From assembly GCF_050920415.1 (NCBI RefSeq), contig NZ_CP169309.1: a stretch of DNA of 64,000 bases, one strand, 5' to 3'. Below the pieces are notes generated by a model. That model was not told where the DNA came from. It made no database searches and saw only the letters and a list, made by a program, of their open reading frames with translations. This stretch comes from Escherichia coli (GTDB lineage Bacteria > Pseudomonadota > Gammaproteobacteria > Enterobacterales > Enterobacteriaceae). The position numbers and the translations under genes were made by a program. Below, piece by piece: positions 1-64,000 of this stretch. Positions within the stretch are counted from its first letter, which is position 1; each line of letters begins with the position of its first letter.

Positions 1-395
1 CCTTAAGAATACTGCGTGAGATAATAATGAGAAGCGGAGCACTCTGAAAGGAAGATGATGCTTTTTCTATCGCGCCATCGCGAACCAGACACTGGTTTTA
101 GTCATACTGTATTTGCGGAGAAACTGTTGATAAAACATCAATAACATAATGTTCTATCATTTTTAAATGACAGATAATCTGGTGTGATATTTATATAATA
201 TTCATTCTTATATTTCTCAATCAAGGGAACATTTGGTATCCAGTGTATCATCCTCATCAACCAGATGTGTTATAAGCACTTTACCTCGTTAATTTTAATA
301 TTACGAGTTACAGGACAAAACATCACTCGCATTTAGTCCAGTAACTCGTAGTAGCCAGAGTATACATACCCATTGATAAAATGCCTGGCAATAAA

Positions 396-1253
396 TTAAC
401 CCGCTATACTCGCACTCGTCGGCCCTGTTTCAATACTACCCACAATATCAATAATGTGACCCCAGAACATATCATCATCGTTATAATATAATGAATAATC
501 TCCATTATAATCCATAGCCAACTCAACAAGATTTATTCTGCTAACAAACATATCTTCTGTAATTTCTTCATCTTCTTCATCTTGAAGCCAGTCATTGGCC
601 AATTCAGTTAATTGTTCTGCAGCATATTGGCGGAACTCCTGATCTTTTTGTTGCATATGACTACATAAAAATCGCAGATTTTCAAAAGCCTGTTGCCAGG
701 TATATCTATCATTCTTATCTACTTCCATAGATACAGAAATATTCTGATCATTCCATTTCACTTCCCCGCTAAAACAGGAGTAGTCTTTATTAAGCACGAA
801 AGTCCCCAATTGCTGATCTTCAACAACAACTGGTTTGCGATATTCTTTCTGAATATTGAGCAGTTCCTCACACTGAACATGACTTTCAAGAACCTCAAGA
901 ACATAAAACCGATTATAAAACTCGGCTAACTTTCCTTCCGGCACGGTCCTGTCAATCAAATCTCGTACTCTCAGGCGATATATACCACCAGACTGCATAT
1001 TAAACGGCCACGCACAGCCTTGAGTTTTCTCATTTTCTTCTGTTATCAACCAGTTGAGTCGTCCATCTCCAACGTGAATTTCTCCCGTAGTCAGACTCTT
1101 CCAGGCGAGTAAGTGTTCAACCGCTGTCCAGTAATTATCACCGTTACTCTTACCCGCGCCACCGCCAGTATCACTAAGAAGAACGATAATTTCTTCTTCT
1201 GTATCTTTAAATGTATGACTAAATTTTTTGTATTCTTCAGAATTTAAGTCCAT
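396..1253 (-). CDS. hypothetical acidic protein (285 aa) in an AT-rich islet downstream of hrpA
   Basis: Intact 285-codon ORF with ATG start; surrounding 1..1400 is visibly AT-rich compared with hrpA; acidic C-terminal region (DEEDEE); no family recognised from sequence alone. Confidence 0.45.
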   Translation of the reverse strand: MDLNSEEYKKFSHTFKDTEEEIIVLLSDTGGGAGKSNGDNYWTAVEHLLAWKSLTTGEIHVGDGRLNWLITEENEKTQGCAWPFNMQSGGIYRLRVRDLIDRTVPEGKLAEFYNRFYVLEVLESHVQCEELLNIQKEYRKPVVVEDQQLGTFVLNKDYSCFSGEVKWNDQNISVSMEVDKNDRYTWQQAFENLRFLCSHMQQKDQEFRQYAAEQLTELANDWLQDEEDEEITEDMFVSRINLVELAMDYNGDYSLYYNDDDMFWGHIIDIVGSIETGPTSASIAG

Positions 1254-1412
1254 TTTTGCCCCGGTGAAAAATAAATTTGATCAATAACATTGAGTGCCGC
1301 AGTAAAGAATGTGTTATCGATAATTCAAAAATGACTGCGTACGCCACAAGCCTACTCCCCACGCGACGTAAGGAGTACCGCCCTTGCTATTTTTCAGAAT
1401 TCATAAAGAAAA

Positions 1413-1442
1413 AACCCGGCGCTAAATGCTGACCGGGTTTTA
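1413..1442 (-). terminator. intrinsic terminator downstream of hrpA (GC hairpin flanked by A/T runs, possibly bidirectional)
   Basis: AAAAAACCCGG...CCGGGTTTT palindrome immediately 3' of the hrpA stop. Confidence 0.5.
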
Positions 1443-1465
1443 GATTTATCAGGTAAATAGCAGGA

Positions 1466-4400
1466 TTAACCGCTAATCTGCTCCATCGCCTGCAAAATAC
1501 GCTTATCCGAAATCGGATAAGGCGTACCAAGTTGTTGAGCGAAGTAGCTGACGCGCAGCTCTTCTATCATCCAGCGGATCTCTTTTACGTCTTCATCTTC
1601 ACGACGTGCTGGCGGCAGTTTGTTGATCCACTGCTGCCACGCCTGCTGGACATTTTCGACTTTCAGCATCTGGGCGCGGTCGCGATGTGGATCAACCGCC
1701 AGTTTTTCCAGACGTTTTTCAATCGCCTGTAAATAACGCAGCGTGTCGCCCAGCCGTTTAAAACCGTTGCCAGTGACAAAACCGCGATACACCAGCCCGC
1801 CCATCTGCGCTTTAATGTCAGAAAGCCCCAGCGCCATGGTCATATCCACCCGTCCTTTCAGGCGTTTGTTGATATTGAACACTGCCGTAAGGATTTGCTC
1901 GACCTGCTTCGCAATATCCACCACCGTGTCGTTCAGTTCAGCGCGGACTTTTTCATGAAGCGCGGCAAAGCCTTCTTCCGTCCAGACCGGGCCGCCCGCC
2001 TCATCAATCAACTTATCAACACCGCAGGAGATGCAGTCGTCAATGAGATCCAGCACTTTACCGTACGGGTTAAAGTAGAGACCCAGCTTCGCTTTGTTCG
2101 GCAGTTTCTCATGCAGATATTTAATTGGCGACGGAATGTTCAGCAACAGCAAGCGACGCAAACCACGCCACATAGCCTGCTGTTGTTCCTGCGGGTTATC
2201 AAAAAGCTTAATCGCTACGCTGTCACGCTCATCCACCAGCGCAGGCCAGGCCTTCACTTTGTAGTTGCCACGTTTCTGCTCGTAGTGATCCGGTAAATTA
2301 CCGAAGCTCCAGATATGTAACCCGCTTTGCTCAATACCATCATCGGCAACGGCGGAAAGCGTTTCCTGCACTTTGCCTTTCAGGGCGTCTTTCAGATCCT
2401 GTAATGAGCGCCCTTCTTTTAGCTTCTTATTTTTGTCGTCCACCACGCGGAAGGTGATTTTCAGGTGATCGGGCACCTGATCCCAGTGCCAGTCTTCGCG
2501 GTCAACGGTAACGCCGGTCATCCGCCGTAGCTCGCGCTCAAGGCTGTCGAGCAACGGCAGTTCCAACGGCGTGACGCGACCTAAAAACGCTTCGGCGTAG
2601 TTTGGCGCGGGTACAAAATTACGCCGTACCGGTTTCGGCAACGATTTGATTAGAGCAATCACCAGTTCACGGCGCAGGCCTGGGATCTGCCACTCAAACC
2701 CGCTTTCCTCAACCTGGTTAAGTAACGGCAGCGGAATATGCACGGTCACACCGTCAGCATCCGCCCCCGGCTCAAACTGATAGCTTAAACGCAGCTTGAG
2801 ATTGCCCTGATGCCAGAAGTTCGGGTAATCCAGCTTGCTGATTTTTTCCGCCCCTTCTTTGATCAACATGCTCTTTTCAAAGTTGAGCAAATCAGGTGTT
2901 TCGCGGCTGACTTTTTTCCACCAACTATCAAAGTGTCGTGAGGAGATCACATCGTGGCTGATGCGCTGGTCGTAAAATTCAAACAACGTTTCGTCATCCA
3001 CCAGAATATCGCGGCGACGTGATTTGTGTTCCAGTTCTTCCACTTCTGCCCGTAGTTTCAGGTTTTCACGGAAGAATGCGTGACGCGTCTGCCAGTCACC
3101 TTCCACCAGCGCGTGGCGAATAAAAAGTTCACGACACAGCGCAGGATCAATCTGGCTGTAGTTGACCTTACGCGCAGCAACAATCGGCAACCCGTAAACG
3201 GTGACTTTTTCAGTTGCCATCACCGCGCCCTGCGCCCGTTCCCAGTGCGGTTCGCTGTAGGAGCATTTAATCAAATGCTGGGCAACTGGCTCTACCCATT
3301 CCGGATCGATGCGTGCCGCAATGCGCCCCCACAGGCGGCTGGTTTCTACCAGTTCCGCCACCATTGCCCATTTCGGCGGCTTCTTGAATAAACCAGAACC
3401 GGGGAAGATGGAGAAACGCGCGTTACGTGCGCCGGTATATTCCTGTTTATCGGCATCTTTCATGCCGATATGCGAAAGCAAACCTGTCAGTAAGGCGATG
3501 TGAATTTCGCGATACTCCGCCGGTTCGCTGTTAACCGGAATGCCAAGTTCTTTCACCACCTGGCGCAACTGGGTGTAGATATCCTGCCATTCGCGCACGC
3601 GCAGATAGTTAAGGTAATCGGTACGGCACAGGCGACGGAAGGCGTTTGAAGAGAGCGCCTTTTGCTGCTCGCCGAGATAATTCCACAGATTTACAAACGC
3701 CAGGAAGTCGGATTCTTTATCGTGAAAGCGACGATGTTTTTCGTCCGATGCCTGCTGCTTGTCCATTGGCCGCTCACGCGGGTCCTGAATAGAGAGCGCG
3801 GAAGTGATAATCATCGCCTCACGCACGCAGCCATGTTTCTGCGCTTCCAGCACCATTCGCGCCAGACGAGGATCGACTGGCAGTTGCGAGAGCTGGCGAC
3901 CGAGCGGCGTCAGTTTATAGGCGCTGGCCTGTTCATCAGTGGTGATCGCGCCCAGCTCTTCGAGCAGACGCACGCCATCCTGGATATTGCGTTTATCCGG
4001 CGCTTCTACAAACGGGAACGCAGCGATATCGCCCAGCCCCAGCGCGGTCATCTGCAAAATAACCGAGGCCAGGTTGGTACGCAGAATCTCCGGATCGGTA
4101 AACTCCGGGCGCGAGAGGAAATCGTCTTCGGAATAAAGACGAATGCAGATCCCTTCTGACACACGACCACAGCGGCCTTTACGCTGATTAGCTGAAGCCT
4201 GCGAAATGGGCTCAATCGGCAGACGCTGCACTTTGGTGCGATAGCTGTAGCGGCTGATACGCGCCGTACCTGGGTCGATAACGTATTTAATCCCCGGCAC
4301 AGTCAGCGAGGTTTCCGCGACGTTAGTCGCCAGCACAATGCGCCGTCCGCTGTGCGACTGGAAGACGCGGTTCTGCTCGCTGTTCGAAAGCCGTGCATAA

Positions 4401-5368
4401 AGCGGAAGAATTTCCGTATGGCGTAAGTTCAGCTTGTTCAGCGCATCGGCGGTATCGCGAATTTCTCGCTCGCCGCTCATAAAAATCAGAATGTCGCCAG
4501 GGCTTTCCTGGCTCAGTTCATCTACGGCATCGAAAATCGCCTGCAACTGGTCGCGCTCGGTGTCATCAGCTTCTTCAACAATCGGGCGATAACGCACCTC
4601 CACCGGATAGGTACGACCGGAGACTTCGATAATCGGCGCATTATTAAAGTGGCGCGAAAAGCGTTCCGGGTCGATAGTCGCGGAAGTGATAATGATTTTT
4701 AGGTCAGGACGCCGCGGCAGTAACTCTTTCAAATAACCGAGGAGAAAATCGATATTCAGGCTACGTTCGTGCGCTTCGTCAATAATGATAGTGTCGTACT
4801 GCATCAGCAGGCGGTCTTGCTGGATCTCTGCCAGCAGGATACCGTCGGTCATCAGCTTGACCATCGTGTTATCACTGACGTGATCGCTGAAACGCACTTT
4901 ATACCCGATGCAACCGCCCGGCTCCGTTTGCAGCTCTTCCGCAATACGGTTCGCCACCGTTCGTGCCGCCAGACGACGCGGCTGGGTATGGCCGATCAGC
5001 CCTTTAATCCCGCGGCCCAGTTCCATACAGATTTTCGGTAACTGAGTCGTTTTACCGGAACCCGTTTCCCCGGCGACGATCACCACCTGGTGATCACGGA
5101 TTGCTTCGAGAATGTCCTGCTTTTTCTGACTAACCGGCAAATTGTCCGGATAAGTGATTTCCGGTCGTGCTGCTTCACGCAGCAGGACTTTCCCTGCCGC
5201 CTGGTCAATCTCTTTCGCCATCTCCTGGAAAATGGCCTGTTGTGCATCAGGATTTTTAACCTTCTTCACGCCGTGCAGACGGCGGGAAAAACGCAGTCTG
5301 TCACGCAGCATCAGCGAATCCAACCGTTGCTGCAAGGCCGTAAAGGTCAATTTTTGTTGTTCTGTCAT
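1466..5368 (-). CDS. hrpA: ATP-dependent RNA helicase HrpA (DEAH-box)
   Basis: 1300 aa ORF; Walker A GETGSGKTTQ, DEAH motif, HA2/OB C-terminal region; length matches E. coli HrpA. Confidence 0.95.
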   Translation of the reverse strand: MTEQQKLTFTALQQRLDSLMLRDRLRFSRRLHGVKKVKNPDAQQAIFQEMAKEIDQAAGKVLLREAARPEITYPDNLPVSQKKQDILEAIRDHQVVIVAGETGSGKTTQLPKICMELGRGIKGLIGHTQPRRLAARTVANRIAEELQTEPGGCIGYKVRFSDHVSDNTMVKLMTDGILLAEIQQDRLLMQYDTIIIDEAHERSLNIDFLLGYLKELLPRRPDLKIIITSATIDPERFSRHFNNAPIIEVSGRTYPVEVRYRPIVEEADDTERDQLQAIFDAVDELSQESPGDILIFMSGEREIRDTADALNKLNLRHTEILPLYARLSNSEQNRVFQSHSGRRIVLATNVAETSLTVPGIKYVIDPGTARISRYSYRTKVQRLPIEPISQASANQRKGRCGRVSEGICIRLYSEDDFLSRPEFTDPEILRTNLASVILQMTALGLGDIAAFPFVEAPDKRNIQDGVRLLEELGAITTDEQASAYKLTPLGRQLSQLPVDPRLARMVLEAQKHGCVREAMIITSALSIQDPRERPMDKQQASDEKHRRFHDKESDFLAFVNLWNYLGEQQKALSSNAFRRLCRTDYLNYLRVREWQDIYTQLRQVVKELGIPVNSEPAEYREIHIALLTGLLSHIGMKDADKQEYTGARNARFSIFPGSGLFKKPPKWAMVAELVETSRLWGRIAARIDPEWVEPVAQHLIKCSYSEPHWERAQGAVMATEKVTVYGLPIVAARKVNYSQIDPALCRELFIRHALVEGDWQTRHAFFRENLKLRAEVEELEHKSRRRDILVDDETLFEFYDQRISHDVISSRHFDSWWKKVSRETPDLLNFEKSMLIKEGAEKISKLDYPNFWHQGNLKLRLSYQFEPGADADGVTVHIPLPLLNQVEESGFEWQIPGLRRELVIALIKSLPKPVRRNFVPAPNYAEAFLGRVTPLELPLLDSLERELRRMTGVTVDREDWHWDQVPDHLKITFRVVDDKNKKLKEGRSLQDLKDALKGKVQETLSAVADDGIEQSGLHIWSFGNLPDHYEQKRGNYKVKAWPALVDERDSVAIKLFDNPQEQQQAMWRGLRRLLLLNIPSPIKYLHEKLPNKAKLGLYFNPYGKVLDLIDDCISCGVDKLIDEAGGPVWTEEGFAALHEKVRAELNDTVVDIAKQVEQILTAVFNINKRLKGRVDMTMALGLSDIKAQMGGLVYRGFVTGNGFKRLGDTLRYLQAIEKRLEKLAVDPHRDRAQMLKVENVQQAWQQWINKLPPARREDEDVKEIRWMIEELRVSYFAQQLGTPYPISDKRILQAMEQISG

Positions 5369-5559
5369 AACGTTAGTGGGCAGTTGGCTGCCTGATTAAT
5401 TTTCTTTTAAATGATAGATATAGAGTACCACATCGCGGCTTTCTATGCGTTGTTCAATAAATTCGAACATAGGCTTCGATTTATTGCGCTATCTCTGTGG
5501 CAGGATTGTGAATAAAGTGTCAACAAGCAACGGGGCATCGCCCATTCAAACATCTATAA

Positions 5560-6174
<615 letters not shown>

Positions 6175-6227
6175 CCGGACACTATTTTGATGTGGACTGT
6201 AGATATTCAGTCCACATCTCAATCCAC

Positions 6228-9291
<3,064 letters not shown>

Positions 9292-9306
9292 TTTCTCTAT
9301 TTTCCT

Positions 9307-10203
9307 TCAGTAACAGCAGTAGCGAATAAAATAAAAAAATACCGGAGCGGTGAAAATTAATGAGTCAATCCTGTCAAGGAGTCCGCCATGTCCTGGTAAT
9401 AGTTTTCCACTATCTTTAACACCAATATCTCGTTTGATGGCTGACATCACTACATCGCCGCAAAAACCACTAATACCAATTAACAAACCCGCTAATAATG
9501 CCTGTAATGTATCTAGCGGTGTCAGCAACGGTCCAATAATCAGTGACGCAATCATGGTGGTGATTACGCCGCCCATCAGACCTTCCAATGTTTTTCCCGG
9601 GCTGACTTTAGGGACCACTTTTCTTCTGCCGCAGGATTTTCCCCATAAATACTGTGCAATATCGTTTGACTCGGTTAATGCCAAAAGAAATAACACCAGT
9701 AACGCCCCGCCCTGGATATTTGTGGTTGGCAACATTAATAACCAGGCGGCATGACTCAAGGCGAAAACGGTCATTATCCAGCCACAAAAAATGGCGCTCA
9801 CGGTATGCAGAAAACCAGAGGGGTCACCCACTAAAACTCGCCAGGTGGCTAATATCAGAAACCCAGCCAAAGGTATAAATAACAGAAACAGCTCAAAGCA
9901 ATTAAAACCGATAAGCAAATAGTTAAGAGGAATACCCCAATATAACCAACGCGGAAAATGTACAGATATAAGCGTACAATATTCTTTCAATGCCAGAAAA
10001 CTTATCAGCGCAAAAAACGTCAACGTCATCCAGCGTGGACCTGAAATCACCATTGAAAAACAAATGACGATGCCCCACCAGGTACGAATACGTAATGTAA
10101 CCTCACCCCCTTTTCTCTCCGGTAACCGCCATATCAGAAAACGGTTTATCAGCGTTGCTAAAATTAACAACGCGAAAAGTGTTGCCAGAGATTTTTCCAG
10201 CAT
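9307..10203 (-). CDS. ynbB: CDP-diglyceride synthetase family membrane protein YnbB
   Basis: 298 aa polytopic ORF, CdsA-like C-terminal region; operon position with ynbA. Confidence 0.85.
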   Translation of the reverse strand: MLEKSLATLFALLILATLINRFLIWRLPERKGGEVTLRIRTWWGIVICFSMVISGPRWMTLTFFALISFLALKEYCTLISVHFPRWLYWGIPLNYLLIGFNCFELFLLFIPLAGFLILATWRVLVGDPSGFLHTVSAIFCGWIMTVFALSHAAWLLMLPTTNIQGGALLVLFLLALTESNDIAQYLWGKSCGRRKVVPKVSPGKTLEGLMGGVITTMIASLIIGPLLTPLDTLQALLAGLLIGISGFCGDVVMSAIKRDIGVKDSGKLLPGHGGLLDRIDSLIFTAPVFFYFIRYCCY

Positions 10204-10814
10204 TATCTTTCAGCACTCATAAAAAGCACACTCCGACAACGATTAATCGCAGTCCAGATAAGCAGAATTGAAGCAATACTCCATAATAAATTATTCCATT
10301 GCATCCACTGGGGATAAATGGCAATGGCCAGCCCCCACAAACCAAATATTAACGCACGATCGCTTTTGCCAAATGGACCGGCATAACTGCGAATACCGTT
10401 AATCGTCTGCGCGAGTAAACCGCAAAACTCAGTCAATATGGTGCAAAATAACATGAGTATTACGAGTGATGCGTTACTTTCCGGTAAAAATAAAAACGGT
10501 AAATAAAGCGCAATATCGGAAATAACATCGCCAGTTTCGTTCAAAATCGCCCCAAGACGTGTTTGCTGATTACACTCACGCGCCATCATGCCATCCAGCG
10601 CATTGAGTGCCATACGGACAAAAAGCACGATGGGCAATAGCAAAAAAAGGATGGGGCGTGCCACCAACATCAACAGCAATCCGGTAAGAAGAGAAAGCGC
10701 CAGTGCAGCAAGAGTGATGTGATTCGCTGTAACATGGTGCTTATAAAGCCAAAACATCGTCGGCCTTAACAGCGACTGAAAGAGCGGTTTTATCTGGTAG
10801 AGCGTCATTATCAA
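10203..10814 (-). CDS. ynbA: CDP-alcohol phosphatidyltransferase family protein YnbA
   Basis: 203 aa hydrophobic ORF with D-G-x2-A-R...D CDP-OH transferase-like motif (LDGMMARE); stop overlaps ynbB start. Confidence 0.85.
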   Translation of the reverse strand: MIMTLYQIKPLFQSLLRPTMFWLYKHHVTANHITLAALALSLLTGLLLMLVARPILFLLLPIVLFVRMALNALDGMMARECNQQTRLGAILNETGDVISDIALYLPFLFLPESNASLVILMLFCTILTEFCGLLAQTINGIRSYAGPFGKSDRALIFGLWGLAIAIYPQWMQWNNLLWSIASILLIWTAINRCRSVLFMSAER

Positions 10815-10978
10815 TCCTTGATAATTCGGTTTGCGCTATGGTGCATCAATTCCCCTTACGGAGATATCGCAACACGCCGCTTCATTAAAAATTCAGAATA
10901 TATCAAGGTATTGGGGACTCACTGCCAGGAATGATTATCCCCAATTAATCAAATGGTTAAGAAACATTACGTTGTGGA

Positions 10979-13291
10979 TCAATACAACTCATCAAGTTTT
11001 CTCATCGCTTGTTCCCGTATTGCGCGCGTCTTACCGTTAAGCGCCAGCTGGCGAACTAAATCCAGTTCAGGGTTAACAAGCTCTAACGCCAGCAAAGGAT
11101 CACGTTTCAGCCTCGCCTTTAATACATCAACTGGAAAACGGGGATTATTCATCGCCACAATCCACCACTCGGGATCAATTTCTGCCGCCAGTGCCGCAGG
11201 GGGGGTGTGGCGGTTGCTAAGTGCGCCGAACTTGAAAAATGTGAGATTGCTTTTCGCCAGTGTACTCCACCATATACGATCCGGTTGTTTTGCCAGTACA
11301 TCCAGTTGTGCTAACGCATCGGGGTCGAGTGCATAATAAACACGTAACGCTTCGTTAACCTGCGCACGGGAGCTGTTTTCCTGCCTCAGAAAAAACTTCG
11401 CCCAAATATCATTGCGTGGCGTGTTTTTCTGTAATTCTTTGAGAACAACAGCGGGTAAATTATCCCAACTAATTAATGCACTCTCTAAAAAGTCCCAGTC
11501 GTCCGAACGTATCAGAGAGGTGGCATTTAATAGCATCTGGTCATCAACTTCACCGTAGCTGATAAGCTCAGACAAAATCATATCAGCGCTGGTTTCATAT
11601 GCATCTGAATCTGCTTTGGGATTATTTTTCCGATGCGATAAAGCACGTTGCCAAATTTTTTGTTTCATCGACGTGCTCAGATACTGATTTTTCGCCAGAT
11701 TACTCCACCCCTCAGGATCGTTGAAACGTGTCAATAATCGTTGTAGAGCAGCGTCAGAGTGAATTACCTGCATATCCCGACAGCAAAAGTAGGCAGGGGA
11801 TTTTTTCTCCATCCTTTTAACAAAATTAAACTGTAAGTTATCTGGCAATGCTAAAAATAACACACGTATTAGATCATCGTCATTCTCGAATTTTTGGTAT
11901 AAATATACTGCAACTTTGTCACTCTCTTGTGGCGTCATCCGCAACAATTGACCATGGTGTTTCATCTCTGCCAGCTTTGACGCTAAGCTTGTGACAACAT
12001 CGTTTGATGAATCGTTCGCCAACTGCATTGCCTGATTGTAGGTGAGTTGTCCTCCAGCACCGACCTGACGAATAGAGGGATCATCACTGCGGATATAGCC
12101 ATCAATAATGGATTCGGGCAATAACCACGCATCTTTATAAAGCTCCTGAATGATCATATCCCAATCTCTTTTCGCCAGAGTCATGACGATATCCAGAGGG
12201 AGATTTTCACGTAGCGCAAGATTCAACGGACCGACACCATCAGGTAGATGACTCATTCGCGTCATTATTTCGACAGAGAGCGGTTCACGGTCGAGCAACC
12301 CCAGAACAACAGGCTGGTAACCCAATTGCTGATCGGTCAACTCCAGAATCTCATTGTCAGGCATATATCTCGCCATACTTGCAATCGTTTGTCCATCATT
12401 GCTATTAATAAGTTGTTTGCGTAGGTTAGCTGAAATTCCTTTAATCCTTGGGAGAGTTCGCATTATGGCAAGATCAAATGTCGCAATATCTCGTCCTTCA
12501 AATGCAGCAACGTTGCCTTCATCCAGCATTTGCAATTCCTGCACTAACTCAGGAGAAGGCTTAGGGCGAAACAGCGCTTCTTTTTTCATCAGATTACAGA
12601 TATTCCCTGCCATGCGAATATTGCTTCGCTTAAAAATTTCTTTCAGAGCATCTTCATCATTTATTAGACCCCAATAATATGCATCAGGATTTATTATCAT
12701 CAGCGCTTTTTTGACATTTTCAGTGTCATTTTTATCACTCGCACGGACCATGAATTCACTATTTGTCGAAGACGCAACAACAGGTGCAATTATGTCATTG
12801 ATAAATATCCCACGCGCATTAATACTCCCCTTAATCGTAGACGGATTATCGTAATATGAATCGATAAATACCAGTCCACTTGCATTTATCGAACCGGTAA
12901 TTAACAGTGGTGAATCTGTAACTATATTCGTTGCCGTCACGTTACCGAGAATAACCCATGGATTAGAAAGAGAGAAAGTGGAAATATTACCTTTGACTGT
13001 CAAATTGCCAAGAACAATCAATTTTTGATTACTCTCTATATTACCTTCTACCACTAAATCGCCACGATGCACTTTCCAGTCCGATGCAGATAAACCGAAG
13101 GGGACAAGATTCACGCTACTGTTGATAGCTTGTTCAACTTGCTGTTTATCTTCAGCGGTAGCCGCAGATAAAAATGGATTAATATCAACTGCATTTGCAA
13201 CACATCGAAGTTCCGCCTGTACTGGAAGACTCAGGATAAACAGGGGAAGTAAACGTATCCAGCCGCAAATCCTGGCCTTAAACATATGCAC
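10979..13291 (-). CDS. ydbD: secreted protein YdbD
   Basis: 770 aa ORF with N-terminal signal peptide; position and length match YdbD. Confidence 0.8.
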   Translation of the reverse strand: MHMFKARICGWIRLLPLFILSLPVQAELRCVANAVDINPFLSAATAEDKQQVEQAINSSVNLVPFGLSASDWKVHRGDLVVEGNIESNQKLIVLGNLTVKGNISTFSLSNPWVILGNVTATNIVTDSPLLITGSINASGLVFIDSYYDNPSTIKGSINARGIFINDIIAPVVASSTNSEFMVRASDKNDTENVKKALMIINPDAYYWGLINDEDALKEIFKRSNIRMAGNICNLMKKEALFRPKPSPELVQELQMLDEGNVAAFEGRDIATFDLAIMRTLPRIKGISANLRKQLINSNDGQTIASMARYMPDNEILELTDQQLGYQPVVLGLLDREPLSVEIMTRMSHLPDGVGPLNLALRENLPLDIVMTLAKRDWDMIIQELYKDAWLLPESIIDGYIRSDDPSIRQVGAGGQLTYNQAMQLANDSSNDVVTSLASKLAEMKHHGQLLRMTPQESDKVAVYLYQKFENDDDLIRVLFLALPDNLQFNFVKRMEKKSPAYFCCRDMQVIHSDAALQRLLTRFNDPEGWSNLAKNQYLSTSMKQKIWQRALSHRKNNPKADSDAYETSADMILSELISYGEVDDQMLLNATSLIRSDDWDFLESALISWDNLPAVVLKELQKNTPRNDIWAKFFLRQENSSRAQVNEALRVYYALDPDALAQLDVLAKQPDRIWWSTLAKSNLTFFKFGALSNRHTPPAALAAEIDPEWWIVAMNNPRFPVDVLKARLKRDPLLALELVNPELDLVRQLALNGKTRAIREQAMRKLDELY

Positions 13292-13348
13292 TCCATGCCA
13301 TTAAAAAAGAAACAAAAGGGAAATGCATCTTTCCCTTTTGTATATTCG

Positions 13349-14209
13349 TTATTCTCGCGAAATACCATCCAACGTAGACAACACGTCCGCAGAAAGATGC
13401 AATTTTTCTGCGGCCATATTCTCCCGTAAATGAGCAACAGAAGACGTTCCTGGGATCAGCAAAATATTCGGTGAACGCTGTAAAAGCCACGCCAGCGCCA
13501 CCTGCATTGGTGTCGCATTAAGGCTCGTAGCAACATCGGAAAGCGTGGAGGATTGCAGTGGCGTAAAGCCCCCCAGCGGGAAGAACGGCACGTAGGCAAT
13601 GCCATCATGAGCCAAAGCATCAATCATTGCGTCATCAGCACGATGAGCAATGTTGTATTCATTCTGCACACAGACGATTTCGGTAATCTTACGCGCCTCT
13701 GCAACCTGCGTCGGTGTTACATTGCTCAGGCCAATATGTTTTACCAGGCCTTGTTGTTGCATCTCTGCCAGCACGGTCAGGCTGGCTTCAATCGATCCTT
13801 CTGCTGGGCCATGACCATCCCCCATCATAACGCGCAGGTTAACCACATCCAGTACGTCCAGTCCGAGATTACGTAGATTATCGTGTACCGCTTTTTGCAA
13901 CTCTGCCGGAGAAAATGCGGGCAACCAGGAGGCGTCCTCTCCACGCCGCGCCCCAATTTTAGTAACAATGGTCAGGTCGTCAGAGTAAGGATAAAGCGCT
14001 TCGCGGATAATCTGATTGGTGACGTGCGGACCATAAAAGTCACTGGTATCAATGTGATTGACGCCCAATGCTAGCGCCTCGCGCAGAACGGTTATAGCGA
14101 CGTGGCGATCTCTGGGCGGGCCGAAAACCCCAGGACCTGCCAGTTGCATCGCGCCATAACCAAGACGGTTAACGGATTTTGTACCGAGAGTAAATGTGTT
14201 GCTGCTCAT
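13349..14209 (-). CDS. ydbC: aldo-keto reductase YdbC
   Basis: 286 aa ORF; AKR family motifs; length equals K-12 YdbC. Confidence 0.9.
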   Translation of the reverse strand: MSSNTFTLGTKSVNRLGYGAMQLAGPGVFGPPRDRHVAITVLREALALGVNHIDTSDFYGPHVTNQIIREALYPYSDDLTIVTKIGARRGEDASWLPAFSPAELQKAVHDNLRNLGLDVLDVVNLRVMMGDGHGPAEGSIEASLTVLAEMQQQGLVKHIGLSNVTPTQVAEARKITEIVCVQNEYNIAHRADDAMIDALAHDGIAYVPFFPLGGFTPLQSSTLSDVATSLNATPMQVALAWLLQRSPNILLIPGTSSVAHLRENMAAEKLHLSADVLSTLDGISRE

Positions 14210-14363
14210 CGCACCCTGCCCTGTAATAAAACGAATTCAGAAAAATCAGTATAGAAATGAAAAGAGATAAATAATGCGAAGGCGTAAACAAGATTACTGG
14301 ATGAGTTGCTCTATTGTCCTGAAAAACACCAAAACAAAACGCGTCAAGCGCCGCATCCGGCAA

Positions 14364-14397
14364 TAAAAAACCGCAACCTGTATCAGCGTTGCGGTTT
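14364..14397 (-). terminator. intrinsic terminator downstream of ydbA
   Basis: AAAAAACCGCAAC...GTTGCGGTTT hairpin with flanking T/A runs just 3' of ydbA stop. Confidence 0.6.
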
Positions 14398-14416
14398 ATG
14401 CATCACATACTAAAAA

Positions 14417-17400
14417 TTAGAACGTTTTCTTGAAGTTCAGCATCACGCCTTTATCGCTGATACCATCCTCTTTCCAGTGGTAAGCATCCAGATTCAGCGA
14501 ACTTTCTTTGCTGCTGTACTTCACGCCGACGCTTGCCAGACTGTTGATGCCGCCGCCCTTTTGCCCATCATCGACATTAAAGTGCTGGCTGCCTGCGCCT
14601 GCCAGGCTTGCCGTGCGCTGGCTCTTGCTGTAGCTGAGGTTCGGCCCACCTTCCAGCGTGGCGTTCACACTCCAGCCGTCTTTCCCTGCGTAGTCCAGCT
14701 TCAGCCCGACGATGCTGTCCACCGCCGTTTCGCTGCCGCTGTTCATGCTCAGGTTAAAGTCTCCGGCATTGCGCTCCTGATAGTCGCCTTCCAGCGTGTG
14801 ACGCAGTTTCACACCCGCATATGGCGTGATTTTCAGCCCTTCGCGCGGTTCAAAGGTTTTCGCCCCTTCGCTGCGGAACTCCAGGTACTGTTGTTTCACA
14901 TTCGTGTCTGCCGTCTTACTGATGTCGCCGTAAGCCACCGAACGGCTGCTGTCCAGTTGGTGGATATCGTAACGCAGCGCGTTATTCCAGCTCATACCGT
15001 TGTCAAAGGACATCTGATGCTTCAGGCCAAAGAACTGGCTGTAGCCGCCTGTAACACCATTATCACCCGCTTTCTGCGCACCGTCGCCGTCCAGACGGGC
15101 GATACCGTACTCCAGGCTCATGGTCTGGTTTTCGCTCAGGTCGAGGGTTTTACGCAGCGCCAGCATGTCGTACTCGGTATTGTTACCCAGCTCAGCACGC
15201 GGATCGCCTTTCGCCACCACGTTAAATGCCAGAGCGTTGCCCATCTTCGGTGCTGCGTCCGCCAACATGCTGAAGCGGTTACTCAACACGCGCGCCTCAC
15301 GGAATACCGTGGTAGCCTGGCTCCCGCTGACTTGTTTTAGCGCGTTGTTCAGCTCTGCAGTGGTGCCGACGTTCAGACTGGTATACAGCTCGTTGTTGGT
15401 GTAACCCGCATCCAGCGCTTTTGCCACGTCATTCACTGAGGCATCCGTCGCCACATCGGTGTAGGCGTTTTTGCTCATGGTCACGTCAACGTTGCCGCTG
15501 GCGTCGGTACTGCCTGTCGCCTGCCAGACAACAGATGTCGAAGTGATCGCTTGCGCATCGGTCAGGTTGCTGCCTTGCACCACATCATCAAAGCTGACGG
15601 TTTTGTCCGCCGTTCCCGCCGCAAAAGCGGTGTTGATCTCCACGCCTTTCATACTGGCGTTATTGACCATCAGCTTACCGGCGCTACCGTCGGCGTTCGT
15701 CCCCACCACGTAACCATTGAGGTTGTTCATGCCATCGTTACGGCTAACGGAAGAAGAATGGCTGCCGTCGTATGGCGTAATGGTGGGTTCTTCCGGCGCG
15801 GTAAAGTCGACATAGTGTACTTCCGTACCGTCTCCCCCTTCGCCACTGCCCTCTATCGGCGTGCCAGATTGTTTAATCAATCCGGAACCATTCACGTTGT
15901 CGTCAATATAAACAGTGCCGTTGTTAACAATATGACCATTGCTCCCGAGCTTGCTGAAGGCGAAGGAGTTATTGGCGTAGATATTAATCGTACCGTTGTT
16001 TTCAACCACACCATCCGCTTTGGCGTCCGATGCTAATTGCATCCCAATCATGCCTGTTTGTGTCGTGCCTTCGCTGCCGACATTGATGGTGCCATTGTTA
16101 ACCATTTTTGCGCTGCCGTGCGCATTCATGGCGATGGTATTATTTTTATCAATATTGATAGTGCCATCGTTAATTGCCCGGCTACCGGCGTTATTATTTG
16201 ACGTCGTAACCTGGCCGTTAATCACACCTGTCGTACCGTTATACAATGTATGCCCATTACCGCCGGTAGCGATATCAGCATCCCCATTCACTGTACCCCA
16301 GTTGTTGAAATGCCCAGCCCAAAGTCCGTTATCAAGAAGATCGACAACACCACCGTCCAGGTTATTGAAGGTCGCGTTTTTATCAACCGAACCACTATGA
16401 ACCGTTCCTGCGTTATTGAATGTGGCTGCGGCAGAAAAATTCACTTTATTGACCGTTCCACCCGCTTCGTTATTCATCACGGCAGAAGCAGAGGCTCCCT
16501 TCCATGCTGTTACCGTCCCGGCGTTATAAAACGTACTGGCCCATTGTTCAACAGTGTTGATAGTGCCGGAGTTGTTGATAACAGAACCCGCAACGGTTGT
16601 ACCTACTTGCCCGGTCACTACACCTTCGTTAGTAAACACGCCGCCATCCACAGAAACGGTTTTTGTCGTGCCCTGGTTGGTGTATTCCCCACCCGTTGCA
16701 ATATCAACCTCGTTTATACTGCCCGTGGTTTCATTGACCAGATGACCAAAGTCAGCCACGGTGACAGCCCCTCCGGTTACGGTACCCGCGTTGGTTACCA
16801 GGGTTTCAGCGGTCGCTATCATATCAGTAGAACCACCGGATGAAGACAGGTTAAGCGTCTCCCCCTCGGCCGTAATGATATCGCCGTTTCTCCAGCTTAA
16901 TGAAACGAACCCATCAGTCGGGTTATAGGCGTTACTGTCCTGGCATATACCAAAAGTACAGATGGTTCCGTAATTAACGATAGTCCCGCTGCCATCGTTA
17001 TAGAATGCCTGCCCGTTTTCAGCATTGATATTGATGATGCCCGTCTGGTCATTAACTGCGGTACCGCCACTATAAACTGCCATACCAACGAGTTTATTCG
17101 CCCCCAGGCTGCCATCAAAGTTCTCATTCTTCTCGAGGTTGATGGTACCCTGATTAACCACCGTATTATCGGTACCGTATGCTGCCATCCCAGCACCTGC
17201 ATTATAGATAGTGATAGTACCTGACTGCTGGTTAAGCGCGGTAGCATTTTGCCTTGCGCCACCATAACTGTCCGTTCCTACCGCCATGCCGACACCATAA
17301 TTTTTTGCATTGCTGCTGCCGATATCGTTGCGTAAGGTGGTGGTATCGTTTTCATCTACCCAGATCGTATCCAGGGTAATCTGGCCTGCATTTGTTACAG

Positions 17401-19954
17401 TCGAATGATTAATCGCCAGCATACCGACATTACCCCGGCCATACATATCAATAACGCCATTCGCACCATTTAGCGCTGAACCATTATCCTGAGCAGTCAT
17501 GCCCGTCATACTAACAACGCCACTATTAAAAACCGTGGGATCGCTCAATGACAAAGCATTGAACATATTCAAAACGCTATACTGTTCCATCACTTTAGCC
17601 GTAATGGTACCGTTATTCACCGCCGTCCCACCTTCGGAGCTAAAGAAGGCTTTATTACCGGATTCCGGCGATACATCAATTGCGGATGAGTAATCATATT
17701 GCTCAAGTAAAACATTACCGTTATTCGTTGCAACGGAACCCGTACCCGATATATTGGTAAACCCCATATTCCAGAGCTCAACAAACCCGTTATTGATAAC
17801 TTGTGACCCTGAACTGACGCTAAGTATTTCTGATGGGTTATTGCCATAATGCGCGTAAACGTCAATATCCTTCATACTGAAGGTCGCATCCTCCGTGATT
17901 TCAAGAAAAGCATTATTGCTTACCTGAATAATATTTGCATAGCCCAGCGGAAATTGACCGCTGACTGAGGAGTCTCCTCCCAGATAAACCGACGAATGAC
18001 CATCAACCTTAATGAGCGGAATATCACCATAGCCCGTACGACTTGCGGCTGGGACTGAACCATCCGTCATAGCCGATGCTTCACCGAAAAGTTGAATACC
18101 ACCCCGTAAGGTAACGCTATTTTCATCCCCTGAAATCACCAACCCACTGATGTTTTCCTGGCTACCATTGACAGTACTATAGGTGTGATGCGCAAGTTCG
18201 CTATCAACCTTCAATGTTAACTGACCATCCAGCGTCAGGTCATTATTGTTACCCGAAACACGAATACCTACGGAAGAATCGAAAAAGTGTTCTGCTGCAT
18301 TATCAGTCGTCTGATCTTTATCCACCATAATATTACCGGTAATTTCAACTTCATTGCCATCACCGGCCACATTTACCCCTGTAGCAACACTGCCAGTCAC
18401 ATTAAGCTCATTCGTTGCCAGCGTCATGGTGTTATTATTTCCAGACACATCCAGACCGGTTGAATAATCCCCAACATCCATACGGCCAGCCAGAGAAATT
18501 TCGCCCCCATCTCCAACAACGCGAATCCCGGTACTGGCATTTCTGGCAGTGATATCCCCTACATTGATAAAGGTAGAATAATTACCCTCAATCAGAATCC
18601 CTGTCGCATTGGTCTCTGAACTGCCATTACTGACGGATATATCCCCCCTGTTAATGAACGTCGACGCATCACCACTGAGAGAAACACCCAGCGATTTTTC
18701 ATCCACCACCGTTATATTGCCTTTGTTGCTGACGACTGCGCCATTGCCCTCAACATCAATACCCCGTGCAGCATTGCTAACGTATAAATCCCCTTCCTGT
18801 TTAACCGTCGCATTATTACCAACGATTTTGCTACCCGATGAATTTTGCCCATCAACCGTCATATGGCCTTTATTATCGGTCCTGACATCATTACCGATAA
18901 TAAGGGCCCCTGTTCCACCATTATTGACGGTGGAGTCGCCAGTGTTATTTAAGATTGTACGATCGCCATTAACGATAACCGCCGTCCCAGCATCGACCAC
19001 CGTCTGACCGTTATTATTAATGGTTATATTATCGCCGGTCAGGATACCGACCACCGAATCTTCACCGACAGCCTCTGTTTTACCCTCGTTTGTCAGCGTA
19101 ATGTTGTCACCATTAATCATCATCACTGTACCGCCATTCAGGGCCGTGTTGCCGCCCTGGTCAGTGATAATTGCATCATTAACGGTAATTATTCTGCCCG
19201 TTGTTCCATCAGACACGACGCTGGCTAACTGTGTGACGTGGAGTTTACCTTCGTCATCATAGCGCCATTCCGTATCACCAGTGGTACTCACTCCACTAAA
19301 GATGGCGGTATGAGTCTCTTCATGGTTTTCCCACTCAGTCACAATGGTTTTTCGGCCATCTTTTGCCGTCAGCGTGTAGCTACCATCTTCATTTTGGGTA
19401 TAAGTGAACGTCGCCCCGCGAATCTTCAAGGTTTGCGCGTCCTTGTCCCATGTCACATTGTTATCAAAGACAACGGGTTCTGTTCTCGGGGGGTCAACAT
19501 CATCATCGCTATTGTCGGGTGGAGTAACATCACCGCCTTTATCTGGGGGGGTAACATCATCGGCGTTATCTGGCTTTACAGGTATATCTGAATCTTCATC
19601 ACTGGGAAGGGGTGGCGGTAGAGGGCCATTATCATCTGGCGGTATGGGCTGGGAAAAAGAAGAGTGAGCAGAATGATCATTGTCATGAGACAATTCAATC
19701 ACTGCGAGTGTTGTCAGTACCGCCGTGGCACCTAATGCCAGTAACGAGCTGAAACCATTATTTGTAACAACAGCACATTTTTCTGGCACTGTTTTCAACT
19801 TCGTTGACGGTCGGGCGTGCCCTTCTGACTGACATGTCATTTGAGAGCTTCTGCGCATACTGTCTGCACTCTCGCCTTCTGTTATTTCCGCCCCCCAGCT
19901 TTGGCCACTTAACGCTATAGCGATACACGCTGATAATAACGTTTTCTTTTGCAT
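14417..19954 (-). CDS. ydbA: autotransporter adhesin YdbA, apparently intact (1845 aa)
   Basis: Signal peptide (MQKKTLLSACIAIALSGQSWG), long repetitive G/T/N-rich passenger, C-terminal beta-barrel translocator ending in ...FKKTF; uninterrupted ORF, whereas K-12 ydbA is split by IS2/IS30. Confidence 0.85.
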   Translation of the reverse strand: MQKKTLLSACIAIALSGQSWGAEITEGESADSMRRSSQMTCQSEGHARPSTKLKTVPEKCAVVTNNGFSSLLALGATAVLTTLAVIELSHDNDHSAHSSFSQPIPPDDNGPLPPPLPSDEDSDIPVKPDNADDVTPPDKGGDVTPPDNSDDDVDPPRTEPVVFDNNVTWDKDAQTLKIRGATFTYTQNEDGSYTLTAKDGRKTIVTEWENHEETHTAIFSGVSTTGDTEWRYDDEGKLHVTQLASVVSDGTTGRIITVNDAIITDQGGNTALNGGTVMMINGDNITLTNEGKTEAVGEDSVVGILTGDNITINNNGQTVVDAGTAVIVNGDRTILNNTGDSTVNNGGTGALIIGNDVRTDNKGHMTVDGQNSSGSKIVGNNATVKQEGDLYVSNAARGIDVEGNGAVVSNKGNITVVDEKSLGVSLSGDASTFINRGDISVSNGSSETNATGILIEGNYSTFINVGDITARNASTGIRVVGDGGEISLAGRMDVGDYSTGLDVSGNNNTMTLATNELNVTGSVATGVNVAGDGNEVEITGNIMVDKDQTTDNAAEHFFDSSVGIRVSGNNNDLTLDGQLTLKVDSELAHHTYSTVNGSQENISGLVISGDENSVTLRGGIQLFGEASAMTDGSVPAASRTGYGDIPLIKVDGHSSVYLGGDSSVSGQFPLGYANIIQVSNNAFLEITEDATFSMKDIDVYAHYGNNPSEILSVSSGSQVINNGFVELWNMGFTNISGTGSVATNNGNVLLEQYDYSSAIDVSPESGNKAFFSSEGGTAVNNGTITAKVMEQYSVLNMFNALSLSDPTVFNSGVVSMTGMTAQDNGSALNGANGVIDMYGRGNVGMLAINHSTVTNAGQITLDTIWVDENDTTTLRNDIGSSNAKNYGVGMAVGTDSYGGARQNATALNQQSGTITIYNAGAGMAAYGTDNTVVNQGTINLEKNENFDGSLGANKLVGMAVYSGGTAVNDQTGIININAENGQAFYNDGSGTIVNYGTICTFGICQDSNAYNPTDGFVSLSWRNGDIITAEGETLNLSSSGGSTDMIATAETLVTNAGTVTGGAVTVADFGHLVNETTGSINEVDIATGGEYTNQGTTKTVSVDGGVFTNEGVVTGQVGTTVAGSVINNSGTINTVEQWASTFYNAGTVTAWKGASASAVMNNEAGGTVNKVNFSAAATFNNAGTVHSGSVDKNATFNNLDGGVVDLLDNGLWAGHFNNWGTVNGDADIATGGNGHTLYNGTTGVINGQVTTSNNNAGSRAINDGTINIDKNNTIAMNAHGSAKMVNNGTINVGSEGTTQTGMIGMQLASDAKADGVVENNGTINIYANNSFAFSKLGSNGHIVNNGTVYIDDNVNGSGLIKQSGTPIEGSGEGGDGTEVHYVDFTAPEEPTITPYDGSHSSSVSRNDGMNNLNGYVVGTNADGSAGKLMVNNASMKGVEINTAFAAGTADKTVSFDDVVQGSNLTDAQAITSTSVVWQATGSTDASGNVDVTMSKNAYTDVATDASVNDVAKALDAGYTNNELYTSLNVGTTAELNNALKQVSGSQATTVFREARVLSNRFSMLADAAPKMGNALAFNVVAKGDPRAELGNNTEYDMLALRKTLDLSENQTMSLEYGIARLDGDGAQKAGDNGVTGGYSQFFGLKHQMSFDNGMSWNNALRYDIHQLDSSRSVAYGDISKTADTNVKQQYLEFRSEGAKTFEPREGLKITPYAGVKLRHTLEGDYQERNAGDFNLSMNSGSETAVDSIVGLKLDYAGKDGWSVNATLEGGPNLSYSKSQRTASLAGAGSQHFNVDDGQKGGGINSLASVGVKYSSKESSLNLDAYHWKEDGISDKGVMLNFKKTF

Positions 19955-20600
19955 GAGAAATCCTTTTCAATGAATGACATTTCAAATAATAAAATATGAG
20001 TAACAGATAAGAAATAGCCACAGGCTGTGTCATGATTTAATGTCTGCTCTTGAAATTTTATTTAGCAATCCCAGAATATTCAACTTAATTAGTATTTCGA
20101 AACCTCAATGTAGACACATAAAAAACAAATTATTCGATTACTTAGGCTATTTGTTGCATTAATACACATCCTCTAACAATAATCAGACAAAAAGCAATGT
20201 CAGCGTCAAATTGGGTAGCTGATTCATATTACTGATCACTCCGTAAATTCATTCATCGTGAAAATATTAACATTTCAACCATGTTCCATTTAATCAACCC
20301 ACTGAAAATCTGGAGGTTATCTACTGCGGTTTGTTGTTGACTGCCCCTGACAGGTTTACCTGGCGTTGACAGAAGATGAGGCTTGCAAAATGCTAAAAAC
20401 AATGTGGTGTTACAAGCAATCCCATAAACCTCGTAACTTCACTTAAATGAGCGATGCCGTCCATATTTGGGTTGACTATAAAAACCCTTAATATTGAGGT
20501 TGATGATGATATTCATGATGGCGTTGGAAAAATAGGACACCCATAAAATATCTATACAGCCTTTAAATTAAATCATTGAAATATCGCTGTTGCATAGTGC

Positions 20601-20927
20601 TTATTTTTGCAACCATTTCCCGTTAATTCCCTGCACATATTCCCCCCGTTTGGCCCGAGCTACAAGCCTTTGTCCGGCAAGCTTCGCGATATCATCTACC
20701 GATACATTATTTTGCTTTGCCAGTTGTTGATAACTCACTTTACGTGCGTCATTAATCTCGGTTACTAATTTCTCTGTTTCAGCATCCGTTTTCAACGCAA
20801 CCAAATAACCGTTAAATGTTTCACCTACCCGCCCCTGGATTCTGGCCTCGTCCAGTGTTAATGCCACTACATTGCTGCTTACCAGTCCAACAAGAAACGC
20901 ACAAAGAAGTAATGTTTTCTTCATCAT
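20601..20927 (-). CDS. ydbL: periplasmic protein YdbL (DUF1318)
   Basis: 108 aa from MMKKTLLLCAF signal peptide; track ORF extends further upstream but overlaps ynbE. Confidence 0.85.
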   Translation of the reverse strand: MMKKTLLLCAFLVGLVSSNVVALTLDEARIQGRVGETFNGYLVALKTDAETEKLVTEINDARKVSYQQLAKQNNVSVDDIAKLAGQRLVARAKRGEYVQGINGKWLQK

Positions 20928-20931
20928 CGCC

Positions 20932-21117
20932 TCAGAAAAGATCGCTACGGGTTTTGAGTAAATCTTCGACATCTTTGTCTGCCTTAATGATGATCTCATG
21001 CTCAATTTTAACGTTCATATTGATAGTGATCGGTTCCTTAGGTGCAGCGACTTCAATGCGAGGCGTACAGCCAACCAGCATAAAAGATGACGTCAACGCA
21101 GCCAGTAAAATTTTCAT
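20932..21117 (-). CDS. ynbE: lipoprotein YnbE
   Basis: 61 aa ORF with lipobox (MLVGC); between ydbH and ydbL as in E. coli. Confidence 0.85.
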   Translation of the reverse strand: MKILLAALTSSFMLVGCTPRIEVAAPKEPITINMNVKIEHEIIIKADKDVEDLLKTRSDLF

Positions 21118-23753
21118 TGTTTTTCCTCACACCTTTTTCCTTGCGGACAGCCATTTTCCGGCAGACGCGCGTTCTGCTCCAACCATGCCTGGAGATTATC
21201 GCCAAAGCGTAAACTGCGCCACAGCGTAAAAATATTCTCTTCATGATGGTAATTAAGATTTACCGTACCACTTTTACCGTCGACGCGACTGGTACCTGTA
21301 ATATTGGCCTGCATGGTTAACACACCGAGATTATCTAAATTAATTTTTGTCGATGAACGGCTAATTTCCATATAGCGCAACCAGTTAATCGCAGAACCCG
21401 CGGTCATATTGTCTTTCACCACCGCATCTGCGGTGTCTTTATCCAGCCGCAAGGTCATTGGTCCGCTATTTGCCAGCCAGCCGTCTTTAACTATCCATTT
21501 TTCATTGTTCAGCCATAAAGGCAATGCCCCACTAAATGCCCCGGACATGGCGAATTGTTTCGGATTGACGGCGCTAACCAGTTCGCTGGATGAGAGATTA
21601 TTCAGCCGCAACAGCGCCGGGTCATGTTGCGGCATGCGTAATTGTTTCATCAGCACGTTACCGCCTAACACATCGACGCTAACATCGGTCAACAACAATG
21701 GTTCGTCTTCACTCCACGGATAACGCCCTTGCAAGTCAGCCGTAATATTTTTCGCTGTCACCAGATTAATCACTTCGGCAATTCGCAACGTAACGGGGCC
21801 GCGAGTCCCCAGATGCCAGGCTCCATCGGAAAAGCGAAATGGCAAAACAAAATCGACACCGTTAACCTGATTATCTGGCATCCAGGCACTACCGCCTTTC
21901 AACACACCGTGCCCTCCCGCGCGGAATCCTTGTTCAGGCGCAGCAGAAAATGCGACCTGGGCATATAGTTCGCCATCGCGTAAGTTCATCTTCCAGTCGG
22001 GTGGCACCAGCGGCTGGAATACGGTCAGTGATTGTTTAGGCCACCAGGCGTTACCGCGCAGACGAATACCGTCCCAGCGACCATTTACCCGAACCGGGCC
22101 AATCTCACCAGCATGTAAATCGCCTTTAAAGAGGAAATACGTCGGATCGCGTCCATCGACACTAAATTTTAAGGTTGATGGCGGTAACACACTGCCACCA
22201 GTGAACAGTGTTTGCCCGGCGTCCAGTGACAGCGCGCCGCTGAACGAAGGATTCTGCACATCACGTACCCAGACAACGGGCTTGTCGAGAATCAATCGCG
22301 GCTTTTCTACCGTCATTGTCCCGTATTGCAATTTGTCAAAGCCGGTGGAGAGATCGGTCAGCGTAATCGTGCTGTCACGCCACTCACCTTTTCCTGCGAC
22401 ATCCCAACTGGCGTGCATTGGGGTAAAACTGCCCTTGCCCCAGTAGCGCCACTGCCAGCGGCCAGCGTCAGGGAGAAAATCATTCGCCAGTCCATCCATA
22501 TGCAGCACGAAATCGCCCAGTTCATTTTCATGCGCCTGCAAAATGGCCTGCAAACGTCCGTCAACACCACGTTGGGTGACTTTTACACCCGCTAAAGGCC
22601 AGCGGATTTCATCGATGTCCAGCGAATCGATGACTCTTCCCTTCGAACGTAATAACGCGCCTGGCTCAAAGGCCAGCATTGGGTCAGTCAGACTTCCGCT
22701 TAGCTGCGCAGGTAAACGGGCATATAAAATGAGGTCCGCCTGTTTCGCTTCACCGGTCAGTTGCAAAGGCAGCTGGCTGTTATCCATACTTAATTTTCCT
22801 GGGCCAAAATTAAGCACCGCGTTGCCCTTACCCGCTTGCCCCTGGGTCAGCACACTCAGTCGTCCGCTGACCAGAGCATTCTCAAGCCCTGCCTGCCAGT
22901 TGTCGACTTTGACACCCAGTCGTCCACTCAAAGGAAAACCTGCATACGGCCAGCTCCAGCGACCATCGCTTACGGTCAATTGTTGGCGAGTAATTTGCCA
23001 CGGCAGATCGAGCAACGGATCGCCGTTATCCCGTGCCAGCACAATCAATTGCCCGCTATTTTCCTGCCAGTCCAGCTCGGCATCCACCAGTGAAGGCTCC
23101 TGCGGCAAGTTTAACGTCGCAGTAGCATGACCACTTACAGGAAGTCCATCCGGCACTAGCGGCATAGTAAATTCCCCCACCAGTTTAACTGGCGGCTGAT
23201 TTTCAAACGCGACGACATCCAGTTCGCTGACTGTAAGTTGTTGCCCTTTCAGCTGGCCTTGAAATTTAACTTTTTCGCCCTGATAACGCAGTTGCTGGAT
23301 ATCGGAGTTTAATGCGAGAGAGAGTTTTCCCTGCCATTCCTGCCAGGGAGAAAAAATCAGTTTATCGATATTGATCCAGGTGTTAGGCAACATGGCCTGC
23401 CACTGCGCGAGGGTTTTTGGAGCGGCTGGCGATTGCTCCGTCTGCGGCAATTTCGCCAGACAAGCAGAATCAAGTTCTACCGTGCCGACGTTCAATAACC
23501 AGCGGCTGGGATGAGAAAGGCTGGCGTTTGTGATATGTGCAAGCTGACAATCGCCCACCAGATAACGGAGATCGGGAATGATTAAACCTTTACGCGTAAT
23601 GCGTGGGCTTTCATCTAAAGCAATACGTGTCCCGAGCGGTAGCCAGATGCCCGCCAGCGTGGGAACCCACAAGCCGAGCGTCATCAGCAGCGTCAACGGC
23701 ACAAGAATAATCAGTAATAACAGCGCGAGAACGGCTTTATATTTACCCAGCAT
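21114..23753 (-). CDS. ydbH: AsmA-family membrane protein YdbH
   Basis: 879 aa ORF with N-terminal transmembrane anchor; length equals K-12 YdbH; stop overlaps ynbE start. Confidence 0.9.
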   Translation of the reverse strand: MLGKYKAVLALLLLIILVPLTLLMTLGLWVPTLAGIWLPLGTRIALDESPRITRKGLIIPDLRYLVGDCQLAHITNASLSHPSRWLLNVGTVELDSACLAKLPQTEQSPAAPKTLAQWQAMLPNTWINIDKLIFSPWQEWQGKLSLALNSDIQQLRYQGEKVKFQGQLKGQQLTVSELDVVAFENQPPVKLVGEFTMPLVPDGLPVSGHATATLNLPQEPSLVDAELDWQENSGQLIVLARDNGDPLLDLPWQITRQQLTVSDGRWSWPYAGFPLSGRLGVKVDNWQAGLENALVSGRLSVLTQGQAGKGNAVLNFGPGKLSMDNSQLPLQLTGEAKQADLILYARLPAQLSGSLTDPMLAFEPGALLRSKGRVIDSLDIDEIRWPLAGVKVTQRGVDGRLQAILQAHENELGDFVLHMDGLANDFLPDAGRWQWRYWGKGSFTPMHASWDVAGKGEWRDSTITLTDLSTGFDKLQYGTMTVEKPRLILDKPVVWVRDVQNPSFSGALSLDAGQTLFTGGSVLPPSTLKFSVDGRDPTYFLFKGDLHAGEIGPVRVNGRWDGIRLRGNAWWPKQSLTVFQPLVPPDWKMNLRDGELYAQVAFSAAPEQGFRAGGHGVLKGGSAWMPDNQVNGVDFVLPFRFSDGAWHLGTRGPVTLRIAEVINLVTAKNITADLQGRYPWSEDEPLLLTDVSVDVLGGNVLMKQLRMPQHDPALLRLNNLSSSELVSAVNPKQFAMSGAFSGALPLWLNNEKWIVKDGWLANSGPMTLRLDKDTADAVVKDNMTAGSAINWLRYMEISRSSTKINLDNLGVLTMQANITGTSRVDGKSGTVNLNYHHEENIFTLWRSLRFGDNLQAWLEQNARLPENGCPQGKRCEEKQ

Positions 23754-23960
23754 GGGTAGTTAATATCCTGATTTAGCGAAAAATTAAGCATTCAATACGG
23801 GTATTGTGGCATGTTTAACCGTTCAGTTGAAGGTTGCGCCTACACTAAGCATAGTTGTTGATGAATTTTTCAATATCGCCATAGCTTTCAATTATATTTT
23901 ATATTTTGTAAAATATTTTTAGTAGCTTAAATGTGATTCAACATCACTGGAGAAAGTCTT

Positions 23961-24950
23961 ATGAAACTCGCCGTATATAGCACAAAACAGTACGACAAGA
24001 AGTACCTGCAACAGGTGAACGAGTCCTTTGGCTTTGAGCTGGAATTTTTTGACTTTCTGCTGACGGAAAAAACCGCTAAAACCGCCAATGGCTGCGAAGC
24101 GGTATGTATTTTCGTAAACGATGACGGCAGCCGCCCAGTGCTGGAAGAGCTGAAAAAACACGGTGTTAAATATATCGCCCTGCGCTGTGCAGGCTTCAAT
24201 AACGTCGACCTTGACGCAGCAAAAGAACTGGGGCTGAAAGTAGTCCGTGTTCCAGCCTATGATCCAGAAGCCGTTGCTGAACACGCCATCGGTATGATGA
24301 TGACGCTGAACCGCCGTATCCACCGCGCGTATCAGCGTACGCGTGACGCCAACTTCTCTCTGGAAGGTCTGACCGGCTTTACCATGTATGGCAAAACGGC
24401 AGGCGTTATCGGTACTGGTAAAATCGGTGTGGCGATGCTGCGCATTCTCAAAGGTTTTGGTATGCGTCTGCTGGCGTTCGATCCGTACCCAAGTGCGGCG
24501 GCGCTGGAGCTCGGCGTGGAGTATGTCGATCTGCCAACCCTGTTCTCTGAATCAGACGTTATCTCTCTGCACTGCCCGCTGACACCGGAAAACTACCATC
24601 TGTTGAACGAAGCCGCCTTCGATCAGATGAAAAATGGCGTGATGATCGTCAATACCAGTCGCGGTGCATTGATTGATTCTCAGGCGGCAATTGAAGCGCT
24701 GAAAAATCAGAAAATTGGTTCGTTGGGTATGGACGTGTATGAAAACGAACGCGATCTGTTCTTTGAAGATAAATCCAACGACGTAATTCAGGATGACGTA
24801 TTCCGTCGCCTGTCTGCCTGCCACAACGTGCTGTTTACCGGGCATCAGGCATTCCTGACAGCAGAAGCGCTGACCAGTATTTCCCAAACTACCCTGCAAA
24901 ACTTAAGCAATCTGGAAAAAGGCGAAACCTGCCCGAACGAACTGGTTTAA
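23961..24950 (+). CDS. ldhA: fermentative D-lactate dehydrogenase
   Basis: 329 aa ORF; NAD-binding GxGxxG (GVIGTGKIG) and D-2-hydroxyacid dehydrogenase motifs; sequence recognised as LdhA. Confidence 0.95.
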   Translation: MKLAVYSTKQYDKKYLQQVNESFGFELEFFDFLLTEKTAKTANGCEAVCIFVNDDGSRPVLEELKKHGVKYIALRCAGFNNVDLDAAKELGLKVVRVPAYDPEAVAEHAIGMMMTLNRRIHRAYQRTRDANFSLEGLTGFTMYGKTAGVIGTGKIGVAMLRILKGFGMRLLAFDPYPSAAALELGVEYVDLPTLFSESDVISLHCPLTPENYHLLNEAAFDQMKNGVMIVNTSRGALIDSQAAIEALKNQKIGSLGMDVYENERDLFFEDKSNDVIQDDVFRRLSACHNVLFTGHQAFLTAEALTSISQTTLQNLSNLEKGETCPNELV

Positions 24951-24957
24951 TTTTGCC

Positions 24958-24985
24958 GCTCCCCTGTACGCCAGGGGAGCTTATT
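24958..24985 (+). terminator. intrinsic terminator after ldhA
   Basis: GCTCCCCTG...CAGGGGAGC hairpin followed by TTATTC. Confidence 0.55.
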
Positions 24986-25060
24986 CAGATAATCCCCAAA
25001 GATATTTCATCCTCTATTCTTAAAATATTCCTCAGTCAGAAACCGTAATTGAGAACCACA

Positions 25061-25483
25061 ATGAAGAAAGTAGCCGCGCTTGTTGCGCTAAGCCTGCTGA
25101 TGGCGGGATGTGTAAGTAATGACAAAATTGCTGTAACCCCAGAACAGCTACAGCATCATCGCTTTGTGCTGGAAAGCGTAAACGGTAAGCCCGTGACCAG
25201 CGATAAAAACCCGCCAGAAATCAGCTTTGGTGAAAAGATGATGATTTCCGGCAGCATGTGTAACCGCTTTAGCGGTGAAGGCAAACTGTCTAATGGTGAA
25301 CTGACAGCCAAAGGGCTGGCAATGACCCGTATGATGTGCGCTAACCCGCAGCTTAATGAACTCGATAACACCATTAGCGAAATGCTGAAAGAAGGTGCAC
25401 AAGTGGATCTGACCGCGAACCAGTTAACGCTGGCGACCGCGAAACAGACATTAACTTATAAGCTGGCGGATTTAATGAATTAA
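25061..25483 (+). CDS. hslJ: heat-shock lipoprotein HslJ
   Basis: 140 aa from ATG at 25061 (track ORF begins at an upstream TTG); lipobox LMAGC; META domain-like. Confidence 0.9.
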   Translation: MKKVAALVALSLLMAGCVSNDKIAVTPEQLQHHRFVLESVNGKPVTSDKNPPEISFGEKMMISGSMCNRFSGEGKLSNGELTAKGLAMTRMMCANPQLNELDNTISEMLKEGAQVDLTANQLTLATAKQTLTYKLADLMN

Positions 25484-25746
25484 TAGCTGCCACAGCTCCC
25501 GGCGGCAAGTGACTGTTCGCTACAGCGTTTGCCGTTGGGTAATGCACACATCCCAATCGCCGTACCATCCAGTTGACGGGCAACAGAAAGCGAACCGCCG
25601 ATCATTGCACAATTTGCTTCTCCACTACTGGACATCGACGCTTTTAAACCTGGCGCTACGTGCGCCGCAGTCGCCTGCTGAACAGGTTCACTACTACACG
25701 CCGACAATAATAAAGCGGCACACCCTACCCAAAACGCTGCTCGCAT
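25480..25746 (-). CDS. ydbJ: lipoprotein YdbJ (DUF333)
   Basis: 88 aa ORF with lipobox (LLSAC), Cys-rich; convergent with hslJ. Confidence 0.8.
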   Translation of the reverse strand: MRAAFWVGCAALLLSACSSEPVQQATAAHVAPGLKASMSSSGEANCAMIGGSLSVARQLDGTAIGMCALPNGKRCSEQSLAAGSCGSY

Positions 25747-26019
25747 CTTTTCTTCCTCTGATCTTCAAGCCAAACGACACCGCCATAAATAATAGGCAGC
25801 ACAGAGGGCGGCGTCGAGAGCTGTCCTGCGCGTTGCCCCGCATTTTTACTTTTTTATGGCTATTTTTTTGCCCTCTGTTTGATCAAAACATTCATTACGC
25901 TGATGTAGGGGACACAAAAGCGAAAATGCAGAAGAAAGCCATTTGCTAAAATTGAAAGATAACTACTGGGCGCGCAGCAATTTCGTGCGCCCCTCATTTG
26001 CGCAATGTAAGGGTGTCAT

Positions 26020-29000
26020 ATGATTACTATTGACGGTAATGGCGCGGTTGCTTCGGTGGCGTATCGCACCAGTGAAGTTATCGCCATCTACCCTATTACC
26101 CCCAGTTCCACGATGGCAGAACAGGCTGATGCATGGGCCGGAAACGGCTTGAAAAACGTTTGGGGAGACACACCACGCGTGGTTGAAATGCAGTCGGAAG
26201 CGGGTGCTATCGCTACCGTGCATGGTGCTTTGCAAACTGGCGCCCTCTCAACATCGTTTACGTCATCGCAGGGTTTGCTGCTGATGATCCCAACGCTGTA
26301 CAAACTGGCAGGCGAACTGACGCCGTTTGTCCTGCATGTTGCGGCTCGTACCGTTGCCACACATGCACTCTCTATTTTTGGCGATCATTCCGACGTCATG
26401 GCAGTGCGCCAGACGGGTTGCGCGATGTTGTGTGCAGCAAACGTCCAGGAGGCGCAAGACTTTGCTCTCATTTCGCACATTGCGACGCTGAAAAGTCGCG
26501 TGCCATTTATTCATTTCTTTGATGGTTTCCGCACCTCCCACGAGATCAATAAAATTGTCCCGCTGGCCGATGACACTATTCTTGAACTGATGCCGCAGGC
26601 AGAAATTGATGCTAATCGCGCCCGTGCACTAAACCCGGAACATCCGGTGATCCGCGGTACGTCCGCCAATCCTGACACTTATTTCCAGTCTCGCGAAGCC
26701 ACCAACCCATGGTACAACGCAGTCTATGACCATGTTGAACAGGCAATGAATGATTTCGCTGCCGCGACAGGTCGCCATTATCAGCCGTTTGAGTATTACG
26801 GGCATCCACAAGCGGAACGGGTGATTATCCTGATGGGCTCTGCCATCGGCACCTGTGAAGAAGTGGTTGATGAATTGCTGACCCGAGGCGAAAAAGTGGG
26901 CGTGCTAAAAGTTCGCCTGTACCGCCCCTTCTCCGCCAAACACTTACTGCAAGCATTGCCGGACTCTGTTCGGACAGTGGCGGTGCTGGATCGCACCAAG
27001 GAGCCAGGTGCGCAAGCGGAACCCCTGTACCTGGATGTAATGACCACACTGGCTGAAGCCTTTAATAATGGCGAGCGCGAAACCCTGCCCCGTGTCATCG
27101 GCGGGCGCTATGGTCTTTCATCCAAAGAATTTGGCCCGGACTGTGTACTGGCGGTATTTGCCGAGCTCAACGCGGCTAAACCGAAAGCGCGCTTTACGGT
27201 TGGTATTTACGATGATGTGACCAATCTGTCACTTCCGTTGCCGGAAAACACCCTGCCAAACTCGGCGAAACTGGAAGCCTTGTTTTATGGTCTTGGTAGT
27301 GATGGCAGCGTTTCCGCGACCAAAAACAATATCAAAATTATCGGTAATTCCACGCCGTGGTACGCACAGGGCTATTTTGTTTACGACTCCAAAAAGGCAG
27401 GCGGCCTGACGGTTTCTCACCTTCGCGTGAGCGAGCAGCCGATTCGTTCCGCTTATCTCATTTCCCAGGCTGATTTTGTTGGCTGTCACCAGTTGCAGTT
27501 TATCGACAAATATCAGATGGCTGAACGTTTAAAACCTGGCGGCATTTTCCTGCTCAACACGCCGTACAGCGCAGATGAAGTATGGTCGCGCTTGCCGCAG
27601 GAAGTTCAGGCCGTGTTAAACCAGAAAAAAGCGCGCTTCTATGTGATTAACGCGGCGAAAATCGCCCGTGAATGTGGCCTGGCGGCCCGTATTAATACCG
27701 TCATGCAGATGGCTTTTTTCCATCTGACGCAAATTCTGCCTGGCGACAGCGCCCTGGCCGAATTGCAGGGCGCGATTGCCAAAAGCTACAGCAGCAAAGG
27801 CCAGGATCTGGTGGAACGCAACTGGCAGGCTCTGGCACTGGCGCGTGAATCGGTAGAAGAAGTTCCGCTGCAGCCGGTTAATCCGCACAGCGCCAATCGA
27901 CCGCCTGTGGTTTCCGATGCTGCTCCTGATTTCGTGAAAACCGTTACCGCTGCGATGCTCGCCGGACTTGGCGATGCTCTCCCCGTTTCGGCGCTGCCGC
28001 CAGACGGCACCTGGCCGATGGGTACCACCCGCTGGGAAAAACGCAATATTGCCGAAGAGATCCCCATCTGGAAAGAGGAACTCTGTACCCAATGTAACCA
28101 CTGCGTTGCCGCTTGCCCACACTCAGCTATTCGCGCCAAAGTAGTGCCGCCTGAAGCAATGGAAAATGCCCCTGCCAGCCTGCATTCGCTGGATGTGAAA
28201 TCGCGTGATATGCGCGGGCAGAAATATGTCTTGCAGGTGGCACCGGAAGATTGCACCGGTTGTAACCTGTGCGTCGAAGTTTGCCCGGCGAAAGACCGTC
28301 AGGATCCAGAGATTAAAGCCATCAATATGATGTCGCGCCTGGAACATGTGGAAGAAGAGAAAATCAATTACGACTTCTTCCTGAATTTACCAGAAATCGA
28401 TCGCAGCAAACTGGAACGTATTGATATTCGTACATCGCAACTGATTACACCGCTGTTTGAATATTCAGGTGCTTGCTCTGGTTGTGGCGAGACGCCGTAT
28501 ATTAAATTGCTGACTCAGCTCTATGGCGATCGGATGTTGATCGCTAACGCTACGGGTTGTTCTTCAATTTATGGCGGTAACCTGCCCTCTACACCGTATA
28601 CTACCGATGCCAACGGTCGTGGACCGGCATGGGCGAACTCGCTGTTTGAAGATAACGCCGAATTTGGCCTTGGTTTCCGCCTGACGGTCGATCAACACCG
28701 TGTCCGCGTGCTGCGTCTGCTGGATCAATTTGCCGATAAAATCCCGGCGGAATTACTAACTGCGTTGAAATCAGACGCCAAGCCAGAGGTTCGTCGTGAA
28801 CAGGTTGCAGCTTTACGCCAGCAACTCAACGATGTTGCCGAAGCACATGAACTGCTACGTGATGCAGATGCACTGGTGGAAAAATCAATCTGGCTGATTG
28901 GTGGCGATGGCTGGGCTTACGATATCGGCTTTGGCGGTCTGGATCATGTATTGAGTTTGACGGAAAACGTCAACATTCTGGTGCTGGATACGCAATGCTA

Positions 29001-29544
29001 TTCCAACACCGGTGGTCAGGCGTCGAAAGCGACACCGCTGGGTGCAGTAACTAAATTTGGCGAGCACGGCAAACGTAAAGCGCGTAAAGATCTTGGCGTC
29101 AGTATGATGATGTACGGTCATGTTTATGTGGCGCAAATTTCTCTCGGCGCGCAGCTCAACCAGACAGTGAAAGCGATTCAGGAAGCAGAAGCGTATCCGG
29201 GACCATCGCTGATCATCGCTTATAGCCCGTGTGAAGAGCATGGTTACGATCTGGCACTCAGTCACGACCAGATGCGCCAACTCACTGCCACCGGCTTCTG
29301 GCCGCTATATCGCTTCGATCCACGTCGAGCCGATGAAGGCAAACTGCCGCTGGCGCTGGATTCACGCCCGCCGTCAGAAGCACTGGAAGAAACGTTACTT
29401 CACGAGCAGCGTTTCCGTCGTCTGAATTCGCAGCAGCCAGAAGTGGCAGAACAGTTATGGAAAGATGCCGCAGCTGATTTGCAAAAACGCTATGACTTCC
29501 TGGCACAAATGGCCGGAAAAGCGGAAAAAAGCAACACCGATTAA
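26020..29544 (+). CDS. ydbK: pyruvate:flavodoxin oxidoreductase (PFOR, NifJ-like)
   Basis: 1174 aa ORF; two 4Fe-4S ferredoxin CxxCxxCxxxCP motifs (CTQCNHCVAACP, CTGCNLCVEVCP) and TPP-binding region. Confidence 0.93.
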   Translation: MITIDGNGAVASVAYRTSEVIAIYPITPSSTMAEQADAWAGNGLKNVWGDTPRVVEMQSEAGAIATVHGALQTGALSTSFTSSQGLLLMIPTLYKLAGELTPFVLHVAARTVATHALSIFGDHSDVMAVRQTGCAMLCAANVQEAQDFALISHIATLKSRVPFIHFFDGFRTSHEINKIVPLADDTILELMPQAEIDANRARALNPEHPVIRGTSANPDTYFQSREATNPWYNAVYDHVEQAMNDFAAATGRHYQPFEYYGHPQAERVIILMGSAIGTCEEVVDELLTRGEKVGVLKVRLYRPFSAKHLLQALPDSVRTVAVLDRTKEPGAQAEPLYLDVMTTLAEAFNNGERETLPRVIGGRYGLSSKEFGPDCVLAVFAELNAAKPKARFTVGIYDDVTNLSLPLPENTLPNSAKLEALFYGLGSDGSVSATKNNIKIIGNSTPWYAQGYFVYDSKKAGGLTVSHLRVSEQPIRSAYLISQADFVGCHQLQFIDKYQMAERLKPGGIFLLNTPYSADEVWSRLPQEVQAVLNQKKARFYVINAAKIARECGLAARINTVMQMAFFHLTQILPGDSALAELQGAIAKSYSSKGQDLVERNWQALALARESVEEVPLQPVNPHSANRPPVVSDAAPDFVKTVTAAMLAGLGDALPVSALPPDGTWPMGTTRWEKRNIAEEIPIWKEELCTQCNHCVAACPHSAIRAKVVPPEAMENAPASLHSLDVKSRDMRGQKYVLQVAPEDCTGCNLCVEVCPAKDRQDPEIKAINMMSRLEHVEEEKINYDFFLNLPEIDRSKLERIDIRTSQLITPLFEYSGACSGCGETPYIKLLTQLYGDRMLIANATGCSSIYGGNLPSTPYTTDANGRGPAWANSLFEDNAEFGLGFRLTVDQHRVRVLRLLDQFADKIPAELLTALKSDAKPEVRREQVAALRQQLNDVAEAHELLRDADALVEKSIWLIGGDGWAYDIGFGGLDHVLSLTENVNILVLDTQCYSNTGGQASKATPLGAVTKFGEHGKRKARKDLGVSMMMYGHVYVAQISLGAQLNQTVKAIQEAEAYPGPSLIIAYSPCEEHGYDLALSHDQMRQLTATGFWPLYRFDPRRADEGKLPLALDSRPPSEALEETLLHEQRFRRLNSQQPEVAEQLWKDAAADLQKRYDFLAQMAGKAEKSNTD

Positions 29545-29572
29545 ATGCTCTGGATAAGGATTATCCAATTCT

Positions 29573-29682
29573 AAAAAAAAGCCCGAACGACTGTTCGGGC
29601 TTGTCTTCTTATATGTTGGAAAATCAGTGGCAATGCAATGGCCCAACAGAAAATAAAATCTGTGACAATAAAGGCATATAAC
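29573..29682 (-). ncRNA. micC: MicC sRNA (represses ompC)
   Basis: Reverse complement reads GTTATATGCCTTTATTGTCACAGATTTTATTTTCTGTTGGGCC... ending in GCCCGAAC/GTTCGGGC hairpin plus U-run; matches recalled MicC sequence and its ydbK-ompN intergenic location. Confidence 0.85.
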
Positions 29683-29909
29683 CCGCGCAGAATAACGTAT
29701 AGCAAATTAAAAGTATAATTTTTATTTTGTATGTATTATCTTCGATACATTCACCAGACTTATTATCATTTCAGAGGAATTATTTGATTAAGGTTTTACT
29801 TAAGGCGTAACAAATGATATTTATCGGCTAACTGAACTTCTCCTTTAGGATGTTTTCATTCCCCGAAATGGGGATAAAAGGCAAATAAAATAACTAAAGG
29901 ATTTATTCA

Positions 29910-31043
29910 ATGAAAAGCAAAGTACTGGCACTTTTAATTCCTGCCCTGCTCGCCGCAGGTGCTGCACATGCAGCCGAAGTTTATAATAAAGACGGCAATA
30001 AATTAGATCTGTATGGCAAAGTTGATGGCCTGCATTATTTTTCTGATAATTCAGCGAAAGATGGCGACCAGAGCTATGCGCGTCTGGGTTTTAAAGGCGA
30101 AACCCAAATTAACGATCAACTTACTGGCTACGGTCAATGGGAATACAATATTCAGGCAAACAACACTGAATCTTCAAAAAACCAGTCATGGACCCGTCTG
30201 GCATTTGCCGGACTGAAATTTGCAGATTACGGTTCTTTCGATTACGGACGTAATTATGGCGTACTGTACGACATCGAAGGCTGGACCGATATGCTGCCTG
30301 AATTTGGCGGTGACTCTTATACCAATGCAGACAACTTTATGACTGGTCGTGCCAATGGCGTCGCGACTTATCGTAACACTGATTTCTTCGGTCTGGTAAA
30401 TGGTCTGAACTTCGCGGTGCAGTATCAAGGTAACAACGAAGGAGCCAGTAATGGTCAGGAAGGCACCAACAACGGACGTGATGTTCGCCATGAAAACGGT
30501 GACGGCTGGGGTCTTTCCACAACATATGATTTAGGTATGGGCTTTAGCGCTGGTGCGGCATACACCTCTTCTGACCGCACCAATGACCAGGTTAACCATA
30601 CTGCGGCTGGTGGTGATAAAGCAGACGCGTGGACTGCTGGGCTAAAATACGATGCTAATAATATTTACCTGGCAACCATGTATTCAGAAACGCGTAATAT
30701 GACCCCGTTTGGCGACAGCGATTATGCTGTTGCAAACAAAACCCAGAACTTTGAAGTCACTGCACAGTACCAGTTTGATTTTGGTCTGCGTCCGGCAGTC
30801 TCTTTCCTGATGTCTAAAGGCCGTGACCTGCACGCTGCCGGTGGTGCAGACAACCCGGCAGGTGTTGATGATAAAGATCTGGTAAAATACGCCGATGTTG
30901 GCGCGACTTACTATTTCAATAAAAATATGTCCACCTACGTTGACTATAAAATCAACCTGTTGGATGAAGATGACAGCTTCTACGCTGCCAACGGCATCTC
31001 TACCGATGATATTGTCGCTTTAGGTCTGGTTTATCAGTTCTAA
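29910..31043 (+). CDS. ompN: outer membrane porin OmpN
   Basis: 377 aa ORF; signal peptide, general-porin family with C-terminal ...LVYQF. Confidence 0.92.
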
Positions 31044-31051
31044 ATCCTCCT

Positions 31052-31076
31052 GCCCGCTGTTATGGCGGGCTTTTTC
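31052..31076 (+). terminator. intrinsic terminator after ompN
   Basis: GCCCGC...GCGGGC hairpin followed by TTTTT. Confidence 0.7.
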
Positions 31077-31102
31077 TGCTTATTCTTCCTCCTTTGATCT
31101 AA

Positions 31103-31618
<516 letters not shown>

Positions 31619-31625
31619 CACTAAC

Positions 31626-31650
31626 GCCCGCACATTGCTGCGGGCTTTTT
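31626..31650 (+). terminator. intrinsic terminator after uspF
   Basis: GCCCGC-loop-GCGGGC followed by TTTTT. Confidence 0.7.
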
Positions 31651-31793
31651 GATTCATTTCGCAAATGTGCTGACATTTTCCCCTCTAATCCGTACCATAC
31701 ACGCCACAGTTTTTATATCAGATTTCTTATGCTGGGCGTTCCGGCATGACGCATACTCTTCTGATGCCATATAACGAATTGAGTCGCTTTTAA

Positions 31794-32729
31794 ATGTCGC
31801 AAAATCAAGAAATTAGTAAGAAAGAACAATACAACCTGAACAAATTACAAAAACGTCTGCGTCGTAACGTGGGCGAAGCCATTGCTGACTTCAATATGAT
31901 TGAAGAAGGCGATCGCATCATGGTTTGCCTCTCCGGGGGTAAAGACAGCTATACCATGCTGGAGATTCTGCGCAATTTGCAGCAAAGCGCGCCAATCAAT
32001 TTTTCGCTGGTGGCTGTTAACCTCGATCAAAAGCAACCGGGCTTCCCGGAACACGTTCTGCCCGAGTATCTTGAAAAGCTGGGCATTGAGTACAAGATTG
32101 TGGAAGAGAACACTTACGGTATCGTGAAAGAGAAGATTCCGGAGGGCAAAACCACTTGCTCACTGTGTTCTCGTCTTCGTCGCGGAATTCTTTACCGTAC
32201 CGCAACGGAACTGGGAGCGACGAAGATCGCGCTGGGTCACCATCGTGACGATATCCTGCAAACGTTGTTCTTAAATATGTTCTACGGCGGCAAGATGAAA
32301 GGTATGCCTCCGAAACTGATGAGCGATGATGGCAAACATATTGTGATTCGTCCGCTGGCCTACTGCCGCGAGAAAGATATTCAGCGATTTGCCGATGCAA
32401 AAGCGTTCCCGATTATTCCGTGCAACCTGTGCGGTTCACAGCCTAACCTGCAACGTCAGGTGATTGCTGACATGTTGCGTGACTGGGATAAACGTTATCC
32501 GGGGCGTATCGAGACGATGTTCAGCGCGATGCAGAATGTGGTGCCGTCGCATCTGTGCGATACCAACCTGTTCGATTTCAAAGGCATTACCCACGGTTCT
32601 GAAGTGGTTAACGGGGGTGATCTGGCGTTTGATCGCGAAGAGATCCCTCTACAACCGGCGGGTTGGCAGCCTGAAGAAGATGAAAATCAGTTGGATGAGT
32701 TACGACTGAATGTGGTTGAAGTGAAATAA
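31794..32729 (+). CDS. ttcA: tRNA 2-thiocytidine(32) synthetase TtcA
   Basis: 311 aa ORF; PP-loop SGGKDS and CxxC motifs; full length. Confidence 0.92.
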
Positions 32730-32739
32730 CCCGGATAGC

Positions 32740-32810
32740 GCCCGATGCGCAAGCTTATCGGGCTACTCTTATGGAGGCCGGATAAGACGCGGCCAGCGTC
32801 GCATCCGGCA
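32740..32810. repeat. REP-like extragenic palindromes between convergent ttcA and dbpA
   Basis: CCCGATGCGCAAGCTTATCGGG followed by GCCGGATAAGACGCGGCCAGCGTCGCATCCGGC, typical REP unit sequence. Confidence 0.6.
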
Positions 32811-32857
32811 ATCCCGAAGAAGATGTTTACTCTTGCACCCTGCGATTCAACATTTCA

Positions 32858-34231
32858 TTATTTTAATAACCGCACCCGGCACGTTTTTCCTTTAATCTTC
32901 CCGCCCTGTAACTGTTTCCATGCTTTATGAGCAACAGCCTGACGCACCGCGACATAGACATGCGCCGGATGCACGGCGATTTTGCCAATATCTGCGCCAT
33001 CAAGCCCGATATCTCCTGTCAGCGCACCTAATACATCACCCGGGCGCATTTTGGCTTTTTTCCCGCCATCGATACACAACGTTGCCATTTCTGCTTCCAG
33101 CGGCACAATGGAACTATTAACTGGCGGCGTTTGCCAGTTAAGTTTTATCTGCAACATGTCAGAAATGATATTGGCCCGCTGTGCTTCTTCCGGGGCACAG
33201 AAACTGATCGCCAGACCGCTATTTCCTGCACGCGCTGTACGACCAATGCGATGTACATGAACTTCAGGGTCCCACGCCAGTTCAAAGTTCACTACCAGCT
33301 CAAGCGATTTAATATCAAGACCACGCGCAGCAACATCCGTCGCGACCAGCACACGAGCGCTACCGTTAGCAAAACGTACCAGGGTCTGATCGCGGTCACG
33401 TTGCTCCAGATCGCCATGTAACGACAATGCACTTTGCCCTATGTCATTCAGCGCGTCGCAGACAGCCTGACAATCTTTTTTGGTATTGCAAAACACCACG
33501 CAAGAGGATGGCTGATGCAAACTTAATAACCGTTGCAACAGCGGAATTTTGCCTTTGCTGGATGTCTCATAAAATTGTTGTTCAATGGGAGGCAGAGCAT
33601 CTGTTGAGTCAATTTCAATCGCCAATGGATCGCGTTGAACTCGTCCGCTGATTGCGGTGATGGCTTCCGGCCAGGTTGCCGAAAACAGAAGCGTCTGTCG
33701 AGATGCTGGCGCAAAACGGATAACATCATCAATGGCATCGCTAAATCCCATATCCAGCATGCGATCGGCTTCATCCATCACCAGCATATTCAACGCATCC
33801 AGTGATACCGTGCCTTTTTGCAGATGGTCCAGCAAACGCCCCGGGGTTGCCACGATAATATGCGGCGCATGTTGCAACGAATCACGCTGCATACCGAACG
33901 GTTGACCACCGCACAAAGTCAAAATTTTGGTATTTGGCAGAAAACGCGCCAGCCGACGCAATTCACCTGCCACCTGATCCGCCAGTTCACGCGTAGGGCA
34001 CAGCACTAAAGCCTGGGTCTGAAATAGCGACGCATCAATTTTCTGTAGCAGCCCGAGGCCAAAAGCCGCCGTTTTGCCGCTGCCGGTTTTCGCCTGCACG
34101 CGAACATCTTTTCCGGCAAGGATCGCCGGAAGCGCGGCGGCCTGCACCGGCGTCATAGTTAAATAACCCAACTCATTAAGGTTCGTGAGTTGGGCGGGAG
34201 GCAAAACATTCAGGGTAGAAAAAGCGGTCAC
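32858..34231 (-). CDS. dbpA: ATP-dependent RNA helicase DbpA (DEAD-box)
   Basis: 457 aa ORF; Walker A AKTGSGKT, DEAD motif (VMDEADRM), SAT, HRIGRTAR. Confidence 0.95.
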   Translation of the reverse strand: MTAFSTLNVLPPAQLTNLNELGYLTMTPVQAAALPAILAGKDVRVQAKTGSGKTAAFGLGLLQKIDASLFQTQALVLCPTRELADQVAGELRRLARFLPNTKILTLCGGQPFGMQRDSLQHAPHIIVATPGRLLDHLQKGTVSLDALNMLVMDEADRMLDMGFSDAIDDVIRFAPASRQTLLFSATWPEAITAISGRVQRDPLAIEIDSTDALPPIEQQFYETSSKGKIPLLQRLLSLHQPSSCVVFCNTKKDCQAVCDALNDIGQSALSLHGDLEQRDRDQTLVRFANGSARVLVATDVAARGLDIKSLELVVNFELAWDPEVHVHRIGRTARAGNSGLAISFCAPEEAQRANIISDMLQIKLNWQTPPVNSSIVPLEAEMATLCIDGGKKAKMRPGDVLGALTGDIGLDGADIGKIAVHPAHVYVAVRQAVAHKAWKQLQGGKIKGKTCRVRLLK

Positions 34232-34261
34232 AATCTGTTCTCGTGGTCATCGACGCAAAAA

Positions 34262-34435
34262 TTAGCAAGCGCGTATCCTCGCAGATCTACGCTCACGATG
34301 CGACAATTTAATCGGTTCTTCATCGGGTGGTGGGTCAGGCATGGGTTGCGGGCGAGGGATTGGATCGGGCACTGGAACAGGATCGCCAGGAATCGGTTCA
34401 GGGACAGGAATTTGCAAATAAATGAGTGTCGTCAT
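34262..34435 (-). CDS. putative small proline-rich protein (57 aa), unvalidated
   Basis: ORF MTTLIYLQIPVPEPIPGDPVPVPDPIPRPQPMPDPPPDEEP... with strong SD (GGAGGG, 5 nt spacer) immediately upstream of dbpA; below the ORF-track size cutoff. Confidence 0.3.
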   Translation of the reverse strand: MTTLIYLQIPVPEPIPGDPVPVPDPIPRPQPMPDPPPDEEPIKLSHRERRSARIRAC

Positions 34436-34492
34436 ATTTCCCTCCGGTCATTGGGTGGACTCTTAAAGGGTAGACGCTGATATATAACAGGC

Positions 34493-34614
34493 AAAAAAAA
34501 GCCGACTCATCAAAGTCGGCGTCGTACGAATCAATTGTGCTATGCAGTAATTCAAAAAAGGAAGTAAGACAATATGGAGCGCAACGCCCATCGCTTGACG
34601 TTGCATTCACCTGC
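34493..34614 (-). ncRNA. fnrS: FnrS sRNA (FNR-activated)
   Basis: Reverse complement reads GCAGGTGAATGCAACGTCAAGCGATGGGCGTTGCGCTCCATATTGTCTTACTTCC... ending in GCCGACT/AGTCGGC hairpin plus U8; matches recalled FnrS and its dbpA-zntB location. Confidence 0.85.
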
Positions 34615-34649
34615 AAGAGAGATATTGCCCTGAATGGGTAGAGAGTTTA

Positions 34650-34663
34650 TTGACTTCGCTCAA
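34650..34663 (-). promoter_or_regulatory. FNR-box-like site at about -41.5 of fnrS
   Basis: TTGAC-ttcg-CTCAA, 8/10 match to TTGAT-N4-ATCAA, centred about 42 bp upstream of the inferred FnrS 5' end. Confidence 0.6.
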
Positions 34664-34709
34664 ACTTTGCGGCGTTTTTGTATACAGATAGTAGGGAAAA
34701 TTGCTGTTG

Positions 34710-35714
<1,005 letters not shown>

Positions 35715-35947
35715 TTATTTTGTAGTCTAGCCTTCTGGCCCTGTTACGCAACATCTCATCACCCCATTACCCTGAAATGATTAATAAAATTCTGTCTAAA
35801 TTGAATACAAAAAGCAAAATGCTTTTCCATATACAAACCGTGTGAAGTGTTAAATAGCGTCTATCATTATCAGAATTATCTGATCATATGACGTGGCTTT
35901 TTTGCGATCGGATAGCAACAAAAATTGATAAAAATAACGGGATCTCA

Positions 35948-37180
35948 ATGATTACGCACAACTTCAATACCCTGGACTTACTCACCAGTCCTGTCTGGAT
36001 CGTTTCGCCCTTTGAGGAACAGTTAATTTATGCCAACAGCGCGGCGCGACTGTTGATGCAAGACCTCACGTTTAGTCAGCTACGAACCGGTCCCTATTCC
36101 GTCTCCTCACAAAAAGAACTACCGAAATACCTCTCCGATCTGCAAAACCAACACGATATTATCGAAATCCTCACTGTTCAACGTAAAGAAGAGGAAACAG
36201 CATTAAGCTGTCGGCTTGTTTTGCGAGAGCTGACAGAAGCAGAACCGGTGATTATTTTCGAAGGTATCGAAGCGCCGGCAACGCTGGGTTTAAAAGCCAG
36301 TCGTTCGGCAAATTATCAGCGCAAAAAACAAGGTTTTTATGCGCGCTTTTTTCTGACTAACTCTGCACCAATGTTGTTGATTGACCCCTCACGAGATGGC
36401 CAAATCGTCGATGCTAACCTCGCCGCGCTCAATTTCTATGGTTATAACCATGAAACGATGTGCCAGAAACATACCTGGGAAATTAATATGCTCGGGCGTC
36501 GCGTCATGCCTATCATGCATGAAATCTCGCATTTACCCGGTGGTCATAAGCCTTTGAATTTTGTTCATAAACTGGCGGATGGTTCGACTCGTCATGTGCA
36601 GACCTATGCTGGGCCGATTGAAATTTATGGCGACAAGCTCATGTTATGTATTGTGCATGATATTACTGAGCAAAAACGGCTGGAGGAGCAGCTGGAACAT
36701 GCTGCCCACCATGACGCGATGACCGGATTACTGAATCGGCGACAGTTTTATCACATTACCGAGCCAGGCCAAATGCAGCACCTCGCCATCGCTCAGGATT
36801 ACAGCTTATTGCTCATCGACACCGATCGTTTTAAACACATTAACGATCTCTATGGGCATTCTAAAGGTGATGAGGTGTTATGCGCCCTCGCCCGCACTCT
36901 CGAAAGTTGCGCTCGCAAAGGCGATTTGGTGTTTCGTTGGGGAGGCGAAGAGTTTGTCTTATTGCTACCAAGAACCCCACTGGATACCGCGCTTTCGCTG
37001 GCTGAAACTATCCGCGTAAGCGTGACAAAAGTGAGTATTTCGGGCTTACCACGCTTTACCGTCAGCATTGGTGTGGCGCATCACGAAGGAAATGAAAGCA
37101 TCGATGAACTGTTTAAACGCGTTGATGATGCTTTGTATCGGGCGAAAAATGATGGACGCAACCGCGTGCTGGCGGCATAA
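35948..37180 (+). CDS. dgcM: diguanylate cyclase DgcM (PAS-PAS-GGDEF)
   Basis: 410 aa from MITHNF...; GGEEF active-site motif (RWGGEEF); track ORF extends 20 codons upstream. Confidence 0.9.
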   Translation: MITHNFNTLDLLTSPVWIVSPFEEQLIYANSAARLLMQDLTFSQLRTGPYSVSSQKELPKYLSDLQNQHDIIEILTVQRKEEETALSCRLVLRELTEAEPVIIFEGIEAPATLGLKASRSANYQRKKQGFYARFFLTNSAPMLLIDPSRDGQIVDANLAALNFYGYNHETMCQKHTWEINMLGRRVMPIMHEISHLPGGHKPLNFVHKLADGSTRHVQTYAGPIEIYGDKLMLCIVHDITEQKRLEEQLEHAAHHDAMTGLLNRRQFYHITEPGQMQHLAIAQDYSLLLIDTDRFKHINDLYGHSKGDEVLCALARTLESCARKGDLVFRWGGEEFVLLLPRTPLDTALSLAETIRVSVTKVSISGLPRFTVSIGVAHHEGNESIDELFKRVDDALYRAKNDGRNRVLAA

Positions 37181-37200
37181 GCCGCGGATGCGTCTCGAGA

Positions 37201-37764
37201 TCAACGACTGCGCTTAGCGTGGCGCTCCCAGTTTTCTTGCTTTGCCTGCGCCGTTTTACGTAGTGCGACGTAACACGCCCCGCTGCCGCCATGATGCGGT
37301 AGCGCGGTACAATATGCCTGGACATCATCAAATTCGGTCAACCAGCGCGCCACATAGCTGCGGACAATATTGGCATGCGATTTATCTTCCCGCCCTTTAC
37401 CATGAATAATCAGCACATTACGCAAACCATCCGCCAGGGCTTGTTGAATGAAACTGAACACCATTTTGCGGCACTCTTCCACCGGCTGGCGCAAAAGATT
37501 CAGGCTCGCCTGTTGCGGATATTTACCACTGCGCAGCTTATCCAGCACCCCATGTTGCAACCCTTCCCGCCGAAACTCCAGCGGCTGGCTTAGCGGAATG
37601 ATGTCGAGAAATCCGGTGGTGAGGAAATTATCAAGTTGCAGCGTGTCGATACGCTGCGGCGCACGTTGGTTACGCGTTGGATGCCAGTGGACATCTGTAG
37701 CACGTTTCAGCGGCTGGACATCTTCCATGGCGTCAAGAAACAGCGATTTGTCGTCAAGGTTCAT
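37201..37764 (-). CDS. smrA: Smr-domain DNA endonuclease SmrA
   Basis: 187 aa ORF; Smr domain-like region; position after dgcM. Confidence 0.85.
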   Translation of the reverse strand: MNLDDKSLFLDAMEDVQPLKRATDVHWHPTRNQRAPQRIDTLQLDNFLTTGFLDIIPLSQPLEFRREGLQHGVLDKLRSGKYPQQASLNLLRQPVEECRKMVFSFIQQALADGLRNVLIIHGKGREDKSHANIVRSYVARWLTEFDDVQAYCTALPHHGGSGACYVALRKTAQAKQENWERHAKRSR

Positions 37765-37991
37765 GTTACATCCTCCCGCAATTAAGAGCGCGATATGATA
37801 ACCAGACCGGGTCGGTCCAACAACGTATTACCCAAAATTCCAGTAATAAGTTCCAAATATTGCCGATATTTTAAGCAAAATGCTTATGCATGATTATTCA
37901 TTCACGATATTAATAATGTAACTTATATTTTCGTGAAATCTGTCACTGAAGAAAATTGGCAACTAAAGGTTAAAACCGTTATAACACAGTC

Positions 37992-38084
37992 ACCGGCGCA
38001 GAGGAGACCATGCCGGATTTAAGACGCGGATGCACTGCTGTGTGTACTGTAGAGTCTGGCGGATGTCGACAGACTCTATTTTTT
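37992..38084 (+). ncRNA. mcaS: McaS (IsrA) sRNA
   Basis: ACCGGCGCAGAGGAGACCAUGCCGGAUUUAAGACGCGGAUGCACUGCUGUGUGUACUGUAGAGUCUGGCGGAUGUCGACAGACUCUA followed by U7; matches recalled McaS with GGA motifs and its abgR-smrA intergenic location. Confidence 0.75.
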
Positions 38085-38093
38085 TATGCAGTT

Positions 38094-39002
38094 TTAACTT
38101 TGCAGATAGCCGCATTCTCGCCGAAATTGCGTGATTAATGACGCGGTCAGTGGTGTCTGGCGACTATCACGCCGCTGAATCAAATAATAGGCCGCTTTCG
38201 GTAAAATTTCGATAACCGGCAACATCACCAGCCCCTGTCCGTGCAAGGGATCGCAGCCCATTTCTTCAGGTAGTATGCTGAGAAAATCGCTTTTTGCCAC
38301 CAGACTGATACAGGCTGAAAACGTCTCGCAGACTACGCCGACCTGTGGCGTTTGCGCCTGATCGTCAAGCAATTCACTCAACTGTTTGTAGTAGCTGCCG
38401 TGTGGCGTCGGCATTGTCCAGCTGTAGTCCAGTAACTGTTTGATCGAACGGGCACCAATGGCGGGATGTCCCGGGCGGCAAAAGATCGCGAATTGCTTTT
38501 CCAGTAATTTCTCAAAAGTAAATTCGTGGTCGTAGGGTCCCTGATAATAGGTATTGATGGTGAAATCCAGTTCTCCCTGGCGCAATTCATTAATCATCGA
38601 CACCAGTTGCCCTTCCATAATGCGTACTTTTACCTGCGGATGCTGCTGATGAAAACGAGATATGACAGCTGGCATCAGACTGCGGGAAATACTGGCCCCC
38701 ATGCCGATATTAATTTGCCCTGCCAGTTGCCCTTGTCGTTGGCGAATATCCTCTTGCGCTGCGCGCAGCTCTTCAAGAATAAGACTGGCGTGCTGATAAA
38801 AACTTTCGCCGGCATCAGTTAACGTCACGCCTTTACTACGGCGAAAAAAGAGTTGTGCCGCTAACCCTTCTTCCAGCTCCTGAATAGATTTACTCAGTGC
38901 CGGTTGCGACATATTCAACATTCGGCTCGCTCCGCGAATGCTGCCCTGACGAGCCACTTCAACAAAAGCCCGAATTTGATGAATTTTTACCTGAAAAGCC
39001 AT
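38094..39002 (-). CDS. abgR: LysR-family regulator AbgR
   Basis: 302 aa ORF; N-terminal HTH (LNMSQPALSKSIQELE); divergent from abgA. Confidence 0.9.
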   Translation of the reverse strand: MAFQVKIHQIRAFVEVARQGSIRGASRMLNMSQPALSKSIQELEEGLAAQLFFRRSKGVTLTDAGESFYQHASLILEELRAAQEDIRQRQGQLAGQINIGMGASISRSLMPAVISRFHQQHPQVKVRIMEGQLVSMINELRQGELDFTINTYYQGPYDHEFTFEKLLEKQFAIFCRPGHPAIGARSIKQLLDYSWTMPTPHGSYYKQLSELLDDQAQTPQVGVVCETFSACISLVAKSDFLSILPEEMGCDPLHGQGLVMLPVIEILPKAAYYLIQRRDSRQTPLTASLITQFRRECGYLQS

Positions 39003-39177
39003 GACGCCACCGATAACCGTTATTTATCAGACCAAAGAAACTGGCATCTACTTTAATGCAGATGATTGTGTCAGGGTAATTTATGAACGGTTAAAACTGT
39101 GAAAAATCAGTTAGTGATAAGTAAAAACTATCACTACGTGAACCGGGTCACATTTTTTACTGATGACGGGAAAGGTT

Positions 39178-40488
39178 ATGGAGTCTTTGAATCAATTTGT
39201 TAATTCGCTTGCCCCAAGATTATCGCACTGGCGACGTGATTTTCATCGCTATGCAGAGTCTGGCTGGGTGGAATTCCGCACAGCCACCCTTGTTGCAGAA
39301 GAATTGCACCAGCTCGGCTATTCACTGGCGCTGGGCCGCGAAGTCGTTAATGAAAGTAGTCGGATGGGACTACCTGATGAACTCACTCTACAGCGCGAAT
39401 TCGAGCGCGCTCTTCAACAAGGTGCGTTAGCACAATGGATCGCGGCTTTTGAAGGTGGTTTCACTGGCATCGTCGCCACCCTGGATACCGGTCGCCCCGG
39501 TCCGGTGATGGCTTTCCGTGTCGATATGGACGCGCTGGATCTCAGTGAAGAACGGGATGTCAGCCATCGCCCCTACCGCGACGGTTTTGCGTCATGTAAC
39601 GCCGGAATGATGCATGCCTGTGGTCATGATGGACATACCGCTATTGGGCTTGGGCTGGCGCACACCCTTAAACAGTTCGAGTCCGGACTTCACGGCGTCA
39701 TCAAACTGATTTTTCAGCCTGCAGAGGAAGGTACGCGTGGCGCGCGGGCGATGGTCGATGCAGGTGTAGTGGATGATGTTGATTATTTTACTGCCGTGCA
39801 CATTGGCACTGGCGTACCTGCGGGCACCGTGGTGTGCGGCAGTGATAATTTTATGGCAACAACCAAATTTGACGCGCACTTCACTGGTACCGCCGCTCAC
39901 GCAGGCGCAAAACCACAAGACGGTCACAATGCCTTACTGGCGGCAGCACAAGCAACTCTTGCGCTGCATGGAATCGCCCCGCACAGCGAAGGGGCTTCCA
40001 GAGTAAACGTGGGCGTTATGCAGGCAGGAAGCGGTCGTAATGTGGTTCCTGCCTCGGCGTTGCTGAAAGTTGAAACTCGAGGGGTCAGCGACGTCATCAA
40101 TCAATATGTTTTTGACCGTGCACAACAAGCGATTCAGGGCGCAGCAGCCATGTATGGTGTCGGCGTTGAAACTCGGCTGATGGGTGCAGCTACCGCCAGT
40201 TCTCCTTCGCCGAAATGGGTCGCATGGTTACAAAGCCAGGCGGCTCAGGTCGCGGGGGTCAATCAGGCCATTGAACGTGTTGAAGCGCCTGCGGGTTCCG
40301 AAGATGCCACATTAATGATGGCCCGCGTGCAGCGACATCAAGGGCAAGCCTCCTACATGGTATTTGGCACACAGCTGGCGGCAGGTCATCACAACGAAAA
40401 ATTCGATTTTGACGAGCAGGTTCTCGCTATTACCGTCGAAACGCTGGCGCGCACCGCGCTTAATTTTCCCTGGACGCGAGGTATCTGA
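39178..40488 (+). CDS. abgA: p-aminobenzoyl-glutamate hydrolase subunit A (M20 peptidase family)
   Basis: 436 aa from ATG at 39178; M20 metal-binding motifs (HACGHDGH). Confidence 0.9.
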   Translation: MESLNQFVNSLAPRLSHWRRDFHRYAESGWVEFRTATLVAEELHQLGYSLALGREVVNESSRMGLPDELTLQREFERALQQGALAQWIAAFEGGFTGIVATLDTGRPGPVMAFRVDMDALDLSEERDVSHRPYRDGFASCNAGMMHACGHDGHTAIGLGLAHTLKQFESGLHGVIKLIFQPAEEGTRGARAMVDAGVVDDVDYFTAVHIGTGVPAGTVVCGSDNFMATTKFDAHFTGTAAHAGAKPQDGHNALLAAAQATLALHGIAPHSEGASRVNVGVMQAGSGRNVVPASALLKVETRGVSDVINQYVFDRAQQAIQGAAAMYGVGVETRLMGAATASSPSPKWVAWLQSQAAQVAGVNQAIERVEAPAGSEDATLMMARVQRHQGQASYMVFGTQLAAGHHNEKFDFDEQVLAITVETLARTALNFPWTRGI

Positions 40489-41933
40489 TGCAGGAAATCT
40501 ATCGTTTTATCGACGATGCGATTGAAGCCGATCGCCAACGTTATACCGATATTGCTGATCAAATCTGGGATCATCCAGAAACACGTTTTGAAGAGTTCTG
40601 GTCAGCGGAACATCTGGCTTCGGCGCTGGAATCTGCAGGCTTCACCGTTACCCGCAACGTAGGCAATATCCCAAATGCCTTTATTGCTTCGTTTGGTCAA
40701 GGCAAACCGGTTATCGCCCTGCTGGGGGAATATGACGCCCTGGCAGGTTTAAGTCAGCAAGCAGGGTGCGCGCAACCTACATCCGCGACGCCCGGTGAAA
40801 ATGGTCACGGTTGCGGACACAATTTGCTCGGAACCGCCGCCTTTGCCGCAGCAATAGCCGTCAAGAAATGGCTGGAACAATATGGGCAAGGCGGCACGGT
40901 GCGCTTTTATGGTTGTCCTGGCGAAGAAGGCGGCTCGGGTAAAACGTTCATGGTCCGCGAGGGGGTATTTGATGATGTGGATGCGGCACTCACCTGGCAC
41001 CCGGAAGCCTTTGCCGGTATGTTCAATACCCGCACGCTGGCAAACATTCAGGCATCATGGCGCTTTAAAGGGATCGCAGCACATGCTGCAAATTCCCCTC
41101 ATTTGGGACGCAGCGCCCTTGATGCCGTAACGTTGATGACCACTGGCACCAACTTCCTCAACGAACATATTATTGAAAAAGCGCGCGTACACTATGCCAT
41201 CACAGAGAGCGGCGGGATCTCGCCCAACGTGGTCCAGGCGCAGGCAGAAGTGCTTTATCTTATCCGCGCCCCCGAAATGACCGACGTGCAGCATATTTAT
41301 GATCGGGTAGCCAAAATCGCCGAAGGTGCGGCATTGATGACCGAAACCACGGTTGAATGCCGCTTCGACAAAGCCTGTTCCAGTTATCTCCCTAATCGCA
41401 CCTTAGAAAAGGCCATGTACCAGGCTCTGTCCCATTTTGGAACCCCTGAATGGAAATCCGAAGAACTGGCTTTTGCGAAACAAATTCAGGCTACGCTCAC
41501 CCCCAACGATCGGCAAAACAGTCTGAATAATATCGCCGCAACCGGTGGAGAAAACGGCAAGGCTTTTGCACTACGTCATCGTGAAACGGTACTGGCGAAT
41601 GAAGTCGCTCCATATGCCGCCACCGATAACGTGCTTGCGGCATCAACTGATGTCGGCGACGTCAGTTGGAAACTGCCTGTTGCCCAGTGTTTAAGCCCCT
41701 GTTTCGCCGTCGGTACACCGCTACATACGTGGCAACTGGTTAGCCAGGGGCGAACGTCTATTGCTCATAAAGGAATGCTGCTGGCGGCGAAAACTATAGC
41801 AGCAACCACACTTAATCTCTTCATTGATTCAGGGCTATTGCAAGAATGCCAACAAGAGCATCAGCAAGTTACGGACACGCAACCGTATCACTGCCCTATC
41901 CCGAAAAACGTGACACCGTCACCTTTAAAATAA
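40488..41933 (+). CDS. abgB: p-aminobenzoyl-glutamate hydrolase subunit B (M20 peptidase family)
   Basis: 481 aa ORF, start overlaps abgA stop; M20 motifs (HGCGHNLLG). Confidence 0.9.
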   Translation: MQEIYRFIDDAIEADRQRYTDIADQIWDHPETRFEEFWSAEHLASALESAGFTVTRNVGNIPNAFIASFGQGKPVIALLGEYDALAGLSQQAGCAQPTSATPGENGHGCGHNLLGTAAFAAAIAVKKWLEQYGQGGTVRFYGCPGEEGGSGKTFMVREGVFDDVDAALTWHPEAFAGMFNTRTLANIQASWRFKGIAAHAANSPHLGRSALDAVTLMTTGTNFLNEHIIEKARVHYAITESGGISPNVVQAQAEVLYLIRAPEMTDVQHIYDRVAKIAEGAALMTETTVECRFDKACSSYLPNRTLEKAMYQALSHFGTPEWKSEELAFAKQIQATLTPNDRQNSLNNIAATGGENGKAFALRHRETVLANEVAPYAATDNVLAASTDVGDVSWKLPVAQCLSPCFAVGTPLHTWQLVSQGRTSIAHKGMLLAAKTIAATTLNLFIDSGLLQECQQEHQQVTDTQPYHCPIPKNVTPSPLK

Positions 41934-41969
41934 CAACAACAACGCAAACACAACAAACGAGGAATGCCC

Positions 41970-43496
41970 ATGAGTATGTCATCCATACCGTCGTCCTCCC
42001 AATCCGGGAAGCTCTATGGCTGGGTCGAAAGAATTGGTAACAAGGTTCCCCATCCTTTTTTGCTCTTTATCTATTTGATTATCGTACTCATGGTGACGAC
42101 GGCAATTTTGTCGGCCTTTGGCGTCAGTGCGAAAAACCCGACCGATGGTACGCCAGTGGTCGTGAAAAACCTGCTCAGTGTGGAAGGATTACACTGGTTT
42201 TTACCCAATGTGATTAAAAACTTTAGCGGTTTTGCCCCACTAGGCGCGATCCTGGCGCTGGTTTTAGGTGCCGGTCTGGCGGAGCGCGTCGGCTTACTGC
42301 CAGCGTTGATGGTTAAAATGGCATCGCATGTGAATGCTCGCTACGCCAGTTATATGGTGCTGTTTATTGCTTTTTTCAGCCACATTTCTTCCGATGCGGC
42401 GTTAGTGATCATGCCACCGATGGGGGCGCTGATTTTTCTGGCGGTGGGCAGGCATCCAGTTGCAGGTTTACTGGCCGCCATTGCAGGCGTCGGTTGCGGC
42501 TTTACAGCTAATTTACTGATTGTCACAACCGACGTGTTGCTGTCGGGGATCAGCACGGAGGCTGCGGCTGCGTTCAATCCGCAAATGCACGTCAGTGTAA
42601 TTGATAACTGGTATTTTATGGCCAGCTCCGTAGTCGTACTGACGGTTGTTGGCGGCCTGATAACCGACAAAATCATTGAGCCACGGTTAGGTCAATGGCA
42701 GGGAAACAGCGATGAGAAACTGCAGACATTGACCGAAAGTCAGCGTTTTGGTTTACGCATAGCAGGTGTCGTATCGCTACTTTTTATTGCTGCGATTGCG
42801 CTGATGGTGATCCCGGTAAACGGTATATTGCGCGATCCGATCAACCACACCGTGATGCCATCCCCCTTTATTAAAGGTATCGTGCCACTGATCATTCTCT
42901 TTTTCTTTGTGGTTTCGCTGGCTTATGGCATCGCTACCCGCACAATTCGACGTCAGGCGGATTTACCGCATTTAATGATTGAACCGATGAAAGAGATGGC
43001 GGGATTTATCGTGATGGTTTTTCCCCTCGCCCAGTTTGTCGCCATGTTTAACTGGAGCAACATGGGGAAATTCATCGCTGTGGGGTTGACCGATATACTC
43101 GAAAGTTCAGGGCTTAGCGGCATCCCGGCGTTTGTCGGTCTGGCGTTGCTTTCCTCTTTCTTATGCATGTTTATCGCCAGCGGTTCCGCAATCTGGTCGA
43201 TTCTGGCCCCCATTTTCGTACCGATGTTTATGCTACTTGGCTTTCACCCGGCATTTGCGCAAATCCTCTTTCGTATTGCCGACTCATCCGTATTGCCTTT
43301 AGCGCCGGTATCTCCTTTTGTTCCACTGTTTCTTGGATTCCTGCAACGCTACAAACCAGACGCGAAACTGGGTACTTACTATTCGTTAGTTTTGCCCTAT
43401 CCACTTATCTTTTTGGTGGTATGGCTGCTGATGTTGCTGGCGTGGTATCTTGTCGGTCTGCCGATAGGTCCGGGGATTTACCCTCGTTTGTCTTAA
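41970..43496 (+). CDS. abgT: p-aminobenzoyl-glutamate transporter AbgT
   Basis: 508 aa polytopic membrane ORF downstream of abgB. Confidence 0.9.
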
Positions 43497-43506
43497 GAGA
43501 GAACGG

Positions 43507-44022
43507 ATGCTGAGATTACTTGAAGAAAAAATTGCCACGCCACTAGGTCCACTGTGGGTGATTTGCGATGAGCAATTTCGCCTGCGGGCGGTTGAATGGG
43601 AAGAGTACAGCGAACGCATGGTGCAGTTGCTGGACATCCATTACCGCAAAGAAGGCTATGAACGCATTTCTGCCACCAACCCAGGTGGTTTAAGCGACAA
43701 GCTTCGTGAATATTTTGCCGGTAATCTTAGCATTATTGATACGCTTCCCACTGCCACGGGGGGGACGCCATTTCAGCGCGAAGTCTGGAAAACATTACGC
43801 ACAATCCCCTGCGGGCAGGTAATGCATTACGGCCAACTGGCTGAACAATTGGGCCGCCCCGGCGCGGCGCGTGCCGTAGGTGCGGCAAATGGATCGAATC
43901 CCATCAGCATTGTTGTGCCTTGTCATCGGGTCATTGGCAGAAACGGTACCATGACCGGATATGCAGGCGGAGTTCAGCGAAAAGAGTGGTTATTACGCCA
44001 CGAAGGTTATCTTTTGCTGTAA
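43507..44022 (+). CDS. ogt: O6-alkylguanine-DNA alkyltransferase Ogt
   Basis: 171 aa ORF with PCHRV active-site motif (VPCHRVIG). Confidence 0.93.
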
Positions 44023-44183
44023 ACATTAAACAATTTGTGCCAGCTTGTTCACACTTTTATGTAAAGATACCCTTAACAACTTAAGGGTTTTCAAATAGAT
44101 AGACATATATTTACATCTAATATCGGAATTCTCTGCTGTTAAGGTTTGCTTAGACTTACTTGCTCCCTAAAAAGATGTTAAAA

Positions 44184-44197
44184 TTGACAAATATCAA
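44184..44197 (+). promoter_or_regulatory. FNR box in the fnr promoter (autoregulation site)
   Basis: TTGAC-aaat-ATCAA palindrome about 20 bp upstream of the fnr start codon. Confidence 0.7.
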
Positions 44198-44216
44198 TTA
44201 CGGCTTGAGCAGACCT

Positions 44217-44969
44217 ATGATCCCGGAAAAGCGAATTATACGGCGCATTCAGTCTGGCGGTTGTGCTATCCATTGCCAGGATTGCAGCATCAGCCAGCTT
44301 TGCATCCCGTTCACACTCAACGAACATGAGCTTGATCAGCTTGATAATATCATTGAGCGAAAGAAGCCTATTCAGAAAGGCCAGACGCTGTTTAAGGCTG
44401 GTGATGAACTTAAATCGCTTTATGCCATCCGCTCCGGTACGATTAAAAGTTATACCATTACTGAGCAAGGCGACGAGCAAATCACTGGTTTCCATTTAGC
44501 TGGTGACCTGGTGGGATTTGATGCAATCGGCAGCGGTCATCACCCGAGCTTCGCGCAGGCGCTGGAAACCTCGATGGTATGTGAAATTCCGTTCGAAACG
44601 CTGGACGATTTGTCCGGTAAAATGCCGAATCTGCGTCAGCAGATGATGCGTCTGATGAGCGGTGAAATCAAAGGCGATCAGGACATGATCCTGCTGTTGT
44701 CGAAGAAAAATGCCGAGGAACGTCTGGCTGCATTCATCTACAACCTGTCCCGTCGTTTTGCCCAACGCGGCTTCTCCCCTCGTGAATTCCGCCTGACGAT
44801 GACTCGTGGCGATATCGGTAACTATCTGGGCCTGACGGTAGAAACCATCAGCCGTCTGCTGGGTCGCTTCCAGAAAAGCGGCATGCTGGCAGTCAAAGGT
44901 AAATACATCACCATCGAAAATAACGATGCGCTGGCCCAGCTTGCTGGTCACACGCGTAACGTTGCCTGA
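44217..44969 (+). CDS. fnr: anaerobic global regulator FNR
   Basis: 250 aa from MIPEKR; N-terminal Cys cluster (CAIHCQDC), cNMP-like domain, C-terminal HTH (ETISRLL). Confidence 0.95.
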
Positions 44970-45120
44970 TTTTTCCGCATCACTCACTATCCTTCTGTCA
45001 TATCATTAAATTTTTCTGATTTATTGATCTGGCAGAAGGTTCATCACTGTTTCATTCACCAGATATGGGTTAATCTTTTAATTACAAACTGCGTTGACAG
45101 TTGTTGTAAGGAGACCCTGT

Positions 45121-46071
45121 ATGGCTATGTATCACAACATGCTCGTTGTTATCGATCCTAACCAGGACGACCAACCAGCATTGCGGCGAGCTGTTTATTT
45201 ACATCAACGGATTGGTGGCAAAATTAAAGCCTTTTTGCCGATCTATGACTTCTCATACGAAATGACCACCCTGCTCTCCCCGGACGAACGTACCGCTATG
45301 CGTCAGGGCGTCATCAGCCAACGAACAGCCTGGATCCACGAGCAGGCAAAATATTATCTCAATGCTGGCGTTCCCATTGAAATTAAAGTGGTCTGGCATA
45401 ACCGTCCATTCGAAGCCATCATTCAGGAAGTGATCAGCGGCGGGCACGATTTGGTGCTAAAAATGGCGCACCAACATGACCGTCTGGAAGCGGTGATTTT
45501 TACGCCAACGGACTGGCATCTGTTACGCAAATGCCCAAGCCCGGTGTGGATGGTGAAAGACCAGCCGTGGCCGGAAGGGGGTAAGGCGCTGGTGGCGGTG
45601 AATCTCGCCAGTGAAGAGCCGTACCATAATGCGCTCAATGAAAAACTGGTCAAAGAGACGATCGAACTGGCAGAACAAGTCAACCATACCGAAGTTCATC
45701 TGGTTGGCGCTTATCCGGTAACGCCAATTAATATCGCGATTGAACTGCCGGAATTTGACCCGAGCGTTTATAACGATGCCATTCGTGGGCAACATTTGCT
45801 GGCAATGAAAGCTCTGCGGCAGAAATTCGGCATTAATGAAAACATGACACACGTAGAAAAAGGTCTGCCCGAAGAGGTGATTCCTGATTTGGCGGAGCAC
45901 TTACAGGCGGGGATTGTGGTTCTGGGCACGGTCGGACGCACCGGTATTTCAGCAGCATTCCTTGGCAACACGGCGGAACAGGTGATTGATCATCTTCGCT
46001 GCGACCTGCTGGTCATTAAACCTGACCAGTATCAGACACCCGTTGAACTGGATGACGAAGAAGACGATTAA
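45121..46071 (+). CDS. uspE: tandem-domain universal stress protein UspE
   Basis: 316 aa from [12 protein letters not shown]; two Usp domains. Confidence 0.9.
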
Positions 46072-46092
46072 CGACTCTTCAATAACTGACAA

Positions 46093-46118
46093 GGCCCGAG
46101 TTATCGGGCCTATTTTTT
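46093..46118. terminator. bidirectional intrinsic terminator between uspE and ynaJ
   Basis: GGCCCGA...CGGGCC hairpin followed by TATTTTTT. Confidence 0.7.
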
Positions 46119-46120
46119 AC

Positions 46121-46378
46121 TTACTGCTCTTCGCCGCCAAGGAAATAAATACCCAACGGGATTGCCAGCAACACAGTAAAGACCAGGCTATAAACAAAAA
46201 TCATCGATGACTGAATCACATACATTGATGTCGTCCACTCAGACAGCGGAATATTGTACTGTTCTATAACGCCGCCGATGGTCGCGCGAGTCACAACCGA
46301 CGCCGCAATAATGAAAACCGCCAACAAACCAAAGAGAAATTTCTTCCCTTTCGCTGACTTCAGTTTCGCCATAATCAT
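46121..46378 (-). CDS. ynaJ: small inner-membrane protein YnaJ
   Basis: 85 aa ORF with two hydrophobic helices. Confidence 0.8.
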   Translation of the reverse strand: MIMAKLKSAKGKKFLFGLLAVFIIAASVVTRATIGGVIEQYNIPLSEWTTSMYVIQSSMIFVYSLVFTVLLAIPLGIYFLGGEEQ

Positions 46379-46621
46379 GATGTAATCCTTGTGCAGACAA
46401 ATTTCTTGTTACCTAAACGTAACAATACCATGACATTTCACCGTTGTCTGCTCTGAAAACCTCACCTCTTAGCTGGATTTACAATCAACGCATTGATTAG
46501 TTAGCTAATGTTGCTACTTCCTTCCCTGACTATTGATGATCTGAATGAATTGTCGCGGTAAAATAGCCCCGCCAGGGGTTTCCGGCATGACGACAATTAT
46601 CTGGAGGAGCCTGATAAAACA

Positions 46622-47653
46622 ATGATCGCTGAACTGTTTACAAATAATGCGCTTAATCTGGTCATTATTTTCGGTAGCTGCGCAGCATTGATTCTGATGA
46701 GCTTTTGGTTTCGCCGCGGAAATCGTAAAAGAAAAGGATTTTTATTCCATGCGGTGCAATTTTTCATCTACACCATAATTATCAGTGCTGTTGGTAGCAT
46801 CATTAATTATGTTATAGAAAACTACAAACTCCAATTTATCACTCCAGGCGTTATCGATTTTATCTGTACGTCCCTGATTGCTGTTATTCTGACGATTAAG
46901 TTATTTCTGCTGATTAATCAGTTTGAAAAACAGCAGATTAAAAAAGGTCGTGATATCACCAGTGCGCGGATTATGTCGCGTATCATCAAAATCACCATTA
47001 TTGTGGTACTTGTTTTGCTTTATGGCGAACATTTCGGCATGAGCCTTTCTGGCTTGCTGACCTTTGGTGGTATTGGTGGTCTGGCTGTTGGTATGGCCGG
47101 TAAAGATATTCTGAGTAACTTCTTTTCCGGGATTATGCTCTATTTCGACCGTCCTTTCAGTATTGGCGACTGGATCCGTTCACCGGACAGAAATATCGAA
47201 GGTACAGTAGCGGAAATTGGCTGGCGAATTACCAAAATTACGACCTTTGATAATCGTCCGTTATACGTCCCGAACTCGCTGTTTTCGTCTATCAGCGTAG
47301 AAAACCCGGGGCGAATGACCAACCGACGTATTACCACGACAATCGGTTTACGTTATGAGGATGCGGCAAAAGTGGGAGCCATTGTCGAAGCCGTACGTGA
47401 GATGCTTAAAAATCACCCGGCCATCGACCAGCGACAAACCTTACTGGTTTATTTCAACCAGTTTGCTGACTCGTCATTGAATATTATGGTTTATTGCTTT
47501 ACCAAAACCACAGTATGGGCTGAATGGCTTGCCGCCCAGCAGGATGTTTATTTGAAGATTATCGATATTGTACAGTCACACGGCGCGGATTTCGCGTTCC
47601 CAAGCCAGACGCTGTATATGGATAACATTACACCACCAGACCAGGGTCGTTAA
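46622..47653 (+). CDS. ynaI: MscS-family mechanosensitive channel YnaI
   Basis: 343 aa ORF; N-terminal TM helices and MscS-like beta domain; no IS element between ynaJ and ynaI. Confidence 0.88.
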
Positions 47654-47666
47654 TTCAGACATCACT

Positions 47667-47690
47667 GGCGTTACCCACAAGGGTAACGCC
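47667..47690. terminator. hairpin between convergent ynaI and mppA (putative terminator)
   Basis: GGCGTTACCC-acaa-GGGTAACGCC perfect inverted repeat; weak T-run. Confidence 0.4.
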
Positions 47691-47698
47691 AGTTCACA

Positions 47699-49309
47699 TC
47701 AATGTTTCACAATATACATAGTCCGGCTATACGCCACATCTTCCGGGTTATTAATGGGATAACCTTTCAGCCACGGCTTGATTAATCGTCCATTGGTATA
47801 TTGATAAATTGGTGCAATCGGTGCTTGCTCCATGAGGATTTTTTCTGCCGCATTGTAATCGGCATTACGCGCTTTAACGGTATTTTCCGTCGATGCCTGG
47901 GCCAAAACTTTGTCGTAGGCCGGGTTGTTAAAGCGTGAAATGTTGCCTGAATGCGTTGACGTTAATAATGTCAGGAAGGTGGAGGGTTCATTATAATCCC
48001 CCACCCACGAGGCGCGGATAACATCAAAATTACCTGTATTACGACTATCGATATAGGTTTTCCATTCCTGATTTTGCAGTTTGACATCTACACCAAGGTT
48101 CTTTTTCCACATCGATGCCACAGCAATCGCAATTTTTTGATGGTTTTCTGAAGTATTATACAAAAGCGTCAGCTTCAGCGGTTTTTGCGGACCATAACCG
48201 GCTGCGCTCAACAAAGTTTTTGCCTGCGCATTCAGTTCTTCCTGACTCATTTGTTCAAACGGCGAAGGCTCCGGCGTGAATCCGGCAGTAACATCTGGCG
48301 TAAAATGCCACGCTGGTTTTTCGCCCGTCCCCAACACTTTTTCGGTCATCAGGCGGCGATCTATCGTCATACTTAATGCCAGACGAACGCGCTGATCTGC
48401 CGTCGGCCCTTTTTGCGTGTTAAACGCATAATAATAGGTTCCGAGCTGCGGCGGTGTATAAACCTGCCCCGGAATATCCTTCAACAGCTTCTGATACATA
48501 TTTTTGGGGAAGGATTCGGTGATATCAATATCCCCCGCGAGATAACGCTTAGTGGCTGCGGATTCCTGATTAATTGGCAGGAAGGTCACTTTTTGCAACA
48601 CCGTTTTGGCGTTATCCCAATAATGGGTATTTGGCACCACGACCAGTTTTTCATTGACTACACGCTCTTTAAGAACATAAGCGCCATTGCCGACCAGATT
48701 TCCGGGTTTCGTCCACTCTTTCCCGCTTTCTACGTTAGCTTTTTGCACCGGGAAGAAGGCAAAATTGGCTGTTAAATTCACAAACCACGGCAACGGTTTA
48801 TCAAGCTGGATTTTCAAAGTACGGGCATCAACCGCGGTGACGCCTAGCTGATCAGGCGTAGCTTTACCATCAATAATCGCCTGTGCGTTGTTGATTCCCG
48901 CCAGCGCGGCAAACCAGGCAAACGGCGACAACGTTTTTGGGTCAACCAGACGTTGCCAGCTGTAGACAAAATCCTGTGCCGTTACCGGTGTGCCATCCGC
49001 CCATTTTGCGTTATCGCGCAGGGTGAAAGTCCAGATACGGTTGTCATTACTTTTCCACTGAGTCGCAACGCCGGGGACAATCTCCCCTTTCTCGTTCTGA
49101 TTCACCAGTCCTTCAAAAAGATCGCGAATGACCTGAATCTCTGGCAGACCCACGGCTTTAGCGGGATCCAGCGACGCAGGCTCATCTTTAATATGGCGCA
49201 CCAGCTCCTGCTTCTCTGCCAGTACTGTGCCGCTCGGAACTTCTGCAGCATACGAAAGAGACATTATGCAAAGTGGCAAAAACGATATATAAATCATGAT
49301 TTTATTCAT
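47699..49309 (-). CDS. mppA: periplasmic murein tripeptide-binding protein MppA, with an AT-rich, apparently replaced 5' end
   Basis: OppA-family SBP sequence; start taken at MNKIMIYISFLPLCIMSLSYA/AEV signal peptide (ATG at 49309); the first ~20 codons and upstream DNA are AT-rich, unlike the rest of the gene. Confidence 0.85.
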   Translation of the reverse strand: MNKIMIYISFLPLCIMSLSYAAEVPSGTVLAEKQELVRHIKDEPASLDPAKAVGLPEIQVIRDLFEGLVNQNEKGEIVPGVATQWKSNDNRIWTFTLRDNAKWADGTPVTAQDFVYSWQRLVDPKTLSPFAWFAALAGINNAQAIIDGKATPDQLGVTAVDARTLKIQLDKPLPWFVNLTANFAFFPVQKANVESGKEWTKPGNLVGNGAYVLKERVVNEKLVVVPNTHYWDNAKTVLQKVTFLPINQESAATKRYLAGDIDITESFPKNMYQKLLKDIPGQVYTPPQLGTYYYAFNTQKGPTADQRVRLALSMTIDRRLMTEKVLGTGEKPAWHFTPDVTAGFTPEPSPFEQMSQEELNAQAKTLLSAAGYGPQKPLKLTLLYNTSENHQKIAIAVASMWKKNLGVDVKLQNQEWKTYIDSRNTGNFDVIRASWVGDYNEPSTFLTLLTSTHSGNISRFNNPAYDKVLAQASTENTVKARNADYNAAEKILMEQAPIAPIYQYTNGRLIKPWLKGYPINNPEDVAYSRTMYIVKH

Positions 49310-49352
49310 ATATTTTTTAACCTTAAAATAATATGGTACACACAATGGTACA

Positions 49353-49380
49353 CAAAAAGAAACGAGGCGTTAGCCTCGTT
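49353..49380 (-). terminator. intrinsic terminator downstream of the prophage tail-fibre gene
   Basis: AACGAGGC-gtta-GCCTCGTT hairpin followed on the minus strand by TCTTTTTGTG. Confidence 0.6.
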
Positions 49381-49409
49381 TCGCGGCGATGTTCTTCGCA
49401 CATCACCTC

Positions 49410-51782
49410 TTATTCTTCGCTTCCGGTCAACTGCTTAACAAGCGCAACCAGTTCGCTAACCTGATTTTCAAGATTGGTGATACGTTCATCCATGACAGTA
49501 ATGTTAGCACGTAAGCTGGCGTTTTCTTCTTCCAGTGCTGTAGCTTTCAACATTAAGGATTGTGTAACGTGCATTGTATCGAGCAATAAAGGCGTAGTAT
49601 CAAGCTCTTTCACCTCTATTTCTTTGTTGTTATTATCATAATGTGTTCTTGTTTTTACATATAACGGATCTATTAGTTCGGCTGATTGTGAAATAATGCC
49701 ACGCCGCACTCTTTCTTTTTCATCACCATTGAATACGAATGTTACGAAATCAAGGTTTTCTAAATTGCTCCACGCTTTATCTACGGTAGCGTGCTGCACA
49801 TTATGCTTAAATCTAATATCAGATATTGCATTTTTAGTAACCGTTGAGGTTTCTGTTACGGAATAATTATCCCATTTGGTAAAGTAAATGTTTGAATCAA
49901 ACGGGGCAATTTCAAGTCTTACTCCGTATTTGTTATCACTATCACCAACGCAGTTTAATGAAGTCCTAGCAAAACTAGTGGTATTGTGATGAATTAAACC
50001 GAGACTATACCAAGTCGCATACCCCGCTGAGGATGCTTGCCCTGCACTAAAATTGGAATTAAACGACCAGTTTTCACCTATATTAGTGTAAGGTACAACG
50101 AATGTTGCGCCGTGCGTTGGGATCTCACCCCAACTTAAAAGTTTTTGCGTTGTAGCCCTAAATGATGCTGATTCAAAAAGCCCGCTATCATTTACCGTAA
50201 TTCTCCCCTTGTTCCCTGATGTTTTATTTTCAACTTCAATAACTGCATAGTGGGATTGATCGATATACGCATCACCCCACATCGACACTTCGCATTCTGA
50301 GGCGTCACCGATCTTGTATACGGATTTTACAACACCTGTAGTTGATTTTGTTCCGGTTGATAGCCTTGTTTTGTCGGCGTTAATTACGCTCCAGGATGTA
50401 TTTGCAGCGGTAAAGCCACCAGATGCACGGATCACCCATACACCAACAAAGTTTCGTGTAAGAATTTCATCTGTTGATGCTCCATAAATCGGGCTACACC
50501 GTGACGCATCAAAAGTACATGTATTATAACGGCCTTCCAAAGCGGTTGTACCGCTAGGAATTGCATCACCTACACCGTCAGGAAATACACTGTTATCGGA
50601 GGAAAATGCACCATAAGATGTGCCAATGGCTTGCGCGTAACTCCCACCGGAATAAGTGGTAAAATAACCAGTAATATTTGGCGCGGCTGATTCAAATAGT
50701 TGTCCGTTTGCACTACTAACGCCACCATCACCTCGACCATAAAGCGCTCTGATCGATCCTTCTTGTATACCGTTTTTATCGGGAACGCGGAAAGTTGTTT
50801 CTCCGTCACCCGTGGAATATTTACCGCGTTGGAATTTATCAGCCAGCCATTCAGAATCATCTATAGCGCCCACCATTTGAGCGTAAGCCCACAATTCAGG
50901 CCAATCTGCACGGTTAAGTAATTGCCCGTCCGATGTAACCTCATAAGGCTGAATATAAGCGCGGCTATCGCGTAAGTGGAAATCCCCTACGCCGTAATTC
51001 ATAACACCGTTCATTGTTGGTCCGACTGTACCACTATTGATATAGTTCATTACCCAACGCATTGTTACAGCGTCGTAATCACTTACCGGATCGCCTGCTA
51101 ATGGCGTTGAACCTATTGGGCGAACGTTCAACCAGGCCGCCGCTCGGTCGGCAAGATCGGAAAGGTTATTTTGTATTCTTAGAAATGAATCCGGGTTTAT
51201 GTCGTTTTTGTACCCTTCCGCTATGTTTTTATATTCTTCGGCGTTAGCGGCGCTTTCTGCTGCGTTTACTGCCGCCCCTGTTGCGGTAACAGCCCCTTCT
51301 TCTGCTGTTTGTGCTGCTGCTTCTGCTGCTGCTTTAGATGATTCGGCGTCTGTTTTGTATTGCTGAGTTGTCGCTTTATCTGCGCTTACTTGCGCTGAGT
51401 CCGTGTGAACTTGGTTAACTAGTGCTATCAATCCATCAAGATCAAATTCCTGAAAAAATTCAACTGCGTTTGCAATTTCGGTTTCCTTGCCCTGATAGTA
51501 ACGCAGAGTTTCAGCAACATCTTGCGCTAAACCATCTACAGAAATCGAGTCTGAAAGCAGAATACTGAATTTTGTCCCGGCAGATATTGCAGGGTCGGCC
51601 GCAGGAGTTACTGATAATTCAGTTCCGCTCTTAATTTCGGTGATGGTAAATATCTGCACAGGATCGCTAACTGCAATCAGCGTGCACCCTTCCCGGATGA
51701 GCGAAAGCGGCGCGGTGAAGCTTGTCCCCAAGCCTGTAACAGTGTTACCACTAATAGCTATTGTTCCTGTTGTATAAATCAT
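49410..51782 (-). CDS. phage tail fibre protein with tail-collar domain and C-terminal peptidase-S74-like intramolecular chaperone
   Basis: 790 aa; Stf-like N-terminus; collar-domain motif (DWPELWAYAQ...GDGETTFRVPDKNG); C-terminal SDIRFKHNV motif followed by coiled coil, typical of autoproteolytic chaperone domains. Confidence 0.8.
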   Translation of the reverse strand: MIYTTGTIAISGNTVTGLGTSFTAPLSLIREGCTLIAVSDPVQIFTITEIKSGTELSVTPAADPAISAGTKFSILLSDSISVDGLAQDVAETLRYYQGKETEIANAVEFFQEFDLDGLIALVNQVHTDSAQVSADKATTQQYKTDAESSKAAAEAAAQTAEEGAVTATGAAVNAAESAANAEEYKNIAEGYKNDINPDSFLRIQNNLSDLADRAAAWLNVRPIGSTPLAGDPVSDYDAVTMRWVMNYINSGTVGPTMNGVMNYGVGDFHLRDSRAYIQPYEVTSDGQLLNRADWPELWAYAQMVGAIDDSEWLADKFQRGKYSTGDGETTFRVPDKNGIQEGSIRALYGRGDGGVSSANGQLFESAAPNITGYFTTYSGGSYAQAIGTSYGAFSSDNSVFPDGVGDAIPSGTTALEGRYNTCTFDASRCSPIYGASTDEILTRNFVGVWVIRASGGFTAANTSWSVINADKTRLSTGTKSTTGVVKSVYKIGDASECEVSMWGDAYIDQSHYAVIEVENKTSGNKGRITVNDSGLFESASFRATTQKLLSWGEIPTHGATFVVPYTNIGENWSFNSNFSAGQASSAGYATWYSLGLIHHNTTSFARTSLNCVGDSDNKYGVRLEIAPFDSNIYFTKWDNYSVTETSTVTKNAISDIRFKHNVQHATVDKAWSNLENLDFVTFVFNGDEKERVRRGIISQSAELIDPLYVKTRTHYDNNNKEIEVKELDTTPLLLDTMHVTQSLMLKATALEEENASLRANITVMDERITNLENQVSELVALVKQLTGSEE

Positions 51783-51941
51783 CTCAACAACTCCATAATG
51801 TTAACTTATGTGTCAATTCTACCATTTTGCGATCTGTGTTACATTTCTGTCTTATACAAAATGTATTTGTTGATTTACATCAATGTTGTGAAAATGCGGT
51901 TTGTGGATACTACAACCAACGAAACAACGGAGGGTAAGACA

Positions 51942-52181
51942 ATGAAAGGCTTAAAAAATATCGCTATCGCTGCAATGGTTGCTGGTCTGGTTGGTTGTGC
52001 TGATATGCCGAAACGTGAATGCACGGCAATTTATCAAACTGGCGGTAATGAGTATGCGGTTGCAGTCTTCGGTGTCGCGGATGTTGGTGGTCACAAAATG
52101 GCTAAGGCTGGGTATCCATTTAATTTTCAATGGGTGAGCGTTGACCACTTCAAGAAAACGGATTGCCCGGAATTGAATTAA
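51942..52181 (+). CDS. phage lipoprotein, possible Cor-like superinfection-exclusion protein
   Basis: 79 aa from ATG at 51942 with SD GGAGGG; lipobox LVGC; opposite-strand gene at the distal end of the tail module, where cor sits in N15/phi80-like phages; family assignment is inference. Confidence 0.5.
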   Translation: MKGLKNIAIAAMVAGLVGCADMPKRECTAIYQTGGNEYAVAVFGVADVGGHKMAKAGYPFNFQWVSVDHFKKTDCPELN

Positions 52182-52771
52182 TCATAGGCGTCGGTTTTAA
52201 TGGCGGTGATAGCGTTCCCGTGGTTAATATAGCCAGTTGGTGCATATACGCTACCCGCCTGGATGCCGTAAATTCTAGTTGTGCTTCCGTTGTAATAAGC
52301 CGCCGCATAAATGGATGCACTACCCTGTCCAACGAGCGCCCCTAACAATTGGGGGCAAATAGCATAAGAACCGGATAACGTTTGGTCTATATAAATTCCG
52401 CCGCTTGATCCTGCCGTCCCAACGGTTACAAGGTCTGTTAATATTCTTGATTCATTAGTTAGCACTAGTTCCCCGGAAGCGTTCCAAATAGCCATTCCCC
52501 ACTTCGGCAGCGATGGCGGGAAAATAGTGAAAATATACGCATACCCCGAACCAGCCCCGATTAGTAAAGTTGATGGGCTATTTCTATAAGCTAATACAGC
52601 GGCGGCGGTAGTGCTTTTTACAAATACCATCACGGGCTTCCCGGATGGCACGGCGACGGTTTGATTCGATGATGTTAATGTCACCCGTTCATATAAGCAA
52701 AGCGGCGTTGCTTCCGGTGTAACGAAAATATTCCCGTTACTTAATCTCAAATAAGCTCCGAAGGTTGCCAT
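52178..52771 (-). CDS. phage protein (197 aa) downstream of J, N-terminus MATFG
   Basis: ORF whose stop overlaps the next gene; shares the N-terminal MATFG with the adjacent 103 aa ORF; Gly/Ser/Thr-rich. Confidence 0.6.
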   Translation of the reverse strand: MATFGAYLRLSNGNIFVTPEATPLCLYERVTLTSSNQTVAVPSGKPVMVFVKSTTAAAVLAYRNSPSTLLIGAGSGYAYIFTIFPPSLPKWGMAIWNASGELVLTNESRILTDLVTVGTAGSSGGIYIDQTLSGSYAICPQLLGALVGQGSASIYAAAYYNGSTTRIYGIQAGSVYAPTGYINHGNAITAIKTDAYD

Positions 52772-53082
52772 TAAGCCACCTCCGCAAATATAACAATTTC
52801 ACACTGTGACGCGGGCCATATATTAGCGCCTACCGTATCCCCTGCCGAGGAAATGGAAACAGTACCACCCGAAATAGTGATCTTTCTGCGCGTCGTTGAC
52901 GTTGTGCCATAATCAAGCGTCATCCCATAAGATAATTTGCATCCGGTCGGCACTGTAAAGGTATATGTGCCGGATACCTGCCCGGATGATAAGGAAATAT
53001 AACCAACCACAACGGAAGGTTTAATTCCATAGTTATTAGCATTGCCGCTGGCGTCCCAGGTCGCTACGCCGAAAGTAGCCAT
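52771..53082 (-). CDS. phage protein (103 aa) downstream of J, N-terminus MATFG
   Basis: ORF immediately after J with SD (GGAGG); Gly/Ser/Thr-rich beta-type composition. Confidence 0.6.
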   Translation of the reverse strand: MATFGVATWDASGNANNYGIKPSVVVGYISLSSGQVSGTYTFTVPTGCKLSYGMTLDYGTTSTTRRKITISGGTVSISSAGDTVGANIWPASQCEIVIFAEVA

Positions 53083-53134
53083 AATTACACCTCCTTAATA
53101 AAAAACTGAGGCCGAACAAGTCGGCCCCTTAATT

Positions 53135-56100
53135 CTACCATGATCCGGTAATTCGCCCAATCTGGACGCGCAAAACCCCGTTACCGTCTTTTACCGAAAT
53201 AGTGGTATTAGTTAATTTCATCGCGCCCTCACCACTCACCGCGCCGTAGTTTTCGAATGTCCCGCCTTTATCCAGTTTCCATCCGGTACTGCCGGAAACA
53301 TAGTTATTTGACTGGATGTAAGAACCTATTTTCGCGTTGGTGATTGAGGCGTCTTTTATAAATGCTTCGCGAACATACATAGCGCCGTTTTCAACATAAA
53401 ATGGTGTCGTATATGTGCCGTTGGCGGCTGTCATTAATACGAAGCGGTCAACAAGAAAAATACATTGTGATTGCGTATTTGCGCCATCACCAGTTACCCC
53501 AAGCGATATTCCTGACGCGTATTTCATACCGTTGTTATCAGTAGCGATCTTGAGACTCCAAGTTGCCGACATATCACCATTAATATTGGTAATTGCTGTT
53601 TTGTTTTCCTCAATAAGCACTGATTGCCCATTAATTGATGCGGTTACTTCGCTAATTTGCTGCGCGGTTGCTTTTTCAAGCGTAACCATTGCTTGTTCAA
53701 GGTTTGTGACCTTCCCTTGAATATCATCACTTATTTTTGCTTCAAGCTCTGATAATGCTTTTGCTGTTGCCTCTTTTTCCGTTGCGACAACTTCATCTAT
53801 ACGCGTGATCTCTGCTTTTGATTGTTTCAACTGAGCGGAAAGTGTGCGTCTTGATGTTGTTTGAGCTACGGAATTATTAAGAAGCGCAATGGAAACGTTT
53901 TGCAAGCGGGCGCGAGTTTGTGTTAGTTCGCTATCCTGTTCCGAAAGCTCGACACCTATTTCGTCAATACGACTTTCATGAACCCCTAACCCCTCTTCGT
54001 TATTCTGGACGCGATTAATTAGATCTGATGTGGTATCCTTCAGATCGGTAACATCCCCTTTAAGTGTGCTCGTGTCACTAATCAACCCTTGAAATTGCTC
54101 GCTTTCCATGACTTCTTTCGTCACGAAATCTGTAATTTCGTCGAAGTCCTCCGTAGGCTTCCCGGATGCCTCAATAAAATCTGACACACCGAACGCGTTG
54201 CGGGTGCGAATGTACACATAATACATGTGGCCTGTGCTCATGCCGCCGAACGTCCATTGATAACCACGTCCGGTATACTGCGCTGACGTGGTTATGGTTG
54301 CCGGATCCGTAATCCTGTTTTCTCCGGCGTAATAAAATTCATATGCCGTATCAGTGGTGAGTGTTGTTTTGCTTATCGGGTAGACAGTAGCCTGAAATAC
54401 ACCAGGCACCCAATTTACACCGACAGGCGCGGATGGCGCTCCAATCACCAGATCGACGATGCTTTCTGCACCCTTCATGCCAGTGTCATTTCTGCCGCGA
54501 ACACCTAACGTGTATGAACCAGCATCAATGCCATAAAAATCATAACTGTATTTCGTGGTTTCATAGCTTTTAACCACCGCACCATCTGCATTGTATATGC
54601 GGATCTCGAATGTCATGCGATGAGTGGTAGTCTGTGTCTCCCACGTTGCGCGGCATTGAACTGTTTCCGATCCAATGTTTACTACCTTCAGATTTTCGAT
54701 GTTCGGCACACGGAAGTGATTAAGCGTGTCGCTGTTGATTTCGAAGATTGCGCCTTCATCGACTACGGCTTGTTTGTTAGGGTCGTGCTGCGCGGCTTCG
54801 ATAGTGTATACGCTGTTATTTTGTGTTTCTGCTACGCTGGTGATCCTACACAAAACTGGTTTTGCTGCGTTAGTTGATACAGCAAAAACAGTGCCATTTC
54901 GAATCCATGTTGGGGCCGCAGCAAGGGTGATATTGTTTCCGTTAACTCCGGTGATCTGGTGTTTTTTAAATTTGCCATCGCTATCAAGAAGGCTTATTGT
55001 GTCGCCAGCGGTCACATATTCAGAATCAACCTTATCTACAGTGATCACACGTCCATTGTTAGAGACAATACGACCGCCTAAGCGAGCGCCAGCACGGTTA
55101 TTGTCGAGTATCTCGATGATATCACCTGGCGTAAAGTGAATCGCGTCACGGGCCATTTTAAACGTGAATTTTGAAGGCTCGCGCTTCGCTGTTTCTATCA
55201 GCCATTTACCCGCCCGGTGCGCTTGCCCGCGTGATGTACACCCGAAAGCCTCCAGCGTGGTTTCGTTGTAGCCGTCACGGGCGATTAGTTCATCATCTGC
55301 GACATACTCTTTTGATTGTTCCCAGCCGTTTTCCGGATCAGTCCATGACACAATTACCGCGTTGTAGCATTCTGATCGCGCGATACTTGAACGGGTAAAT
55401 GCACCATCCACGACGTTTGCGTTAGTGATGGTTGCGATTGGGTCTTGTGGTGCATCAATCATTATAGTAAGGCGCTGACCATCCCATAACGCTATACCAC
55501 GGAACATCCCGGCGATGTTGTCCAGTAGGTCGCGGGCGCTCATTTGCTCTGTGATGTACGCGTTTAGCGTGACGCGCGGCTCTAAGCCACCATAGCCATC
55601 ATCAACCAACTGATCGCAGTATTGAGAGAGCGTATACAAAGCACCATCATCAACATCGATATAACCAGCCTGTCGAGCAAGGCCAAAACGCTCGTTTTTA
55701 ACCAAGTAGCGGAATATCCACGCCGGGTTATTTGTGTATGCCTTTTTAAGTCCGCCAAGCCATAAACCGGAATAATTTCGTTTTTCCGGGTCGTAGTTAT
55801 CCGGTACATCGACAATCAGCCCACGCAGATGATAAGTGCGTGTAGGTGTATCGGAGTACTGGTCATGGTCAATTACCGCGCCAGCTACAGCAGTGTGAGG
55901 ATAAGACAAGTTATCGTCGATGATTTCGCTATAACTGTTCCAGCGGGTATCGTTCTGTAATAGGTCGCTTACACTATCAGCCGTCACGCGGCGCACGCGA
56001 ATATCAAATGGCTTTTCATCCGGCGCATCAATGATATGAGACTCCAGATATTCACCGCTAATCTTACCCGGACCGATTTGTACGGCCTTAACCGCCGACC

Positions 56101-56554
56101 AGGTGGAAGACGAGGACGGTTTAACATCGATTGCCATAATGACAGACGTTTCTTTCTGGTTTGATTGGTTATCGCTTTCCACCAGTGAATCCACGCCAAT
56201 ATTTAGCCGGACGCGCGTCACGTTCGGATCTGATACCGTCCTGACCAGTGGCGTATCATGCTTTACCTGTGCGTTAACCATCACCGTTGATTCAATGGCG
56301 TTAAAGCCGTTGATCGGTGACTGGTCGGCAGTACCCGGACGCCAGGCGACACTAACGCCTGGAATGCTGGTATTACCTACCGCATCCGTAACAGGAGTGT
56401 CATTAAGCATTACGCAGTTTAACGGCGCGGCAGTATTGACAGGCCCATAAATCGGCCCTTCGCTCAATATATCAAGCACGCGATAAAACTGCTTATGGAA
56501 CAAGTTATCGTTTATTAATGTTGGTGTTTTTGCTTTACCACCGCCGCCGCCCAT
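53135..56554 (-). CDS. phage tail tip / host-specificity protein J
   Basis: 1139 aa (lambda J is 1132 aa); position after I; fibronectin-III-like central region. Confidence 0.9.
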   Translation of the reverse strand: MGGGGGKAKTPTLINDNLFHKQFYRVLDILSEGPIYGPVNTAAPLNCVMLNDTPVTDAVGNTSIPGVSVAWRPGTADQSPINGFNAIESTVMVNAQVKHDTPLVRTVSDPNVTRVRLNIGVDSLVESDNQSNQKETSVIMAIDVKPSSSSTWSAVKAVQIGPGKISGEYLESHIIDAPDEKPFDIRVRRVTADSVSDLLQNDTRWNSYSEIIDDNLSYPHTAVAGAVIDHDQYSDTPTRTYHLRGLIVDVPDNYDPEKRNYSGLWLGGLKKAYTNNPAWIFRYLVKNERFGLARQAGYIDVDDGALYTLSQYCDQLVDDGYGGLEPRVTLNAYITEQMSARDLLDNIAGMFRGIALWDGQRLTIMIDAPQDPIATITNANVVDGAFTRSSIARSECYNAVIVSWTDPENGWEQSKEYVADDELIARDGYNETTLEAFGCTSRGQAHRAGKWLIETAKREPSKFTFKMARDAIHFTPGDIIEILDNNRAGARLGGRIVSNNGRVITVDKVDSEYVTAGDTISLLDSDGKFKKHQITGVNGNNITLAAAPTWIRNGTVFAVSTNAAKPVLCRITSVAETQNNSVYTIEAAQHDPNKQAVVDEGAIFEINSDTLNHFRVPNIENLKVVNIGSETVQCRATWETQTTTHRMTFEIRIYNADGAVVKSYETTKYSYDFYGIDAGSYTLGVRGRNDTGMKGAESIVDLVIGAPSAPVGVNWVPGVFQATVYPISKTTLTTDTAYEFYYAGENRITDPATITTSAQYTGRGYQWTFGGMSTGHMYYVYIRTRNAFGVSDFIEASGKPTEDFDEITDFVTKEVMESEQFQGLISDTSTLKGDVTDLKDTTSDLINRVQNNEEGLGVHESRIDEIGVELSEQDSELTQTRARLQNVSIALLNNSVAQTTSRRTLSAQLKQSKAEITRIDEVVATEKEATAKALSELEAKISDDIQGKVTNLEQAMVTLEKATAQQISEVTASINGQSVLIEENKTAITNINGDMSATWSLKIATDNNGMKYASGISLGVTGDGANTQSQCIFLVDRFVLMTAANGTYTTPFYVENGAMYVREAFIKDASITNAKIGSYIQSNNYVSGSTGWKLDKGGTFENYGAVSGEGAMKLTNTTISVKDGNGVLRVQIGRITGSW

Positions 56555-56566
56555 AATAACCCCCTA

Positions 56567-57097
56567 TTAACTTACAACGTCCAGCGCGTCTTTATTGTTG
56601 GTTGTATCAATACCCAGGGATCCAACATTCGAACCTATTTTCATTTCACCCAATAAAATTGGAACGGGACGGCCCTGGCCTACTCTGTTTTCTACACTGG
56701 TGTAACTGTTATTTGTGATGCTATTATCCTGCGCACTTTCCGCTGATGTTTTTACTTTCATGTTTCGGGCCATGAAAATAGAAAACGCGATGCTTGCAAC
56801 GGAAAGGCCGATTAACAGCCAGCCAACCACACCGATCCCTGCGATACCACCTTCTACCACTGGCGCAACAATAATTGTTGTTCCGTCAGGGTATTCACTA
56901 TTAACGGCAGCAGGTGCGGTTTTTTCGTCGTAATCTTTCCCGGCAATGCGTAAGCGTAATGGCGTACTTAAAAACGCTCGCTTAAATTCCTGATTCTGTG
57001 CGGTCAATAAGCGAAGCCCTTGCGCGGGCGTATTAACGTTTAAACACACTTTGCTGTAATATCTTCGAAGATTGCCCGTAAATCTAAATTTGAGCAT
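56567..57097 (-). CDS. phage tail assembly protein I
   Basis: 176 aa ORF between K and J with central hydrophobic segment; 5' end overlaps K. Confidence 0.75.
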   Translation of the reverse strand: MLKFRFTGNLRRYYSKVCLNVNTPAQGLRLLTAQNQEFKRAFLSTPLRLRIAGKDYDEKTAPAAVNSEYPDGTTIIVAPVVEGGIAGIGVVGWLLIGLSVASIAFSIFMARNMKVKTSAESAQDNSITNNSYTSVENRVGQGRPVPILLGEMKIGSNVGSLGIDTTNNKDALDVVS

Positions 57098-57771
57098 TTG
57101 TCAGATCTCCATATTGAATGCGTTTGTCGAACATACGCTGGCCGCATTTGCTCGCGGCGGCTTAATAGTCCGGCATGGTCATGATGCAAAACCGTGTTAT
57201 CACCCAGGTAAAGCATTGCGTGACATGGATCCGCGCCTTTAAACGGCTGCCGGATGATCACGTCACCAGGCTGGATGTTTTGCGTGTCAATCTGAAAAAA
57301 ACCGTTTAGCGGCAAGTTTTTTAAATACAGGTTTTCACCGCGTAGCCACCACCCATCAAGGCGATCGAAGTCCGGCAGGTCTACGCCGCAAAGGTGATAG
57401 GCATCCCGAAAAAGCGTGTAACAATCAGTTGTCCCGTGTACAAATTTACGTCCTAGCAAGTGCGCCACCGGACGGAACTTCCTGATCTTGCCGCCTGAAT
57501 ATAAAAACCACGGCAGCCCGGAAATAACATGCTGTTGTCGATCCCGTGCCGACAATACCGGAATATCATCAACGTGGGAGTGAAAAACGGCGGTTATAAC
57601 GCCCAATTCGTCAGCTTTGATGTAATCGTCCGGCAAAATTTTAAAGCTGTTATGCGGCGTCTCAGACACGTTCACGCACGGGTAAAAATATTCATTGTCT
57701 ATCACCAGTCCGCAAACTTCCTCAAACGGATGTGCGGCGGCATAACGAAACATTTTGTCTTTCAGCGTCAT
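57040..57771 (-). CDS. phage tail assembly protein K (JAB/MPN plus NlpC/P60-like)
   Basis: Start taken at MTLKDKMFRY 2 nt after L stop; JAMM-like motif (FHSHVDD...S..D); lambda K homologue by position. Confidence 0.8.
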   Translation of the reverse strand: MTLKDKMFRYAAAHPFEEVCGLVIDNEYFYPCVNVSETPHNSFKILPDDYIKADELGVITAVFHSHVDDIPVLSARDRQQHVISGLPWFLYSGGKIRKFRPVAHLLGRKFVHGTTDCYTLFRDAYHLCGVDLPDFDRLDGWWLRGENLYLKNLPLNGFFQIDTQNIQPGDVIIRQPFKGADPCHAMLYLGDNTVLHHDHAGLLSRREQMRPAYVRQTHSIWRSDKCSNLDLRAIFEDITAKCV

Positions 57772-57773
57772 AA

Positions 57774-58511
57774 TCAACCTACCTTGCTTGATCCTGGAAA
57801 ACATGAGATCGGCAATGGATTTGGACGCGGGAAACGCAAGCGACAACCGCTTAGGCGGTGGCTGCACCTGTCTAATGTTGGATCGTTTGTCGGCTCGTCT
57901 TTGTCTGTAGCAACTGGCCCGCCAGAGTACGCACAGCCATCACCTCTATACTGCCACTGGCAAACGTCAGCAAGAATGGTGCGGCCTGGGATCACCGCCT
58001 TATCTGCATCAATTGGCGTTGACAACTCATATTGCACCTGATCCGCTGTTTCTTCACTCATGGCCTCTATAACGTAAAAGGACACCGCCTCAATAGATGG
58101 ATCAGCGTCAGGATTGCCATTTGGGAAGTTAACAGCGTCAAGGTATTTCACTTCCACCTGGCGGCGCGTAACCTTCATGCCTCGAAGGTCGTTATAGTCG
58201 GTATTCATCCCGGTAATGAGTCCGCCAATGTTTGCTACAGCCATTTGAGGGCGAGAATAAACTCCTTCGTTTTTCATTTCGAAGCCAGTAGCCTCGATTG
58301 GATAGCTGTTATAAGCCACGCCCTTCCAGATGACCGGACCGTAATAACCATTCGCGCCGGAATGGAAGCGGACAACCTCGCCACCAAGGGGAGTAAGGTC
58401 CAATTCGAACAAGTCAATGATTGCGCCGACTCCCGCATCGACGGAATCAATAATCATCTCTGTAGGTATATTGCGCATTTTATCACCTTGTTGTTTTGTG
58501 ATCTGCATCAC
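57774..58511 (-). CDS. phage minor tail protein L
   Basis: Recognisable similarity to lambda L (e.g. RRQVEVKYLDAVNFPNGN, QWQYRGDGCAYSG, C-terminal Cys cluster); exact start uncertain. Confidence 0.85.
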   Translation of the reverse strand: MMQITKQQGDKMRNIPTEMIIDSVDAGVGAIIDLFELDLTPLGGEVVRFHSGANGYYGPVIWKGVAYNSYPIEATGFEMKNEGVYSRPQMAVANIGGLITGMNTDYNDLRGMKVTRRQVEVKYLDAVNFPNGNPDADPSIEAVSFYVIEAMSEETADQVQYELSTPIDADKAVIPGRTILADVCQWQYRGDGCAYSGGPVATDKDEPTNDPTLDRCSHRLSGCRLRFPRPNPLPISCFPGSSKVG

Positions 58512-58616
58512 ACCGTGAATGCCAAAATGGATTGATAGCGTGATTTACAATATGTATATTTTACTCAAACGAACGGTAGTAAACAAAATGGCACAGTTTG
58601 GAACAGGATAGGACAC

Positions 58617-58775
58617 TATGAGATCCGCAAAATACGCAGAAAAAGTTTTCGTTGAAGTGAAAGGCGACATGAAAAAATTTATGGATGTTCTTATCAAAGA
58701 GATGGGAAAACCGTTCCATATAGCCGAACGTCAGTATTACGCTTGCAAGGCTAATAGCTACAACAGATACGCATG
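58617..58775 (+). CDS. moron ORF C1 (52 aa), unknown function
   Basis: First ORF of a compact plus-strand cassette inserted between tail genes L and M. Confidence 0.4.
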
Positions 58776-58798
58776 ACAATAAACACAAAGGTAACACT

Positions 58799-58891
58799 AT
58801 GCAAAAATATCGTCTTGATGTGTGGATGGCTGGAAATAAAGATTGGGAAGGTTTCGGATTATTTGACAGCCGCGAACTGGCTAACGACTAA
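58799..58891 (+). CDS. moron ORF C2 (30 aa), unknown function
   Basis: Short ORF with AAGG SD in the same cassette. Confidence 0.3.
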   Translation: MQKYRLDVWMAGNKDWEGFGLFDSRELAND

Positions 58892-58972
58892 GGGGAAAAA
58901 CTTGTTAACTTCTTTGGACGGGCCAGGGAGTTTTAAGTAACCCCGGTACAGATAGAAAATAAGGTGGAAGAG

Positions 58973-59152
58973 ATGAAATACGATATTGATAACGACGCTT
59001 GCTTTAAACAAAACTTTGCGGATTCTATGGATCAGTCTTGCCCTGAAATACACGCACACGGTTTCCCGGCAGATAATCCAGACATGAAACGCGAATACGA
59101 AAAAGCGGCGAAAGATTTCTGCATCGACAATCTGGGCGCATTCGATAGATAA
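58973..59152 (+). CDS. moron ORF C3 (59 aa, acidic, Cys/His-containing), unknown function
   Basis: ATG preceded by AAGGTGG; track ORF 58964..59152. Confidence 0.5.
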   Translation: MKYDIDNDACFKQNFADSMDQSCPEIHAHGFPADNPDMKREYEKAAKDFCIDNLGAFDR

Positions 59153-59161
59153 GGCGGCAAT

Positions 59162-59410
59162 ATGGCGAGGCGAAAACATAGCGATTATATGTACACGCTG
59201 AAGCAGGCCGCCCGCCTTATCGGTTATCATGAACACGAATTTATTGATTTGCTGATTGAGCGCGGGATTTTATACCAGGTCTGTTTAACGCTGTACCCGA
59301 AAGCGAAATACTTGCAGGAAAAGTTATTCATCATCATGACGGATGAAAACCAGGTTAATCACTCATTCGTCACTGCCAAAGGCGTTAATTATCTGCGCGA
59401 TAACTTATAG
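59162..59410 (+). CDS. moron ORF C4 (82 aa), putative HTH-containing protein
   Basis: ATG preceded by AAGGCGG; segment TLKQAARLIGYHEHEFIDLLIERGIL resembles a helix-turn-helix. Confidence 0.5.
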   Translation: MARRKHSDYMYTLKQAARLIGYHEHEFIDLLIERGILYQVCLTLYPKAKYLQEKLFIIMTDENQVNHSFVTAKGVNYLRDNL

Positions 59411-59420
59411 GTGACAGATT

Positions 59421-59537
59421 ATGAAAATAGAAGTTTTGGCGCTAATAGTAATGGGATTGATAGTATTTGGTGTTCATGCTGTAGATCTGGACTGGAAAAC
59501 GATAGCAGAAAATATAGCGTTAATGGAAATGGAATAA
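59421..59537 (+). CDS. moron ORF C5 (38 aa), small hydrophobic membrane peptide
   Basis: ATG preceded by AGGTGA; single predicted TM helix (LALIVMGLIVFGV); followed directly by a terminator. Confidence 0.4.
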   Translation: MKIEVLALIVMGLIVFGVHAVDLDWKTIAENIALMEME

Positions 59538-59541
59538 TAAT

Positions 59542-59560
59542 AACCCCGCTTCGCGCGGGG
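59542..59560. terminator. intrinsic terminator closing moron cassette C (possibly bidirectional)
   Basis: CCCCGC-ttcg-GCGGGG hairpin followed by TCGTGTTTAT. Confidence 0.65.
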
Positions 59561-59566
59561 TCGTGT

Positions 59567-59752
59567 TTATACGCCATCAAGTAAAAATAAAACTTCCTTG
59601 CCTTCTCTTGATCTGCATCCTACATAACCGTCACCCATGTCATGAAGATACCAGGTCTCACCATTATCAGCTTTTACAGTAAGATCGTTGATTTCATAGT
59701 CGTCAAACAATGTAAAAGCGCCCGTGCGGTCCACTACACAAATAGCATACAT
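59567..59752 (-). CDS. small phage protein (61 aa) between M and L, unknown function
   Basis: ORF starting MYAICVVDRTG with SD GGAGG; start lies 14 nt 3' of the M stop on the same strand. Confidence 0.45.
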   Translation of the reverse strand: MYAICVVDRTGAFTLFDDYEINDLTVKADNGETWYLHDMGDGYVGCRSREGKEVLFLLDGV

Positions 59753-59765
59753 ATTGACACCTCCA

Positions 59766-60119
59766 TTAATTGACAACTTGCTCAAAAGTTGCGTTTAGCG
59801 TGTACAAAGACCCGTCTTTAGTCATGCTCCATCGGCGGCAAACAAAAAGCCTTTGCACGTTATCCATCGACGGCGACCAGTAAAAAGCCTCGACCGCGCC
59901 GCGCGCCCTCAAGAATGCTTCCGCCTGGATTGCTACGTTTTCACCATCACCACATCCGGCGCTACTGCCTTTAAATACCAGGGTGTAGCTATCAAGCAAT
60001 GGATTGATACCTTTTACCTGTCTTTGCTCATAACCATCGCCCAGCTTAACAACGGATACGTCCGGCTCCCTGGTCACGCTGTAGCTTCGTTGTGGCGTCC
60101 ATCTGAACACTTCCGGCAT
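59766..60119 (-). CDS. phage minor tail protein M
   Basis: 117 aa; similarity to lambda M including FRW near the N-terminus, GDGY.QR, and identical C-terminal FEQVVN. Confidence 0.88.
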   Translation of the reverse strand: MPEVFRWTPQRSYSVTREPDVSVVKLGDGYEQRQVKGINPLLDSYTLVFKGSSAGCGDGENVAIQAEAFLRARGAVEAFYWSPSMDNVQRLFVCRRWSMTKDGSLYTLNATFEQVVN

Positions 60120-60308
60120 AAAACCCCCATAAGTTACATTTTGTATATATCTTTACGCGCTTCTACGCGAAAAATAAGATCTTCATCACAATGATTATAG
60201 CTAGTTTACAAAATGGCTTCACATAGCACACAACAAGATGTATATAAAAAGCAAGAAGAAAAGCAGTACCAACGAAGGAGGCCCAAAAATGAAACGCTAT
60301 GAGTAGTA

Positions 60309-60443
60309 ATGCTAAACAACGCATTCGAACAAGTGGAAATAGCAATCGTTAAGGGTTTCGACGACGCATTTAAATACGGTCAATTCATGATTAATGCAAA
60401 AGAAGATGAATACCGTGATTTCTTCCTGAAGGCTCTTAATTAA
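60309..60443 (+). CDS. moron ORF B1 (44 aa), unknown function
   Basis: ATG 2 nt after the stop of a 5-codon mini-ORF (MKRYE) that has an AGGAGG SD, suggesting translational coupling. Confidence 0.35.
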   Translation: MLNNAFEQVEIAIVKGFDDAFKYGQFMINAKEDEYRDFFLKALN

Positions 60444-60462
60444 GAATAATCGGGGGTGAGCT

Positions 60463-60717
60463 ATGAAACTGGTAGCGATTGACAAAAACCTGAAAGTACA
60501 GAAAAACGCACAGGACCGGATTATCAAGAAAGGTAAGGAACTGCTTAAAGCATTTTTGAAGAAAGAGGCGCGCCCCAAAAAGTTACGCGATGGTTATGGC
60601 TTTAAATTCGATATCAATCATGACTGGCGGCTGTTCAGCGAAGACCTCAAAGTCTGGTTAATAATCGATCACCTGGAATATAACAGGCACTGCGGGGTTA
60701 AAGGGGCGCATAAGTGA
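60463..60717 (+). CDS. moron ORF B2 (84 aa), candidate RelE/ParE-superfamily (HigB/Gp49-like) toxin
   Basis: ATG with SD GGGGGTGAG; basic N-terminal helices and C-terminal RDGYGFKFDINHDWRLFSEDLKVWLIIDHLEY pattern resembling the RelE/HigB beta-sheet core; assignment by pattern recognition only. Confidence 0.5.
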   Translation: MKLVAIDKNLKVQKNAQDRIIKKGKELLKAFLKKEARPKKLRDGYGFKFDINHDWRLFSEDLKVWLIIDHLEYNRHCGVKGAHK

Positions 60718-60725
60718 GGCGGGAT

Positions 60726-60818
60726 ATGGAGGACGATAAATTCACCTGGCGGGAGATCTGGAATATTTGGTTGGTGATGTTTTCTCGCAGCTATATAGCC
60801 AGAAACGGAAGATTGTAA
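60726..60818 (+). CDS. moron ORF B3 (30 aa), unknown function
   Basis: Short ORF with SD (GAGGCGG) abutting B2. Confidence 0.3.
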   Translation: MEDDKFTWREIWNIWLVMFSRSYIARNGRL

Positions 60819-60836
60819 TTTGCGGAGGAAAATAAA

Positions 60837-61013
60837 ATGAAAAACCCGGCAAATAAAAGCAATGTAAAACGTATAGCCTGGATCGTGAAATGGATGGATA
60901 GTAAAGGAGACACATATACTGAACCATTTTTCAAACATACTGATGCAGTATTTGCAAGAAGCGTAAGAGGCGGGAAAATTGAAAGAGGATATACAAGTTT
61001 TGAGAATAACTAA
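60837..61013 (+). CDS. moron ORF B4 (58 aa), unknown function
   Basis: ATG with GGAGG SD; followed by a strong terminator. Confidence 0.45.
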   Translation: MKNPANKSNVKRIAWIVKWMDSKGDTYTEPFFKHTDAVFARSVRGGKIERGYTSFENN

Positions 61014-61020
61014 AATATAA

Positions 61021-61050
61021 CCCCGGCATTGTACCGGGGTTTTGTTTATT
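61021..61050. terminator. intrinsic terminator closing moron cassette B, overlapping the 3' end of the tape-measure gene
   Basis: CCCCGG-cattgta-CCGGGG followed by TTTTGTTTATTT. Confidence 0.8.
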
Positions 61051-63385
61051 TGCGGCGCGGTTGCAATATTCCCCCTGGTCTTTGTGATTCCCTTGTTATC
61101 ATTTTCATTGCCACACGTTCCATTGTTTGTTCAAGTCTGCGGCTATCTTCGTCGCTAAATCCGTTTGTGGTCTGAATGTTAATATTGACAGGCATACTAA
61201 TACCGCCGCCACCAATATCACGACCAGGTATAACCCTGCCATTCTCGCCAGGAATCATGTATTGATTGCCGTTAGACGTCTGGAATAGCTCCGGCCTGTT
61301 GTGTTCCCCTACACGGTACATGTTGCCACCAATGACGCTACCACCATTAAAGCGCCCGCCGCCGAAAATGGATGTTGCCAGTGACATGATCGCAGTAAGC
61401 GCCGCCGAGCCAGCCGCCGCCCAGCTACCGCCAGTTGATGCCGCTGTCGCTGCCGCCGCCGGGGCCGCCGCCGCAGCAATGCTTCCCTGAGCGGCAACCG
61501 CGCTTGCCGTTGTGCTGGCCTGCGTGGCCTTGCTTTGTGTCTCCATCATGATTTGATCTGCTATCCAGTTGGCAGCTATGTCCGAAAGTCTGTTACCGAT
61601 ATTCCCAAGTATATTGCTTCCTAAGTTAGCAAAAACATCACTTAATGATTGAGTGCCGTTTAGCAGGCCAACAAGGGCGTTACTCATACCACCTTTAAGG
61701 CCATTAACGCAATCACCGATCAGGCCGTTAGTATCGCTTTGCGCCTGCCATTGCTCCCATTTTAGATCGCGAATCTGTTGCTCATAGGCCAACAATTCCT
61801 GTTTCTGTTGCGCTTCGGTAGCGCCCAGGTCTATAAGCATTTGCTTACGGACGGCCCATTCATTTTGCGCCTGCTGGATGGGGTCAACTTCGCCTTTTAG
61901 CTGGTCCATCGGGCTAACTATTTGCGACCATTTATCACGCAATTCATCTACCGGAATTTGTGCTAACTCTTCTTTTAGCTCCTTGCCGATTCCCTTTTGA
62001 GCGGCGCGGTATTCAAGGAGTGTAATTTTCCCCTGGGCGAATGCAGCATCAATGGCCTTGCCGTTCTCTAACGCTTTGCGCATGGCGGCTGCGTCTTTGT
62101 TGTACTGGTCAGAAACGCTTATGCCTTTGTCACCAAGCCGATCAGCTTCAGTTTTCTTCTCTTTTTTCTGTTTTTTCGGCTTGTCTACTGGCTTGTCGAA
62201 TCCGGTAATAGTTCCGTCATTGGCGGCATTCTGTTCACTTTTCCTTGCTTCTTCTGTAGCCTGGATTGCAGCGGTCAGATCATCCTGTAATTGCATGACC
62301 TTACCAACGGTCTTACCATATTTCTTCTCATAGTTGCTGTCGTATTCGTCGGTTTGTTCTCCTACCACCTCTTTCATCCATTTGTAGCCGTCCATTAGCG
62401 CTTTGATTGGTGTCACCATTGCGATGATCTTCTCTGCCACCTCACCAGCCTTGATTCCGACATCCTCAAATATATCAATGAATTCGCTGCCAGCCGTCTT
62501 CAGGGTGATAAAGCAGGTTTTAGCGAAATCAGCACCATCACCTAAAGCCTTAACACCTTTCGTGACAAGATCGATACCAGCAACAACCGTATCGGATACA
62601 CCAAAAAGATCGTCCAACTGTTCGACAAGCCCCATAACTTCGACTTTAAGCTCATTCAGGGCCATACCGGATGTGCGCGGCAACTGCGCGAACTTCTCGT
62701 TTGTTTCCTGCGTAGCCGCCTGGATTGCGTTAACCATCCTTTCTGCCGTGATCTTACCGTCCAGCATTTCGGCGCGGAATTGGCCCATAGATAACCCCAT
62801 CTGGCGGGCCATTGTCTGTACGATGGTCGGGGTGTTCTCTAACAGGCTATTGAATTCTTCAGCACGAAGCACGCCGCCGTCGATAGACTGACGGAATTGA
62901 CGCATTGAGTTTGACATCTGCTCCGCAGATGCGCCGCCCAACGCCCCCATTTTCTGAATCGTACCTACCAGGTTAAGCAATTGCCCTTCAGTGGCGGACG
63001 TGTTCTTCAGGGAGATAGCCAGGCCTTGCCACAGATCCCCGGTATCCTTCATGCTTTGGCCTGTTTCTTTTGATATTGCTTTCAGGCCGTCGAAAACCCG
63101 CCCGGCGGACTCCGCATCGCCCGTAAGCATTTTGATTTTTACGCGAAGCATTTTTGCTTGCTCCGCCATATCCATAAATTGGCGCACAGCCTCCGCAGCA
63201 ATTAGCAGATGGATAACCCTGGTTAGTGCTTTGATTGATGTCTTCAGTGTGTTTACCTGGCGATCTGCCTGTTTAGCACCGCGCTCTATACGGTCAAAGG
63301 CCTGGTCTGCCTGTCGTTGTGCTACAAGAAGTTGTCCTGTTTTTGCGTCAACTTCGTAATAAATTGTGCCTACACTGGTAGCCAT
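61046..63385 (-). CDS. phage tail tape-measure protein (lambda H-like)
   Basis: 779 aa, alpha-helical and Ala/Gly-rich, Gly-rich C-terminal segment; located upstream of M. Confidence 0.88.
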   Translation of the reverse strand: MATSVGTIYYEVDAKTGQLLVAQRQADQAFDRIERGAKQADRQVNTLKTSIKALTRVIHLLIAAEAVRQFMDMAEQAKMLRVKIKMLTGDAESAGRVFDGLKAISKETGQSMKDTGDLWQGLAISLKNTSATEGQLLNLVGTIQKMGALGGASAEQMSNSMRQFRQSIDGGVLRAEEFNSLLENTPTIVQTMARQMGLSMGQFRAEMLDGKITAERMVNAIQAATQETNEKFAQLPRTSGMALNELKVEVMGLVEQLDDLFGVSDTVVAGIDLVTKGVKALGDGADFAKTCFITLKTAGSEFIDIFEDVGIKAGEVAEKIIAMVTPIKALMDGYKWMKEVVGEQTDEYDSNYEKKYGKTVGKVMQLQDDLTAAIQATEEARKSEQNAANDGTITGFDKPVDKPKKQKKEKKTEADRLGDKGISVSDQYNKDAAAMRKALENGKAIDAAFAQGKITLLEYRAAQKGIGKELKEELAQIPVDELRDKWSQIVSPMDQLKGEVDPIQQAQNEWAVRKQMLIDLGATEAQQKQELLAYEQQIRDLKWEQWQAQSDTNGLIGDCVNGLKGGMSNALVGLLNGTQSLSDVFANLGSNILGNIGNRLSDIAANWIADQIMMETQSKATQASTTASAVAAQGSIAAAAAPAAAATAASTGGSWAAAGSAALTAIMSLATSIFGGGRFNGGSVIGGNMYRVGEHNRPELFQTSNGNQYMIPGENGRVIPGRDIGGGGISMPVNINIQTTNGFSDEDSRRLEQTMERVAMKMITRESQRPGGILQPRRK

Positions 63386-63536
63386 GATTTAACCTCATGC
63401 AAAATGTGATCTATGCATCTATTTTATACAAAATGTCTTTATTTTAACGATACCGTTTTGTATAGATGATGTAGGGAAAGATAGAAGAGATGCAGGAAGG
63501 ACGGATGTCCCGGAGGAAGTGAAAGAGGATAAGGAA

Positions 63537-63620
63537 ATGAGAAACGTAAACTACCGTCCCAACGAATATGAACGCTATGCGGACCTTATCGAAGAAATGT
63601 TAAAAGCACTTAAAAAATAA
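63537..63620 (+). CDS. moron ORF A1 (27 aa), unknown function
   Basis: Short ORF with purine-rich SD upstream of the secreted-protein gene. Confidence 0.25.
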   Translation: MRNVNYRPNEYERYADLIEEMLKALKK

Positions 63621-63687
63621 ACAATATGCGTGTATAACTAAGTTAAAGGAAGCATTTAGCAAATCAGAATAATTACAGGGGTTGATT

Positions 63688-64000
63688 ATGAAACGGTTAG
63701 CAAAAATGGTACTTGCTGTGATTGCTGCACTGGCATTTAACGCGAACGCTAACGAGGCCATAAACATTAACTGTGAAGAAGTGGCAAACCATGTAGCCGC
63801 ATATCACGACATGATCAAAAAAGAACCAGCCGCACCCACAATTCTTTTTAAGGCAATTGATAAAAATTTTGAAGGGAAACCAGTTTGTGCTCGTTGGTTT
63901 AATTATGGCCTTGTAAACGAGGCTGCTGTAGGCGTAGTCTTTGAAAACAACAGCGAAATAAAAAACAGGATAGCTAACGAGTGTAAAGCAAATAAAGTTG
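63688..64000 (+). CDS. moron ORF A2, secreted Cys-containing protein (partial, runs off window end)
   Basis: ATG at 63688 with SD (AGGGG); cleavable signal peptide MKRLAKMVLAVIAALAFNANA; no stop before position 64000. Confidence 0.55.
   Translation, partial: MKRLAKMVLAVIAALAFNANANEAININCEEVANHVAAYHDMIKKEPAAPTILFKAIDKNFEGKPVCARWFNYGLVNEAAVGVVFENNSEIKNRIANECKANKV

Follow-up and report, generated by a model that had tools for sequence, protein, structure and literature searches.

An intact side tail-fibre gene with modules common to T1-like and T5-like phages in an HK022-like Escherichia coli prophage

The fibre gene and its neighbours

The stretch of Escherichia coli DNA analysed here (64,000 nucleotides of contig NZ_CP169309.1, hereafter the window) covers only the tail end of a prophage. 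A complete lateral tail-fibre gene lies on the minus strand at 49410..51782, as the first-pass annotation had proposed, and a sequence check found every string quoted there in its place. The reading frame opens with an ATG, with an RBS-like GGAG sitting 8 nt 5' of it, and encodes a 790 aa precursor of 85.4 kDa that is identical to a protein held by NCBI (WP_432780747.1, 'tail fiber domain-containing protein [Escherichia coli]'). As judged by sequence comparison, its membership of the fibre family is far above chance, since it matches PHROG tail-fibre families with E 1e-188 and LtfA of phage DT57C (PDB 8HQZ_d) with E 1.5e-130, and has 2,699 database homologues at E<=1e-20; an NCBIfam search of the protein returned no informative family.

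Right 3' of the stop codon is an intrinsic terminator hairpin (49359..49382, minus strand; 10-bp stem with 6 GC pairs, then a T-run), contained in a 40 bp stretch (49346–49385) that is 100% identical to mEp515, whose fibre gene likewise has an annotated terminator 3' of it. Identity to prophage-free E. coli stops at ~49262, the prophage/host junction inside mppA, and the first ~16 codons of mppA are replaced by prophage-supplied sequence (49263..49309, minus strand); the LSU61 prophage, which occupies that site too, shares this replacement. The terminator, the att junction and mppA are all that lies within ~150 bp 3' of the fibre gene, where no tfa-like ORF was found, and a Pfam search of the neighbouring genes gave no match, so that none matches a tail-fibre assembly family; the earlier statement that there is no separate tfa-like gene therefore stands.

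Just upstream of the fibre gene is cor, encoding a superinfection-exclusion lipoprotein (51942..52181, plus strand; PHROG 1119; NCBIfam lamb_exclu_cor, 52.3 bits against a cut-off of 31), which occupies the equivalent position in HK022 and UMNK88. A gpJ-type central tail fibre, presumed to bind the terminal receptor, is encoded at 53135..56554 (minus strand; Pfam J domains and Phage_Tail_Tip), and its C-terminal 249 aa are ~50% identical to HK022 J. J, cor and the small ORFs beside the fibre gene are intact, and the order J, two small ORFs, cor, fibre, att/int is the same in the window, HK022 and UMNK88. Related fibre alleles adjoin abgT or int. The gene at 49410..51782 is an intact side tail-fibre gene; the E. 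coli prophage that carries it is HK022-like, and its modules are common to T1-like and T5-like phages.

Modules of the fibre protein

The N-terminal anchor (aa 1–115, 51438..51782, minus strand) is by its similarities common to HK022, T1-like phages and the depolymerases of Klebsiella Webervirus. It is 85% identical to mEp515, 55% to HK022 (aa 1–96), 42% to T1 and 97–99% to the LSU61 allele, and in a PDB sequence search aa 3–168 matched the N-termini of the depolymerases 7LZJ, 7VYV and 7VZ3 with E 1e-33. This region had been described as typical of lambdoid side tail fibres, which is correct for the HK022 group but not for lambda Stf: homology to the latter was rejected because Pfam gave no match to the Stf N-terminal domain (PF08400) even at E 10, and BLASTP against lambda Stf (orf-401) had a best E of 14. 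In two related fibres, P0042 and P0048, an Stf N-terminus is fused to the same distal module, which emphasises that the anchor in the window is a different one. The anchor is followed by an Ala/Glu-rich shaft (aa 116–204, 51171..51437, minus strand), predicted to be alpha-helical (AF2 helices at 115–194, low confidence), which has low occupancy and high entropy in the alignment, relatives differing in shaft length.

Homology to the LtfA/LtfB-type fibres of T5-like phages starts at a conserved neck (aa 205–255, NNLSDLADRAAAWLNVRPIGSTPLAGDP..., 51018..51170, minus strand; entropy 0.3–0.5 bits), where the DT57C LtfA alignment runs from residue 535. Next comes a collar-like domain (aa 256–465, 50388..51017, minus strand), assigned by homology, the counterpart of what is called 'Gp12-like RBD1' in T-shaped fibres. 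The tail-collar motif reported at first pass is indeed present within it, at aa 293–342 (DWPELWAYAQMVGAID at aa 293–308, 50859–50906; GDGETTFRVPDKNGIQEG at aa 325–342, 50757–50810; both minus strand), but the accompanying Pfam signal (Collar, PF07484) does not reach the gathering score of 24, with 15.9 bits for the whole protein, 19.1–19.7 bits for sub-fragments and an alignment covering profile positions 38–53 of 57 only. A weak match of this kind was seen in all 22 family members tested, every one sub-threshold (best E 2.5e-4). Similarity of the domain to T4 gp12 was not detected, either by hhalign (probability 0.7%) or by Smith-Waterman comparison (score 42, shuffles 36.5 +/- 6.1), and a profile of the domain searched against PDB sequences found 8HQZ_d as its sole match. 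AF2 monomer models are poor over RBD1 (pLDDT 30–75), and a collar-only monomer model built from the 22-sequence alignment (pLDDT 51.7) had no Foldseek match; collar-like domains are probably intertwined trimers, beyond the reach of a monomer model.

Within the collar-like domain lies a block of hypervariable loops (VR1, aa 361–435, 50478..50702, minus strand; entropy 1.5–2.4 bits) that is 23–60% identical to P0002 and P0003, while the flanks on either side are at least 90% identical to the window allele. The domain has 83–93% aa identity and 83% DNA identity to the T5-like phage C13, and it is missing from a natural deletion variant, P0004. The collar region, which has hypervariable loops of its own, probably serves as a receptor-binding domain in its own right, because it is colinear with LtfA/LtfB and with the T-shaped fibres described as having an RBD1 and an RBD2; these homologous fibres have been described as Gp12-like RBD1, T5-like RBD2 and chaperone, targeting O-antigen (PMC11990801).

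The distal tip (aa 466–653, 49824..50387, minus strand) is predicted to be beta-rich, with AF2 strands at pLDDT 72–91, and its 'T5-like RBD2' character is known only from the published structure prediction of homologues (PMC11990801). It holds the second variable region (aa 466–645, entropy 1.3–2.0 bits). The host-range determinant had been placed between collar and chaperone, and there is variability there, but the variable region inside the collar-like domain (aa 361–435) had been missed. The RBD2 allele is rare: its closest match among 50,697 phage records has 43% aa identity, 5,426 complete E. coli genomes contain nothing that matches it at the DNA level, and only P0001–P0004 are at least 90% identical. 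Transfer of specificity from the nearest RBD2 relatives was rejected, as identity to any phage with a characterised host is <=43%. A fold search with the AF2 models gave no meaningful match for either RBD.

The C-terminus (aa 654–790, 15.7 kDa, 49413..49823, minus strand) is an intramolecular chaperone of the Peptidase_S74 type, as had been recognised from its motif and coiled coil. Here the Pfam match is above the curated threshold, in contrast to that for the collar (PF13884, 32.8 bits against a cut-off of 22, E 8.5e-8, aa 654–706). The motif ISDIRFKHNV (aa 653–662, 49797–49826, minus strand) contains the putative catalytic dyad of Ser654 (49821–49823) and Lys659 (49806–49808), both invariant (SDIRFK) in 117 aligned homologues and spaced as Ser1264 and Lys1269 of T5 (PMC4690869). 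Cleavage is predicted at Ile653|Ser654, giving products of 69.7 and 15.7 kDa. The predicted fold resembles solved chaperone domains with a coiled-coil helix at the end, in this case a long one (aa 729–786, 49425..49598, minus strand; AF2 pLDDT 81–91) with coiled-coil similarity to P22 gp26, which includes the string LENQVSELVALVKQL (aa 771–785, 49428–49472, minus strand) and from which one heptad is deleted in P0001. The last ~30–35 aa are a prophage-type extension that T5-like homologues lack, and this tail also occurs in LSU61, P0007 and P0024, whose fibres are otherwise unrelated.

Mosaicism and relation to known fibres

The description of the gene as a mosaic is borne out by identity profiles and modular homologies. 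From aa ~200 to 761 the fibre is colinear with T5-like, Wifcevirus and other fibres at 54–67% identity, and aa 117–758 align with residues 448–1073 of DT57C LtfA (E 1e-127 for the stretch), while DNA matches to the LSU61 allele are found at both ends of the gene (49000–49498 and 51453–51832). Entropy across the family alignment peaks at aa 361–435 and aa 466–645, which suggests these as two candidate, independently variable receptor-binding regions. The difference between the window allele and P0002/P0003 is essentially confined to RBD1, and on such comparisons the RBD1 loops and RBD2 are exchanged independently of each other. We infer that the gene has evolved by exchange of cassettes between conserved ends, which comprise ~110 codons at the start of the gene and, at its other end, ~30 codons together with the terminator. 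No genome among 5,426 complete E. coli sequences covers the locus to at least 80%, and the fibre adds a rare allele to a type that had been described before; the system is not new in kind.

The T-shaped fibres of the BASEL phages (IrisVonRoten Bas32 Gp24, the Wifcevirus phages Bas98-101 including ManiWeber Gp114, and Gordonclarkvirinae AnnaHegner Gp10; PMC11990801) share with it a colinear region at aa ~200–761 (54–56% identity), the order neck, collar-like RBD1, tip RBD2 and S74 chaperone, and two RBDs that are both variable and exchanged horizontally. They dock through a proximal fibre in Tequintavirus and Gordonclarkvirinae and through a myovirus baseplate anchor in Wifcevirus. In the window, by contrast, a temperate lambdoid prophage carries the module on a coiled-coil shaft with an HK022/T1-type anchor, the chaperone has the ~30-aa prophage-type coiled-coil extension, and RBD2 is <=43% identical to any of theirs. 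LtfA and LtfB of DT57C/DT571-2 are similar in that their specificity region is C-terminal and a pfam13884 site of autocleavage is predicted in them, and they recognise O-antigen as needed to penetrate the O-antigen shield (PMC4728585). However, LtfA has at its N-terminus a T5 pb1-type lasso, which sits in the LtfC collar, and LtfB a phiEco32 gp15-like docking peptide, and the window has neither a second fibre gene nor the branched arrangement of DT57C. PDB 8HQZ was rejected as a template for the shared region, since the LtfA N-terminus alone is resolved in it (PMC10713586).

HK022 has the same locus order and anchor, an S-x-x-x-x-K S74-type chaperone at the fibre end and no tfa, and in both phages the fibre gene is the last late gene before att/int; its fibre is, however, only ~365–381 aa long with a short single distal part, in place of which the window fibre has a 450-aa dual-domain T5-like module. 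T5 pb1 (4UW7/4UW8, PMC4690869) has a comparable Ser/Lys (+5) dyad, ~135-residue chaperone and central trimeric coiled coil, and its chaperone-masked tip binds O-antigen; PDB searches found no sequence match between it and the window fibre. Lambda Stf/Tfa is a functional analogue, a side fibre downstream of J that speeds adsorption, but Stf lacks an S74 domain and needs the separate Tfa chaperone.

Proposed function and alternatives

We think it quite probable that the gene encodes a lateral fibre built of four modules, cleaved by its S74 domain and binding a glycan, and that the fibre belongs to a lambdoid prophage that resembles HK022 and is integrated in the 5' end of mppA. In the scheme that we infer for cleavage, trimer shape and receptor alike, the anchor (aa 1–115) would presumably fix the fibre trimer to the tail tip, with the helical shaft (aa 116–204) linking it to the distal module (aa 205–653). 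Three chains would trimerise, nucleated by the chaperone coiled coil, and correct folding would place Lys659 to activate Ser654, so that the Ile653-Ser654 bond is cut, the 15.7-kDa chaperone is freed and a 69.7-kDa mature fibre remains; S74 self-chaperoning would therefore make a Tfa-type helper unnecessary. In T5 pb1, cleavage occurs at Thr1263-Ser1264 with the serine activated by Lys1269, and an uncleaved, chaperone-containing fragment failed to inhibit T5 adsorption; its authors suggest that the binding site becomes exposed on cleavage (PMC4690869). The mature fibre would then most probably bind a surface glycan reversibly, letting the J tip reach the terminal receptor, which is possibly FhuA, as suggested only by the adjacent cor and the 50% J match.

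By analogy with studied homologues, the fibre ligand is most probably a surface glycan and most likely O-antigen. The C-terminal regions of DT57C LtfA and LtfB set O22-like, O87 and O81 specificity (PMC4728585), and IrisVonRoten, Bas98-101 and AnnaHegner, which depend on O16 or can infect cells that express it, have fibres for which AlphaFold-Multimer predicts a T-shape composed of a Gp12-like RBD1, a T5-like RBD2 and the chaperone (PMC11990801, PMC8594841). Another ligand (LPS core, capsule or an outer-membrane protein), or two RBDs serving two receptor classes, seems to us rather unlikely. T4 gp12, the prototype of Gp12-like domains, does bind LPS core, capsules have been named as possible targets of the BASEL fibres (PMC11990801) and the RBD2 allele is without a close characterised relative, but every experimentally studied homologue of the distal module depends on O-antigen or switches with its type (DT57C/DT571-2, PMC4728585; Bas32, PMC8594841; Bas98-101 and EP335, as cited in PMC11990801). 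It is distinctly unlikely that the protein is a lambda-Stf-type fibre in which the collar is purely structural and host range is set solely by one receptor-binding region lying between it and the chaperone. That model would account for the collar motif, for the weak Pfam match to Collar that every family member gives and for the variability of aa 466–645, the collar-to-chaperone interval, whose equivalent in DT57C LtfA was shown by genetics to switch host specificity (PMC4728585). Against it, lambda Stf homology is absent, the hypervariable block in the collar-like domain has been swapped alone in P0002/P0003 (proteins otherwise at least 90% identical), the collar-like domain is 83–93% like that of a T5-like phage, and the homologues are described as dual-RBD fibres (PMC11990801).

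A relic of a defective prophage, yielding no functional fibre, would fit a window that holds only the tail end of the prophage and an allele so rare that 0 of 5,426 complete E. coli genomes cover at least 80% of its locus; we regard this as very unlikely, given a full-length ORF with all family-invariant residues, catalytic dyad included, an RBS-like GGAG, its own terminator, and intact J, cor and small ORFs nearby. An enzymatic tailspike is suggested by the anchor, common to Klebsiella capsule depolymerases (aa 3–168 match 7LZJ/7VYV/7VZ3, E 1e-33), but is hardly credible: the similarity ends at aa ~168, Pfam finds no beta-helix, pectate-lyase or other enzymatic domain, and the remainder is homologous to non-enzymatic fibres. 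We rejected the depolymerase reading, as the similarity to the Klebsiella enzymes is limited to the anchor.

The RBD1 loops are common to a virulent T5-like phage (83–93% aa identity), whereas RBD2 and chaperone are common only to the prophage alleles P0001–P0004. We tentatively raise the possibility that the fibre is a dual-RBD adhesin which nature has dissected in a temperate phage. Should its two domains read two different glycans, the phage would have a two-key or alternative-key primary receptor system and a previously unseen specificity. Current understanding of how such fibres work is unchanged, and the value of the analysis is in annotation and host-range prediction. Where a prophage gene is annotated simply as 'tail fiber domain-containing protein', its anchor, its shaft, RBD1 and RBD2, and its chaperone can be told apart, which shows the segments to compare when predicting reachable O-types. 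The dual-RBD type of the virulent BASEL phages is also present in HK022-like temperate phages, the groups being linked by sub-domain exchange. The window allele, P0002/P0003 (another RBD1), P0004 (no RBD1) and LSU61 (another whole cassette) form an allelic series for testing specificity.

An HK022-type tail-fibre locus in mppA

The fibre gene (790 codons, minus strand, 49410..51782 in the window's ORF list, with GGAG 8 nt 5' of its ATG) is a new, rare allele of an architecture already described; its setting, an HK022-like temperate phage, is new as well. The same protein sequence is in NCBI under accession WP_432780747.1 ("tail fiber domain-containing protein [Escherichia coli]"), the nearest 90%-cluster relative (P0001, a homologue from the database search) is 94% identical, and coverage of the locus stayed below 80% in all 5,426 complete E. 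coli genomes. Upstream lie a gpJ homologue, a 103-aa ORF (52771-53082, minus strand), a 197-aa ORF (52178-52771, minus strand) and, separating the tail genes from the fibre, the superinfection-exclusion lipoprotein gene cor (51942-52181, plus strand). Phage HK022 likewise has J, a 100-aa ORF, a 212-aa ORF, cor, fibre and int in order, and its fibre has the same type of N-terminus and an S74-type end; the window locus is thus an HK022-type tail-fibre locus. Among related alleles, abgT adjoins the fibre in UMNK88 and P0002, and the P0004 fibre gene directly precedes integrase.

A terminator hairpin with a 10-bp stem (49359-49382) lies 3' of the fibre stop codon, and at lower coordinates follow the host genes mppA, ynaI, ynaJ, uspE, fnr and ogt. 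The match to prophage-free E. coli ends at ~49262, within mppA and ~150 bp beyond the fibre, which is therefore the last prophage gene. The first-pass annotation had reported no separate tfa-like assembly gene, and indeed the gap holds only the terminator and the mppA junction with its substitute 5' end; lack of tfa is a trait of the entire HK022-type locus group.

The prophage sits in the 5' end of mppA (49262-49345), where phage sequence replaces the promoter region and the signal-peptide n/h-region: the first ~16 codons are phage-supplied, MNKIMIYISFLPLCIM replacing the usual signal-peptide start, although the signal-peptidase site between ...SLSYA and AEVPS is retained. The identical replacement occurs at the same site in the E. 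coli O157:H7 prophage LSU61. The 197- and 103-aa ORFs, immediately after J, both start MATFG and have no Pfam match, their sole matches being the vaguely named PHROG 425 and 557. They are kept in HK022 (212 and 100 aa) and UMNK88, in both of which, as here, cor overlaps the end of the longer ORF by 4 nt. Since LSU61 and phage mEp515 carry other genes at this position despite a fibre anchor identical in type, a role as assembly factors specific to that anchor is improbable for both ORFs.

Anchor and chaperone

The N-terminus had been called Stf-like, a reading we reject: a Pfam search of the fibre gave no match to the Stf N-terminal domain PF08400, and BLASTP against lambda orf-401 gave E 14. 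It is instead an HK022/T1-type anchor. Residues 1-132 match 901 phage records, with identities of 85% in mEp515, ~55% in HK022, HK140 and mEp213, and 42-51% in T1-like phages and Webervirus, and aa 3-168 match the N-termini of the Klebsiella Webervirus depolymerases 7LZJ/7VYV (E 1e-33). In two homologues, P0042 and P0048, PF08400 is fused to the same distal module as in the window fibre.

The opposite end is, as first annotated, an S74-type chaperone, predicted to be self-cleaving, with a coiled coil (the helix at aa 729-786), and the peptide strings quoted in that annotation were all found, essentially where it placed them. Peptidase_S74 matches aa 654-706 above the Pfam threshold, and Ser654 and Lys659 are invariant among 117 aligned homologues. 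T5 pb1 is cut at Thr1263-Ser1264, with Lys1269 activating the serine, and its chaperone has a trimeric coiled coil at its centre (PMC4690869). From the same +5 Ser/Lys spacing, cleavage is predicted between Ile653 and Ser654, with expected products of 69.7 kDa (mature fibre) and 15.7 kDa (chaperone). A pb1 fragment still carrying its chaperone had no inhibitory effect on T5 adsorption; cleavage, in that study's proposal, exposes the receptor-binding site (PMC4690869).

The last ~30 residues of the terminal helix overhang the ends of T5-like homologues and are common to LSU61, P0007 and P0024, prophage fibres otherwise unrelated in receptor-binding and chaperone sequence. Within aa 756-790 (49413-49517) alleles differ in the length of the coiled coil by exactly one heptad, P0001, P0002 and P0003 having ...ERITKLEALV... 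and the window, P0004 and LSU61 ...ERITNLENQVSELVALV... The coiled-coil tail and terminator form a conserved 3' recombination anchor. The 3' part of the gene lies in a local GC minimum (0.41 at 49001-50000; 0.45-0.50 in neighbouring kilobases).

A mosaic of exchanged modules

Identity profiles and entropy blocks bear out the earlier description of the fibre as mosaic. Conserved scaffolds (aa 211-360 and 451-465) are set against two variable blocks, one within the collar-like domain (aa 361-435) and one in the tip (aa 466-645). The region between collar and chaperone had been named as the likely host-range determinant; the variable tip agrees with this, but the assignment is incomplete, as the block inside the collar-like domain varies too. 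P0002 and P0003 are mostly at least 90% identical to the window protein (73% at aa 1-30, 83-87% in stretches of the shaft), with a drop to 23-60% at aa ~301-450. The T5-like phage "C13", by contrast, is 83-93% identical in protein and 83% in DNA over aa 211-450, and only 27-57% identical in tip and chaperone. The LSU61 fibre, at the same mppA site, has an unrelated centre between ends that are 97-99% identical (aa 1-90 and the last ~35 aa), and shares DNA flanks at 49000-49498 and 51453-51832. For the distal-tip (RBD2) allele, no phage relative exceeds 43% aa identity, and complete E. coli genomes gave no DNA match.

P0004 (locus L010, 4001-5770) lacks aa ~257-460 in frame, with TVGPTMNG joined to NTSWSVIN, which points to the collar-like domain as a separable side module; this variant comes from a single Logan assembly, on a phage-like contig, and may be an assembly artefact. 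The collar call itself is below threshold. The GDG-TTF-VPD-NG motif aligns with Pfam Collar, but only over profile positions 38-53 and at 15.9 bits (cut-off 24), and 22 of 22 family members tested match equally weakly. A family profile of the domain found only 8HQZ_d (DT57C LtfA) in the PDB, hhalign against T4 gp12 gave a probability of 0.7% with a pairwise score inside the shuffle range, and the domain-only AF2 model was too poor for a fold search. The label is plausible through the literature on homologues.

Relatives described as T-shaped and a proposed mode of action

DT57C LtfA, from a T5-like phage, aligns over its residues 448-1073 with fibre aa 117-758 (E 1e-127 for that stretch), and T5-like phage fibres (~580 aa), Wifcevirus Bas98-101 fibres (~780 aa) and others are 54-67% identical over aa ~200-761. 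Genetic evidence from DT57C and DT571/2 places O22-like versus O87 specificity in the LtfA C-terminal regions; O81 specificity is ascribed to LtfB, and pfam13884 is present in all these proteins (PMC4728585). For the same homologues the 2025 BASEL paper uses the term "T-shaped" and describes a Gp12-like RBD1 and a T5-like RBD2 together with the chaperone (PMC11990801), and they have been linked to O16 O-antigen dependence (PMC11990801; Bas32: PMC8594841). As PDB 8HQZ resolves LtfA at its N-terminus only (PMC10713586), the region shared with our fibre is without a solved structure.

In the proposed mechanism, the chaperone would drive trimer folding and then cut itself off. One or both receptor-binding domains of the mature fibre would attach to a glycan on the host surface, with an O-antigen as the likeliest candidate, giving the J tip access to its terminal receptor. 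FhuA is hinted at as this receptor by the neighbouring cor gene and by J, a 50% match to its HK022 counterpart.

DT57C LtfA (locus L004, 3478-6708) has two collar-like copies (~aa 294-517 and 580-810), the first in the proposed LtfB docking region, so such domains may serve as docking platforms besides binding. The records MG065692.1 ('Campylobacter phage C13', 99.9 kb) and OR848352.1 ('Listeria phage LM 4-14-1') contain T5-like coliphage fibre genes, and the hosts named in them look like the result of mislabelling or contamination.

Follow-up and report, generated by a model that had tools for sequence, protein, structure and literature searches.

A repeated motif at four antisense cassettes in the tail module of an mEpimmI-group prophage, a candidate operator of the immunity repressor

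Phage systems with related architecture

The closest described counterparts of the locus analysed here are the CI/Cro operators of phage lambda (OR1-3 and OL1-3). Rep, the immunity repressor of the mEpimmI phages, is homologous to CI, with an HTH domain at the N-terminus and an S24-type domain at the C-terminus. As in lambda, the sites are near-dyads of 15–17 bp, which stand in pairs 24–25 bp apart over the −35 and −10 of early promoters, and one site is located near −42 of rep itself, a probably leaderless gene. In contrast to lambda with its six operators in two clusters beside cI, the mEpimmI phages harbor approximately 17–20 sites dispersed over nearly all larger intergenic gaps, at least eight of them in the late tail operon, and the strongest ones are located outside the immunity region. 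Moreover, the mEpimmI site is strongly asymmetric with a conserved A-tract centre, and rep together with its terminator precedes the early rightward promoter. Lambda is not known to have genes at the H/M and M/L junctions, in agreement with the original prediction that this analysis followed up.

The late genes of P22 likewise enclose, in immI (mnt-arc-ant), an Ant-like gene whose promoters are under repressor control. However, immI employs the dedicated repressors Mnt and Arc, whereas the control proposed here comes from the main immunity repressor and is common to four cassettes. In T5, the early gene llp and the late receptor-binding gene are divergently oriented, and as with llp and the lambdoid cor genes, the exclusion lipoprotein gene of the present locus adjoins a fibre or receptor-binding gene.

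The Salmonella phage ES18 (NC_006949) carries small genes at the same four positions, namely the gap between tail chaperone and tape-measure gene, H/M, M/L, and, as Cor, between the post-J genes and the tail fibre. Several of them are located on the opposite strand and are followed by terminators, and the record annotates genes at these junctions as "possible morons". In related ES18-like loci, the gaps at H/M and M/L comprise 0–800 bp. In contrast to these single-gene morons without a shared motif, the mEpimmI cassettes are multi-gene operons of 0.7–1.9 kb with family-conserved core genes and a common putative operator. An accessory gene antisense within a Q-dependent late operon is likewise known from the tai/ati 'noncontiguous operon' of phi80 (PMC11364771), a placement by which late and accessory transcription oppose each other. 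However, tai has a defence role in lysogens and is not described as part of a shared operator network, whereas the mEpimmI geometry predicts repression in the lysogen. Finally, numerous repressor sites scattered through early and late intergenic gaps, in addition to those at the early promoter, are found as stoperators in the temperate Cluster A mycobacteriophages (L5 gp71). Their repressor is a monomer with two domains, and the sites follow the direction of transcription and stop elongation (PMC9283540, PMC6550527). The mEpimmI repressor, in contrast, is CI-like, and the sites stand in both orientations, often as 25-bp pairs and in promoter register.

The four cassettes and their control regions

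Within the window, i.e., the whole 64-kb stretch of E. coli DNA analysed, the region from approximately 49.4 kb to 64 kb is the tail end of a prophage of the mEpimmI group (mEp021 family), which is inserted beside the host gene mppA (47699–49345). On the host side, the flanking sequence can be aligned with the uspE-mppA region of E. coli LSU61. The prophage gene closest to mppA is the tail fibre gene (49410–51782, minus strand), assigned from the ORF list and the homology of its 5′-end to the tail-fibre genes of relatives. The ORF list and the annotation of relatives likewise place two post-J genes (52178–53082), J (53135–56554), I (56567–57097), K (57040–57867), L (57774–58511), M (59766–60119) and the tape-measure gene H (61046–63385) on the minus strand, where a small ORF (59567–59785) follows M. 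As originally predicted, SD-bearing plus-strand ORFs form four cassettes between these genes, which fill 51942–52181 (cassette A), 58618–59410 (B), 60309–61013 (C) and 63537 to beyond 64000 (D). The G+C content of cassettes B and C is 0.41–0.44, as compared to 0.47–0.51 in the tail genes.

The repeated TACAAAATG motif is real, and copies stand at all four cassette junctions, including the partner copies previously reported at 51821–51830 and 63454–63464. The site can be described as a 15-bp element T(A/T)TAC-AAAAT-G(T/G)ANN, an A-tract-centred form of the dyad TATAC-N5-GTATA. In the common layout, one copy abuts the −35 of a sigma-70-like promoter and a second is often found 25 bp downstream over the −10.

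Cassette A, between the post-J genes and the tail fibre, encodes a Cor-type superinfection-exclusion lipoprotein of 79 aa (51942–52181, plus strand) with the lipobox LVGC, which matches NCBIfam NF047972 (53.9 bits, cutoff 31) and phrog_1119 (E 3.6e-23). The putative operator A1, TATACAAAATGTATT (51853–51867, plus; PWM score 23.0), is centred at approximately −42 of the candidate promoter TTGTTG (51867–72)-17-TGtGAAAAT (51887–95). On the minus strand, the operator-like copy A0 (51819–51833; reverse complement ATCGCAAAATGGTAG), which is invariant among relatives, shares positions with a candidate extended −10 of leftward orientation (TGgTAGAAT), which precedes the start codon of the fibre gene by about 27 nt. 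The cassette overlaps the convergent post-J gene by 4 nt, and a search for a terminator at its end yielded none.

At the M/L junction, the control region of cassette B (58519–58594, plus) contains three direct operator copies and is near-invariant in seven relatives. The copies (58519–33, weak; 58544–58, score 19.7; 58580–94, score 15.8) are centred at about −41, −16 and +21 relative to the promoter TTGATA (58532–37)-17-TATATT (58555–60). The latter two had been noted before with coordinates that were off by one, the true positions being 58544–58558 and 58580–58594. The gene block (58618–59538, plus) encodes B1 with 52 aa (58618–58776), a phrog_38567 homologue split into two pieces (58799–58891 and 58973–59152) and thus a pseudogene in this prophage, and a KilAC/ANT-domain protein (59162–59410; PF03374, E 2.3e-7). 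The cassette ends in a bidirectional GC hairpin terminator (59543–59561; −16.3 and −16.1 kcal/mol, z −2.7 and −2.6), which in the late direction is located directly downstream of the small ORF that follows M.

At the H/M junction, the putative operator C0, TATACAAAATGTAAC (60133–60147, minus; score 20.1), lies directly upstream of the Shine-Dalgarno sequence of gene M, too close for a promoter in between. Operator C1, TTTACAAAATGGCTT (60205–60219, plus; score 21.6), is part of a promoter-operator module (60205–60246) with the −35 TTCACA (60218–23), a 17-nt spacer and the −10-like TATATA (60241–46). The latter is overlapped by a weaker, degenerate copy, ACAAGATGTATA (60230–44), whose centre at 60237 is 25 bp from operator C1. 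In addition, operator C1 constitutes the spacer of a candidate leftward promoter GTGAAG-17-TATAAT (60222–60194). The cassette encodes on the plus strand gene C1 (60309–60443; phrog_29810), whose N-terminus is shortened relative to relatives through a 1-nt deletion, a ParE-like toxin-domain protein (60463–60717; PF24732 ParE_like, E 6.9e-11), a small ORF (60726–60818) and C3 (60837–61013). It is closed by a bidirectional terminator (61019–61041; −17.0 and −16.8 kcal/mol, z −3.9 and −4.6), located 5 nt past the end of gene H. Thus, of three GC hairpin ends originally predicted, the two of cassettes B and C are present inside the window.

Upstream of H, the control region of cassette D (63396–63466, plus) comprises a weak copy (63396–63410) and operator D1, TATACAAAATGTCTT (63425–63439, plus; score 22.2), followed by the −35-like TTTATT (63438–43), a 17-nt spacer and the −10-like TATAGA (63461–66), which falls within the inverted operator D2 (63450–64); the centre-to-centre distance of D1 and D2 is 25 bp. 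The cassette extends past the window end at 64000 and encodes on the plus strand a 27-aa ORF (63537–63620) and a signal-peptide protein that starts at 63688, is cut by the window end and has 137 aa in relatives. Neither protein yielded a family match.

Junctions B, C and D and the early promoter share a fixed register of core, 2 nt, −35 hexamer, 17 nt and −10, with the hexamers TTGATA/TATATT at B, TTCACA/TATATA at C and, in relatives, TTCACT/TATAAA at D. The partner site is located exactly 25 bp off at B, C, D and in a post-Q gap, and 24 bp off at gp25/26, where chance would yield about 0.02 such spaced pairs per genome. One site at the −35 with, usually, another 25 bp downstream corresponds to the arrangement of lambda operator pairs that are filled cooperatively. 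At C and D, the near-invariant T at position 6 is missing from the −10-like hexamers, which renders these rightward promoters uncertain; moreover, all four junctions also hold candidate leftward promoters with better −10 hexamers.

Distribution of the motif in the window and in the phage family

The word TWTACAAWATGK has five matches in the 64 kb as compared to 0.11 expected (51853, 58544, 60136 on the minus strand, 60205 and 63425), all of them at junctions; none of 100 shuffles reached five, and the 49 kb of host DNA in the window contain no match. In the whole mEp021 genome, ACAAAATG leads all 8-mers in over-representation, with 17 occurrences as compared to 3.6 expected. In the LSU61 prophage, with 18 occurrences for 3.4 expected, it is practically joint top, just under one other word. 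Moreover, 17 of the 18 PWM hits of at least 13 bits in mEp021 are intergenic, with intergenic DNA constituting 12.3% of the genome (p = 5e-15).

The family sample comprised seven annotated relatives and 44 IMG/VR loci. Rather than insertions peculiar to this prophage, the cassettes turned out to be the fixed architecture of the whole mEpimmI family: every relative examined has cassettes at these junctions, with a conserved promoter-proximal core and variable distal cargo. Fixed core genes, which the original prediction regarded as speaking against an accessory hotspot, are in part what was found, as two to three genes per cassette are near-universal and the distal slots alone vary. In one locus (L064) the M/L cargo is deleted with the motif sites retained, and among 32–39 distinct family sequences the conservation of operator columns is 0.92–0.94 versus 0.81–0.88 for other intergenic columns.

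Nor is the motif specific for the cassettes, since it also stands at the early promoter beside the repressor gene, around a terminator/nut site and in the majority of early intergenic gaps. The family tail loci (779 kb) contain 221 strong hits, 217 of them within the four junctions, and the family early loci (820 kb) contain 278; none occurred in 604 kb of ES18-like tail modules, in the 49 kb of host DNA or in ES18. The motif is hence restricted to one family, which represents a single immunity group with approximately 96% similar Rep proteins (PMC11893012), and this restriction points to a factor specific to the phage family. Taken together, these results support the proposal that the motif is a shared cis-regulatory element tying the four cassettes to one regulator. 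The designation as a defence hotspot was not supported, as no cassette protein matches a PADLOC family and the Cor lipoprotein alone matches a known exclusion/defence family; Lpp exclusion lipoproteins of the mEp021 family have been published already (PMC11893012).

Candidate regulators of the cassettes

We favor, at a probability of roughly 0.6, the interpretation that the motif is the operator of Rep and that the cassettes are wired into the lysis/lysogeny switch; the Cro-like protein of the phage probably binds the motif as well. The similarity of Rep to lambda CI covers the HTH as well as the cooperativity/cleavage domain (3bdn, E 3.6e-19). The early promoter, which follows rep and precedes nutR1 and the gene of the N-like antiterminator gp17, has the structure TATACAAAATGGA-TTGACT-17-TATATT with a single high-scoring site, plus TTTAC-GGGGC-GTATA at −16, is conserved in 44 of 44 loci, and has to be off in the lysogen. 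Four diverged Rep homologues with a similar recognition helix and 43–58% N-terminal identity (L054-56, L188, L189 and L190/191) have two to four copies of TATAC-N5-GTATA (at most two mismatches) in their own cro/repressor gaps and few or none elsewhere; the dyad thus co-occurs with this repressor subfamily. The sister group L185-187 (72% N-terminal identity) carries the motif at the early promoter that follows rep as well as in further gaps, with no copy at up to two mismatches in the cro/rep gap. The cro/rep intergenic sites of the mEpimmI family itself are weaker than the tail sites (13–15 bits, 35 bp apart).

From these patterns we infer binding by Rep as well as the direction and timing of regulation. 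If the sites are repressor operators, lysogens would probably not express the cassettes, which would become active at the same time as the early genes. The site geometry (−41, −16) and the comparative link to a CI-like repressor thus predict the opposite of the lysogen-expressed cassettes originally envisaged. In the lysogen, Rep would occupy the sites and keep the early genes silent and with them the four antisense cassettes. Upon infection or derepression they would fire as immediate-early accessory genes, providing the Cor exclusion lipoprotein, the KilAC/Ant-like protein, the ParE-like toxin along with the small partner gene upstream of it, and small proteins that vary. Subsequently, late transcription antiterminated by Q would cross the cassettes in the opposite sense, with the bidirectional terminators shielding cassettes and tail genes from unmodified polymerase. 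The extra copies beside the starts of the fibre, M and H genes may serve as auxiliary, looping or roadblock sites. What counts against the operator interpretation are the weaker sites in the cro/rep gap, the single high-scoring site of the early promoter, the imperfect −10-like hexamers at C and D and the candidate leftward promoters. Moreover, the information in the motif is asymmetric, strong in the left half and A-tract and weak in the right half, and a centre-blind dyad model is enriched only about 2-fold, so that the recognised unit may not be a simple symmetric dyad. Finally, Cor and toxin-antitoxin-like genes are classically prophage-expressed, which would fit activation over repression.

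Alternatively, the cassettes might be lysogen-expressed morons, as originally proposed, with the motif as a positive element. A protein bound at about −41, either Rep in the manner known from lambda P_RM or a different phage factor, would then activate the cassette promoters in the prophage, and the cargo would serve the lysogen. We consider this unlikely, yet more probable than the remaining alternatives. The position −41/−42 is that of a classical class II activator, orientation and register are fixed at four promoters, and the C and D promoters by themselves look suboptimal. In addition, cassettes B and C show the moron hallmarks of an own promoter, an own terminator and lower G+C, phi80 tai is an antisense gene inside a late operon that gives the lysogen defence, and Cor is reported to be a lysogenic-conversion function in phi80 and N15 (cited in PMC11364771). 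However, an identical module drives the early operon with the N-like antiterminator, which cannot be activated in the lysogen, and a second site covers the −10/spacer at B, where it is the strongest of the copies, at D and, in weaker form, at C. Moreover, the B and early promoters are near-consensus and would not need an activator, and apart from Cor no cassette protein matches a defence/exclusion family.

It is improbable that another conserved phage DNA-binding protein, i.e., the Cro-like/MarR-like gp14 alone or the KilAC-domain protein of cassette B, reads the motif in a regulon separate from immunity. Both proteins are conserved in the family, and the asymmetry of the motif would suit a winged-helix or monomeric binder. 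However, the dyad goes along with the CI-type repressor even between lineages with different divergent partner genes (gp14-like in the mEpimmI phages, HTH_3 Cro in L185, L189 and L190), and the KilAC gene is missing from the immunity regions of those lineages.

Least probable is a motif without a dedicated regulator, i.e., an intrinsic promoter feature (such as a UP-element-like A-tract flanked by a −35 and, on its other side, by TGTATA −10-like sequences) or a host-factor site, spread by shared ancestry of the cassette promoters: the A-tract at −45 to −40 resembles a proximal UP subsite, inverted copies create −10-like hexamers in both directions and TTATACAAA fits the relaxed DnaA-box consensus, but strong matches are absent from the 604 kb of related enterobacterial phage tails and 49 kb of host DNA, UP elements leave the invariant C and TG(G/T) unexplained, the spacers lack residual homology and the promoters are thus not simple duplicates, many copies stand outside a promoter context (e.g., directly before the SD of M, as a pair flanking terminator t4/nutR2 and between gp17 and gp18), and the dyad recurs in the immunity regions of unrelated phages with homologous repressors.

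Accessory cassettes at the tail junctions

In a megablast search, the region from 51.7 to 64 kb matched the phages MagusPhagus (86%) and mEp021, mEp010, mEp044, mEp554, mEp013 and mEp515 (80-82%), as well as 34 E. coli prophages, with that of strain LSU61 at the top (93%). The prophage belongs to mEpimmI, a family described in 2025 as Nus-dependent, non-lambdoid and constituting one immunity group (PMC11893012). The ORF at 47699-49345 on the minus strand lies within a stretch aligning at 95.8% to the uspE-mppA flank of LSU61, where mppA is annotated, and thus corresponds to mppA by position. Consequently, the prophage starts at about 49.4 kb, and everything before it in the window, some 49 kb, is host DNA. 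For E. coli, the identity between this flank (45775-49498, uspE-ynaJ-ynaI-mppA) and that of the O157:H7 strain LSU61 is low, and complete genomes of the species match the prophage tail region at 93% at most; the host may represent a divergent Escherichia lineage. The minus-strand order fibre, two post-J genes, J, I, K, L, M and H agrees with the annotation of the relatives. Between I and J, mEp021 carries an annotated HNH endonuclease gene (L002, 6475-7041) and mEp515 a hypothetical-protein gene (L008, 7130-7696), both on the late strand; neither is present in the window.

Each of the four junctions, located between the post-J genes and the fibre (A), between M and L (B), between H and M (C) and upstream of H (D), is filled by plus-strand ORFs with Shine-Dalgarno sequences. 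Cassettes B and C each comprise a predicted promoter (TTGATA-17-TATATT and TTCACA-17-TATATA, respectively) and are closed by strong bidirectional hairpins at 59543-61 and 61019-41, so that both possess the own promoter and terminator of a moron. For cassette A we found a weak candidate promoter, and a search for a terminator yielded none, whilst the end of cassette D falls beyond the window. The original prediction thus holds for the ORFs at all four junctions, and its hairpin ends for B and C, with none at A and D leaving the window.

The protein encoded by cassette A is predicted to belong to the Cor/Llp exclusion lipoproteins, as it scores 53.9 with model NF047972 (curated cutoff 31), matches phrog_1119 and contains an LVGC lipobox. 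Lpp lipoproteins of mEpimmI phages exclude phages when expressed from plasmids (PMC11893012). Cassette B encodes a 52-aa protein, phrog_38567 and a KilAC/ANT-domain protein. The phrog_38567 gene (58799-59152) is split into pieces of 30 and 59 aa here, is intact at ~116-117 aa in the annotated relatives examined, and is probably a pseudogene in this prophage. Cassette C harbors phrog_29810 (C1), a ParE_like-domain protein (PF24732, E 6.9e-11) and small ORFs. Its first gene (60290-60443) shows a 1-nt deletion when compared to the relatives, with an internal ATG restart yielding 44 aa and not 51. This 44-51 aa gene is located 19 nt upstream of the ParE-like gene, the two occur together in 41 of 43 loci, and family searches against PHROG and Pfam/NCBIfam matched it to no antitoxin family. 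Cassette D contains a 27-aa ORF and a gene for a secreted protein without family match; for the products D1, D2 and B1, searches of Pfam, NCBIfam and PHROG gave nothing informative. As none of 10 cassette proteins matched a PADLOC defence model at E <=0.01, the earlier notion of a defence hotspot is not borne out.

Opposite-strand cassettes occupy the same four junctions in all seven annotated relatives. Among 44 mEpimmI loci from IMG/VR, the H-M gap ranges from 685 to 1397 bp and the M-L gap from 1197 to 1892 bp, with one locus having 129 bp at M-L. Crude ORF clustering distinguished 24 gene architectures at M/L (42 loci) and 17 at H/M (43 loci). The promoter-proximal core is near-universal, consisting of a B1-type gene, phrog_38567 and the KilAC protein at M/L, and of C1 and the ParE-like protein at H/M; these two to three core genes per cassette were found in 37-42 of 42-43 loci, and the distal slots are variable. 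In 36 outgroup loci, with M proteins 66-70% identical and, where checked, representing ES18-like Salmonella phages or weak matches to Klebsiella or other phages, the gaps measure 0-500 bp at H/M (3 kb in one locus) and 39-800 bp at M/L. The record of Salmonella phage ES18 lists 'possible morons' between chaperone and H, at H/M and at M/L, and its opposite-strand cor gene separates the post-J genes from the tail fibre gene. Thus, ES18 resembles mEpimmI in bearing accessory genes at the same tail junctions, including an opposite-strand cor, but differs in that we found no shared motif among its morons. Taken together, the family-wide cassettes and the ES18 morons show that these junctions are general accessory-gene slots of this tail lineage, and not peculiar to this prophage.

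Distribution of the junction motif

The 15-bp element at the junctions contains the core ACAAAATG. In the 64-kb window the degenerate 12-mer TWTACAAWATGK occurs five times versus 0.11 expected, restricted to the four junctions, and TATACAAAATGTATA with <=2 mismatches yields one site at each junction and none elsewhere. In an unbiased 8-mer scan, ACAAAATG ranked first in mEp021 and was essentially tied first in the LSU61 prophage, where one other word stood just above it. A PWM built from motif instances gave 18 matches of >=13 bits in mEp021, 17 of which are intergenic, although intergenic DNA makes up 12.3% of the genome (p = 5e-15). Apart from the tail, sites accompany a promoter that lies after the rep terminator and before the N-like gp17. 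They are also located in the rep/gp14 intergenic region, in the gp17/18 and gp25/26 gaps, flanking terminator t4 beside nutR2, ahead of the helicase gene and, in LSU61, in a post-Q gap.

Among the mEpimmI loci from IMG/VR, the early loci (820 kb) contained 278 strong matches and the tail loci (779 kb) 221, of which 217 lay within the four junctions. No strong match occurred in the outgroup tails (604 kb), in ES18 or in the window's host DNA, which speaks against a host factor and against a promoter feature of a generic kind. The recurring motif proposed for all cassette junctions is confirmed, with two of its coordinates corrected by one position. The motif blocks are near-invariant among relatives, somewhat more conserved than the remaining intergenic DNA, and the motif is retained in the locus that lost its M/L cargo: in L064 (~10351-10480) the entire cassette is gone, and the remaining 129-bp gap still contains the predicted operator TTTACAATATGTATA.

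Several interpretations of the motif can be dismissed. A host transcription factor site is at odds with the lack of matches in host DNA and in related phages of the same hosts; the comparison covered the sites of DnaA, OmpR, NsrR, Fis, TyrR, PhoP and CpxR. Specifically for the DnaA box, the conserved ATG(G/T) falls outside the box. Nor does the ATG serve as a leaderless start codon, as the downstream frames stop after 2-4 codons at B and D. A purely symmetric dyad was likewise rejected: the centre-blind model TWTAC-N5-GTAWA is just ~2-fold enriched, indicating that much of the signal resides in the A-tract centre, and the information content of the motif is asymmetric.

Promoter register and a probable link to the Rep repressor

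The early promoter, situated downstream of rep and upstream of gp17, shares its layout with junctions B, C and D: in each, a -35-like hexamer stands 2 nt after the core ACAAAATG, and a spacer of 17 nt separates it from a -10-like hexamer. The respective hexamers are TTGACT and TATATT for the early promoter, TTGATA and TATATT for B, TTCACA and TATATA for C, and TTTATT and TATAGA for D in the window (TTCACT and TATAAA in relatives); those of C and D lack the T at position 6 of the -10. Junction A offers the weaker candidate TTGTTG-17-TGtGAAAAT, with the motif centred near -42. At B, C and D a second copy follows exactly 25 bp downstream, covering spacer and -10. Pairs are also present in the post-Q gap (25 bp) and the gp25/26 gap (24 bp), against a chance expectation of ~0.02 such pairs per genome. 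The cassette promoters do not appear to be duplicates of one another, as their spacers share no remaining similarity and protein B1 is unrelated to C1.

At the early promoter, the site at -41 is joined by TTTAC-N5-GTATA at -16 (TTTAC-GGGGC-GTATA), where the outer half-sites are retained and the centre is altered. Both are conserved in 44 loci, as are the sites at -78 and -43 upstream of rep. Phylogenetic footprinting of the rep region was uninformative, the entire region being ~90% conserved. The predicted sites thus conform to the lambda arrangement of repeated near-dyads over the -35 and -10 of an early promoter beside the repressor gene.

Rep021, the mEpimmI immunity repressor, is homologous to lambda CI across both domains, including the dimerising S24 domain, and in trans it blocks six of six tested mEpimmI members, in line with one immunity group (PMC11893012). 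Searching with a profile of the Rep N-terminal domain, combined with context look-ups, recovered homologs with a similar recognition helix, (I/V)(T/S)(K/P)G..xHW(L/M)(N/T)(G/D)(R/K)R.P. Four independent lineages, namely the Morganellaceae-type L054-56, the metagenomic L188, L189 and L190/191, contain two to four copies of TATAC-N5-GTATA (<=2 mismatches) in the short gap between the divergent cro-like and repressor genes and few or none elsewhere in the locus. In phages of the L054 type, a pair with 23-bp spacing additionally lies beyond the repressor gene on its downstream side. In the sister group L185-187, TATACAAAATGG-ta-TTGCAT-16-TATAGT is located downstream of the repressor gene and further copies lie in other gaps; its own cro/rep gap contains no dyad copy at <=2 mismatches. 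The corresponding sites of mEpimmI itself are weaker than its tail sites. Scanning IMG/VR a second time, with the alignment of the N-terminal domain, added no new lineages. Across lineages, the site sequence thus co-occurs with the DNA-binding domain of the repressor, and no other line of our evidence speaks as strongly for the motif being this CI subfamily's operator. Its predicted form is T(A/T)TAC-N5-GTA(T/A)A, with an A-tract-centred high-scoring version.

At every junction, we observed a candidate leftward (minus-strand) promoter with a weak -35 and a good -10: TGgTAGAAT at A (51816-51844), TAAAAT at B (58558-58586), TATAAT at C (60194-60222) and TAAAAT at D (63421-63450). The junctions may hence represent divergent promoter pairs under common control. 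The predicted operators sit within or beside these candidates, which point into the tail genes. Between the two strong predicted operators of junction C, a well-conserved stretch at 60150-60185 comprises a short inverted repeat (tacgcg-cttc-tacgcga-aaaat), and none of the explanations tried accounts for its conservation.

A proposed repressor network

Judged from sequence, Rep bound at the predicted -41 and -16 sites would repress the near-consensus cassette promoters, given that these sites share the layout of the early promoter, which must be silent in lysogens. Binding is probably cooperative, as suggested by the CI-like C-terminal domain and the 25-bp spacing, and the operator geometry predicts that the repressed prophage does not express the cassettes. 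These would then act as immediate-early accessory operons, placed antisense inside the late operon, insulated by bidirectional terminators and later opposed by head-on, Q-dependent late transcription. The copies that immediately precede the fibre, M and H genes, and those flanking t4/nutR2, lack a promoter context and might act as looping partners or roadblocks, comparable to stoperators. A more far-reaching reading, with a probability of roughly 0.4, is a CI-type network of ~20 sites genome-wide that captured four antisense, cargo-swapping cassettes as immediate-early genes, together with roadblock or looping sites before tail genes and around the nut/terminator region. Such a hybrid of lambda operators and stoperators would provide the phage with a scattered 'second early region' that serves exclusion, anti-repressor and toxin functions and is shut off again by head-on late transcription.

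Alternatively, a factor binding the motif could activate the cassettes in lysogens. Cor and toxin-antitoxin-like genes are usually prophage-expressed, and tai of phi80 shows that antisense genes in a late operon can be active in the lysogen (PMC11364771). We consider such activation unlikely, as the cassette promoters share their layout with an early promoter that must be silent in this state.

The proposed repressor network resembles the Cluster A stoperators in its many dispersed intergenic copies. However, stoperator orientation follows transcription, whereas mEpimmI junctions hold both orientations, even within one junction; moreover, the stoperator repressor is monomeric, in contrast to Rep with its dimerising domain.

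Each element on its own is already known: morons at these junctions from ES18, CI operators, and dispersed repressor sites from the stoperators. The paper on the mEpimmI family is silent on the motif, on the cassettes as units and on Rep operators, noting only that Rep021 probably recognises operators different from those of lambda CI (PMC11893012), and in the searchable literature we found no description of a CI-type operator network including four antisense multi-gene cassettes in a tail operon. The present analysis supplies a concrete prediction for the previously undefined operators of the mEpimmI repressor, which extends to a wider CI-like subfamily in phages of Enterobacterales and Morganellaceae. 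If the network exists, accessory cassettes in tail operons need not be lysogenic-conversion genes and may be early genes wired into the lysis/lysogeny switch, and mEpimmI would provide a genetically accessible E. coli K-12 model for dispersed repressor sites and head-on conflict of early and late transcription. The C1/ParE-like pair, the KilAC-only protein and phrog_38567 are conserved small-protein candidates for early host takeover or anti-defence.

In the mEp021 record (L003, 20076-20155), two strong inverted copies 64 bp apart bracket the predicted terminator t4 upstream of the nutR2 boxA; as a repressor roadblock or loop, this pair could guard against read-through in the direction of the Q gene.

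Follow-up and report, generated by a model that had tools for sequence, protein, structure and literature searches.

The locus analysed here raises a simple question: what is the role of the two small genes that directly follow the gene for a J-type tail tip protein in a prophage of Escherichia coli, and how do they relate to the neighbouring gene, on the other strand, that codes for a lipoprotein? This part of the window, namely the whole stretch of 64 000 nucleotides that was analysed (contig NZ_CP169309.1), is the host-recognition end of a lambdoid or T1-type siphovirus prophage, with an FhuA-type cassette comprising the J tip, two open reading frames (ORFs) that we call A and B, and cor, followed by a side fibre gene. 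This three-gene cassette is already known as a mark of phages using the iron transporter FhuA, and the present locus is one more example of it, not a new system. The role of the two post-J proteins is disputed: the BASEL and receptor-prediction studies see in them a receptor-binding module, while the KanT1 paper, published in 2026, takes them by assumption for part of an exclusion system. We favour the receptor-binding view, on account of the lack of export signals, the paralogy between A and B, the fold of B and the co-segregation of the module with the J tip. The cassette predicts FhuA as the receptor of the prophage and a lysogen resistant to FhuA-dependent phages of the T1, phi80 and T5 types, two predictions of practical concern for the typing of phages, for phage therapy and for the control of contamination.

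The coordinates of all ORFs were confirmed (Table 1), and the J, 103-aa, 197-aa and 79-aa frames lie where a preliminary description of this DNA had placed them, in the order J homolog, A, B, lipoprotein gene on the plus strand and gene of the 790-aa side tail fibre. The lipoprotein gene had been described as divergent, which is correct with respect to the fibre gene (starting at 51782) only, as it is convergent with A and B: the 3′ ends of cor and B overlap by 4 nt (52178..52181), an arrangement otherwise found only in the close prophage relatives L003–L008. The TAA stop of A and the ATG of B share one base (TAATG), and both genes are endowed with strong GGAGG ribosome-binding sites. The side fibre, which scores 32.8 bits against Pfam Peptidase_S74 (cut-off 22), is coded by the final gene of the prophage arm. 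In phage T1, a rho-independent terminator is annotated between J and orf32, at the place matching that of the upstream hairpin listed in Table 1. Megablast of the region against a phage collection returned no match, and among the complete E. coli genomes (n=5426) DNA matches were confined to 4, at 81–84% over the cassette.

Table 1. Features of the cassette and of its surroundings (positions in the window).
Feature	Coordinates	Strand	Evidence
Central tail fibre of the J type (tip attachment protein), 1139 aa	53135..56554	-	Pfam FNIII-A_GpJ, Phage-tail_3, Ig_J, Ig_J_second, Phage_Tail_Tip; phrog_31
Putative terminator-like hairpin and T run between J and ORF A	53108..53128	-	Consensus scan
ORF A, 103 aa, start MATFGVATWD	52771..53082	-	phrog_557, E 1e-28
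ORF B, 197 aa, start MATFGAYLRL	52178..52771	-	phrog_425, E 5.5e-50
cor, 79-aa predicted outer-membrane lipoprotein, Cor family	51942..52181	+	phrog_1119, E 3.6e-23; NF047972
Intergenic region of 159 nt separating the divergent cor and fibre genes	51783..51941	.	Alignment with related prophages
Side (lateral) tail fibre of 790 aa with an S74 intramolecular chaperone domain at its C-terminus	49410..51782	-	phrog_6921, E 1e-188; Pfam Peptidase_S74
Terminator-like hairpin at the end of the fibre gene, on the prophage side of the nearby junction with the host	49359..49382	-	Consensus scan; junction mapped

The 79-aa protein (MKGLKNIAIAAMVAGLVGC; lipobox L-V-G-C) is translated from a gene with a GGAGG Shine-Dalgarno sequence 7–8 nt upstream. 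It had been put forward as a possible Cor, and its sequence makes it a member of that family. It reaches 53.9 bits against the NCBIfam equivalog NF047972, above the curated cut-off of 31, over positions 8–76 of the 78 of the profile; it matches phrog_1119, 'Cor superinfection exclusion protein'; and the RefSeq label cor is carried by a 94%-identical gene of E. coli UMNK88. Identity amounts to 51% with T1 Cor, to 32–35% with Cor of N15, phi80 and HK75, and to 50–63% with Cor of Drexlerviridae- and Dhillonvirus-type phages. When the protein is aligned with those of T1, N15, phi80 and HK75 and with two metagenomic Cor proteins, the invariant residues, every one of them kept here, are L16, G18 and C19 of the lipobox, C27, C75, A56–F60 (AGYPF), V65 and F70. 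The sequence hallmarks of the family are present: a lipoprotein signal peptide ending in the lipobox Cys, a mature part of about 60 aa, two further Cys and the AGYPF..V..F signature. So is the location, as the gene adjoins genes of the J–gp22–gp23 type, in the slot that cor occupies in N15 and phi80. An alignment of seven related loci over 51783..51941 displays the invariant blocks TTGATTTAYRTCAATGTTG and GGATACTACAAC together with GGAGG, and this conservation in related prophages is the reason why the region presumably carries the cor promoter. A scan of the plus strand for the sigma-70 consensus gave no 9/12 match and no acceptable cor promoter; an extended −10 sequence chosen by hand was discarded, since the relatives do not conserve it. 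By homology, the lysogen would exclude FhuA phages, with Cor presumably expressed and active in it.

The two post-J proteins belong to families known from other phages. ORF A is the homolog of T1 orf32, N15 gp22, phi80 gp22 and HK75 gp21 (phrog_557, over residues 3–101), with tblastn matches in 343 phage records; as expected of this family, it is about 100 aa long, directly follows J and has a stop codon overlapping the next start. ORF B is the homolog of T1 orf31, N15 gp23, phi80 gp23 and HK75 gp22 (phrog_425, over residues 1–197), in a family which comprises 140 clusters at 50% identity and where an N-terminal motif, MA-x-[FY]-G..NGN.F.TP, and a central one, WGMAIWDASG..TNES, are invariant or nearly so. 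Most of the 83 other loci that we inspected contain A, B and Cor side by side. Of the 80 that have A, at least 65 show the 1-nt overlap between the stop of A and the start of B, and Cor follows downstream, on either strand, in 72 of the 83. Searches of Pfam, NCBIfam and PDB sequences with A and B yielded no match, and all matches of A to PDB profiles had E > 0.03. Both proteins are rich in Gly, Ser and Thr, as had been noticed at the outset (G+S+T+A of 48% in A and 43% in B). Neither has a signal peptide, a lipobox or a transmembrane segment, and the same is true of 55 and 75 members of the families; the highest Kyte-Doolittle hydropathy over 19 residues is 1.01 in A and 1.15 in B (family maxima 1.49 and 1.48), and the first eight residues of both contain no K or R, hence no basic N-region. 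Database labels reading 'membrane protein' would make of A and B Lom-like or outer-membrane proteins, an assignment that we rejected as the export signals are absent. AlphaFold2 (AF2) models A as a small beta-sandwich whose N-terminal arm is flexible (pLDDT 88.2), for which a fold search gave weak lectin and tail-fibre-like matches, and B as a two-domain, all-beta protein (pLDDT 91.7).

That both proteins begin with MATFG had suggested a related pair, and the relationship extends well past these five residues. While BLASTP aligns A and B over a 14-residue N-terminal motif only, hhalign of A against residues 1–74 of B, run with diverse alignments, reaches a probability of 95% (E 2.8e-8, 82 columns) in an alignment beginning at residue 1; a first run with low-diversity alignments had given 18% only. 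An N-terminal M-A-(x)-aromatic-G motif is kept in both families across more than 80 loci, and the shared start is not a matter of chance. As the AF2 strand patterns of A and of the N-terminal domain of B also agree, the two proteins are paralogs over one domain, to which B adds a C-terminal one. The duplication is not recent, since the DNA of the two starts differs at synonymous sites (ATGGCTACTTTCGGC versus ATGGCAACCTTCGGA). Foldseek of the A model against BFVD retrieved nothing at E ≤ 1e-3 and no recognisable B-family member among the listed matches. The preliminary description had not recognised the pair as a probable receptor-binding module.

The modelled fold of B matches that of the solved LptD-binding receptor-binding protein (RBP) of phage Oekolampad, a likeness at fold level only (13% identity), with 133 residues of B aligned to 9RPT. 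The Oekolampad protein binds LptDE directly, as seen by cryo-EM (PMC12685063). It is this fold, together with the presence of homologs in phages needing FhuA, that designates B as the probable RBP. The literature places the cassette in the FhuA-dependent phages T1, HK022, N15, ES18 and phi80, as well as in each of the 10 Drexlerviridae/Dhillonvirus phages of BASEL that use FhuA, and the arrangement J–A–B–cor is reported only from FhuA-dependent phages (PMC13164509); the receptor is set by the locus downstream of gpJ (PMC8594841; bioRxiv 10.64898/2026.04.02.716166). In the J protein, the last ~55 residues (about 53138..53302) make up a tip that is specific to the class, co-segregating with the A/B module. 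Compared block by block, the C-terminal block has an identity of 0.68–0.77 among A/B-type loci and of 0.18–0.28 against Rtp44-type loci (n=5 only), while the block preceding the tip retains 0.53 between the types; J proteins of the Dhillonvirus-like group are near-identical as far as the switch point. This comparison replaced a tblastn marker made of the last 149 aa of J, which was far too broad (1759 records).

Strict linkage to cor in FhuA phages could also mean that A and B are accessory parts of Cor exclusion, sitting in a membrane or the outer membrane and jointly with Cor targeting FhuA, and not virion proteins, as the KanT1 paper explicitly assumes. We deem this unlikely: besides lacking, like their relatives, any signal for export or membrane insertion, A and B are translationally coupled in the late tail operon, directly after J, while cor is on the other strand in T1, in Dhillonvirus-type loci and in the present prophage; distant A/B-like pairs follow J without any Cor; and the fold of B is that of a solved RBP. 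As to these distant loci, the likeness to A of a 94-aa gene upstream of the B-like P0277 is not significant. Equally improbable in our eyes, a cassette of this type might be tuned to a receptor other than FhuA, such as the TonB-dependent transporter BtuB. Cor-like proteins do occur with BtuB-using phages, a Tempevirinae group with Cor and a B-like gene reportedly using this receptor (KanT1 paper), and B is only 42–53% identical to its homologs from FhuA-verified phages, falling to 33–39% over its last 57 residues, so that a shifted receptor is conceivable. Every phage reported to have the complete set of three genes, A among them, uses FhuA, however; the groups whose Cor is 50–63% identical to the present one, the Drexlerviridae and Dhillonvirus types, are reported as FhuA users; and residues 87–140 of B are 70–74% identical to T1, N15, phi80 and HK75. 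Least credible of all is a function of A and B as Tfa-like assembly chaperones or connectors of the adjacent side tail fibre, without receptor binding: they do lie between J and the fibre gene here and in N15, phi80 and HK75, and A has its weak lectin and tail-fibre-like matches, but the lateral fibre gene of T1 is ~3 kb off, on the other strand and past recombination genes, with A, B and cor still adjoining J, the present fibre has its own S74 intramolecular chaperone domain, and the module tracks the outer-membrane protein receptor, not the fibre type.

A cap formed by A and B on the J tip and binding FhuA, with Cor blocking FhuA from the periplasm, is the reading that we consider probable; the presence of A and B in the virion, FhuA as the receptor and the role of A are the parts of it that we infer. 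A and B would be made in the cytoplasm as virion proteins, their translation coupled by the TAATG overlap on the late tail transcript, past a hairpin that follows J and would act as an attenuator. Their docking site would be the class-specific stretch of ~55 residues that ends the J fibre, a trimer. B, as the RBP, would probably plug into the FhuA barrel from its extracellular side and trigger DNA ejection, and A, a stand-alone version of the tail-proximal domain of B, would probably be an adaptor or partner at the joint between J and B. Transcribed from the opposite strand, Cor would be exported, lipidated and anchored in the outer membrane, there to bind FhuA from the periplasmic side in the manner of T5 Llp. 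FhuA held in this way would be unusable by T1, phi80, T5 and the present phage itself, which would protect the lysogen or infected cell and keep progeny off cell debris. As the distal region of J was left unresolved by cryo-EM of the T1 tail tip, neither A nor B has so far been observed in a virion, and a search of the searchable literature gave no published proteomics of virions and no binding data on the two proteins.

The LptD-type module, known as Rtp44/Rtp45 and as the RBP and SE lipoprotein of Oekolampad (PDB 9RPT, 9RPS), allows one to look further back. With hhalign, residues 13–117 of the B family align with residues 114–235 of the Rtp44 family (67.5% probability, E 5e-5, 103 columns), while hmmsearch of PDB sequences with the B profile found nothing at E up to 10; we therefore describe B as working like the Rtp44/Oekolampad family and not as a member of it. 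The results also suggest that FhuA-type and LptD-type RBPs are distantly related, not unrelated. Rtp44 begins with the same MA-x-G-I motif, and its alignment with B does not start before residue 114 of the Rtp44 chain. One might go as far as to see in the FhuA-type module a split RBP, where A and B (103 + 197 aa) would stand for the 311-aa Rtp44 chain, A being a free-standing tail-proximal domain of B. This remains speculative and, on balance, rather doubtful, as the A profile detects no match in residues 1–113 of Rtp44. Were it true, multiple copies of a single small domain, contributed by both proteins, would assemble into a pseudo-symmetric collar that matches the J tip, with its threefold symmetry, to one receptor-binding head. 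The receptor-specific RBP families known from small siphoviruses, which have been described as unrelated, would in that case be one superfamily, diversified as domains were swapped and genes split or fused.

We can place the present locus among known systems. The Rtp44/Oekolampad type differs in having a single chain of 309–311 aa in place of the A and B pair, LptDE as receptor, no family-level sequence match to B and a different J tip sequence; Rtp45 is not a homolog of Cor, and in Rtp both genes lie on the strand opposite to J. Phage lambda likewise combines a J-type tip fibre, the C-terminal domain of which binds LamB, with morons after J, among them lom; there, however, J itself binds the receptor and no A/B pair exists, and Lom is an exported 8-stranded beta-barrel, unlike A and B, which have no export signal. 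With the pb5/Llp pair of T5 the resemblance lies in Cor, predicted in the literature to have the Llp fold. Its counterparts are the cassettes of T1 (orf32, orf31 and cor, that is orf30), N15 (22, 23 and 24), phi80 (22, 23 and cor), HK022 (p24, p25 and cor) and HK75 (gp21, gp22 and gp23), made of the same families, phrog_557, phrog_425 and phrog_1119, which again follow J immediately and have the 1-nt overlap between A and B. Compared with T1, N15, phi80 and HK75, the present proteins have diverged to 41–49% (A), 46–49% (B) and 32–51% (Cor) pairwise identity, and B is shorter, with 197 aa against 212–229. T1 shares with our prophage the hairpin between J and A and the location of cor on the opposite strand, while N15, phi80 and HK75 share with it the side fibre coming next after the cassette: in N15 and phi80 the order is J, gene 22, gene 23, cor and fibre, and it is gene 25, in both, that fills the slot of the side fibre described here.

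The window, whose edge falls within the prophage, has on its minus strand the distal genes of a siphovirus tail operon (tape measure, M, L, K, I and a J homolog). Three small genes follow: ORF A and ORF B, which both start with MATFG, and cor, which encodes a lipoprotein. The coordinates, lengths, MATFG starts, Gly/Ser/Thr richness and LVGC lipobox proposed in the preliminary description were all correct. The lipoprotein gene had also been called divergent: this holds relative to the fibre gene only, while cor converges on A and B, with a 4-nt overlap of the 3' ends. The TAA stop of A shares one base with the ATG of B, both genes have a GGAGG ribosome-binding site, and a terminator-like hairpin separates J from A, at the place where T1 has an annotated terminator.

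Features of the tail end of the prophage, in window coordinates
Feature	Coordinates	Strand	Remarks
Tape measure	61046..63385	-	
Insert between M and tape measure	60463..61013		plus-strand ORFs
58-aa ORF	60837..61013	+	no clear family; after ParE-like gene
84-aa ParE-like toxin-domain protein	60463..60717	+	PF24732, 42.7 bits (cut-off 24.4)
Insert between L and M	58545..59765		~1.25 kb, small plus-strand ORFs
82-aa ORF, KilAC/ANT antirepressor domain	59162..59410	+	PF03374, 31.9 bits (cut-off 25.3)
phrog_38567 member	58964..59152	+	in L-M insert
J homolog, 1139 aa	53135..56554	-	all J-type Pfam domains
ORF A, 103 aa	52771..53082	-	MATFGV...; after J
ORF B, 197 aa	52178..52771	-	MATFGA...; after A
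cor, 79 aa	51942..52181	+	lipoprotein gene, next to B
cor-fibre intergenic region	51783..51941		
Side tail fibre, 790 aa	49410..51782	-	C-terminal S74 chaperone domain
Terminator-like hairpin	49382..49359	-	between fibre gene and rebuilt mppA start
Junction region	49262..49410		prophage end
mppA	47699..49345	-	

Two interruptions of the minus-strand tail operon may be mentioned in passing. The insert between L and M looks like an opposite-strand moron island, and the two ORFs between M and the tape-measure gene may form a toxin-antitoxin-like pair. At its other end, the prophage stops within the 5' part of mppA. Of 5426 complete E. coli genomes, 5418 show homology that ceases at about 49262, some 27 codons into the coding sequence. 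The phage arm replaces the missing start and N-terminal signal peptide with its own, MNKIMIYISFLPLCIM, which is fused to the host SLSYAAEV... This junction is shared by only 2 complete genomes.

A and B fall into the phage families phrog_557 (E 1e-28) and phrog_425 (E 5.5e-50), and searches of Pfam, NCBIfam and PDB sequences matched neither. With tblastn, A was matched to 343 phage records and B to 349, from T1-like phages, Dhillonvirus, HK/mEp lambdoids and Klebsiella Drexlerviridae. The order J-A-B-cor is common to the annotated records of all four reference phages: T1 (A, orf32; B, orf31; cor, orf30, on the opposite strand), HK75 (gp21, gp22, cor, then fibre), N15 (J, gene 21; then genes 22, 23 and 24, and fibre gene 25) and phi80 (J, gene 21; then genes 22 and 23, cor and fibre gene 25). 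Among 83 loci other than that of the window, A precedes B in 80, its stop overlaps the start of B by exactly 1 nt in at least 65, and Cor follows the pair in 72 (same strand, 59; opposite strand, 13). Homology and gene order thus identify the MATFG pair as part of a known conserved cassette, of which the window holds a rather divergent example: only 4 of the 5426 complete E. coli genomes match at the DNA level, with 81-84% identity across the cassette, and megablast of the region matched no phage record. This FhuA-linked 'Cor cassette' was reported in the FhuA-dependent phages T1, HK022, N15, ES18 and phi80, and in 10 of 10 FhuA-using Drexlerviridae and Dhillonvirus phages of the BASEL collection (PMC13164509).

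The lipoprotein, which had been proposed as a possible Cor from its position, matches phrog_1119, 'Cor superinfection exclusion protein' (E 3.6e-23), and the NCBIfam equivalog NF047972 (53.9 bits, curated cut-off 31), and E. coli UMNK88 has a 94%-identical gene labelled cor in RefSeq. Its identity is 61% with each of two metagenomic phages, 51% with T1, 35% with HK75, 34% with phi80 and 32% with N15; every position invariant in the alignment of six Cor proteins is kept, namely the L-x-G-C lipobox, two further cysteines and the AGYPF..V..F motif. Relatives occur in 212 phage records (tblastn), the closest in Drexlerviridae- or Dhillonvirus-type phages (60-64% over most of the protein), with the HK/mEp lambdoid proteins at about 36%. 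Profile matches and alignment therefore turn a positional assignment into a family-level one, and the protein can be named a member of the Cor family. A scan of the cor-fibre intergenic region found no consensus sigma-70 promoter for cor. The same region contains blocks invariant in seven related prophages, one of them an imperfect palindrome, TTGATTTACATCAATG, which could act in the regulation of either cor or the fibre gene.

The preliminary description had taken the two MATFG ORFs for a related pair, and this was borne out well beyond the shared start. Pairwise BLASTP detected a short motif only, residues 1-14 of A resembling both 1-14 and 88-101 of B, and hhalign with shallow alignments gave 79-82% probability for this motif; a longer alignment reached only 18%. 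Deeper alignments were then used, of 44 sequences for A and of 78 for B, some of the latter being representatives drawn from a full scan over 1.84 billion proteins. Residues 1-80 of A now matched residues 1-74 of B with a probability of 95% (E about 3e-8). The AF2 models agree with this profile alignment: each has a low-confidence N-terminal arm of about 20 residues, followed by strands at matching positions (23-31, 38-41, 48-55, 65-71 and 74-81 in A; 25-32, 37-40, 47-53, 61-65, 68-71 and 76-82 in B). The N-terminal motif recurs at the start of the second domain of B (3-32 against 90-119, 88% probability). A is thus a paralogue of the N-terminal domain of B, which has an additional C-terminal domain (87-197). 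As for MATFG itself, an M-A-(x)-aromatic-G start is conserved in both families and accounts for the identity; a recent duplication is ruled out, because the codons differ at synonymous sites.

Compared with T1, N15, phi80 and HK75, B is conserved in its N-terminal arm (44-63%) and in residues 87-140 (70-74%), and variable in residues 28-86 (31-32%) and 141-197 (33-39%); many distant members of the family match the first ~125 profile positions only and differ in their C-terminal parts. A profile search of PDB sequences with the B family found nothing. Against the family of Rtp44, a single-chain LptD-type receptor-binding protein, the B family gives a weak alignment (67.5% probability, E 5e-5, B 13-117 on Rtp44 114-235) across the domain-junction motif, ..IF..P..P.WGMAIWDASG..LTNE.R.L in B and ..IIFQQVAPTPGPGINIFNSNNQCTFSTLTRPL in Rtp44, which points the same way as the predicted fold similarity. 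Rtp44 (locus L086 of phage Rtp, 6753..7918; L087-L106) has 311 residues, nearly the length of A plus B, begins with MAQGIYID..., similar to the MA-x-aromatic-G-I start shared by A and B, and can be aligned with B from residue 114 onward only. These features hint at gene fission or fusion as the relation between the FhuA-type pair and the single-chain protein; the A profile did not detect residues 1-113 of Rtp44. Two distant B-family proteins in other records (222 aa, locus at L107 145..1112; 307 aa, locus at L108 3720..4924) have different C-terminal parts, and each is preceded by a gene of 94-99 aa whose stop overlaps its start; the L108 pair sits after a J homolog. Neither locus has a Cor-sized gene downstream, so that the short-plus-long architecture is wider than the FhuA/Cor type. 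In a database protein of 337 aa, P0197, a J-like FN3/coiled-coil segment runs straight into the last two-thirds of a B-like protein; this could have arisen naturally, by fusion of J and B or by deletion, or be an artefact of assembly or gene calling.

For J, the C-terminal 220 residues were compared between 77 loci of the A/B type (non-redundant sequences) and 5 of the Rtp44 type. Over the final ~55, identity within the A/B class is 0.68-0.77, higher than in the region upstream; between classes, with only 5 Rtp44-type loci, it is 0.18-0.28, and 0.53 in the preceding block. Among Dhillonvirus-like J proteins, the two classes hardly differ up to ...GW(R/K)(L/I).K.G, then switch, and the J of the window ends ...GEGAMKLTNTTISVKDGNGVLRVQIGRITGSW, as it does in T1, HK75 and N15-like loci. 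These observations are consistent with a surface at the J end on which A and B dock, and with the exchange of J tip, receptor-binding protein and exclusion gene as one unit; such an exchange was also reported from k-mer models (bioRxiv 10.64898/2026.04.02.716166).

We consider it likely that A and B form a tip module in which B binds FhuA, and that Cor blocks FhuA. As products of the late tail transcript, A and B would be synthesised in the cytoplasm, coupled and probably in sub-J amounts, and would assemble on the class-specific J tip. B would engage FhuA, as suggested by homology with phages of known receptor, and A, as a copy of the tail-proximal domain of B, would be its adaptor or partner. 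Cor would be exported and lipidated and, having Ala at +2, would be sorted to the outer membrane. There it would inactivate FhuA from the periplasmic side, in the way demonstrated for Llp of T5 and modelled for Cor of KanT1 (PMC13164509), excluding FhuA-dependent phages and protecting progeny. That the cassette is tuned to another TonB-dependent receptor seems improbable to us. We give as little credit to A and B being exclusion accessories, as assumed in the KanT1 paper, which found no structural match for the two proteins upstream of Cor (PMC13164509): they have no export signals, they are coupled in a late operon and B has a predicted receptor-binding fold. A role as side-fibre chaperones is less likely still, since T1 keeps the cassette next to J although its lateral fibre gene is about 3 kb away on the other strand, and since the fibre of the window carries a chaperone domain itself.

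Neither the cassette nor its link to FhuA is new to the literature. We did not find, in the available literature, A as a paralogue of the N-terminal domain of B, the fold-level kinship of FhuA-type B with the solved LptD-type receptor-binding protein, or an explicit statement that A and B lack export signals. The function of A and B is disputed, since the KanT1 reading, of 2026, differs from that of a receptor-binding module with its cognate exclusion protein after gpJ, which is taken by the BASEL paper (PMC8594841) and a 2026 receptor-prediction preprint (bioRxiv 10.64898/2026.04.02.716166). Computational and modest as they are, the paralogy, the fold kinship and the missing export signals favour, in this disagreement, the receptor-binding view.

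Follow-up and report, generated by a model that had tools for sequence, protein, structure and literature searches.

The tail module of an Escherichia coli prophage, contained in the 64,000-nucleotide stretch of DNA analyzed here (in the following, the window), harbors a set of small genes that lies between tail genes L and M and is read on the opposite strand, which raised the question of what this set consists of and what it does. On sequence grounds, the prophage is assigned to the mEp021-type (mEpimmI group) temperate siphophages integrated in E. coli; mEp021-group phages matched the tail module of the window, and the host flank (dgcM/abgR/smrA) was 100% identical to E. coli. Tail gene L (57774..58478, minus strand; TIGR01600, 228.7 bits) most probably starts at ATG 58478 and not at GTG 58511, encoding 234 aa behind the Shine-Dalgarno (SD) sequence AAGGTG (58484..58489); relatives have L annotated as a 705-nt gene, likewise of 234 aa, and GTG 58511 falls within a CRP-like box (see below). 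The start near 58511 assumed in the preliminary description was given up in view of this SD sequence and of the annotation of the relatives and, with the probable start at ATG 58478, the L-M interval extends over 58479..59765, so that the gap estimated there at about 1.25 kb amounts to 1287 bp. On its far side follows the gene for an M-like minor tail protein of 117 aa (59766..60119, minus strand; phrog_14, with PF05939 detected on the homologue of the related locus L008). The GC content of the cassette is 41.2%, compared with 48.4% for I-K-L, 50.8% for M, and 50.3% for H, and a search of 58300..61100 against Rfam revealed no RNA family. In the adjoining M-H cassette, the first gene is frameshifted in the window prophage, and this nearby slot also carries a ParE_like gene.

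The cassette had at first appeared as an insertion private to this prophage, a view that did not survive comparison with related loci. All copies of the L-M interval counted (57/57, i.e., 56 related loci and the window) harbored the same opposite-strand unit in the same order, namely promoter, slot-1 gene, a two-domain gene of 115–120 aa, an 82 aa KilAC gene, an optional peptide of 38 or 45 aa, and a GC hairpin terminator. Only the type of the slot-1 gene, an insert of the gp72 type, a 67 aa insert, and the peptide varied among the copies. The tightly packed plus-strand genes noticed from the beginning were confirmed as an opposite-strand operon with a terminator, and an SD-like sequence could be read from the sequence at each plus-strand start. 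In the published work on mEpimmI phages, a KilAC-like protein is near-core and is the only product of this operon that is named, while the operon, its promoter, and its function are not described there (PMC11893012).

Across the phage family, purifying selection was detected on all four genes, with pN/pS ratios of 0.11–0.44 for the plus-strand frames, and frame +1 was the sole frame free of stops. The antisense frames revealed stops in relatives and mostly ratios > 1; frame -2, which shares its third codon positions with the real frame, showed ratios of 0.22–0.32 but about 1 to 5.7 stops per sequence. Two minus-strand ORFs (58561..58797 and 58859..59236), put forward early on as competitors for the plus-strand genes, were rejected as genes due to stops in relatives and absence of purifying selection. 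The choice fell on the plus-strand genes because of their pN/pS ratios and because no frame other than +1 remained open.

At the downstream end of the operon, the CCCCGC/GCGGGG terminator proposed initially was found again as a bidirectional intrinsic-terminator-like hairpin (CCCCGC-loop-GCGGGG, 59543..59561), which folds stably on both strands (-18.3 and -17.8 kcal/mol). It lies beside the stop of a 61 aa gene in most relatives, with its loop in either orientation, and is annotated as a two-way terminator in mEp021. The 61 aa ORF itself (59567..59752, minus strand), which had been regarded as a separate unit, turned out to be a conserved gene for an acidic protein (phrog_3249, PHROG E 1.7e-21) with a strong SD sequence GGAGGTG, present in 57/57 copies and devoid of a Pfam match. 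It closes the M transcription unit, which converges on the operon, and stands outside the cassette. The hairpin would probably terminate both the L-M operon and the converging M/61-aa transcript.

Upstream of the first gene, a consensus scan predicted a sigma-70-type promoter (58532..58560, plus strand; 10/12 matches) composed of TTGATA, a spacer of 17 nt, and TATATT, with the A-tract CCAAAATGG (58522..58530, plus strand) immediately upstream of the -35. Its hexamers were invariant or nearly so among 42 distinct sequences. Further upstream, we found the CRP-box-like palindrome TGTGATCTGCATCACA (58497..58512; core TGTGATCT..ATCACA, centre 58504.5), the single match in the 64 kb with 0.07 expected. 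With a start assumed at about 58567 from the -10 end at 58560, the box is centred at about -62.5, so that the predicted site and the assumed start together show the arrangement of a class I CRP promoter (TGTGA-N6-TCACA near -61.5 of a sigma-70 promoter). TGTGA-N6-TCAC was detected at the same position in 55/56 loci, its half-sites being fixed and its four central bases variable among the relatives, and the spacing between box and promoter varied by 1 bp; invariant half-sites around a free spacer would be the pattern expected of a CRP site. The alternative of an RNA hairpin upstream of L was rejected, and since the folding of the palindrome was unexceptional (z 0.28), we read it as a DNA site. 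This predicted near-consensus CRP box at about -62 from a conserved sigma-70 promoter is new in this analysis. The leader downstream of the promoter contains the motif TAAACAAAATGGC (58580..58592, plus strand), which is kept in all aligned relatives, and ACAAAATGGC is over-represented and present too in the leaders of other tail-module antisense units. A 30 aa ORF in this region (58519..58611) was rejected as a gene, as it starts upstream of the predicted -35 and overlaps the promoter; between the window and L008 it revealed seven codon changes, five of them non-synonymous, and a shifted stop, and it is not the same ORF in relatives.

Gene 1 (C1; 58618..58776, plus strand) encodes a basic orphan protein of 52 aa (pI 9.5) and represents the slot-1 type F1a, which occurred in 8/57 copies, the other 49 carrying an unrelated protein of 51–55 aa. 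No match to Pfam, PHROG, NCBIfam, or PADLOC models was obtained, and its relatives formed six clusters among 5.8 billion proteins, every named one from E. coli. By hhalign, C1 showed no relationship (probability < 1%) with the slot-1 protein that is common in the other copies, the N-terminal domain encoded by gene 2, or the 51 aa M-H protein. Its pN/pS ratio was 0.11.

Gene 2 (phrog_38567; 58799..59152, plus strand) is split in the window. The ORFs C2 (58799..58891) and C3 (58973..59152, 59 aa) are in the same reading frame of one 354-nt gene, which was intact (115–120 aa) in 51/51 relatives sampled without bias. Compared with the intact copy in L008 (96.9% identical; 117 aa allele P0079), the window contains in-frame TAA codons at 58889 and 58934, corresponding to E31* and K46*. 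Since C2 and C3 form a single gene, broken by these two codons, the cassette described as having five genes has four, and in the window copy gene 2 has lost its N-terminal domain to two ochre codons. As to the three cysteines and several histidines ascribed to C3, the cysteines are present, and the histidines number only two. An AF2 model of gene 2 showed a beta-beta-alpha-beta arrangement for residues 1–51 (pLDDT > 90) and a C-terminal half with pLDDT < 60; searches gave no Pfam or NCBIfam match and no real match to PDB sequences. Among 50,697 phage records, gene 2 and close relatives of C4 occurred only in the seven mEpimmI phages.

Within gene 2, an internal SD sequence (AAGGTGG) and ATG 58973 (58961..58975, plus strand) constitute a candidate nested start for the C-terminal product of 59 aa. 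The arrangement (A/G)AGGTGGAA-N5-ATG was retained in 50/52 loci, and codons K55, V56, and E57 showed zero synonymous variation among 42 distinct sequences. This synonymous conservation extends into the codons after the internal SD, and the stretch may simply be where a conserved block begins that was exchanged recently. The 59 aa ORF remained intact in two independently truncated alleles, that is, the double ochre allele of the window and a frameshift allele in L009-L012, and the C-terminal part of gene 2 would still be produced from the conserved internal SD-ATG.

Gene 3 (C4; 59162..59410, plus strand) encodes an 82 aa stand-alone KilAC/ANT winged-helix protein. Hmmscan revealed a match to PF03374 (ANT/KilAC) with an i-Evalue of 2.3e-7 and 31.6 bits over residues 7–82 (positions 20–105 of 108 of the model), a weak match to phrog_63 (anti-repressor Ant) was found, and PGAP calls the counterparts in relatives ANT/KilAC. 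The helix-turn-helix suggested for C4 was borne out by a model of a winged helix (pLDDT 86.6) of the MerR/Xis type, with the fold of phage antirepressor C-domains; on account of E-value, PGAP name, and fold, the statement that none of the products belongs to a nameable family does not apply to C4. KilAC domains are usually fused C-terminally to Bro-N, KilA-N, AntA/AntB, or Rha, and C4 consists of the domain alone; its membership in the family is not excluded by this, since stand-alone forms such as CreP are known. Its distant relatives P0130 and P0133 are two-domain proteins of 264 aa, and an exhaustive HMMER search with C4 against 1.84 billion cluster representatives resulted in four distant relatives, too few for a deep alignment. 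A PDB sequence search with C4 gave no real match, and the C4-family profile matched the eS10 winged helix weakly (E 0.4). In AriS, the KilAC domain by itself suffices to inhibit the host SOS response (PMC9043618), and the KilAC-only protein CreP (103 aa) is bacteriostatic in E. coli, where it leads to filamentation (bioRxiv 10.1101/2024.01.05.574328). The carry-over of these functions to C4 is weak, since C4 revealed only 30–40% identity to KilAC domains of full-length antirepressors and is likened to AriS and CreP from the literature; by analogy, C4 is likely the host-directed effector of the operon.

Gene 4 (C5; 59421..59537, plus strand) encodes, as first described, a small peptide of 38 aa, which has one strongly hydrophobic segment (hydropathy maximum 2.65). 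This N-terminal segment comprises about residues 5–19, and after it come the conserved motif V/A-H-A | V/A-D and a tail of acidic character; the peptide would either sit in the inner membrane or be exported through it. The 38 aa form was present in 21 copies and a 45 aa form in 16 (37/57 in all), the exact C5 sequence was found on 49 contigs, and pN/pS was 0.18. A holin-like role, as suggested originally, is unlikely. Holins are membrane proteins encoded beside an endolysin, and C5 is located between the KilAC gene and the terminator in the tail module, while in mEp021, a relative, the genes for holin, lysozyme, and lysis (gp46-48) are found elsewhere, far from the L-M cassette.

Altogether, we favor, with a probability of roughly one half, the reading that the L-M unit is a moron-like accessory operon driven by host RNA polymerase and probably under catabolite control, with the KilAC protein as its host-directed effector. 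The anatomy of the operon is well supported; function and timing of expression are inferred. Host RNA polymerase would transcribe the unit independently of late transcription, and cAMP-CRP would activate it from the predicted class-I position, so that, at low glucose, it might be expressed in the lysogen or soon after infection. The KilAC protein would act as an effector on host physiology, in the manner of lone KilAC domains that dampen SOS or block division elsewhere. Q-antiterminated late transcription from the opposite direction would override the unit. In mEp021, a Q-like regulator and three antisense units in the tail module were identified, with terminators annotated beside all three units and on both sides only for gp63, and late read-through across the antisense units is plausible.

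The leader motif also admits a different, possible but unlikely reading, namely an early lytic host-takeover unit that is repressed in the lysogen via a motif of the ACAAAATGG type and whose KilAC protein serves as a Kil-like division inhibitor or toxin modulated by the small proteins. The motif ACAAAATGG is common to all tail-module antisense units, and downstream of the mEp021 repressor gene it stands beside a promoter-like site (ATTGAC, 18 nt, TATATT), directly upstream of its -35; it could serve as an operator for a phage regulator, by which the L-M unit might be repressed in the lysogen. The effects of CreP mentioned above and P1 KilA and phi11 gp07, cited as division inhibitors, agree with such a role, and constitutive expression of such a protein would be costly for a lysogen. 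However, a search for operators of the repressor Rep021 in mEp021 10850..12330 revealed no clear repeated operator, so that none could be defined there, and the match at the promoter-like site is short and not retained in the L-M promoter of mEp021 itself. The near-consensus CRP box points to control by a host signal rather than to pure immunity control, and low GC content together with packaging between promoter and terminator are classic marks of morons expressed from prophages.

Rather doubtful is a more specific form of the catabolite-controlled operon, in which the unit would be a family-wide, cAMP-CRP-switched host-manipulation unit with KilAC acting on a host target, for example RecA/SOS or FtsZ, and gene 2 a gene-within-gene of which the conserved 59 aa peptide, produced from the internal start, is the part that matters. 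If true, nutrient state would be linked to prophage stability, which could be part of the reason for the reported lack of UV inducibility in most mEpimmI prophages (PMC11893012).

The preliminary description had likened the cassette to compact defence or exclusion modules, for which we found no direct support, and a function in anti-phage defence or superinfection exclusion, with the membrane peptide and other products blocking DNA entry or aborting infection, appears improbable. Its location recalls the HK97 tail-region moron gp15, a small protein of the inner membrane by which superinfecting phage is excluded; the hydrophobic peptide C5 is conserved and evolves under purifying selection, and the ParE_like gene of the M-H slot is close by. 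Against this, PADLOC-DB 2.0 (E <= 1) gave zero matches for C1, gene 2 (intact or as the C3 fragment), C4, C5, and the 61 aa protein, nor did any PADLOC model match the proteins of the variant cassettes; NCBIfam had no match for any cassette protein and PHROG none for C5. Moreover, C5 is absent from 20/57 copies that retain the rest of the operon, and the gene content does not vary across the family as it would in a defence hotspot. The exclusion proteins tested in these phages are the lipoproteins gp81 of mEp021 and gp116 of mEp010 (PMC11893012), and gp81 is located outside the L-M and M-H cassettes.

We regard it as very unlikely that the unit is a lysis-lysogeny regulator, with C4 as an antirepressor binding the CI-like Rep021 or as a DNA binder on the conserved motifs of the cassette promoters. 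Antirepressors gave the Pfam family its name, the MerR/Xis-type winged helix is typical of DNA binders, and C4 is the sole antirepressor annotation in the 50 kb examined of the 54.7 kb mEp021 record; however, it is still unclear what exactly the two Pfam domains associated with antirepressors, AntA/AntB and ANT/KilAC, do (PMC9043618), C4 has no N-terminal Bro-N, AntA, Rha, or KilA-N as in characterized antirepressors, and the opposite strand inside a late tail operon is an unusual place for a gene of the immunity circuit. Finally, that the cassette is decaying junk, a non-functional remnant gathering disabling mutations as the two nonsense codons in gene 2, the frameshifted first gene of the M-H cassette, and the gene 2 frameshift in a separate lineage might suggest, is highly improbable given the family-wide purifying selection on every gene, the eight synonymous and one non-synonymous changes of C4 relative to its closest intact copy, the intact predicted promoter, CRP box, and terminator, the tail genes J, I, K, L, M, and H, which are all open in the window prophage, and the 59 aa ORF spared in both truncated alleles.

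In human gut E. coli, mEpimmI phages are reported to be as common as lambdoid phages (PMC11893012), and since the operon is kept in every mEpimmI phage sampled, a contribution to phage or lysogen fitness is suggested. Host-directed activities of KilAC, i.e., SOS inhibition and block of cell division, have been shown only recently for this domain family, and with a CRP-controlled KilAC gene in E. coli, the target of the domain would be easy to look for and one could ask whether prophages adjust the stress responses of the host to its nutrient state. With regard to annotation, two short 'genes' were fragments of one, and the tail module of this phage family has fixed antisense units.

Among known systems, the L-M unit resembles phage morons, such as lambda bor and lom or gp15 of HK97; the concept reportedly goes back to Juhala, Hendrix, and colleagues. 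Like morons, the cassette is extra DNA separating structural genes that lie next to each other in lambda, comes with a promoter and a terminator of its own (both predicted and conserved), is lower in GC than its neighbors (41% vs. 47–51%), and is made up of small genes of an accessory nature. Unlike morons, it was found in all family members sampled (57/57) and, because of this, is not a presence/absence polymorphism and not a moron in the strict presence/absence sense; furthermore, it is a four-gene operon instead of a single gene and displays a near-consensus CRP box.

Compared with CreP, the CRISPR-repressed toxin of Acinetobacter baylyi ADP1, C4 is likewise a stand-alone KilAC protein of about 100 aa without an N-terminal partner domain, and its stretches AARLIGY and TAKG, read from the sequence, are counterparts of the motifs 'AKxLxL' and 'TxKG' cited for CreP. 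The two differ in length (82 vs. 103 aa) and are likened by motifs and published description; CreP is controlled by a CRISPR effector, whereas C4 lies in a phage operon behind a predicted CRP-type promoter. With AriS of Listeria phage phi10403S and other two-domain Ant/KilA proteins (P1 KilA and phi11 gp07), C4 shares the ANT/KilAC domain PF03374, but it has none of their N-terminal domains (AntA/AntB, Bro-N, Rha, or KilA-N); C4 and Gram-negative KilAC domains are no more than 30–40% identical in sequence, and the AriS results were obtained in a Gram-positive host.

The closest counterparts are gp71-gp74 of mEp021 and their equivalents in mEp010, 013, 044, 515, 554, and MagusPhagus (GenBank MH706966, PP180001-5, and PP925836; PMC11893012), which form the same operon at the same place. 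Identities between the window and these phages were 88–95% for the KilAC protein and 59–62% for gene 2. In contrast to them, the window harbors the rarer slot-1 gene of the C1 type (8/57), the 38 aa form of the peptide, and a broken gene 2.

The left 47 kb of the window belong to the E. coli chromosome (dgcM, abgR, and smrA matched at 100% identity), and beyond about 49 kb it is filled by the tail end of a prophage. DNA-level relatives of this prophage (81–86% identity) were limited to mEp010, 013, 021, 044, 515, 554, and MagusPhagus among 50,697 phage records, and similar prophages were present in 34 of 5,426 complete genomes of E. coli. The mEp021 group was named "mEpimmI" in 2025 and comprises non-lambdoid, Nus-dependent temperate siphophages; its near-core genes include a "KilAC-like antirepressor", and the antisense operon between tail genes L and M is not mentioned (PMC11893012). 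The existence of this cassette is already known, its genes being in GenBank and the phage family published. New are its recognition as a fixed four-gene operon, its predicted conserved CRP-type promoter, the paralogy between the common first-gene product and the N-domain of gene 2, the fact that gene 2 is split in the window's prophage, and, as a candidate, a nested start in the same gene.

Both flanks were confirmed, L as TIGR01600 (228.7 bits) and M as phrog_14 (PF05939 in relatives). The start of L, initially placed near 58511, is most likely ATG 58478, preceded by the SD AAGGTG; all relatives are annotated this way, and the L-M interval then spans 58479..59765 (1287 bp). The preliminary description counted five plus-strand genes. 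However, two of its ORFs, C2 and C3, share one frame and together form a single gene (58799..59152, exactly 354 nt; phrog_38567), which all relatives sampled without bias encode intact (115–120 aa); the cassette thus consists of four genes. For comparison, we used 56 related loci (7 annotated phages/genomes, 5 retrieved through an exact protein match, and 44 viral contigs). Including the window, the interval measured 1170–1888 bp and synteny was conserved, with the same gene order in 57/57 copies. In 8 copies, slot 1, the first gene position, is of the C1 type, and in 49 it is occupied by an unrelated 51–55 aa "MDDKVWRLTVF" type; next come gene 2, an optional gp72-type gene of 75 aa (5 copies), the KilAC gene, a 67 aa insert in some copies, and an optional hydrophobic peptide (present with 38 aa in 21 copies and with 45 aa in 16, absent from 20). 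The unit ends at a hairpin terminator, beyond which lies a converging 61 aa gene (phrog_3249) present in all copies. As first described, SD-like sequences precede the plus-strand ORFs, and the terminator hairpin (59543..59561) folds stably in both orientations. With a GC content of 41.2% in the cassette versus 47–51% in the tail genes, this anatomy fits a moron-like accessory operon. In variant cassettes (L005, L014, L016, L032; L019, L032; L043), extra small genes encode 'MLKYDGQK...', a protein of 67 aa whose gene sits between those for KilAC and the peptide (at about 920..1120 within the L-M interval), 'MKEGVTYQHV...', a protein of 58 aa encoded behind the peptide, or, in L043, a protein of 78 aa encoded ahead of KilAC; PADLOC gave no match among the variant-cassette proteins searched.

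The spacer between L and gene 1 is more conserved than the genes downstream. Between L and the cassette promoter, it contains the near-consensus CRP-like box TGTGATCTGCATCACA (58497..58512); the TGTGA-N6-TCACA pattern occurs only there in the 64 kb of the window, against 0.07 matches expected. The half-sites of the box are kept in 55/56 loci and its central four bases vary freely, as would be expected of a CRP site; folding of the box as RNA was unremarkable. An alternative L start called by the ORF finder, GTG 58511, falls within this box. A predicted sigma-70-type promoter follows on the plus strand (TTGATA, 17 nt, TATATT; 58532..58560), with essentially invariant hexamers and the A-tract CCAAAATGG just upstream of the -35. 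With a transcription start assumed near 58567, the centre of the box would fall at about -62.5, a class-I position comparable to that of the CRP site in lac. In this reading, host RNA polymerase would transcribe the cassette independently of, and against, the late operon, probably under cAMP-CRP control. In mEp021, the tail module harbors three antisense units (gp63, gp65-68, and gp71-74) with annotated terminators beside all of them, though on both sides only for gp63; together with the Q-like late regulator encoded by this phage, they make read-through of late transcription across such units plausible.

A first rival reading is a Kil-like unit that acts early in the lytic phase and is subject to immunity control. 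It touches on a third conserved element of the spacer, the main source of doubt about the timing of expression. The leader carries the conserved motif (T)AAACAAAATGGC (58580..58592), and ACAAAATGGC was counted three times in the window (0.36 expected) and five times in mEp021 (0.25 expected). As ACAAAATGGC or (T)ATACAAAATGG, this motif is strongly over-represented and is found in the leader or promoter of each antisense unit in the tail module, often as an inverted pair (window 58583, 60208, 52093, 60136(-), and 63425/63453; mEp021 11925, 20076/20143, 37647/37675, 42049, and 43921), and is a candidate for a shared regulatory site, either an UP-like element or a phage-regulator operator. ACAAAATGGC is further found immediately before the -35 hexamer of a promoter-like site that lies downstream of the mEp021 repressor gene; a search for the repressor operators, which are not published, revealed no clear repeats in mEp021 10850..12330. 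Immediately upstream of where the tape-measure gene starts (63385), an inverted pair of TATACAAAAT(G/C)G was seen, in the part of the window (63386..64000) that corresponds to the third antisense slot of mEp021 (gp63 type); the window stops short of the unit itself.

Between M and the tape-measure gene H (60120..61045), there is another antisense cassette. It comprises a 51 aa gene (ATG 60290), a ParE_like protein of 84 aa (PF24732, 60463..60717), and a gene of 58 aa (60837..61013), and a hairpin resembling a terminator is present near 61020..61045. Of the 57 sequences, 55 had the 51 aa gene and all had the ParE-like gene. In the window, a 1-nt deletion near 60303 shifts the frame of the former and the latter is intact, which would be odd for a toxin-antitoxin pair.

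With regard to the products, an exclusion or defence module was considered as a further rival for the four small genes; PADLOC gave no match for any cassette product. Profile searches found no family for C1 (52 aa, gene 1), and the 61 aa protein had none beyond a function-less PHROG. C4 (82 aa, gene 3), which the preliminary description could not assign to a family, matches Pfam ANT/KilAC (E 2.3e-7), and the helix-turn-helix noted there is part of the predicted fold (strand-helix-turn-helix-wing-helix-hairpin-helix, pLDDT 86.6), characterizing C4 as a stand-alone KilAC domain. C4 aligns with the C-terminal domains of 264 aa Bro-N and other antirepressors and consists of that domain by itself. 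A true antirepressor or DNA-binding regulator is also a rival reading. C5 (38 aa, gene 4) shows a hydrophobic stretch at about residues 5–19 that is followed by the conserved motif V/A-H-A | V/A-D and by an acidic tail; it may be anchored in the membrane, or the stretch may serve as a signal peptide that is cleaved off. Alignment by hhalign over the full length (probability 92%, E 6e-7) shows that the gene 2 N-domain has a paralogue in the common slot-1 protein; C1 is related to neither. PGAP calls the common 51–55 aa protein of slot 1 'transporter' (L005, L006; WP_097446393.1, WP_086611599.1), which looks like an annotation artefact given its soluble appearance and its paralogy.

Compared with the closest intact copy (L008, GCA_902844055; 96.9% identical, ungapped), gene 2 of the window carries E31* (58889) and K46* (58934). 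The resulting 59 aa C-terminal ORF (ATG 58973, WP_244577336.1) was found with its exact sequence on 14 contigs and the 30 aa N-terminal fragment on 6. In four other loci (L009–L012, 4001..4353), a 1-nt frameshift in the N-terminal region leads to ORFs of 46 aa and 59 aa, the latter intact; this allele was present on at least 14 contigs (E. coli assemblies and Logan contigs). The N-domain has thus been lost at least twice, with the C-terminal ORF kept each time. While residues 1–51 are predicted as beta-beta-alpha-beta (pLDDT >90), the C-terminal half is the best-conserved sequence of the gene, yet its pLDDT is <60, which suggests a segment folding on a partner. Before the internal Met, (A/G)AGGTGGAA-N5-ATG is kept in 50/52 loci, and synonymous variation is absent from codons 55–57 across 42 distinct sequences (AAG 26/26, GTG 40/40, GAA 41/41), compared to three codons in use for Val50. 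This suggests a candidate nested start yielding the C-terminal peptide alone, which would explain the tolerance of N-terminal knock-outs. The conserved codons may merely mark the edge of a conserved block, as synonymous conservation runs on into the codons that follow them.

Pooled pairwise pN/pS was 0.11 for C1, 0.34 for gene 2 (N-terminal half 0.44, C-terminal half 0.21), 0.12 for KilAC, and 0.18 for both the 38 aa and the 45 aa form of the peptide. In a six-frame control, frame +1 was the only one stop-free in all sequences; antisense frames contained stops with ratios mostly >1, and frame -2, which shares third positions with the real frame, reached 0.22–0.32 but with about 1 to 5.7 stops per sequence. 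Between the window and L008, C4 differs by 8 synonymous and 1 non-synonymous changes. The minus-strand ORF 58859..59236 was rejected as a gene (stops in relatives; 0 synonymous and 6 non-synonymous changes against L008). The plus-strand frames are thus the coding ones, and the refutation check proposed in the preliminary description turned out in favor of them. Decay, the weakest rival, can point to the stops in gene 2 and the frameshift in the neighboring cassette; against it stand the low ratios and the tail genes J, I, K, L, M, and H, all open in the window.

Experimental handles on the function of the cassette exist only for the KilAC domain. Of highest value would be to learn if SOS or cell division in E. 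coli lysogens is modulated by a KilAC protein that CRP switches. The KilAC domain of Listeria AriS inhibits the SOS response even in isolation (PMC9043618). CreP of A. baylyi is bacteriostatic and causes filamentation in E. coli, and its co-immunoprecipitation revealed a weak FtsZ band, possibly owing to a direct or indirect association (bioRxiv 10.1101/2024.01.05.574328). Based on these activities, we propose C4 as a host-directed effector to which the other small proteins would be accessory, by analogy at 30–40% domain identity; like C4, CreP is a KilAC-only protein, with 103 aa.

Follow-up and report, generated by a model that had tools for sequence, protein, structure and literature searches.

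Ltp, a small, helical, extracytoplasmic protein encoded by the prophage of Streptococcus phage TP-J34, reportedly blocks DNA injection by way of the tape-measure protein. The first moron to be described, gp15 of HK97, is an exclusion gene whose product blocks genome entry without blocking receptors (PMC3594210). Closer to the DNA considered here are the mEpimmI phages, which were proposed as a new family in 2025 (PMC11893012, Negrete-Mendez et al.); mEpimmI prophages reportedly equal lambdoid phages in frequency in a human-gut E. coli phage collection, and Lpp exclusion lipoproteins from two of these phages, mEp021 and mEp010, excluded phages when expressed from a plasmid (PMC11893012).

The gene described here, which we call the cargo gene, lies at the end of the window (the whole 64,000-nucleotide stretch of Escherichia coli DNA that was analysed). 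It is a real gene, antisense to the late tail operon and adjoining the tape-measure gene, and it occupies a polymorphic cassette site for interchangeable envelope proteins. To our knowledge, the accessory genes of mEpimmI prophages are unstudied.

From approximately position 49346 to its end, the window aligns at 81-86% identity with MagusPhagus, mEp021 and four more mEp phages, and its gene order is that of mEp021 and relatives, including three opposite-strand islands. This similarity and synteny of the tail module indicate that the window begins in host DNA, passes into the tail end of an mEpimmI prophage and breaks off within the cargo gene. The host-prophage junction lies at about 49346; the first 2.6 kb of a query taken from 40000 match abg (p-aminobenzoyl-glutamate) genes. 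On the far side of the cargo gene, in the relatives, is the gene for a DUF6246 protein, which matches phrog_791 (function unknown) and occupies the tail assembly chaperone position, a position that suggests a chaperone role; beyond it come tail tube, terminator and head genes. The tail operon also contains two plus-strand islands of low GC content (0.40-0.42), which are given with the other features in Table 1. In one relative (L001, positions 15463-16615, outside the window) RefSeq names an 'anti-CBASS protein Acb1 family protein' at the portal position, where phage records have the portal protein; the Acb1 name there may be an annotation artefact or a fusion.

Table 1. Features of the cassette site and of the neighbouring prophage DNA (positions are those of the window unless stated)
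Feature	Position	Strand	Remarks
Motif copies in the window	51853-51864, 58544-58591, 60136-60216, 63396-63464		
Motif copies in mEp021	2376, 7724, 11925, 12607, 20143, 42050, 52947		positions in mEp021
Lipoprotein gene (MKGLKNIAIAAMVAGLVGC...)	~51939-52181	+	between tail fibre/tip genes; counterpart of the Lpp exclusion lipoproteins of mEp021 and mEp010
Low-GC island	58618-59410	+	
KilAC antirepressor-domain protein	59162-59410	+	in island 58618-59410
Low-GC island	60309-61013	+	
ParE-like toxin domain protein	60463-60717	+	in island 60309-61013; no obvious antitoxin match
Tape-measure gene	61046..63385	-	left border of cassette site; 779-aa ORF; PF20155 TMP_3; annotated so in relatives
Third, direct motif copy CATGCAAAATGT	63396..63420	+	overlaps the invariant TGTGATCT block
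Inverted repeat TATACAAAA-N22-TTTTGTATA	63425..63464		exact
Shine-Dalgarno of micro-ORF (AGAGGA)	63523-63529		
Micro-ORF, 27 codons MRNVNYRPNEYERYADLIEEMLKALKK	63537..63620	+	ATG 63537, TAA 63620; first gene of cassette operon
Shine-Dalgarno of cargo gene (GGGG)	63677..63680	+	7 nt 5' of ATG
Cargo gene	63688..64000	+	codons 1-104 of 137; homologue of mEp021_63 / WP_078235049
Signal peptide MKRLAKMVLAVIAALAFNANA	63688..63750	+	residues 1-21; predicted SPase I cut after A21 (ANA/NE)
Codon 67 of cargo gene	63886-63888	+	TGT, Cys

Translated from its ATG, the plus-strand frame of the cargo gene stays open for 104 codons and leaves the window at its end; GGGG or GGAG is kept at the place of its Shine-Dalgarno sequence in the relatives compared. 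The 615 bases from 63386 to 64000 are 98.5% identical to two E. coli chromosomes (Ecol_244 and PAR) and 89.6% identical to phage MagusPhagus. In both chromosomes the full-length ORF has 137 codons, continuing for 33 codons past the point where the window ends and then reaching a stop; the records of Ecol_244, PAR and MagusPhagus annotate it as hypothetical. Since the ORF is complete in DNA of 98.5% identity, it is uninterrupted in the relatives, whose copies supply the end of the gene, and the early interruption for which an earlier note on this DNA had allowed was not found. After the gene, beyond the window, the relatives have a terminator made of a G+C-rich hairpin and a T run (in L001 the hairpin is GCCCGGATCTACCGGGC and the terminator lies 8 nt past the cargo-gene stop); this overlaps the end of the converging DUF6246 gene and is common to both genes. 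The GC content is 0.39-0.40 for the cargo gene and 0.35 for its leader, versus 0.50 for the tape-measure gene and 0.49 for the DUF6246 gene.

Much of what the earlier note had read from the letters stands: a plus-strand gene that starts at 63688 and runs off the window, a Sec signal peptide, a 27-aa ORF ahead of it, an inverted-repeat pair (put at 63424..63464, where we find an exact repeat starting one base later) and a place on the opposite strand beside the tape-measure gene, the last being identified both by annotation and by PF20155. The note had also taken the product for a moron. We concur, as the gene is patchily present between conserved genes, on the opposite strand, with a low and deviating GC content and (in relatives) its terminator, and on these features of the sequence its product is very probably an exported accessory protein. 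The other possibility considered in the note, a conserved structural or assembly gene of the late operon, fails: mEp021 gp63 is not among the virion-structural labels of that phage, which come from the record of its mass-spectrometry-mapped genome, and many members of the group are without the gene.

The product is predicted to be exported via Sec and cleaved by signal peptidase I after A21. Its first 21 residues have the canonical three-part Sec/SPase I pattern (K2, R3 and K6; an 11-residue core, MVLAVIAALAF; A-N-A before the cut), which is kept in 15 of 15 homologues despite residue changes, and the pre-protein, as read, has no lipobox. This part of the protein evolves faster than the rest, with a dN of 0.42 versus 0.14 in the mature part. 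Among alleles that are otherwise near-identical (window 63736-63753, P0003, P0004, L046), the signal-peptidase site has differing numbers of Asn-Ala units (NANA, NANANA, NANANANA), as if an AACGCN hexanucleotide repeat had slipped.

At least four Cys had been claimed for the first 100 residues; we find three in the part within the window (C29, C67 and C99), and of these, C29 and C99 alone are kept in all 15 aligned homologues. C67 is private to the window copy, with Tyr in all 14 other aligned homologues, and this odd Cys could disturb disulfide formation. In the model described below C29 stands at the start of helix 1 and C99 at the end of helix 4, and as an up-down bundle would put these two ends on the same side, a disulfide is plausible on topology, coordinates aside; the mature protein probably has the single disulfide C29-C99. 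The Cys count of the mature part is even in the other exported cargo proteins of the site, as read from their sequences.

A word-indexed search found homologues in 17 clusters, all of them hypothetical proteins of E. coli or (uncultured) phages. They form two subfamilies (91-98% and 70-75% identity), and an alignment of 15 sequences has 65 invariant columns. Between the subfamilies dS is saturated (>2), dN is about 0.15-0.19 and dN/dS is 0.06-0.09; such a low dN/dS with saturated dS indicates strong purifying selection on the protein. Once mature, it is 116 residues long (~12.7 kDa, pI 6.3, GRAVY -0.15), with no hydrophobic segment by computation. Structure prediction, which the earlier note had proposed, gave a confident AlphaFold2 model from the 15-sequence alignment (pLDDT 84.3, pTM 0.82), in which the signal-peptide helix is followed by helices 29-45, 49-60, 66-85, 88-101 and 103-114 and then by a C-terminal beta-hairpin. 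This suggests that the mature product is a soluble periplasmic protein of five helices with a C-terminal beta-hairpin.

The family is uncharacterised and is without a known fold relative. Neither the 137-aa protein nor the 27-aa peptide upstream has a meaningful profile match in Pfam, PHROGs, PADLOC or NCBIfam; sequence and fold searches found no PDB relative of the cargo protein, and its model matches no known fold. An HMM run exhaustively over 1.84 billion cluster representatives returned its own cluster, a fragment and weak, repeat-inflated matches only. The last were eukaryote EF-hand-like repeat proteins, aligned to DKNFEGKPVYAR. The EF-hand is a 12-residue loop with liganding positions 1, 3 and 5 and Glu at position 12; in the DKNFEGKPVYAR loop position 3 is variable and position 12 is occupied by R, T or K, and there is no Pfam EF-hand match. 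EF-hand homology was therefore rejected, because the loop does not have the calcium-liganding pattern. The relation to periplasmic lysozyme inhibitors that the earlier note had raised was not borne out, there being no family profile match and no common fold with Ivy, PliC/MliC or PliG, nor sequence or fold similarity to any other known family in these searches. Similarly, the protein does not belong with HK97 gp15 or YebO, having no such Pfam or NCBIfam match and no transmembrane helix in its mature part.

We collected 54 related loci with a conserved 17-mer, and delimited the site in each by its flanking proteins, giving 48 complete sites; of the 58 loci that the 17-mer retrieved, 12 were fortuitous hits in unrelated AT-rich contigs and were left out. 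The operon found at the site consists of an AT-rich leader with the inverted repeat, a micro-gene of 27-29 aa, one or two cargo genes and the hairpin terminator. Its cargo differs among otherwise similar phages, and is almost always an exported protein, a lipoprotein or a membrane protein. The commonest allele is the 137-aa cargo gene, which stands alone in 16 of the complete sites and is accompanied by a 124-aa lipoprotein in one. The other sites hold a VasI/TagO-like lipoprotein (PF11319) with the 124-aa lipoprotein (nine) or with a 106-aa protein (six); a pair of membrane proteins of 35 and 100 aa (seven); an unrelated 116-119-aa Sec protein, either alone (four) or with the membrane pair (two); a 165-aa Sec protein (one); or other lipoproteins (two). 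The commonest alternative cargo lipoprotein matches the type VI secretion VasI/TagO family PF11319 with an E value of 1.7e-16. By tblastn the cargo gene of the window is present in MagusPhagus, mEp010 and mEp021 only, and mEp515, mEp044 and mEp554 carry unrelated cargo at the site. In many E. coli prophages no more than 80-250 bases next to the tape-measure gene are conserved. For the second subfamily of the cargo protein, six genomic places were read, and each of them is this same site. We also observed recurrent single-helix membrane peptides of 33-35 aa (MD.IK..I.VY..AW.AFNVM.V.VLA...; L070 4417-4518, L007 3318-3425, mEp044_92), which occur alone, behind A or B cargo whose stop overlaps their start, or ahead of a two-helix membrane protein of 100 aa.

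The exchange of cargo reaches into the coding region. Nearly every first cargo gene opens with MK(R/Q/S/N)L(A/I/V)K, and continues with a signal peptide or a lipobox; between the A-type protein P0011 (MKRLAKVAMMVALVGFAFNAHA) and the B-type protein of L048 (MKRLAKVVMMVALVGFAFNAHA) the signal peptides differ by one residue. Homology between cargo A and the Sec-exported cargo B was considered and rejected, as hhalign aligns only residues 1-43, which are the signal peptide. Judged by these alignments, the mature domains of A and B are unrelated despite their common signal peptide, and cassette exchange has taken place within the coding region; one signal peptide on unrelated mature domains is a tidy example of such exchange. 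Keyword searches of the main text of PMC11893012 found no mention of gp63, morons or the cassette site; so far as keywords show, that text does not mention a cassette site with a common leader, micro-gene and signal peptide.

The micro-ORF, the first gene of the operon, is intact in all 36 loci that hold homologous DNA, where it occurs as 14 peptide variants of 27-29 aa (consensus MKNVNYRPNEHERYADFIEEMLKALKNKN) with an in-frame 3-nt indel; it has a pN/pS of 0.08, and neither of the other two frames is open in any of the 36. These comparisons lead us to conclude that it is a real coding micro-gene under strong purifying selection. It is confined to mEpimmI phages, where it stands ahead of cargo genes that are unrelated to one another. 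Gene calls for it exist in mEp515 and in metagenome contigs, and it is unannotated in mEp021 and the E. coli records examined. About one third of sites are without the micro-ORF, so it is dispensable.

The leader of the window is a slightly degenerate version of that of its relatives. Its inverted repeat is unique in the window and does not occur in shuffles, and its 9-mer occurs seven times in the window against 0.72 expected. In most relatives it takes the form TATACAAAATG-N18-CATTTTGTATA, and it is present in all 54 related loci. Reading outward from the tape-measure start codon, all related loci have, in order, TGTGATCT, CTATTTTATACAAAATG, a partly conserved 18-nt spacer and CATTTTGTATA. 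Across 27 distinct sequences the arms of the repeat never vary and the flanking stem has no covariation; the alignment thus says nothing for or against an RNA hairpin. The predicted hairpin is stable on the minus strand of MagusPhagus (z -4.7), and not stable in the window (z 0.1); Rfam has no match for the leader. As the cargo gene is on the opposite strand, a separate promoter is implied. A sigma-70 consensus scan of the leader found no promoter that stands out, and a weight-matrix scan of 38 leaders gave promoter scores no better than those of shuffles in either direction. A CRP-like half-site (AAATGTGATCT), seen by eye and with a poor second half, adjoins the inverted repeat.

The motif of the leader belongs to a wider family, T(A/T)(T/A)ACAAAATG(G/T). 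Copies of this family (NNNACAAxATG) occur eight times in the 14.7 kb of prophage and not at all in the 49.3 kb of host DNA. Seven of the eight prophage copies lie at four junctions where opposite-strand islands diverge from late genes. One copy is upstream of the lipoprotein gene (near 51853), and the region there aligns with the cargo leader better than any of 300 shuffles. The motif is, on this distribution, most likely a regulatory site common to the accessory islands. One of the copies in mEp021 is found after the repressor gene, where it adjoins the -35 of the early rightward promoter.

What the cargo protein does can be approached from its distribution and company. It is present in mEp021, which depends on OmpA, and in mEp010, which depends on LamB; other cargo is found both in mEp515 (OmpA) and in mEp044 and mEp554 (LamB). 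In these phages the type of cargo does not track the OmpA/LamB receptor, which argues against receptor masking and makes the receptor blocking suggested in the earlier note unlikely. The other variable genes of the tail module are of phage-conflict types (the ParE-like toxin, the KilAC antirepressor and the exclusion-type lipoprotein). The best explanation overall, which we offer tentatively, is that the protein is an exported accessory protein and putative superinfection-exclusion factor; that superinfection exclusion really is its job we would call possible rather than probable. We propose that the protein, on the assumption that it is expressed, would be produced by the lysogen, perhaps also in early infection, and would act in the periplasm as a superinfection-exclusion factor. 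The step targeted would come after adsorption, when the tape-measure protein and DNA cross the periplasm and inner membrane, and would involve no masking of an outer-membrane receptor.

A bolder, two-part version of this proposal can be formulated. It would hold that the tape-measure/DUF6246 site is a dedicated exchange site, with the leader, the micro-gene and the signal-peptide start serving as recombination handles for bringing in unrelated mature domains, and that the 137-aa cargo founds a new fold family of periplasmic exclusion proteins, which stop tape-measure-mediated DNA entry; both parts together are, in our estimation, somewhat unlikely to be right.

Other functions have to be weighed against exclusion. 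The cargo protein might be a periplasmic protective protein, akin to an 'orphan immunity' protein, which benefits the lysogen by countering colicins or type VI effectors that act in the periplasm. Small, exported, disulfide-bonded proteins are typical of immunity proteins, the site resembles a polymorphic assortment of envelope proteins, and the commonest alternative cargo is the PF11319 (VasI/TagO) lipoprotein; however, VasI/TagO has no established immunity role, no toxin gene is nearby, and the cargo protein has no sequence or fold similarity to known immunity families, so that we consider this function unlikely. Improbable to a like degree is lysogenic conversion by a factor which, like Bor or Lom of lambda, acts on host physiology or on the interaction with the host animal (stress, adhesion, serum) and has nothing to do with entry. 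An exported accessory protein of a gut E. coli prophage, from a family restricted to E. coli, would suit such a role, and morons are diverse in the benefits that they bring to hosts (PMC3594210), but the protein is predicted to be soluble in the periplasm and not surface exposed, it resembles no known virulence factor, and the variable genes near it are those of phage conflict.

A role in the lytic cycle, for example as a periplasmic factor which guards progeny tails from abortive ejection or modulates lysis, has even less to commend it, and we rate it as quite improbable. Co-regulation is conceivable, as the leader and inverted repeat are common to the start region of the tape-measure gene; nevertheless, the cargo gene is antisense to the late operon, which would set late transcription on a collision course with it, it has the GC content of foreign DNA, and it is dispensable, as mEp515, mEp044 and mEp554 grow on K-12 without it (PMC11893012). 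Finally, a chance or decaying ORF without function, which the lack of family, fold and annotation and the private change of Tyr67 to Cys in the window copy might suggest, is effectively refuted by the selection analysis (the low dN/dS at saturated synonymous divergence); the 65 invariant columns in 15 sequences, the confident AlphaFold model and the conserved Shine-Dalgarno sequence and terminator also speak against it.

Returning to superinfection exclusion, which we prefer, a protein that blocks DNA entry from the periplasm would be a new and structurally unrelated exclusion factor, and would offer a handle on the passage of the tape-measure protein through the periplasm; if it has no role in exclusion, it is one more uncharacterised moron.

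Among known proteins the direct homologue is mEp021 gp63, with approximately 73% identity and the same position, annotated as hypothetical. The Lpp exclusion lipoproteins (mEp021 gp81; Cor/Llp-type) resemble the cargo protein in being exported accessory proteins of the prophage, encoded on the same strand and preceded by a related upstream module with TATACAAAATGT; however, their type follows the receptor type, whereas the cargo protein has no lipobox and its presence does not track the receptor type. HK97 gp15 likewise lies between the gene in the tail-assembly-chaperone position and the tape-measure gene (PMC3594210). Both it and the cargo protein are small, envelope-targeted and accessory, with a foreign-looking composition, but they have no sequence relationship and the analogy is one of position only: gp15 is a single-pass inner-membrane protein, while the cargo protein has a predicted cleavable signal peptide and soluble helical domain, and its gene, on the opposite strand, is preceded by a conserved leader and micro-ORF. 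Ltp differs again, as a lipoprotein of a Gram-positive phage whose fold was not among the matches in PDB searches with the cargo protein, but its mechanism is of the kind that we propose for the cargo protein of this mEpimmI prophage.
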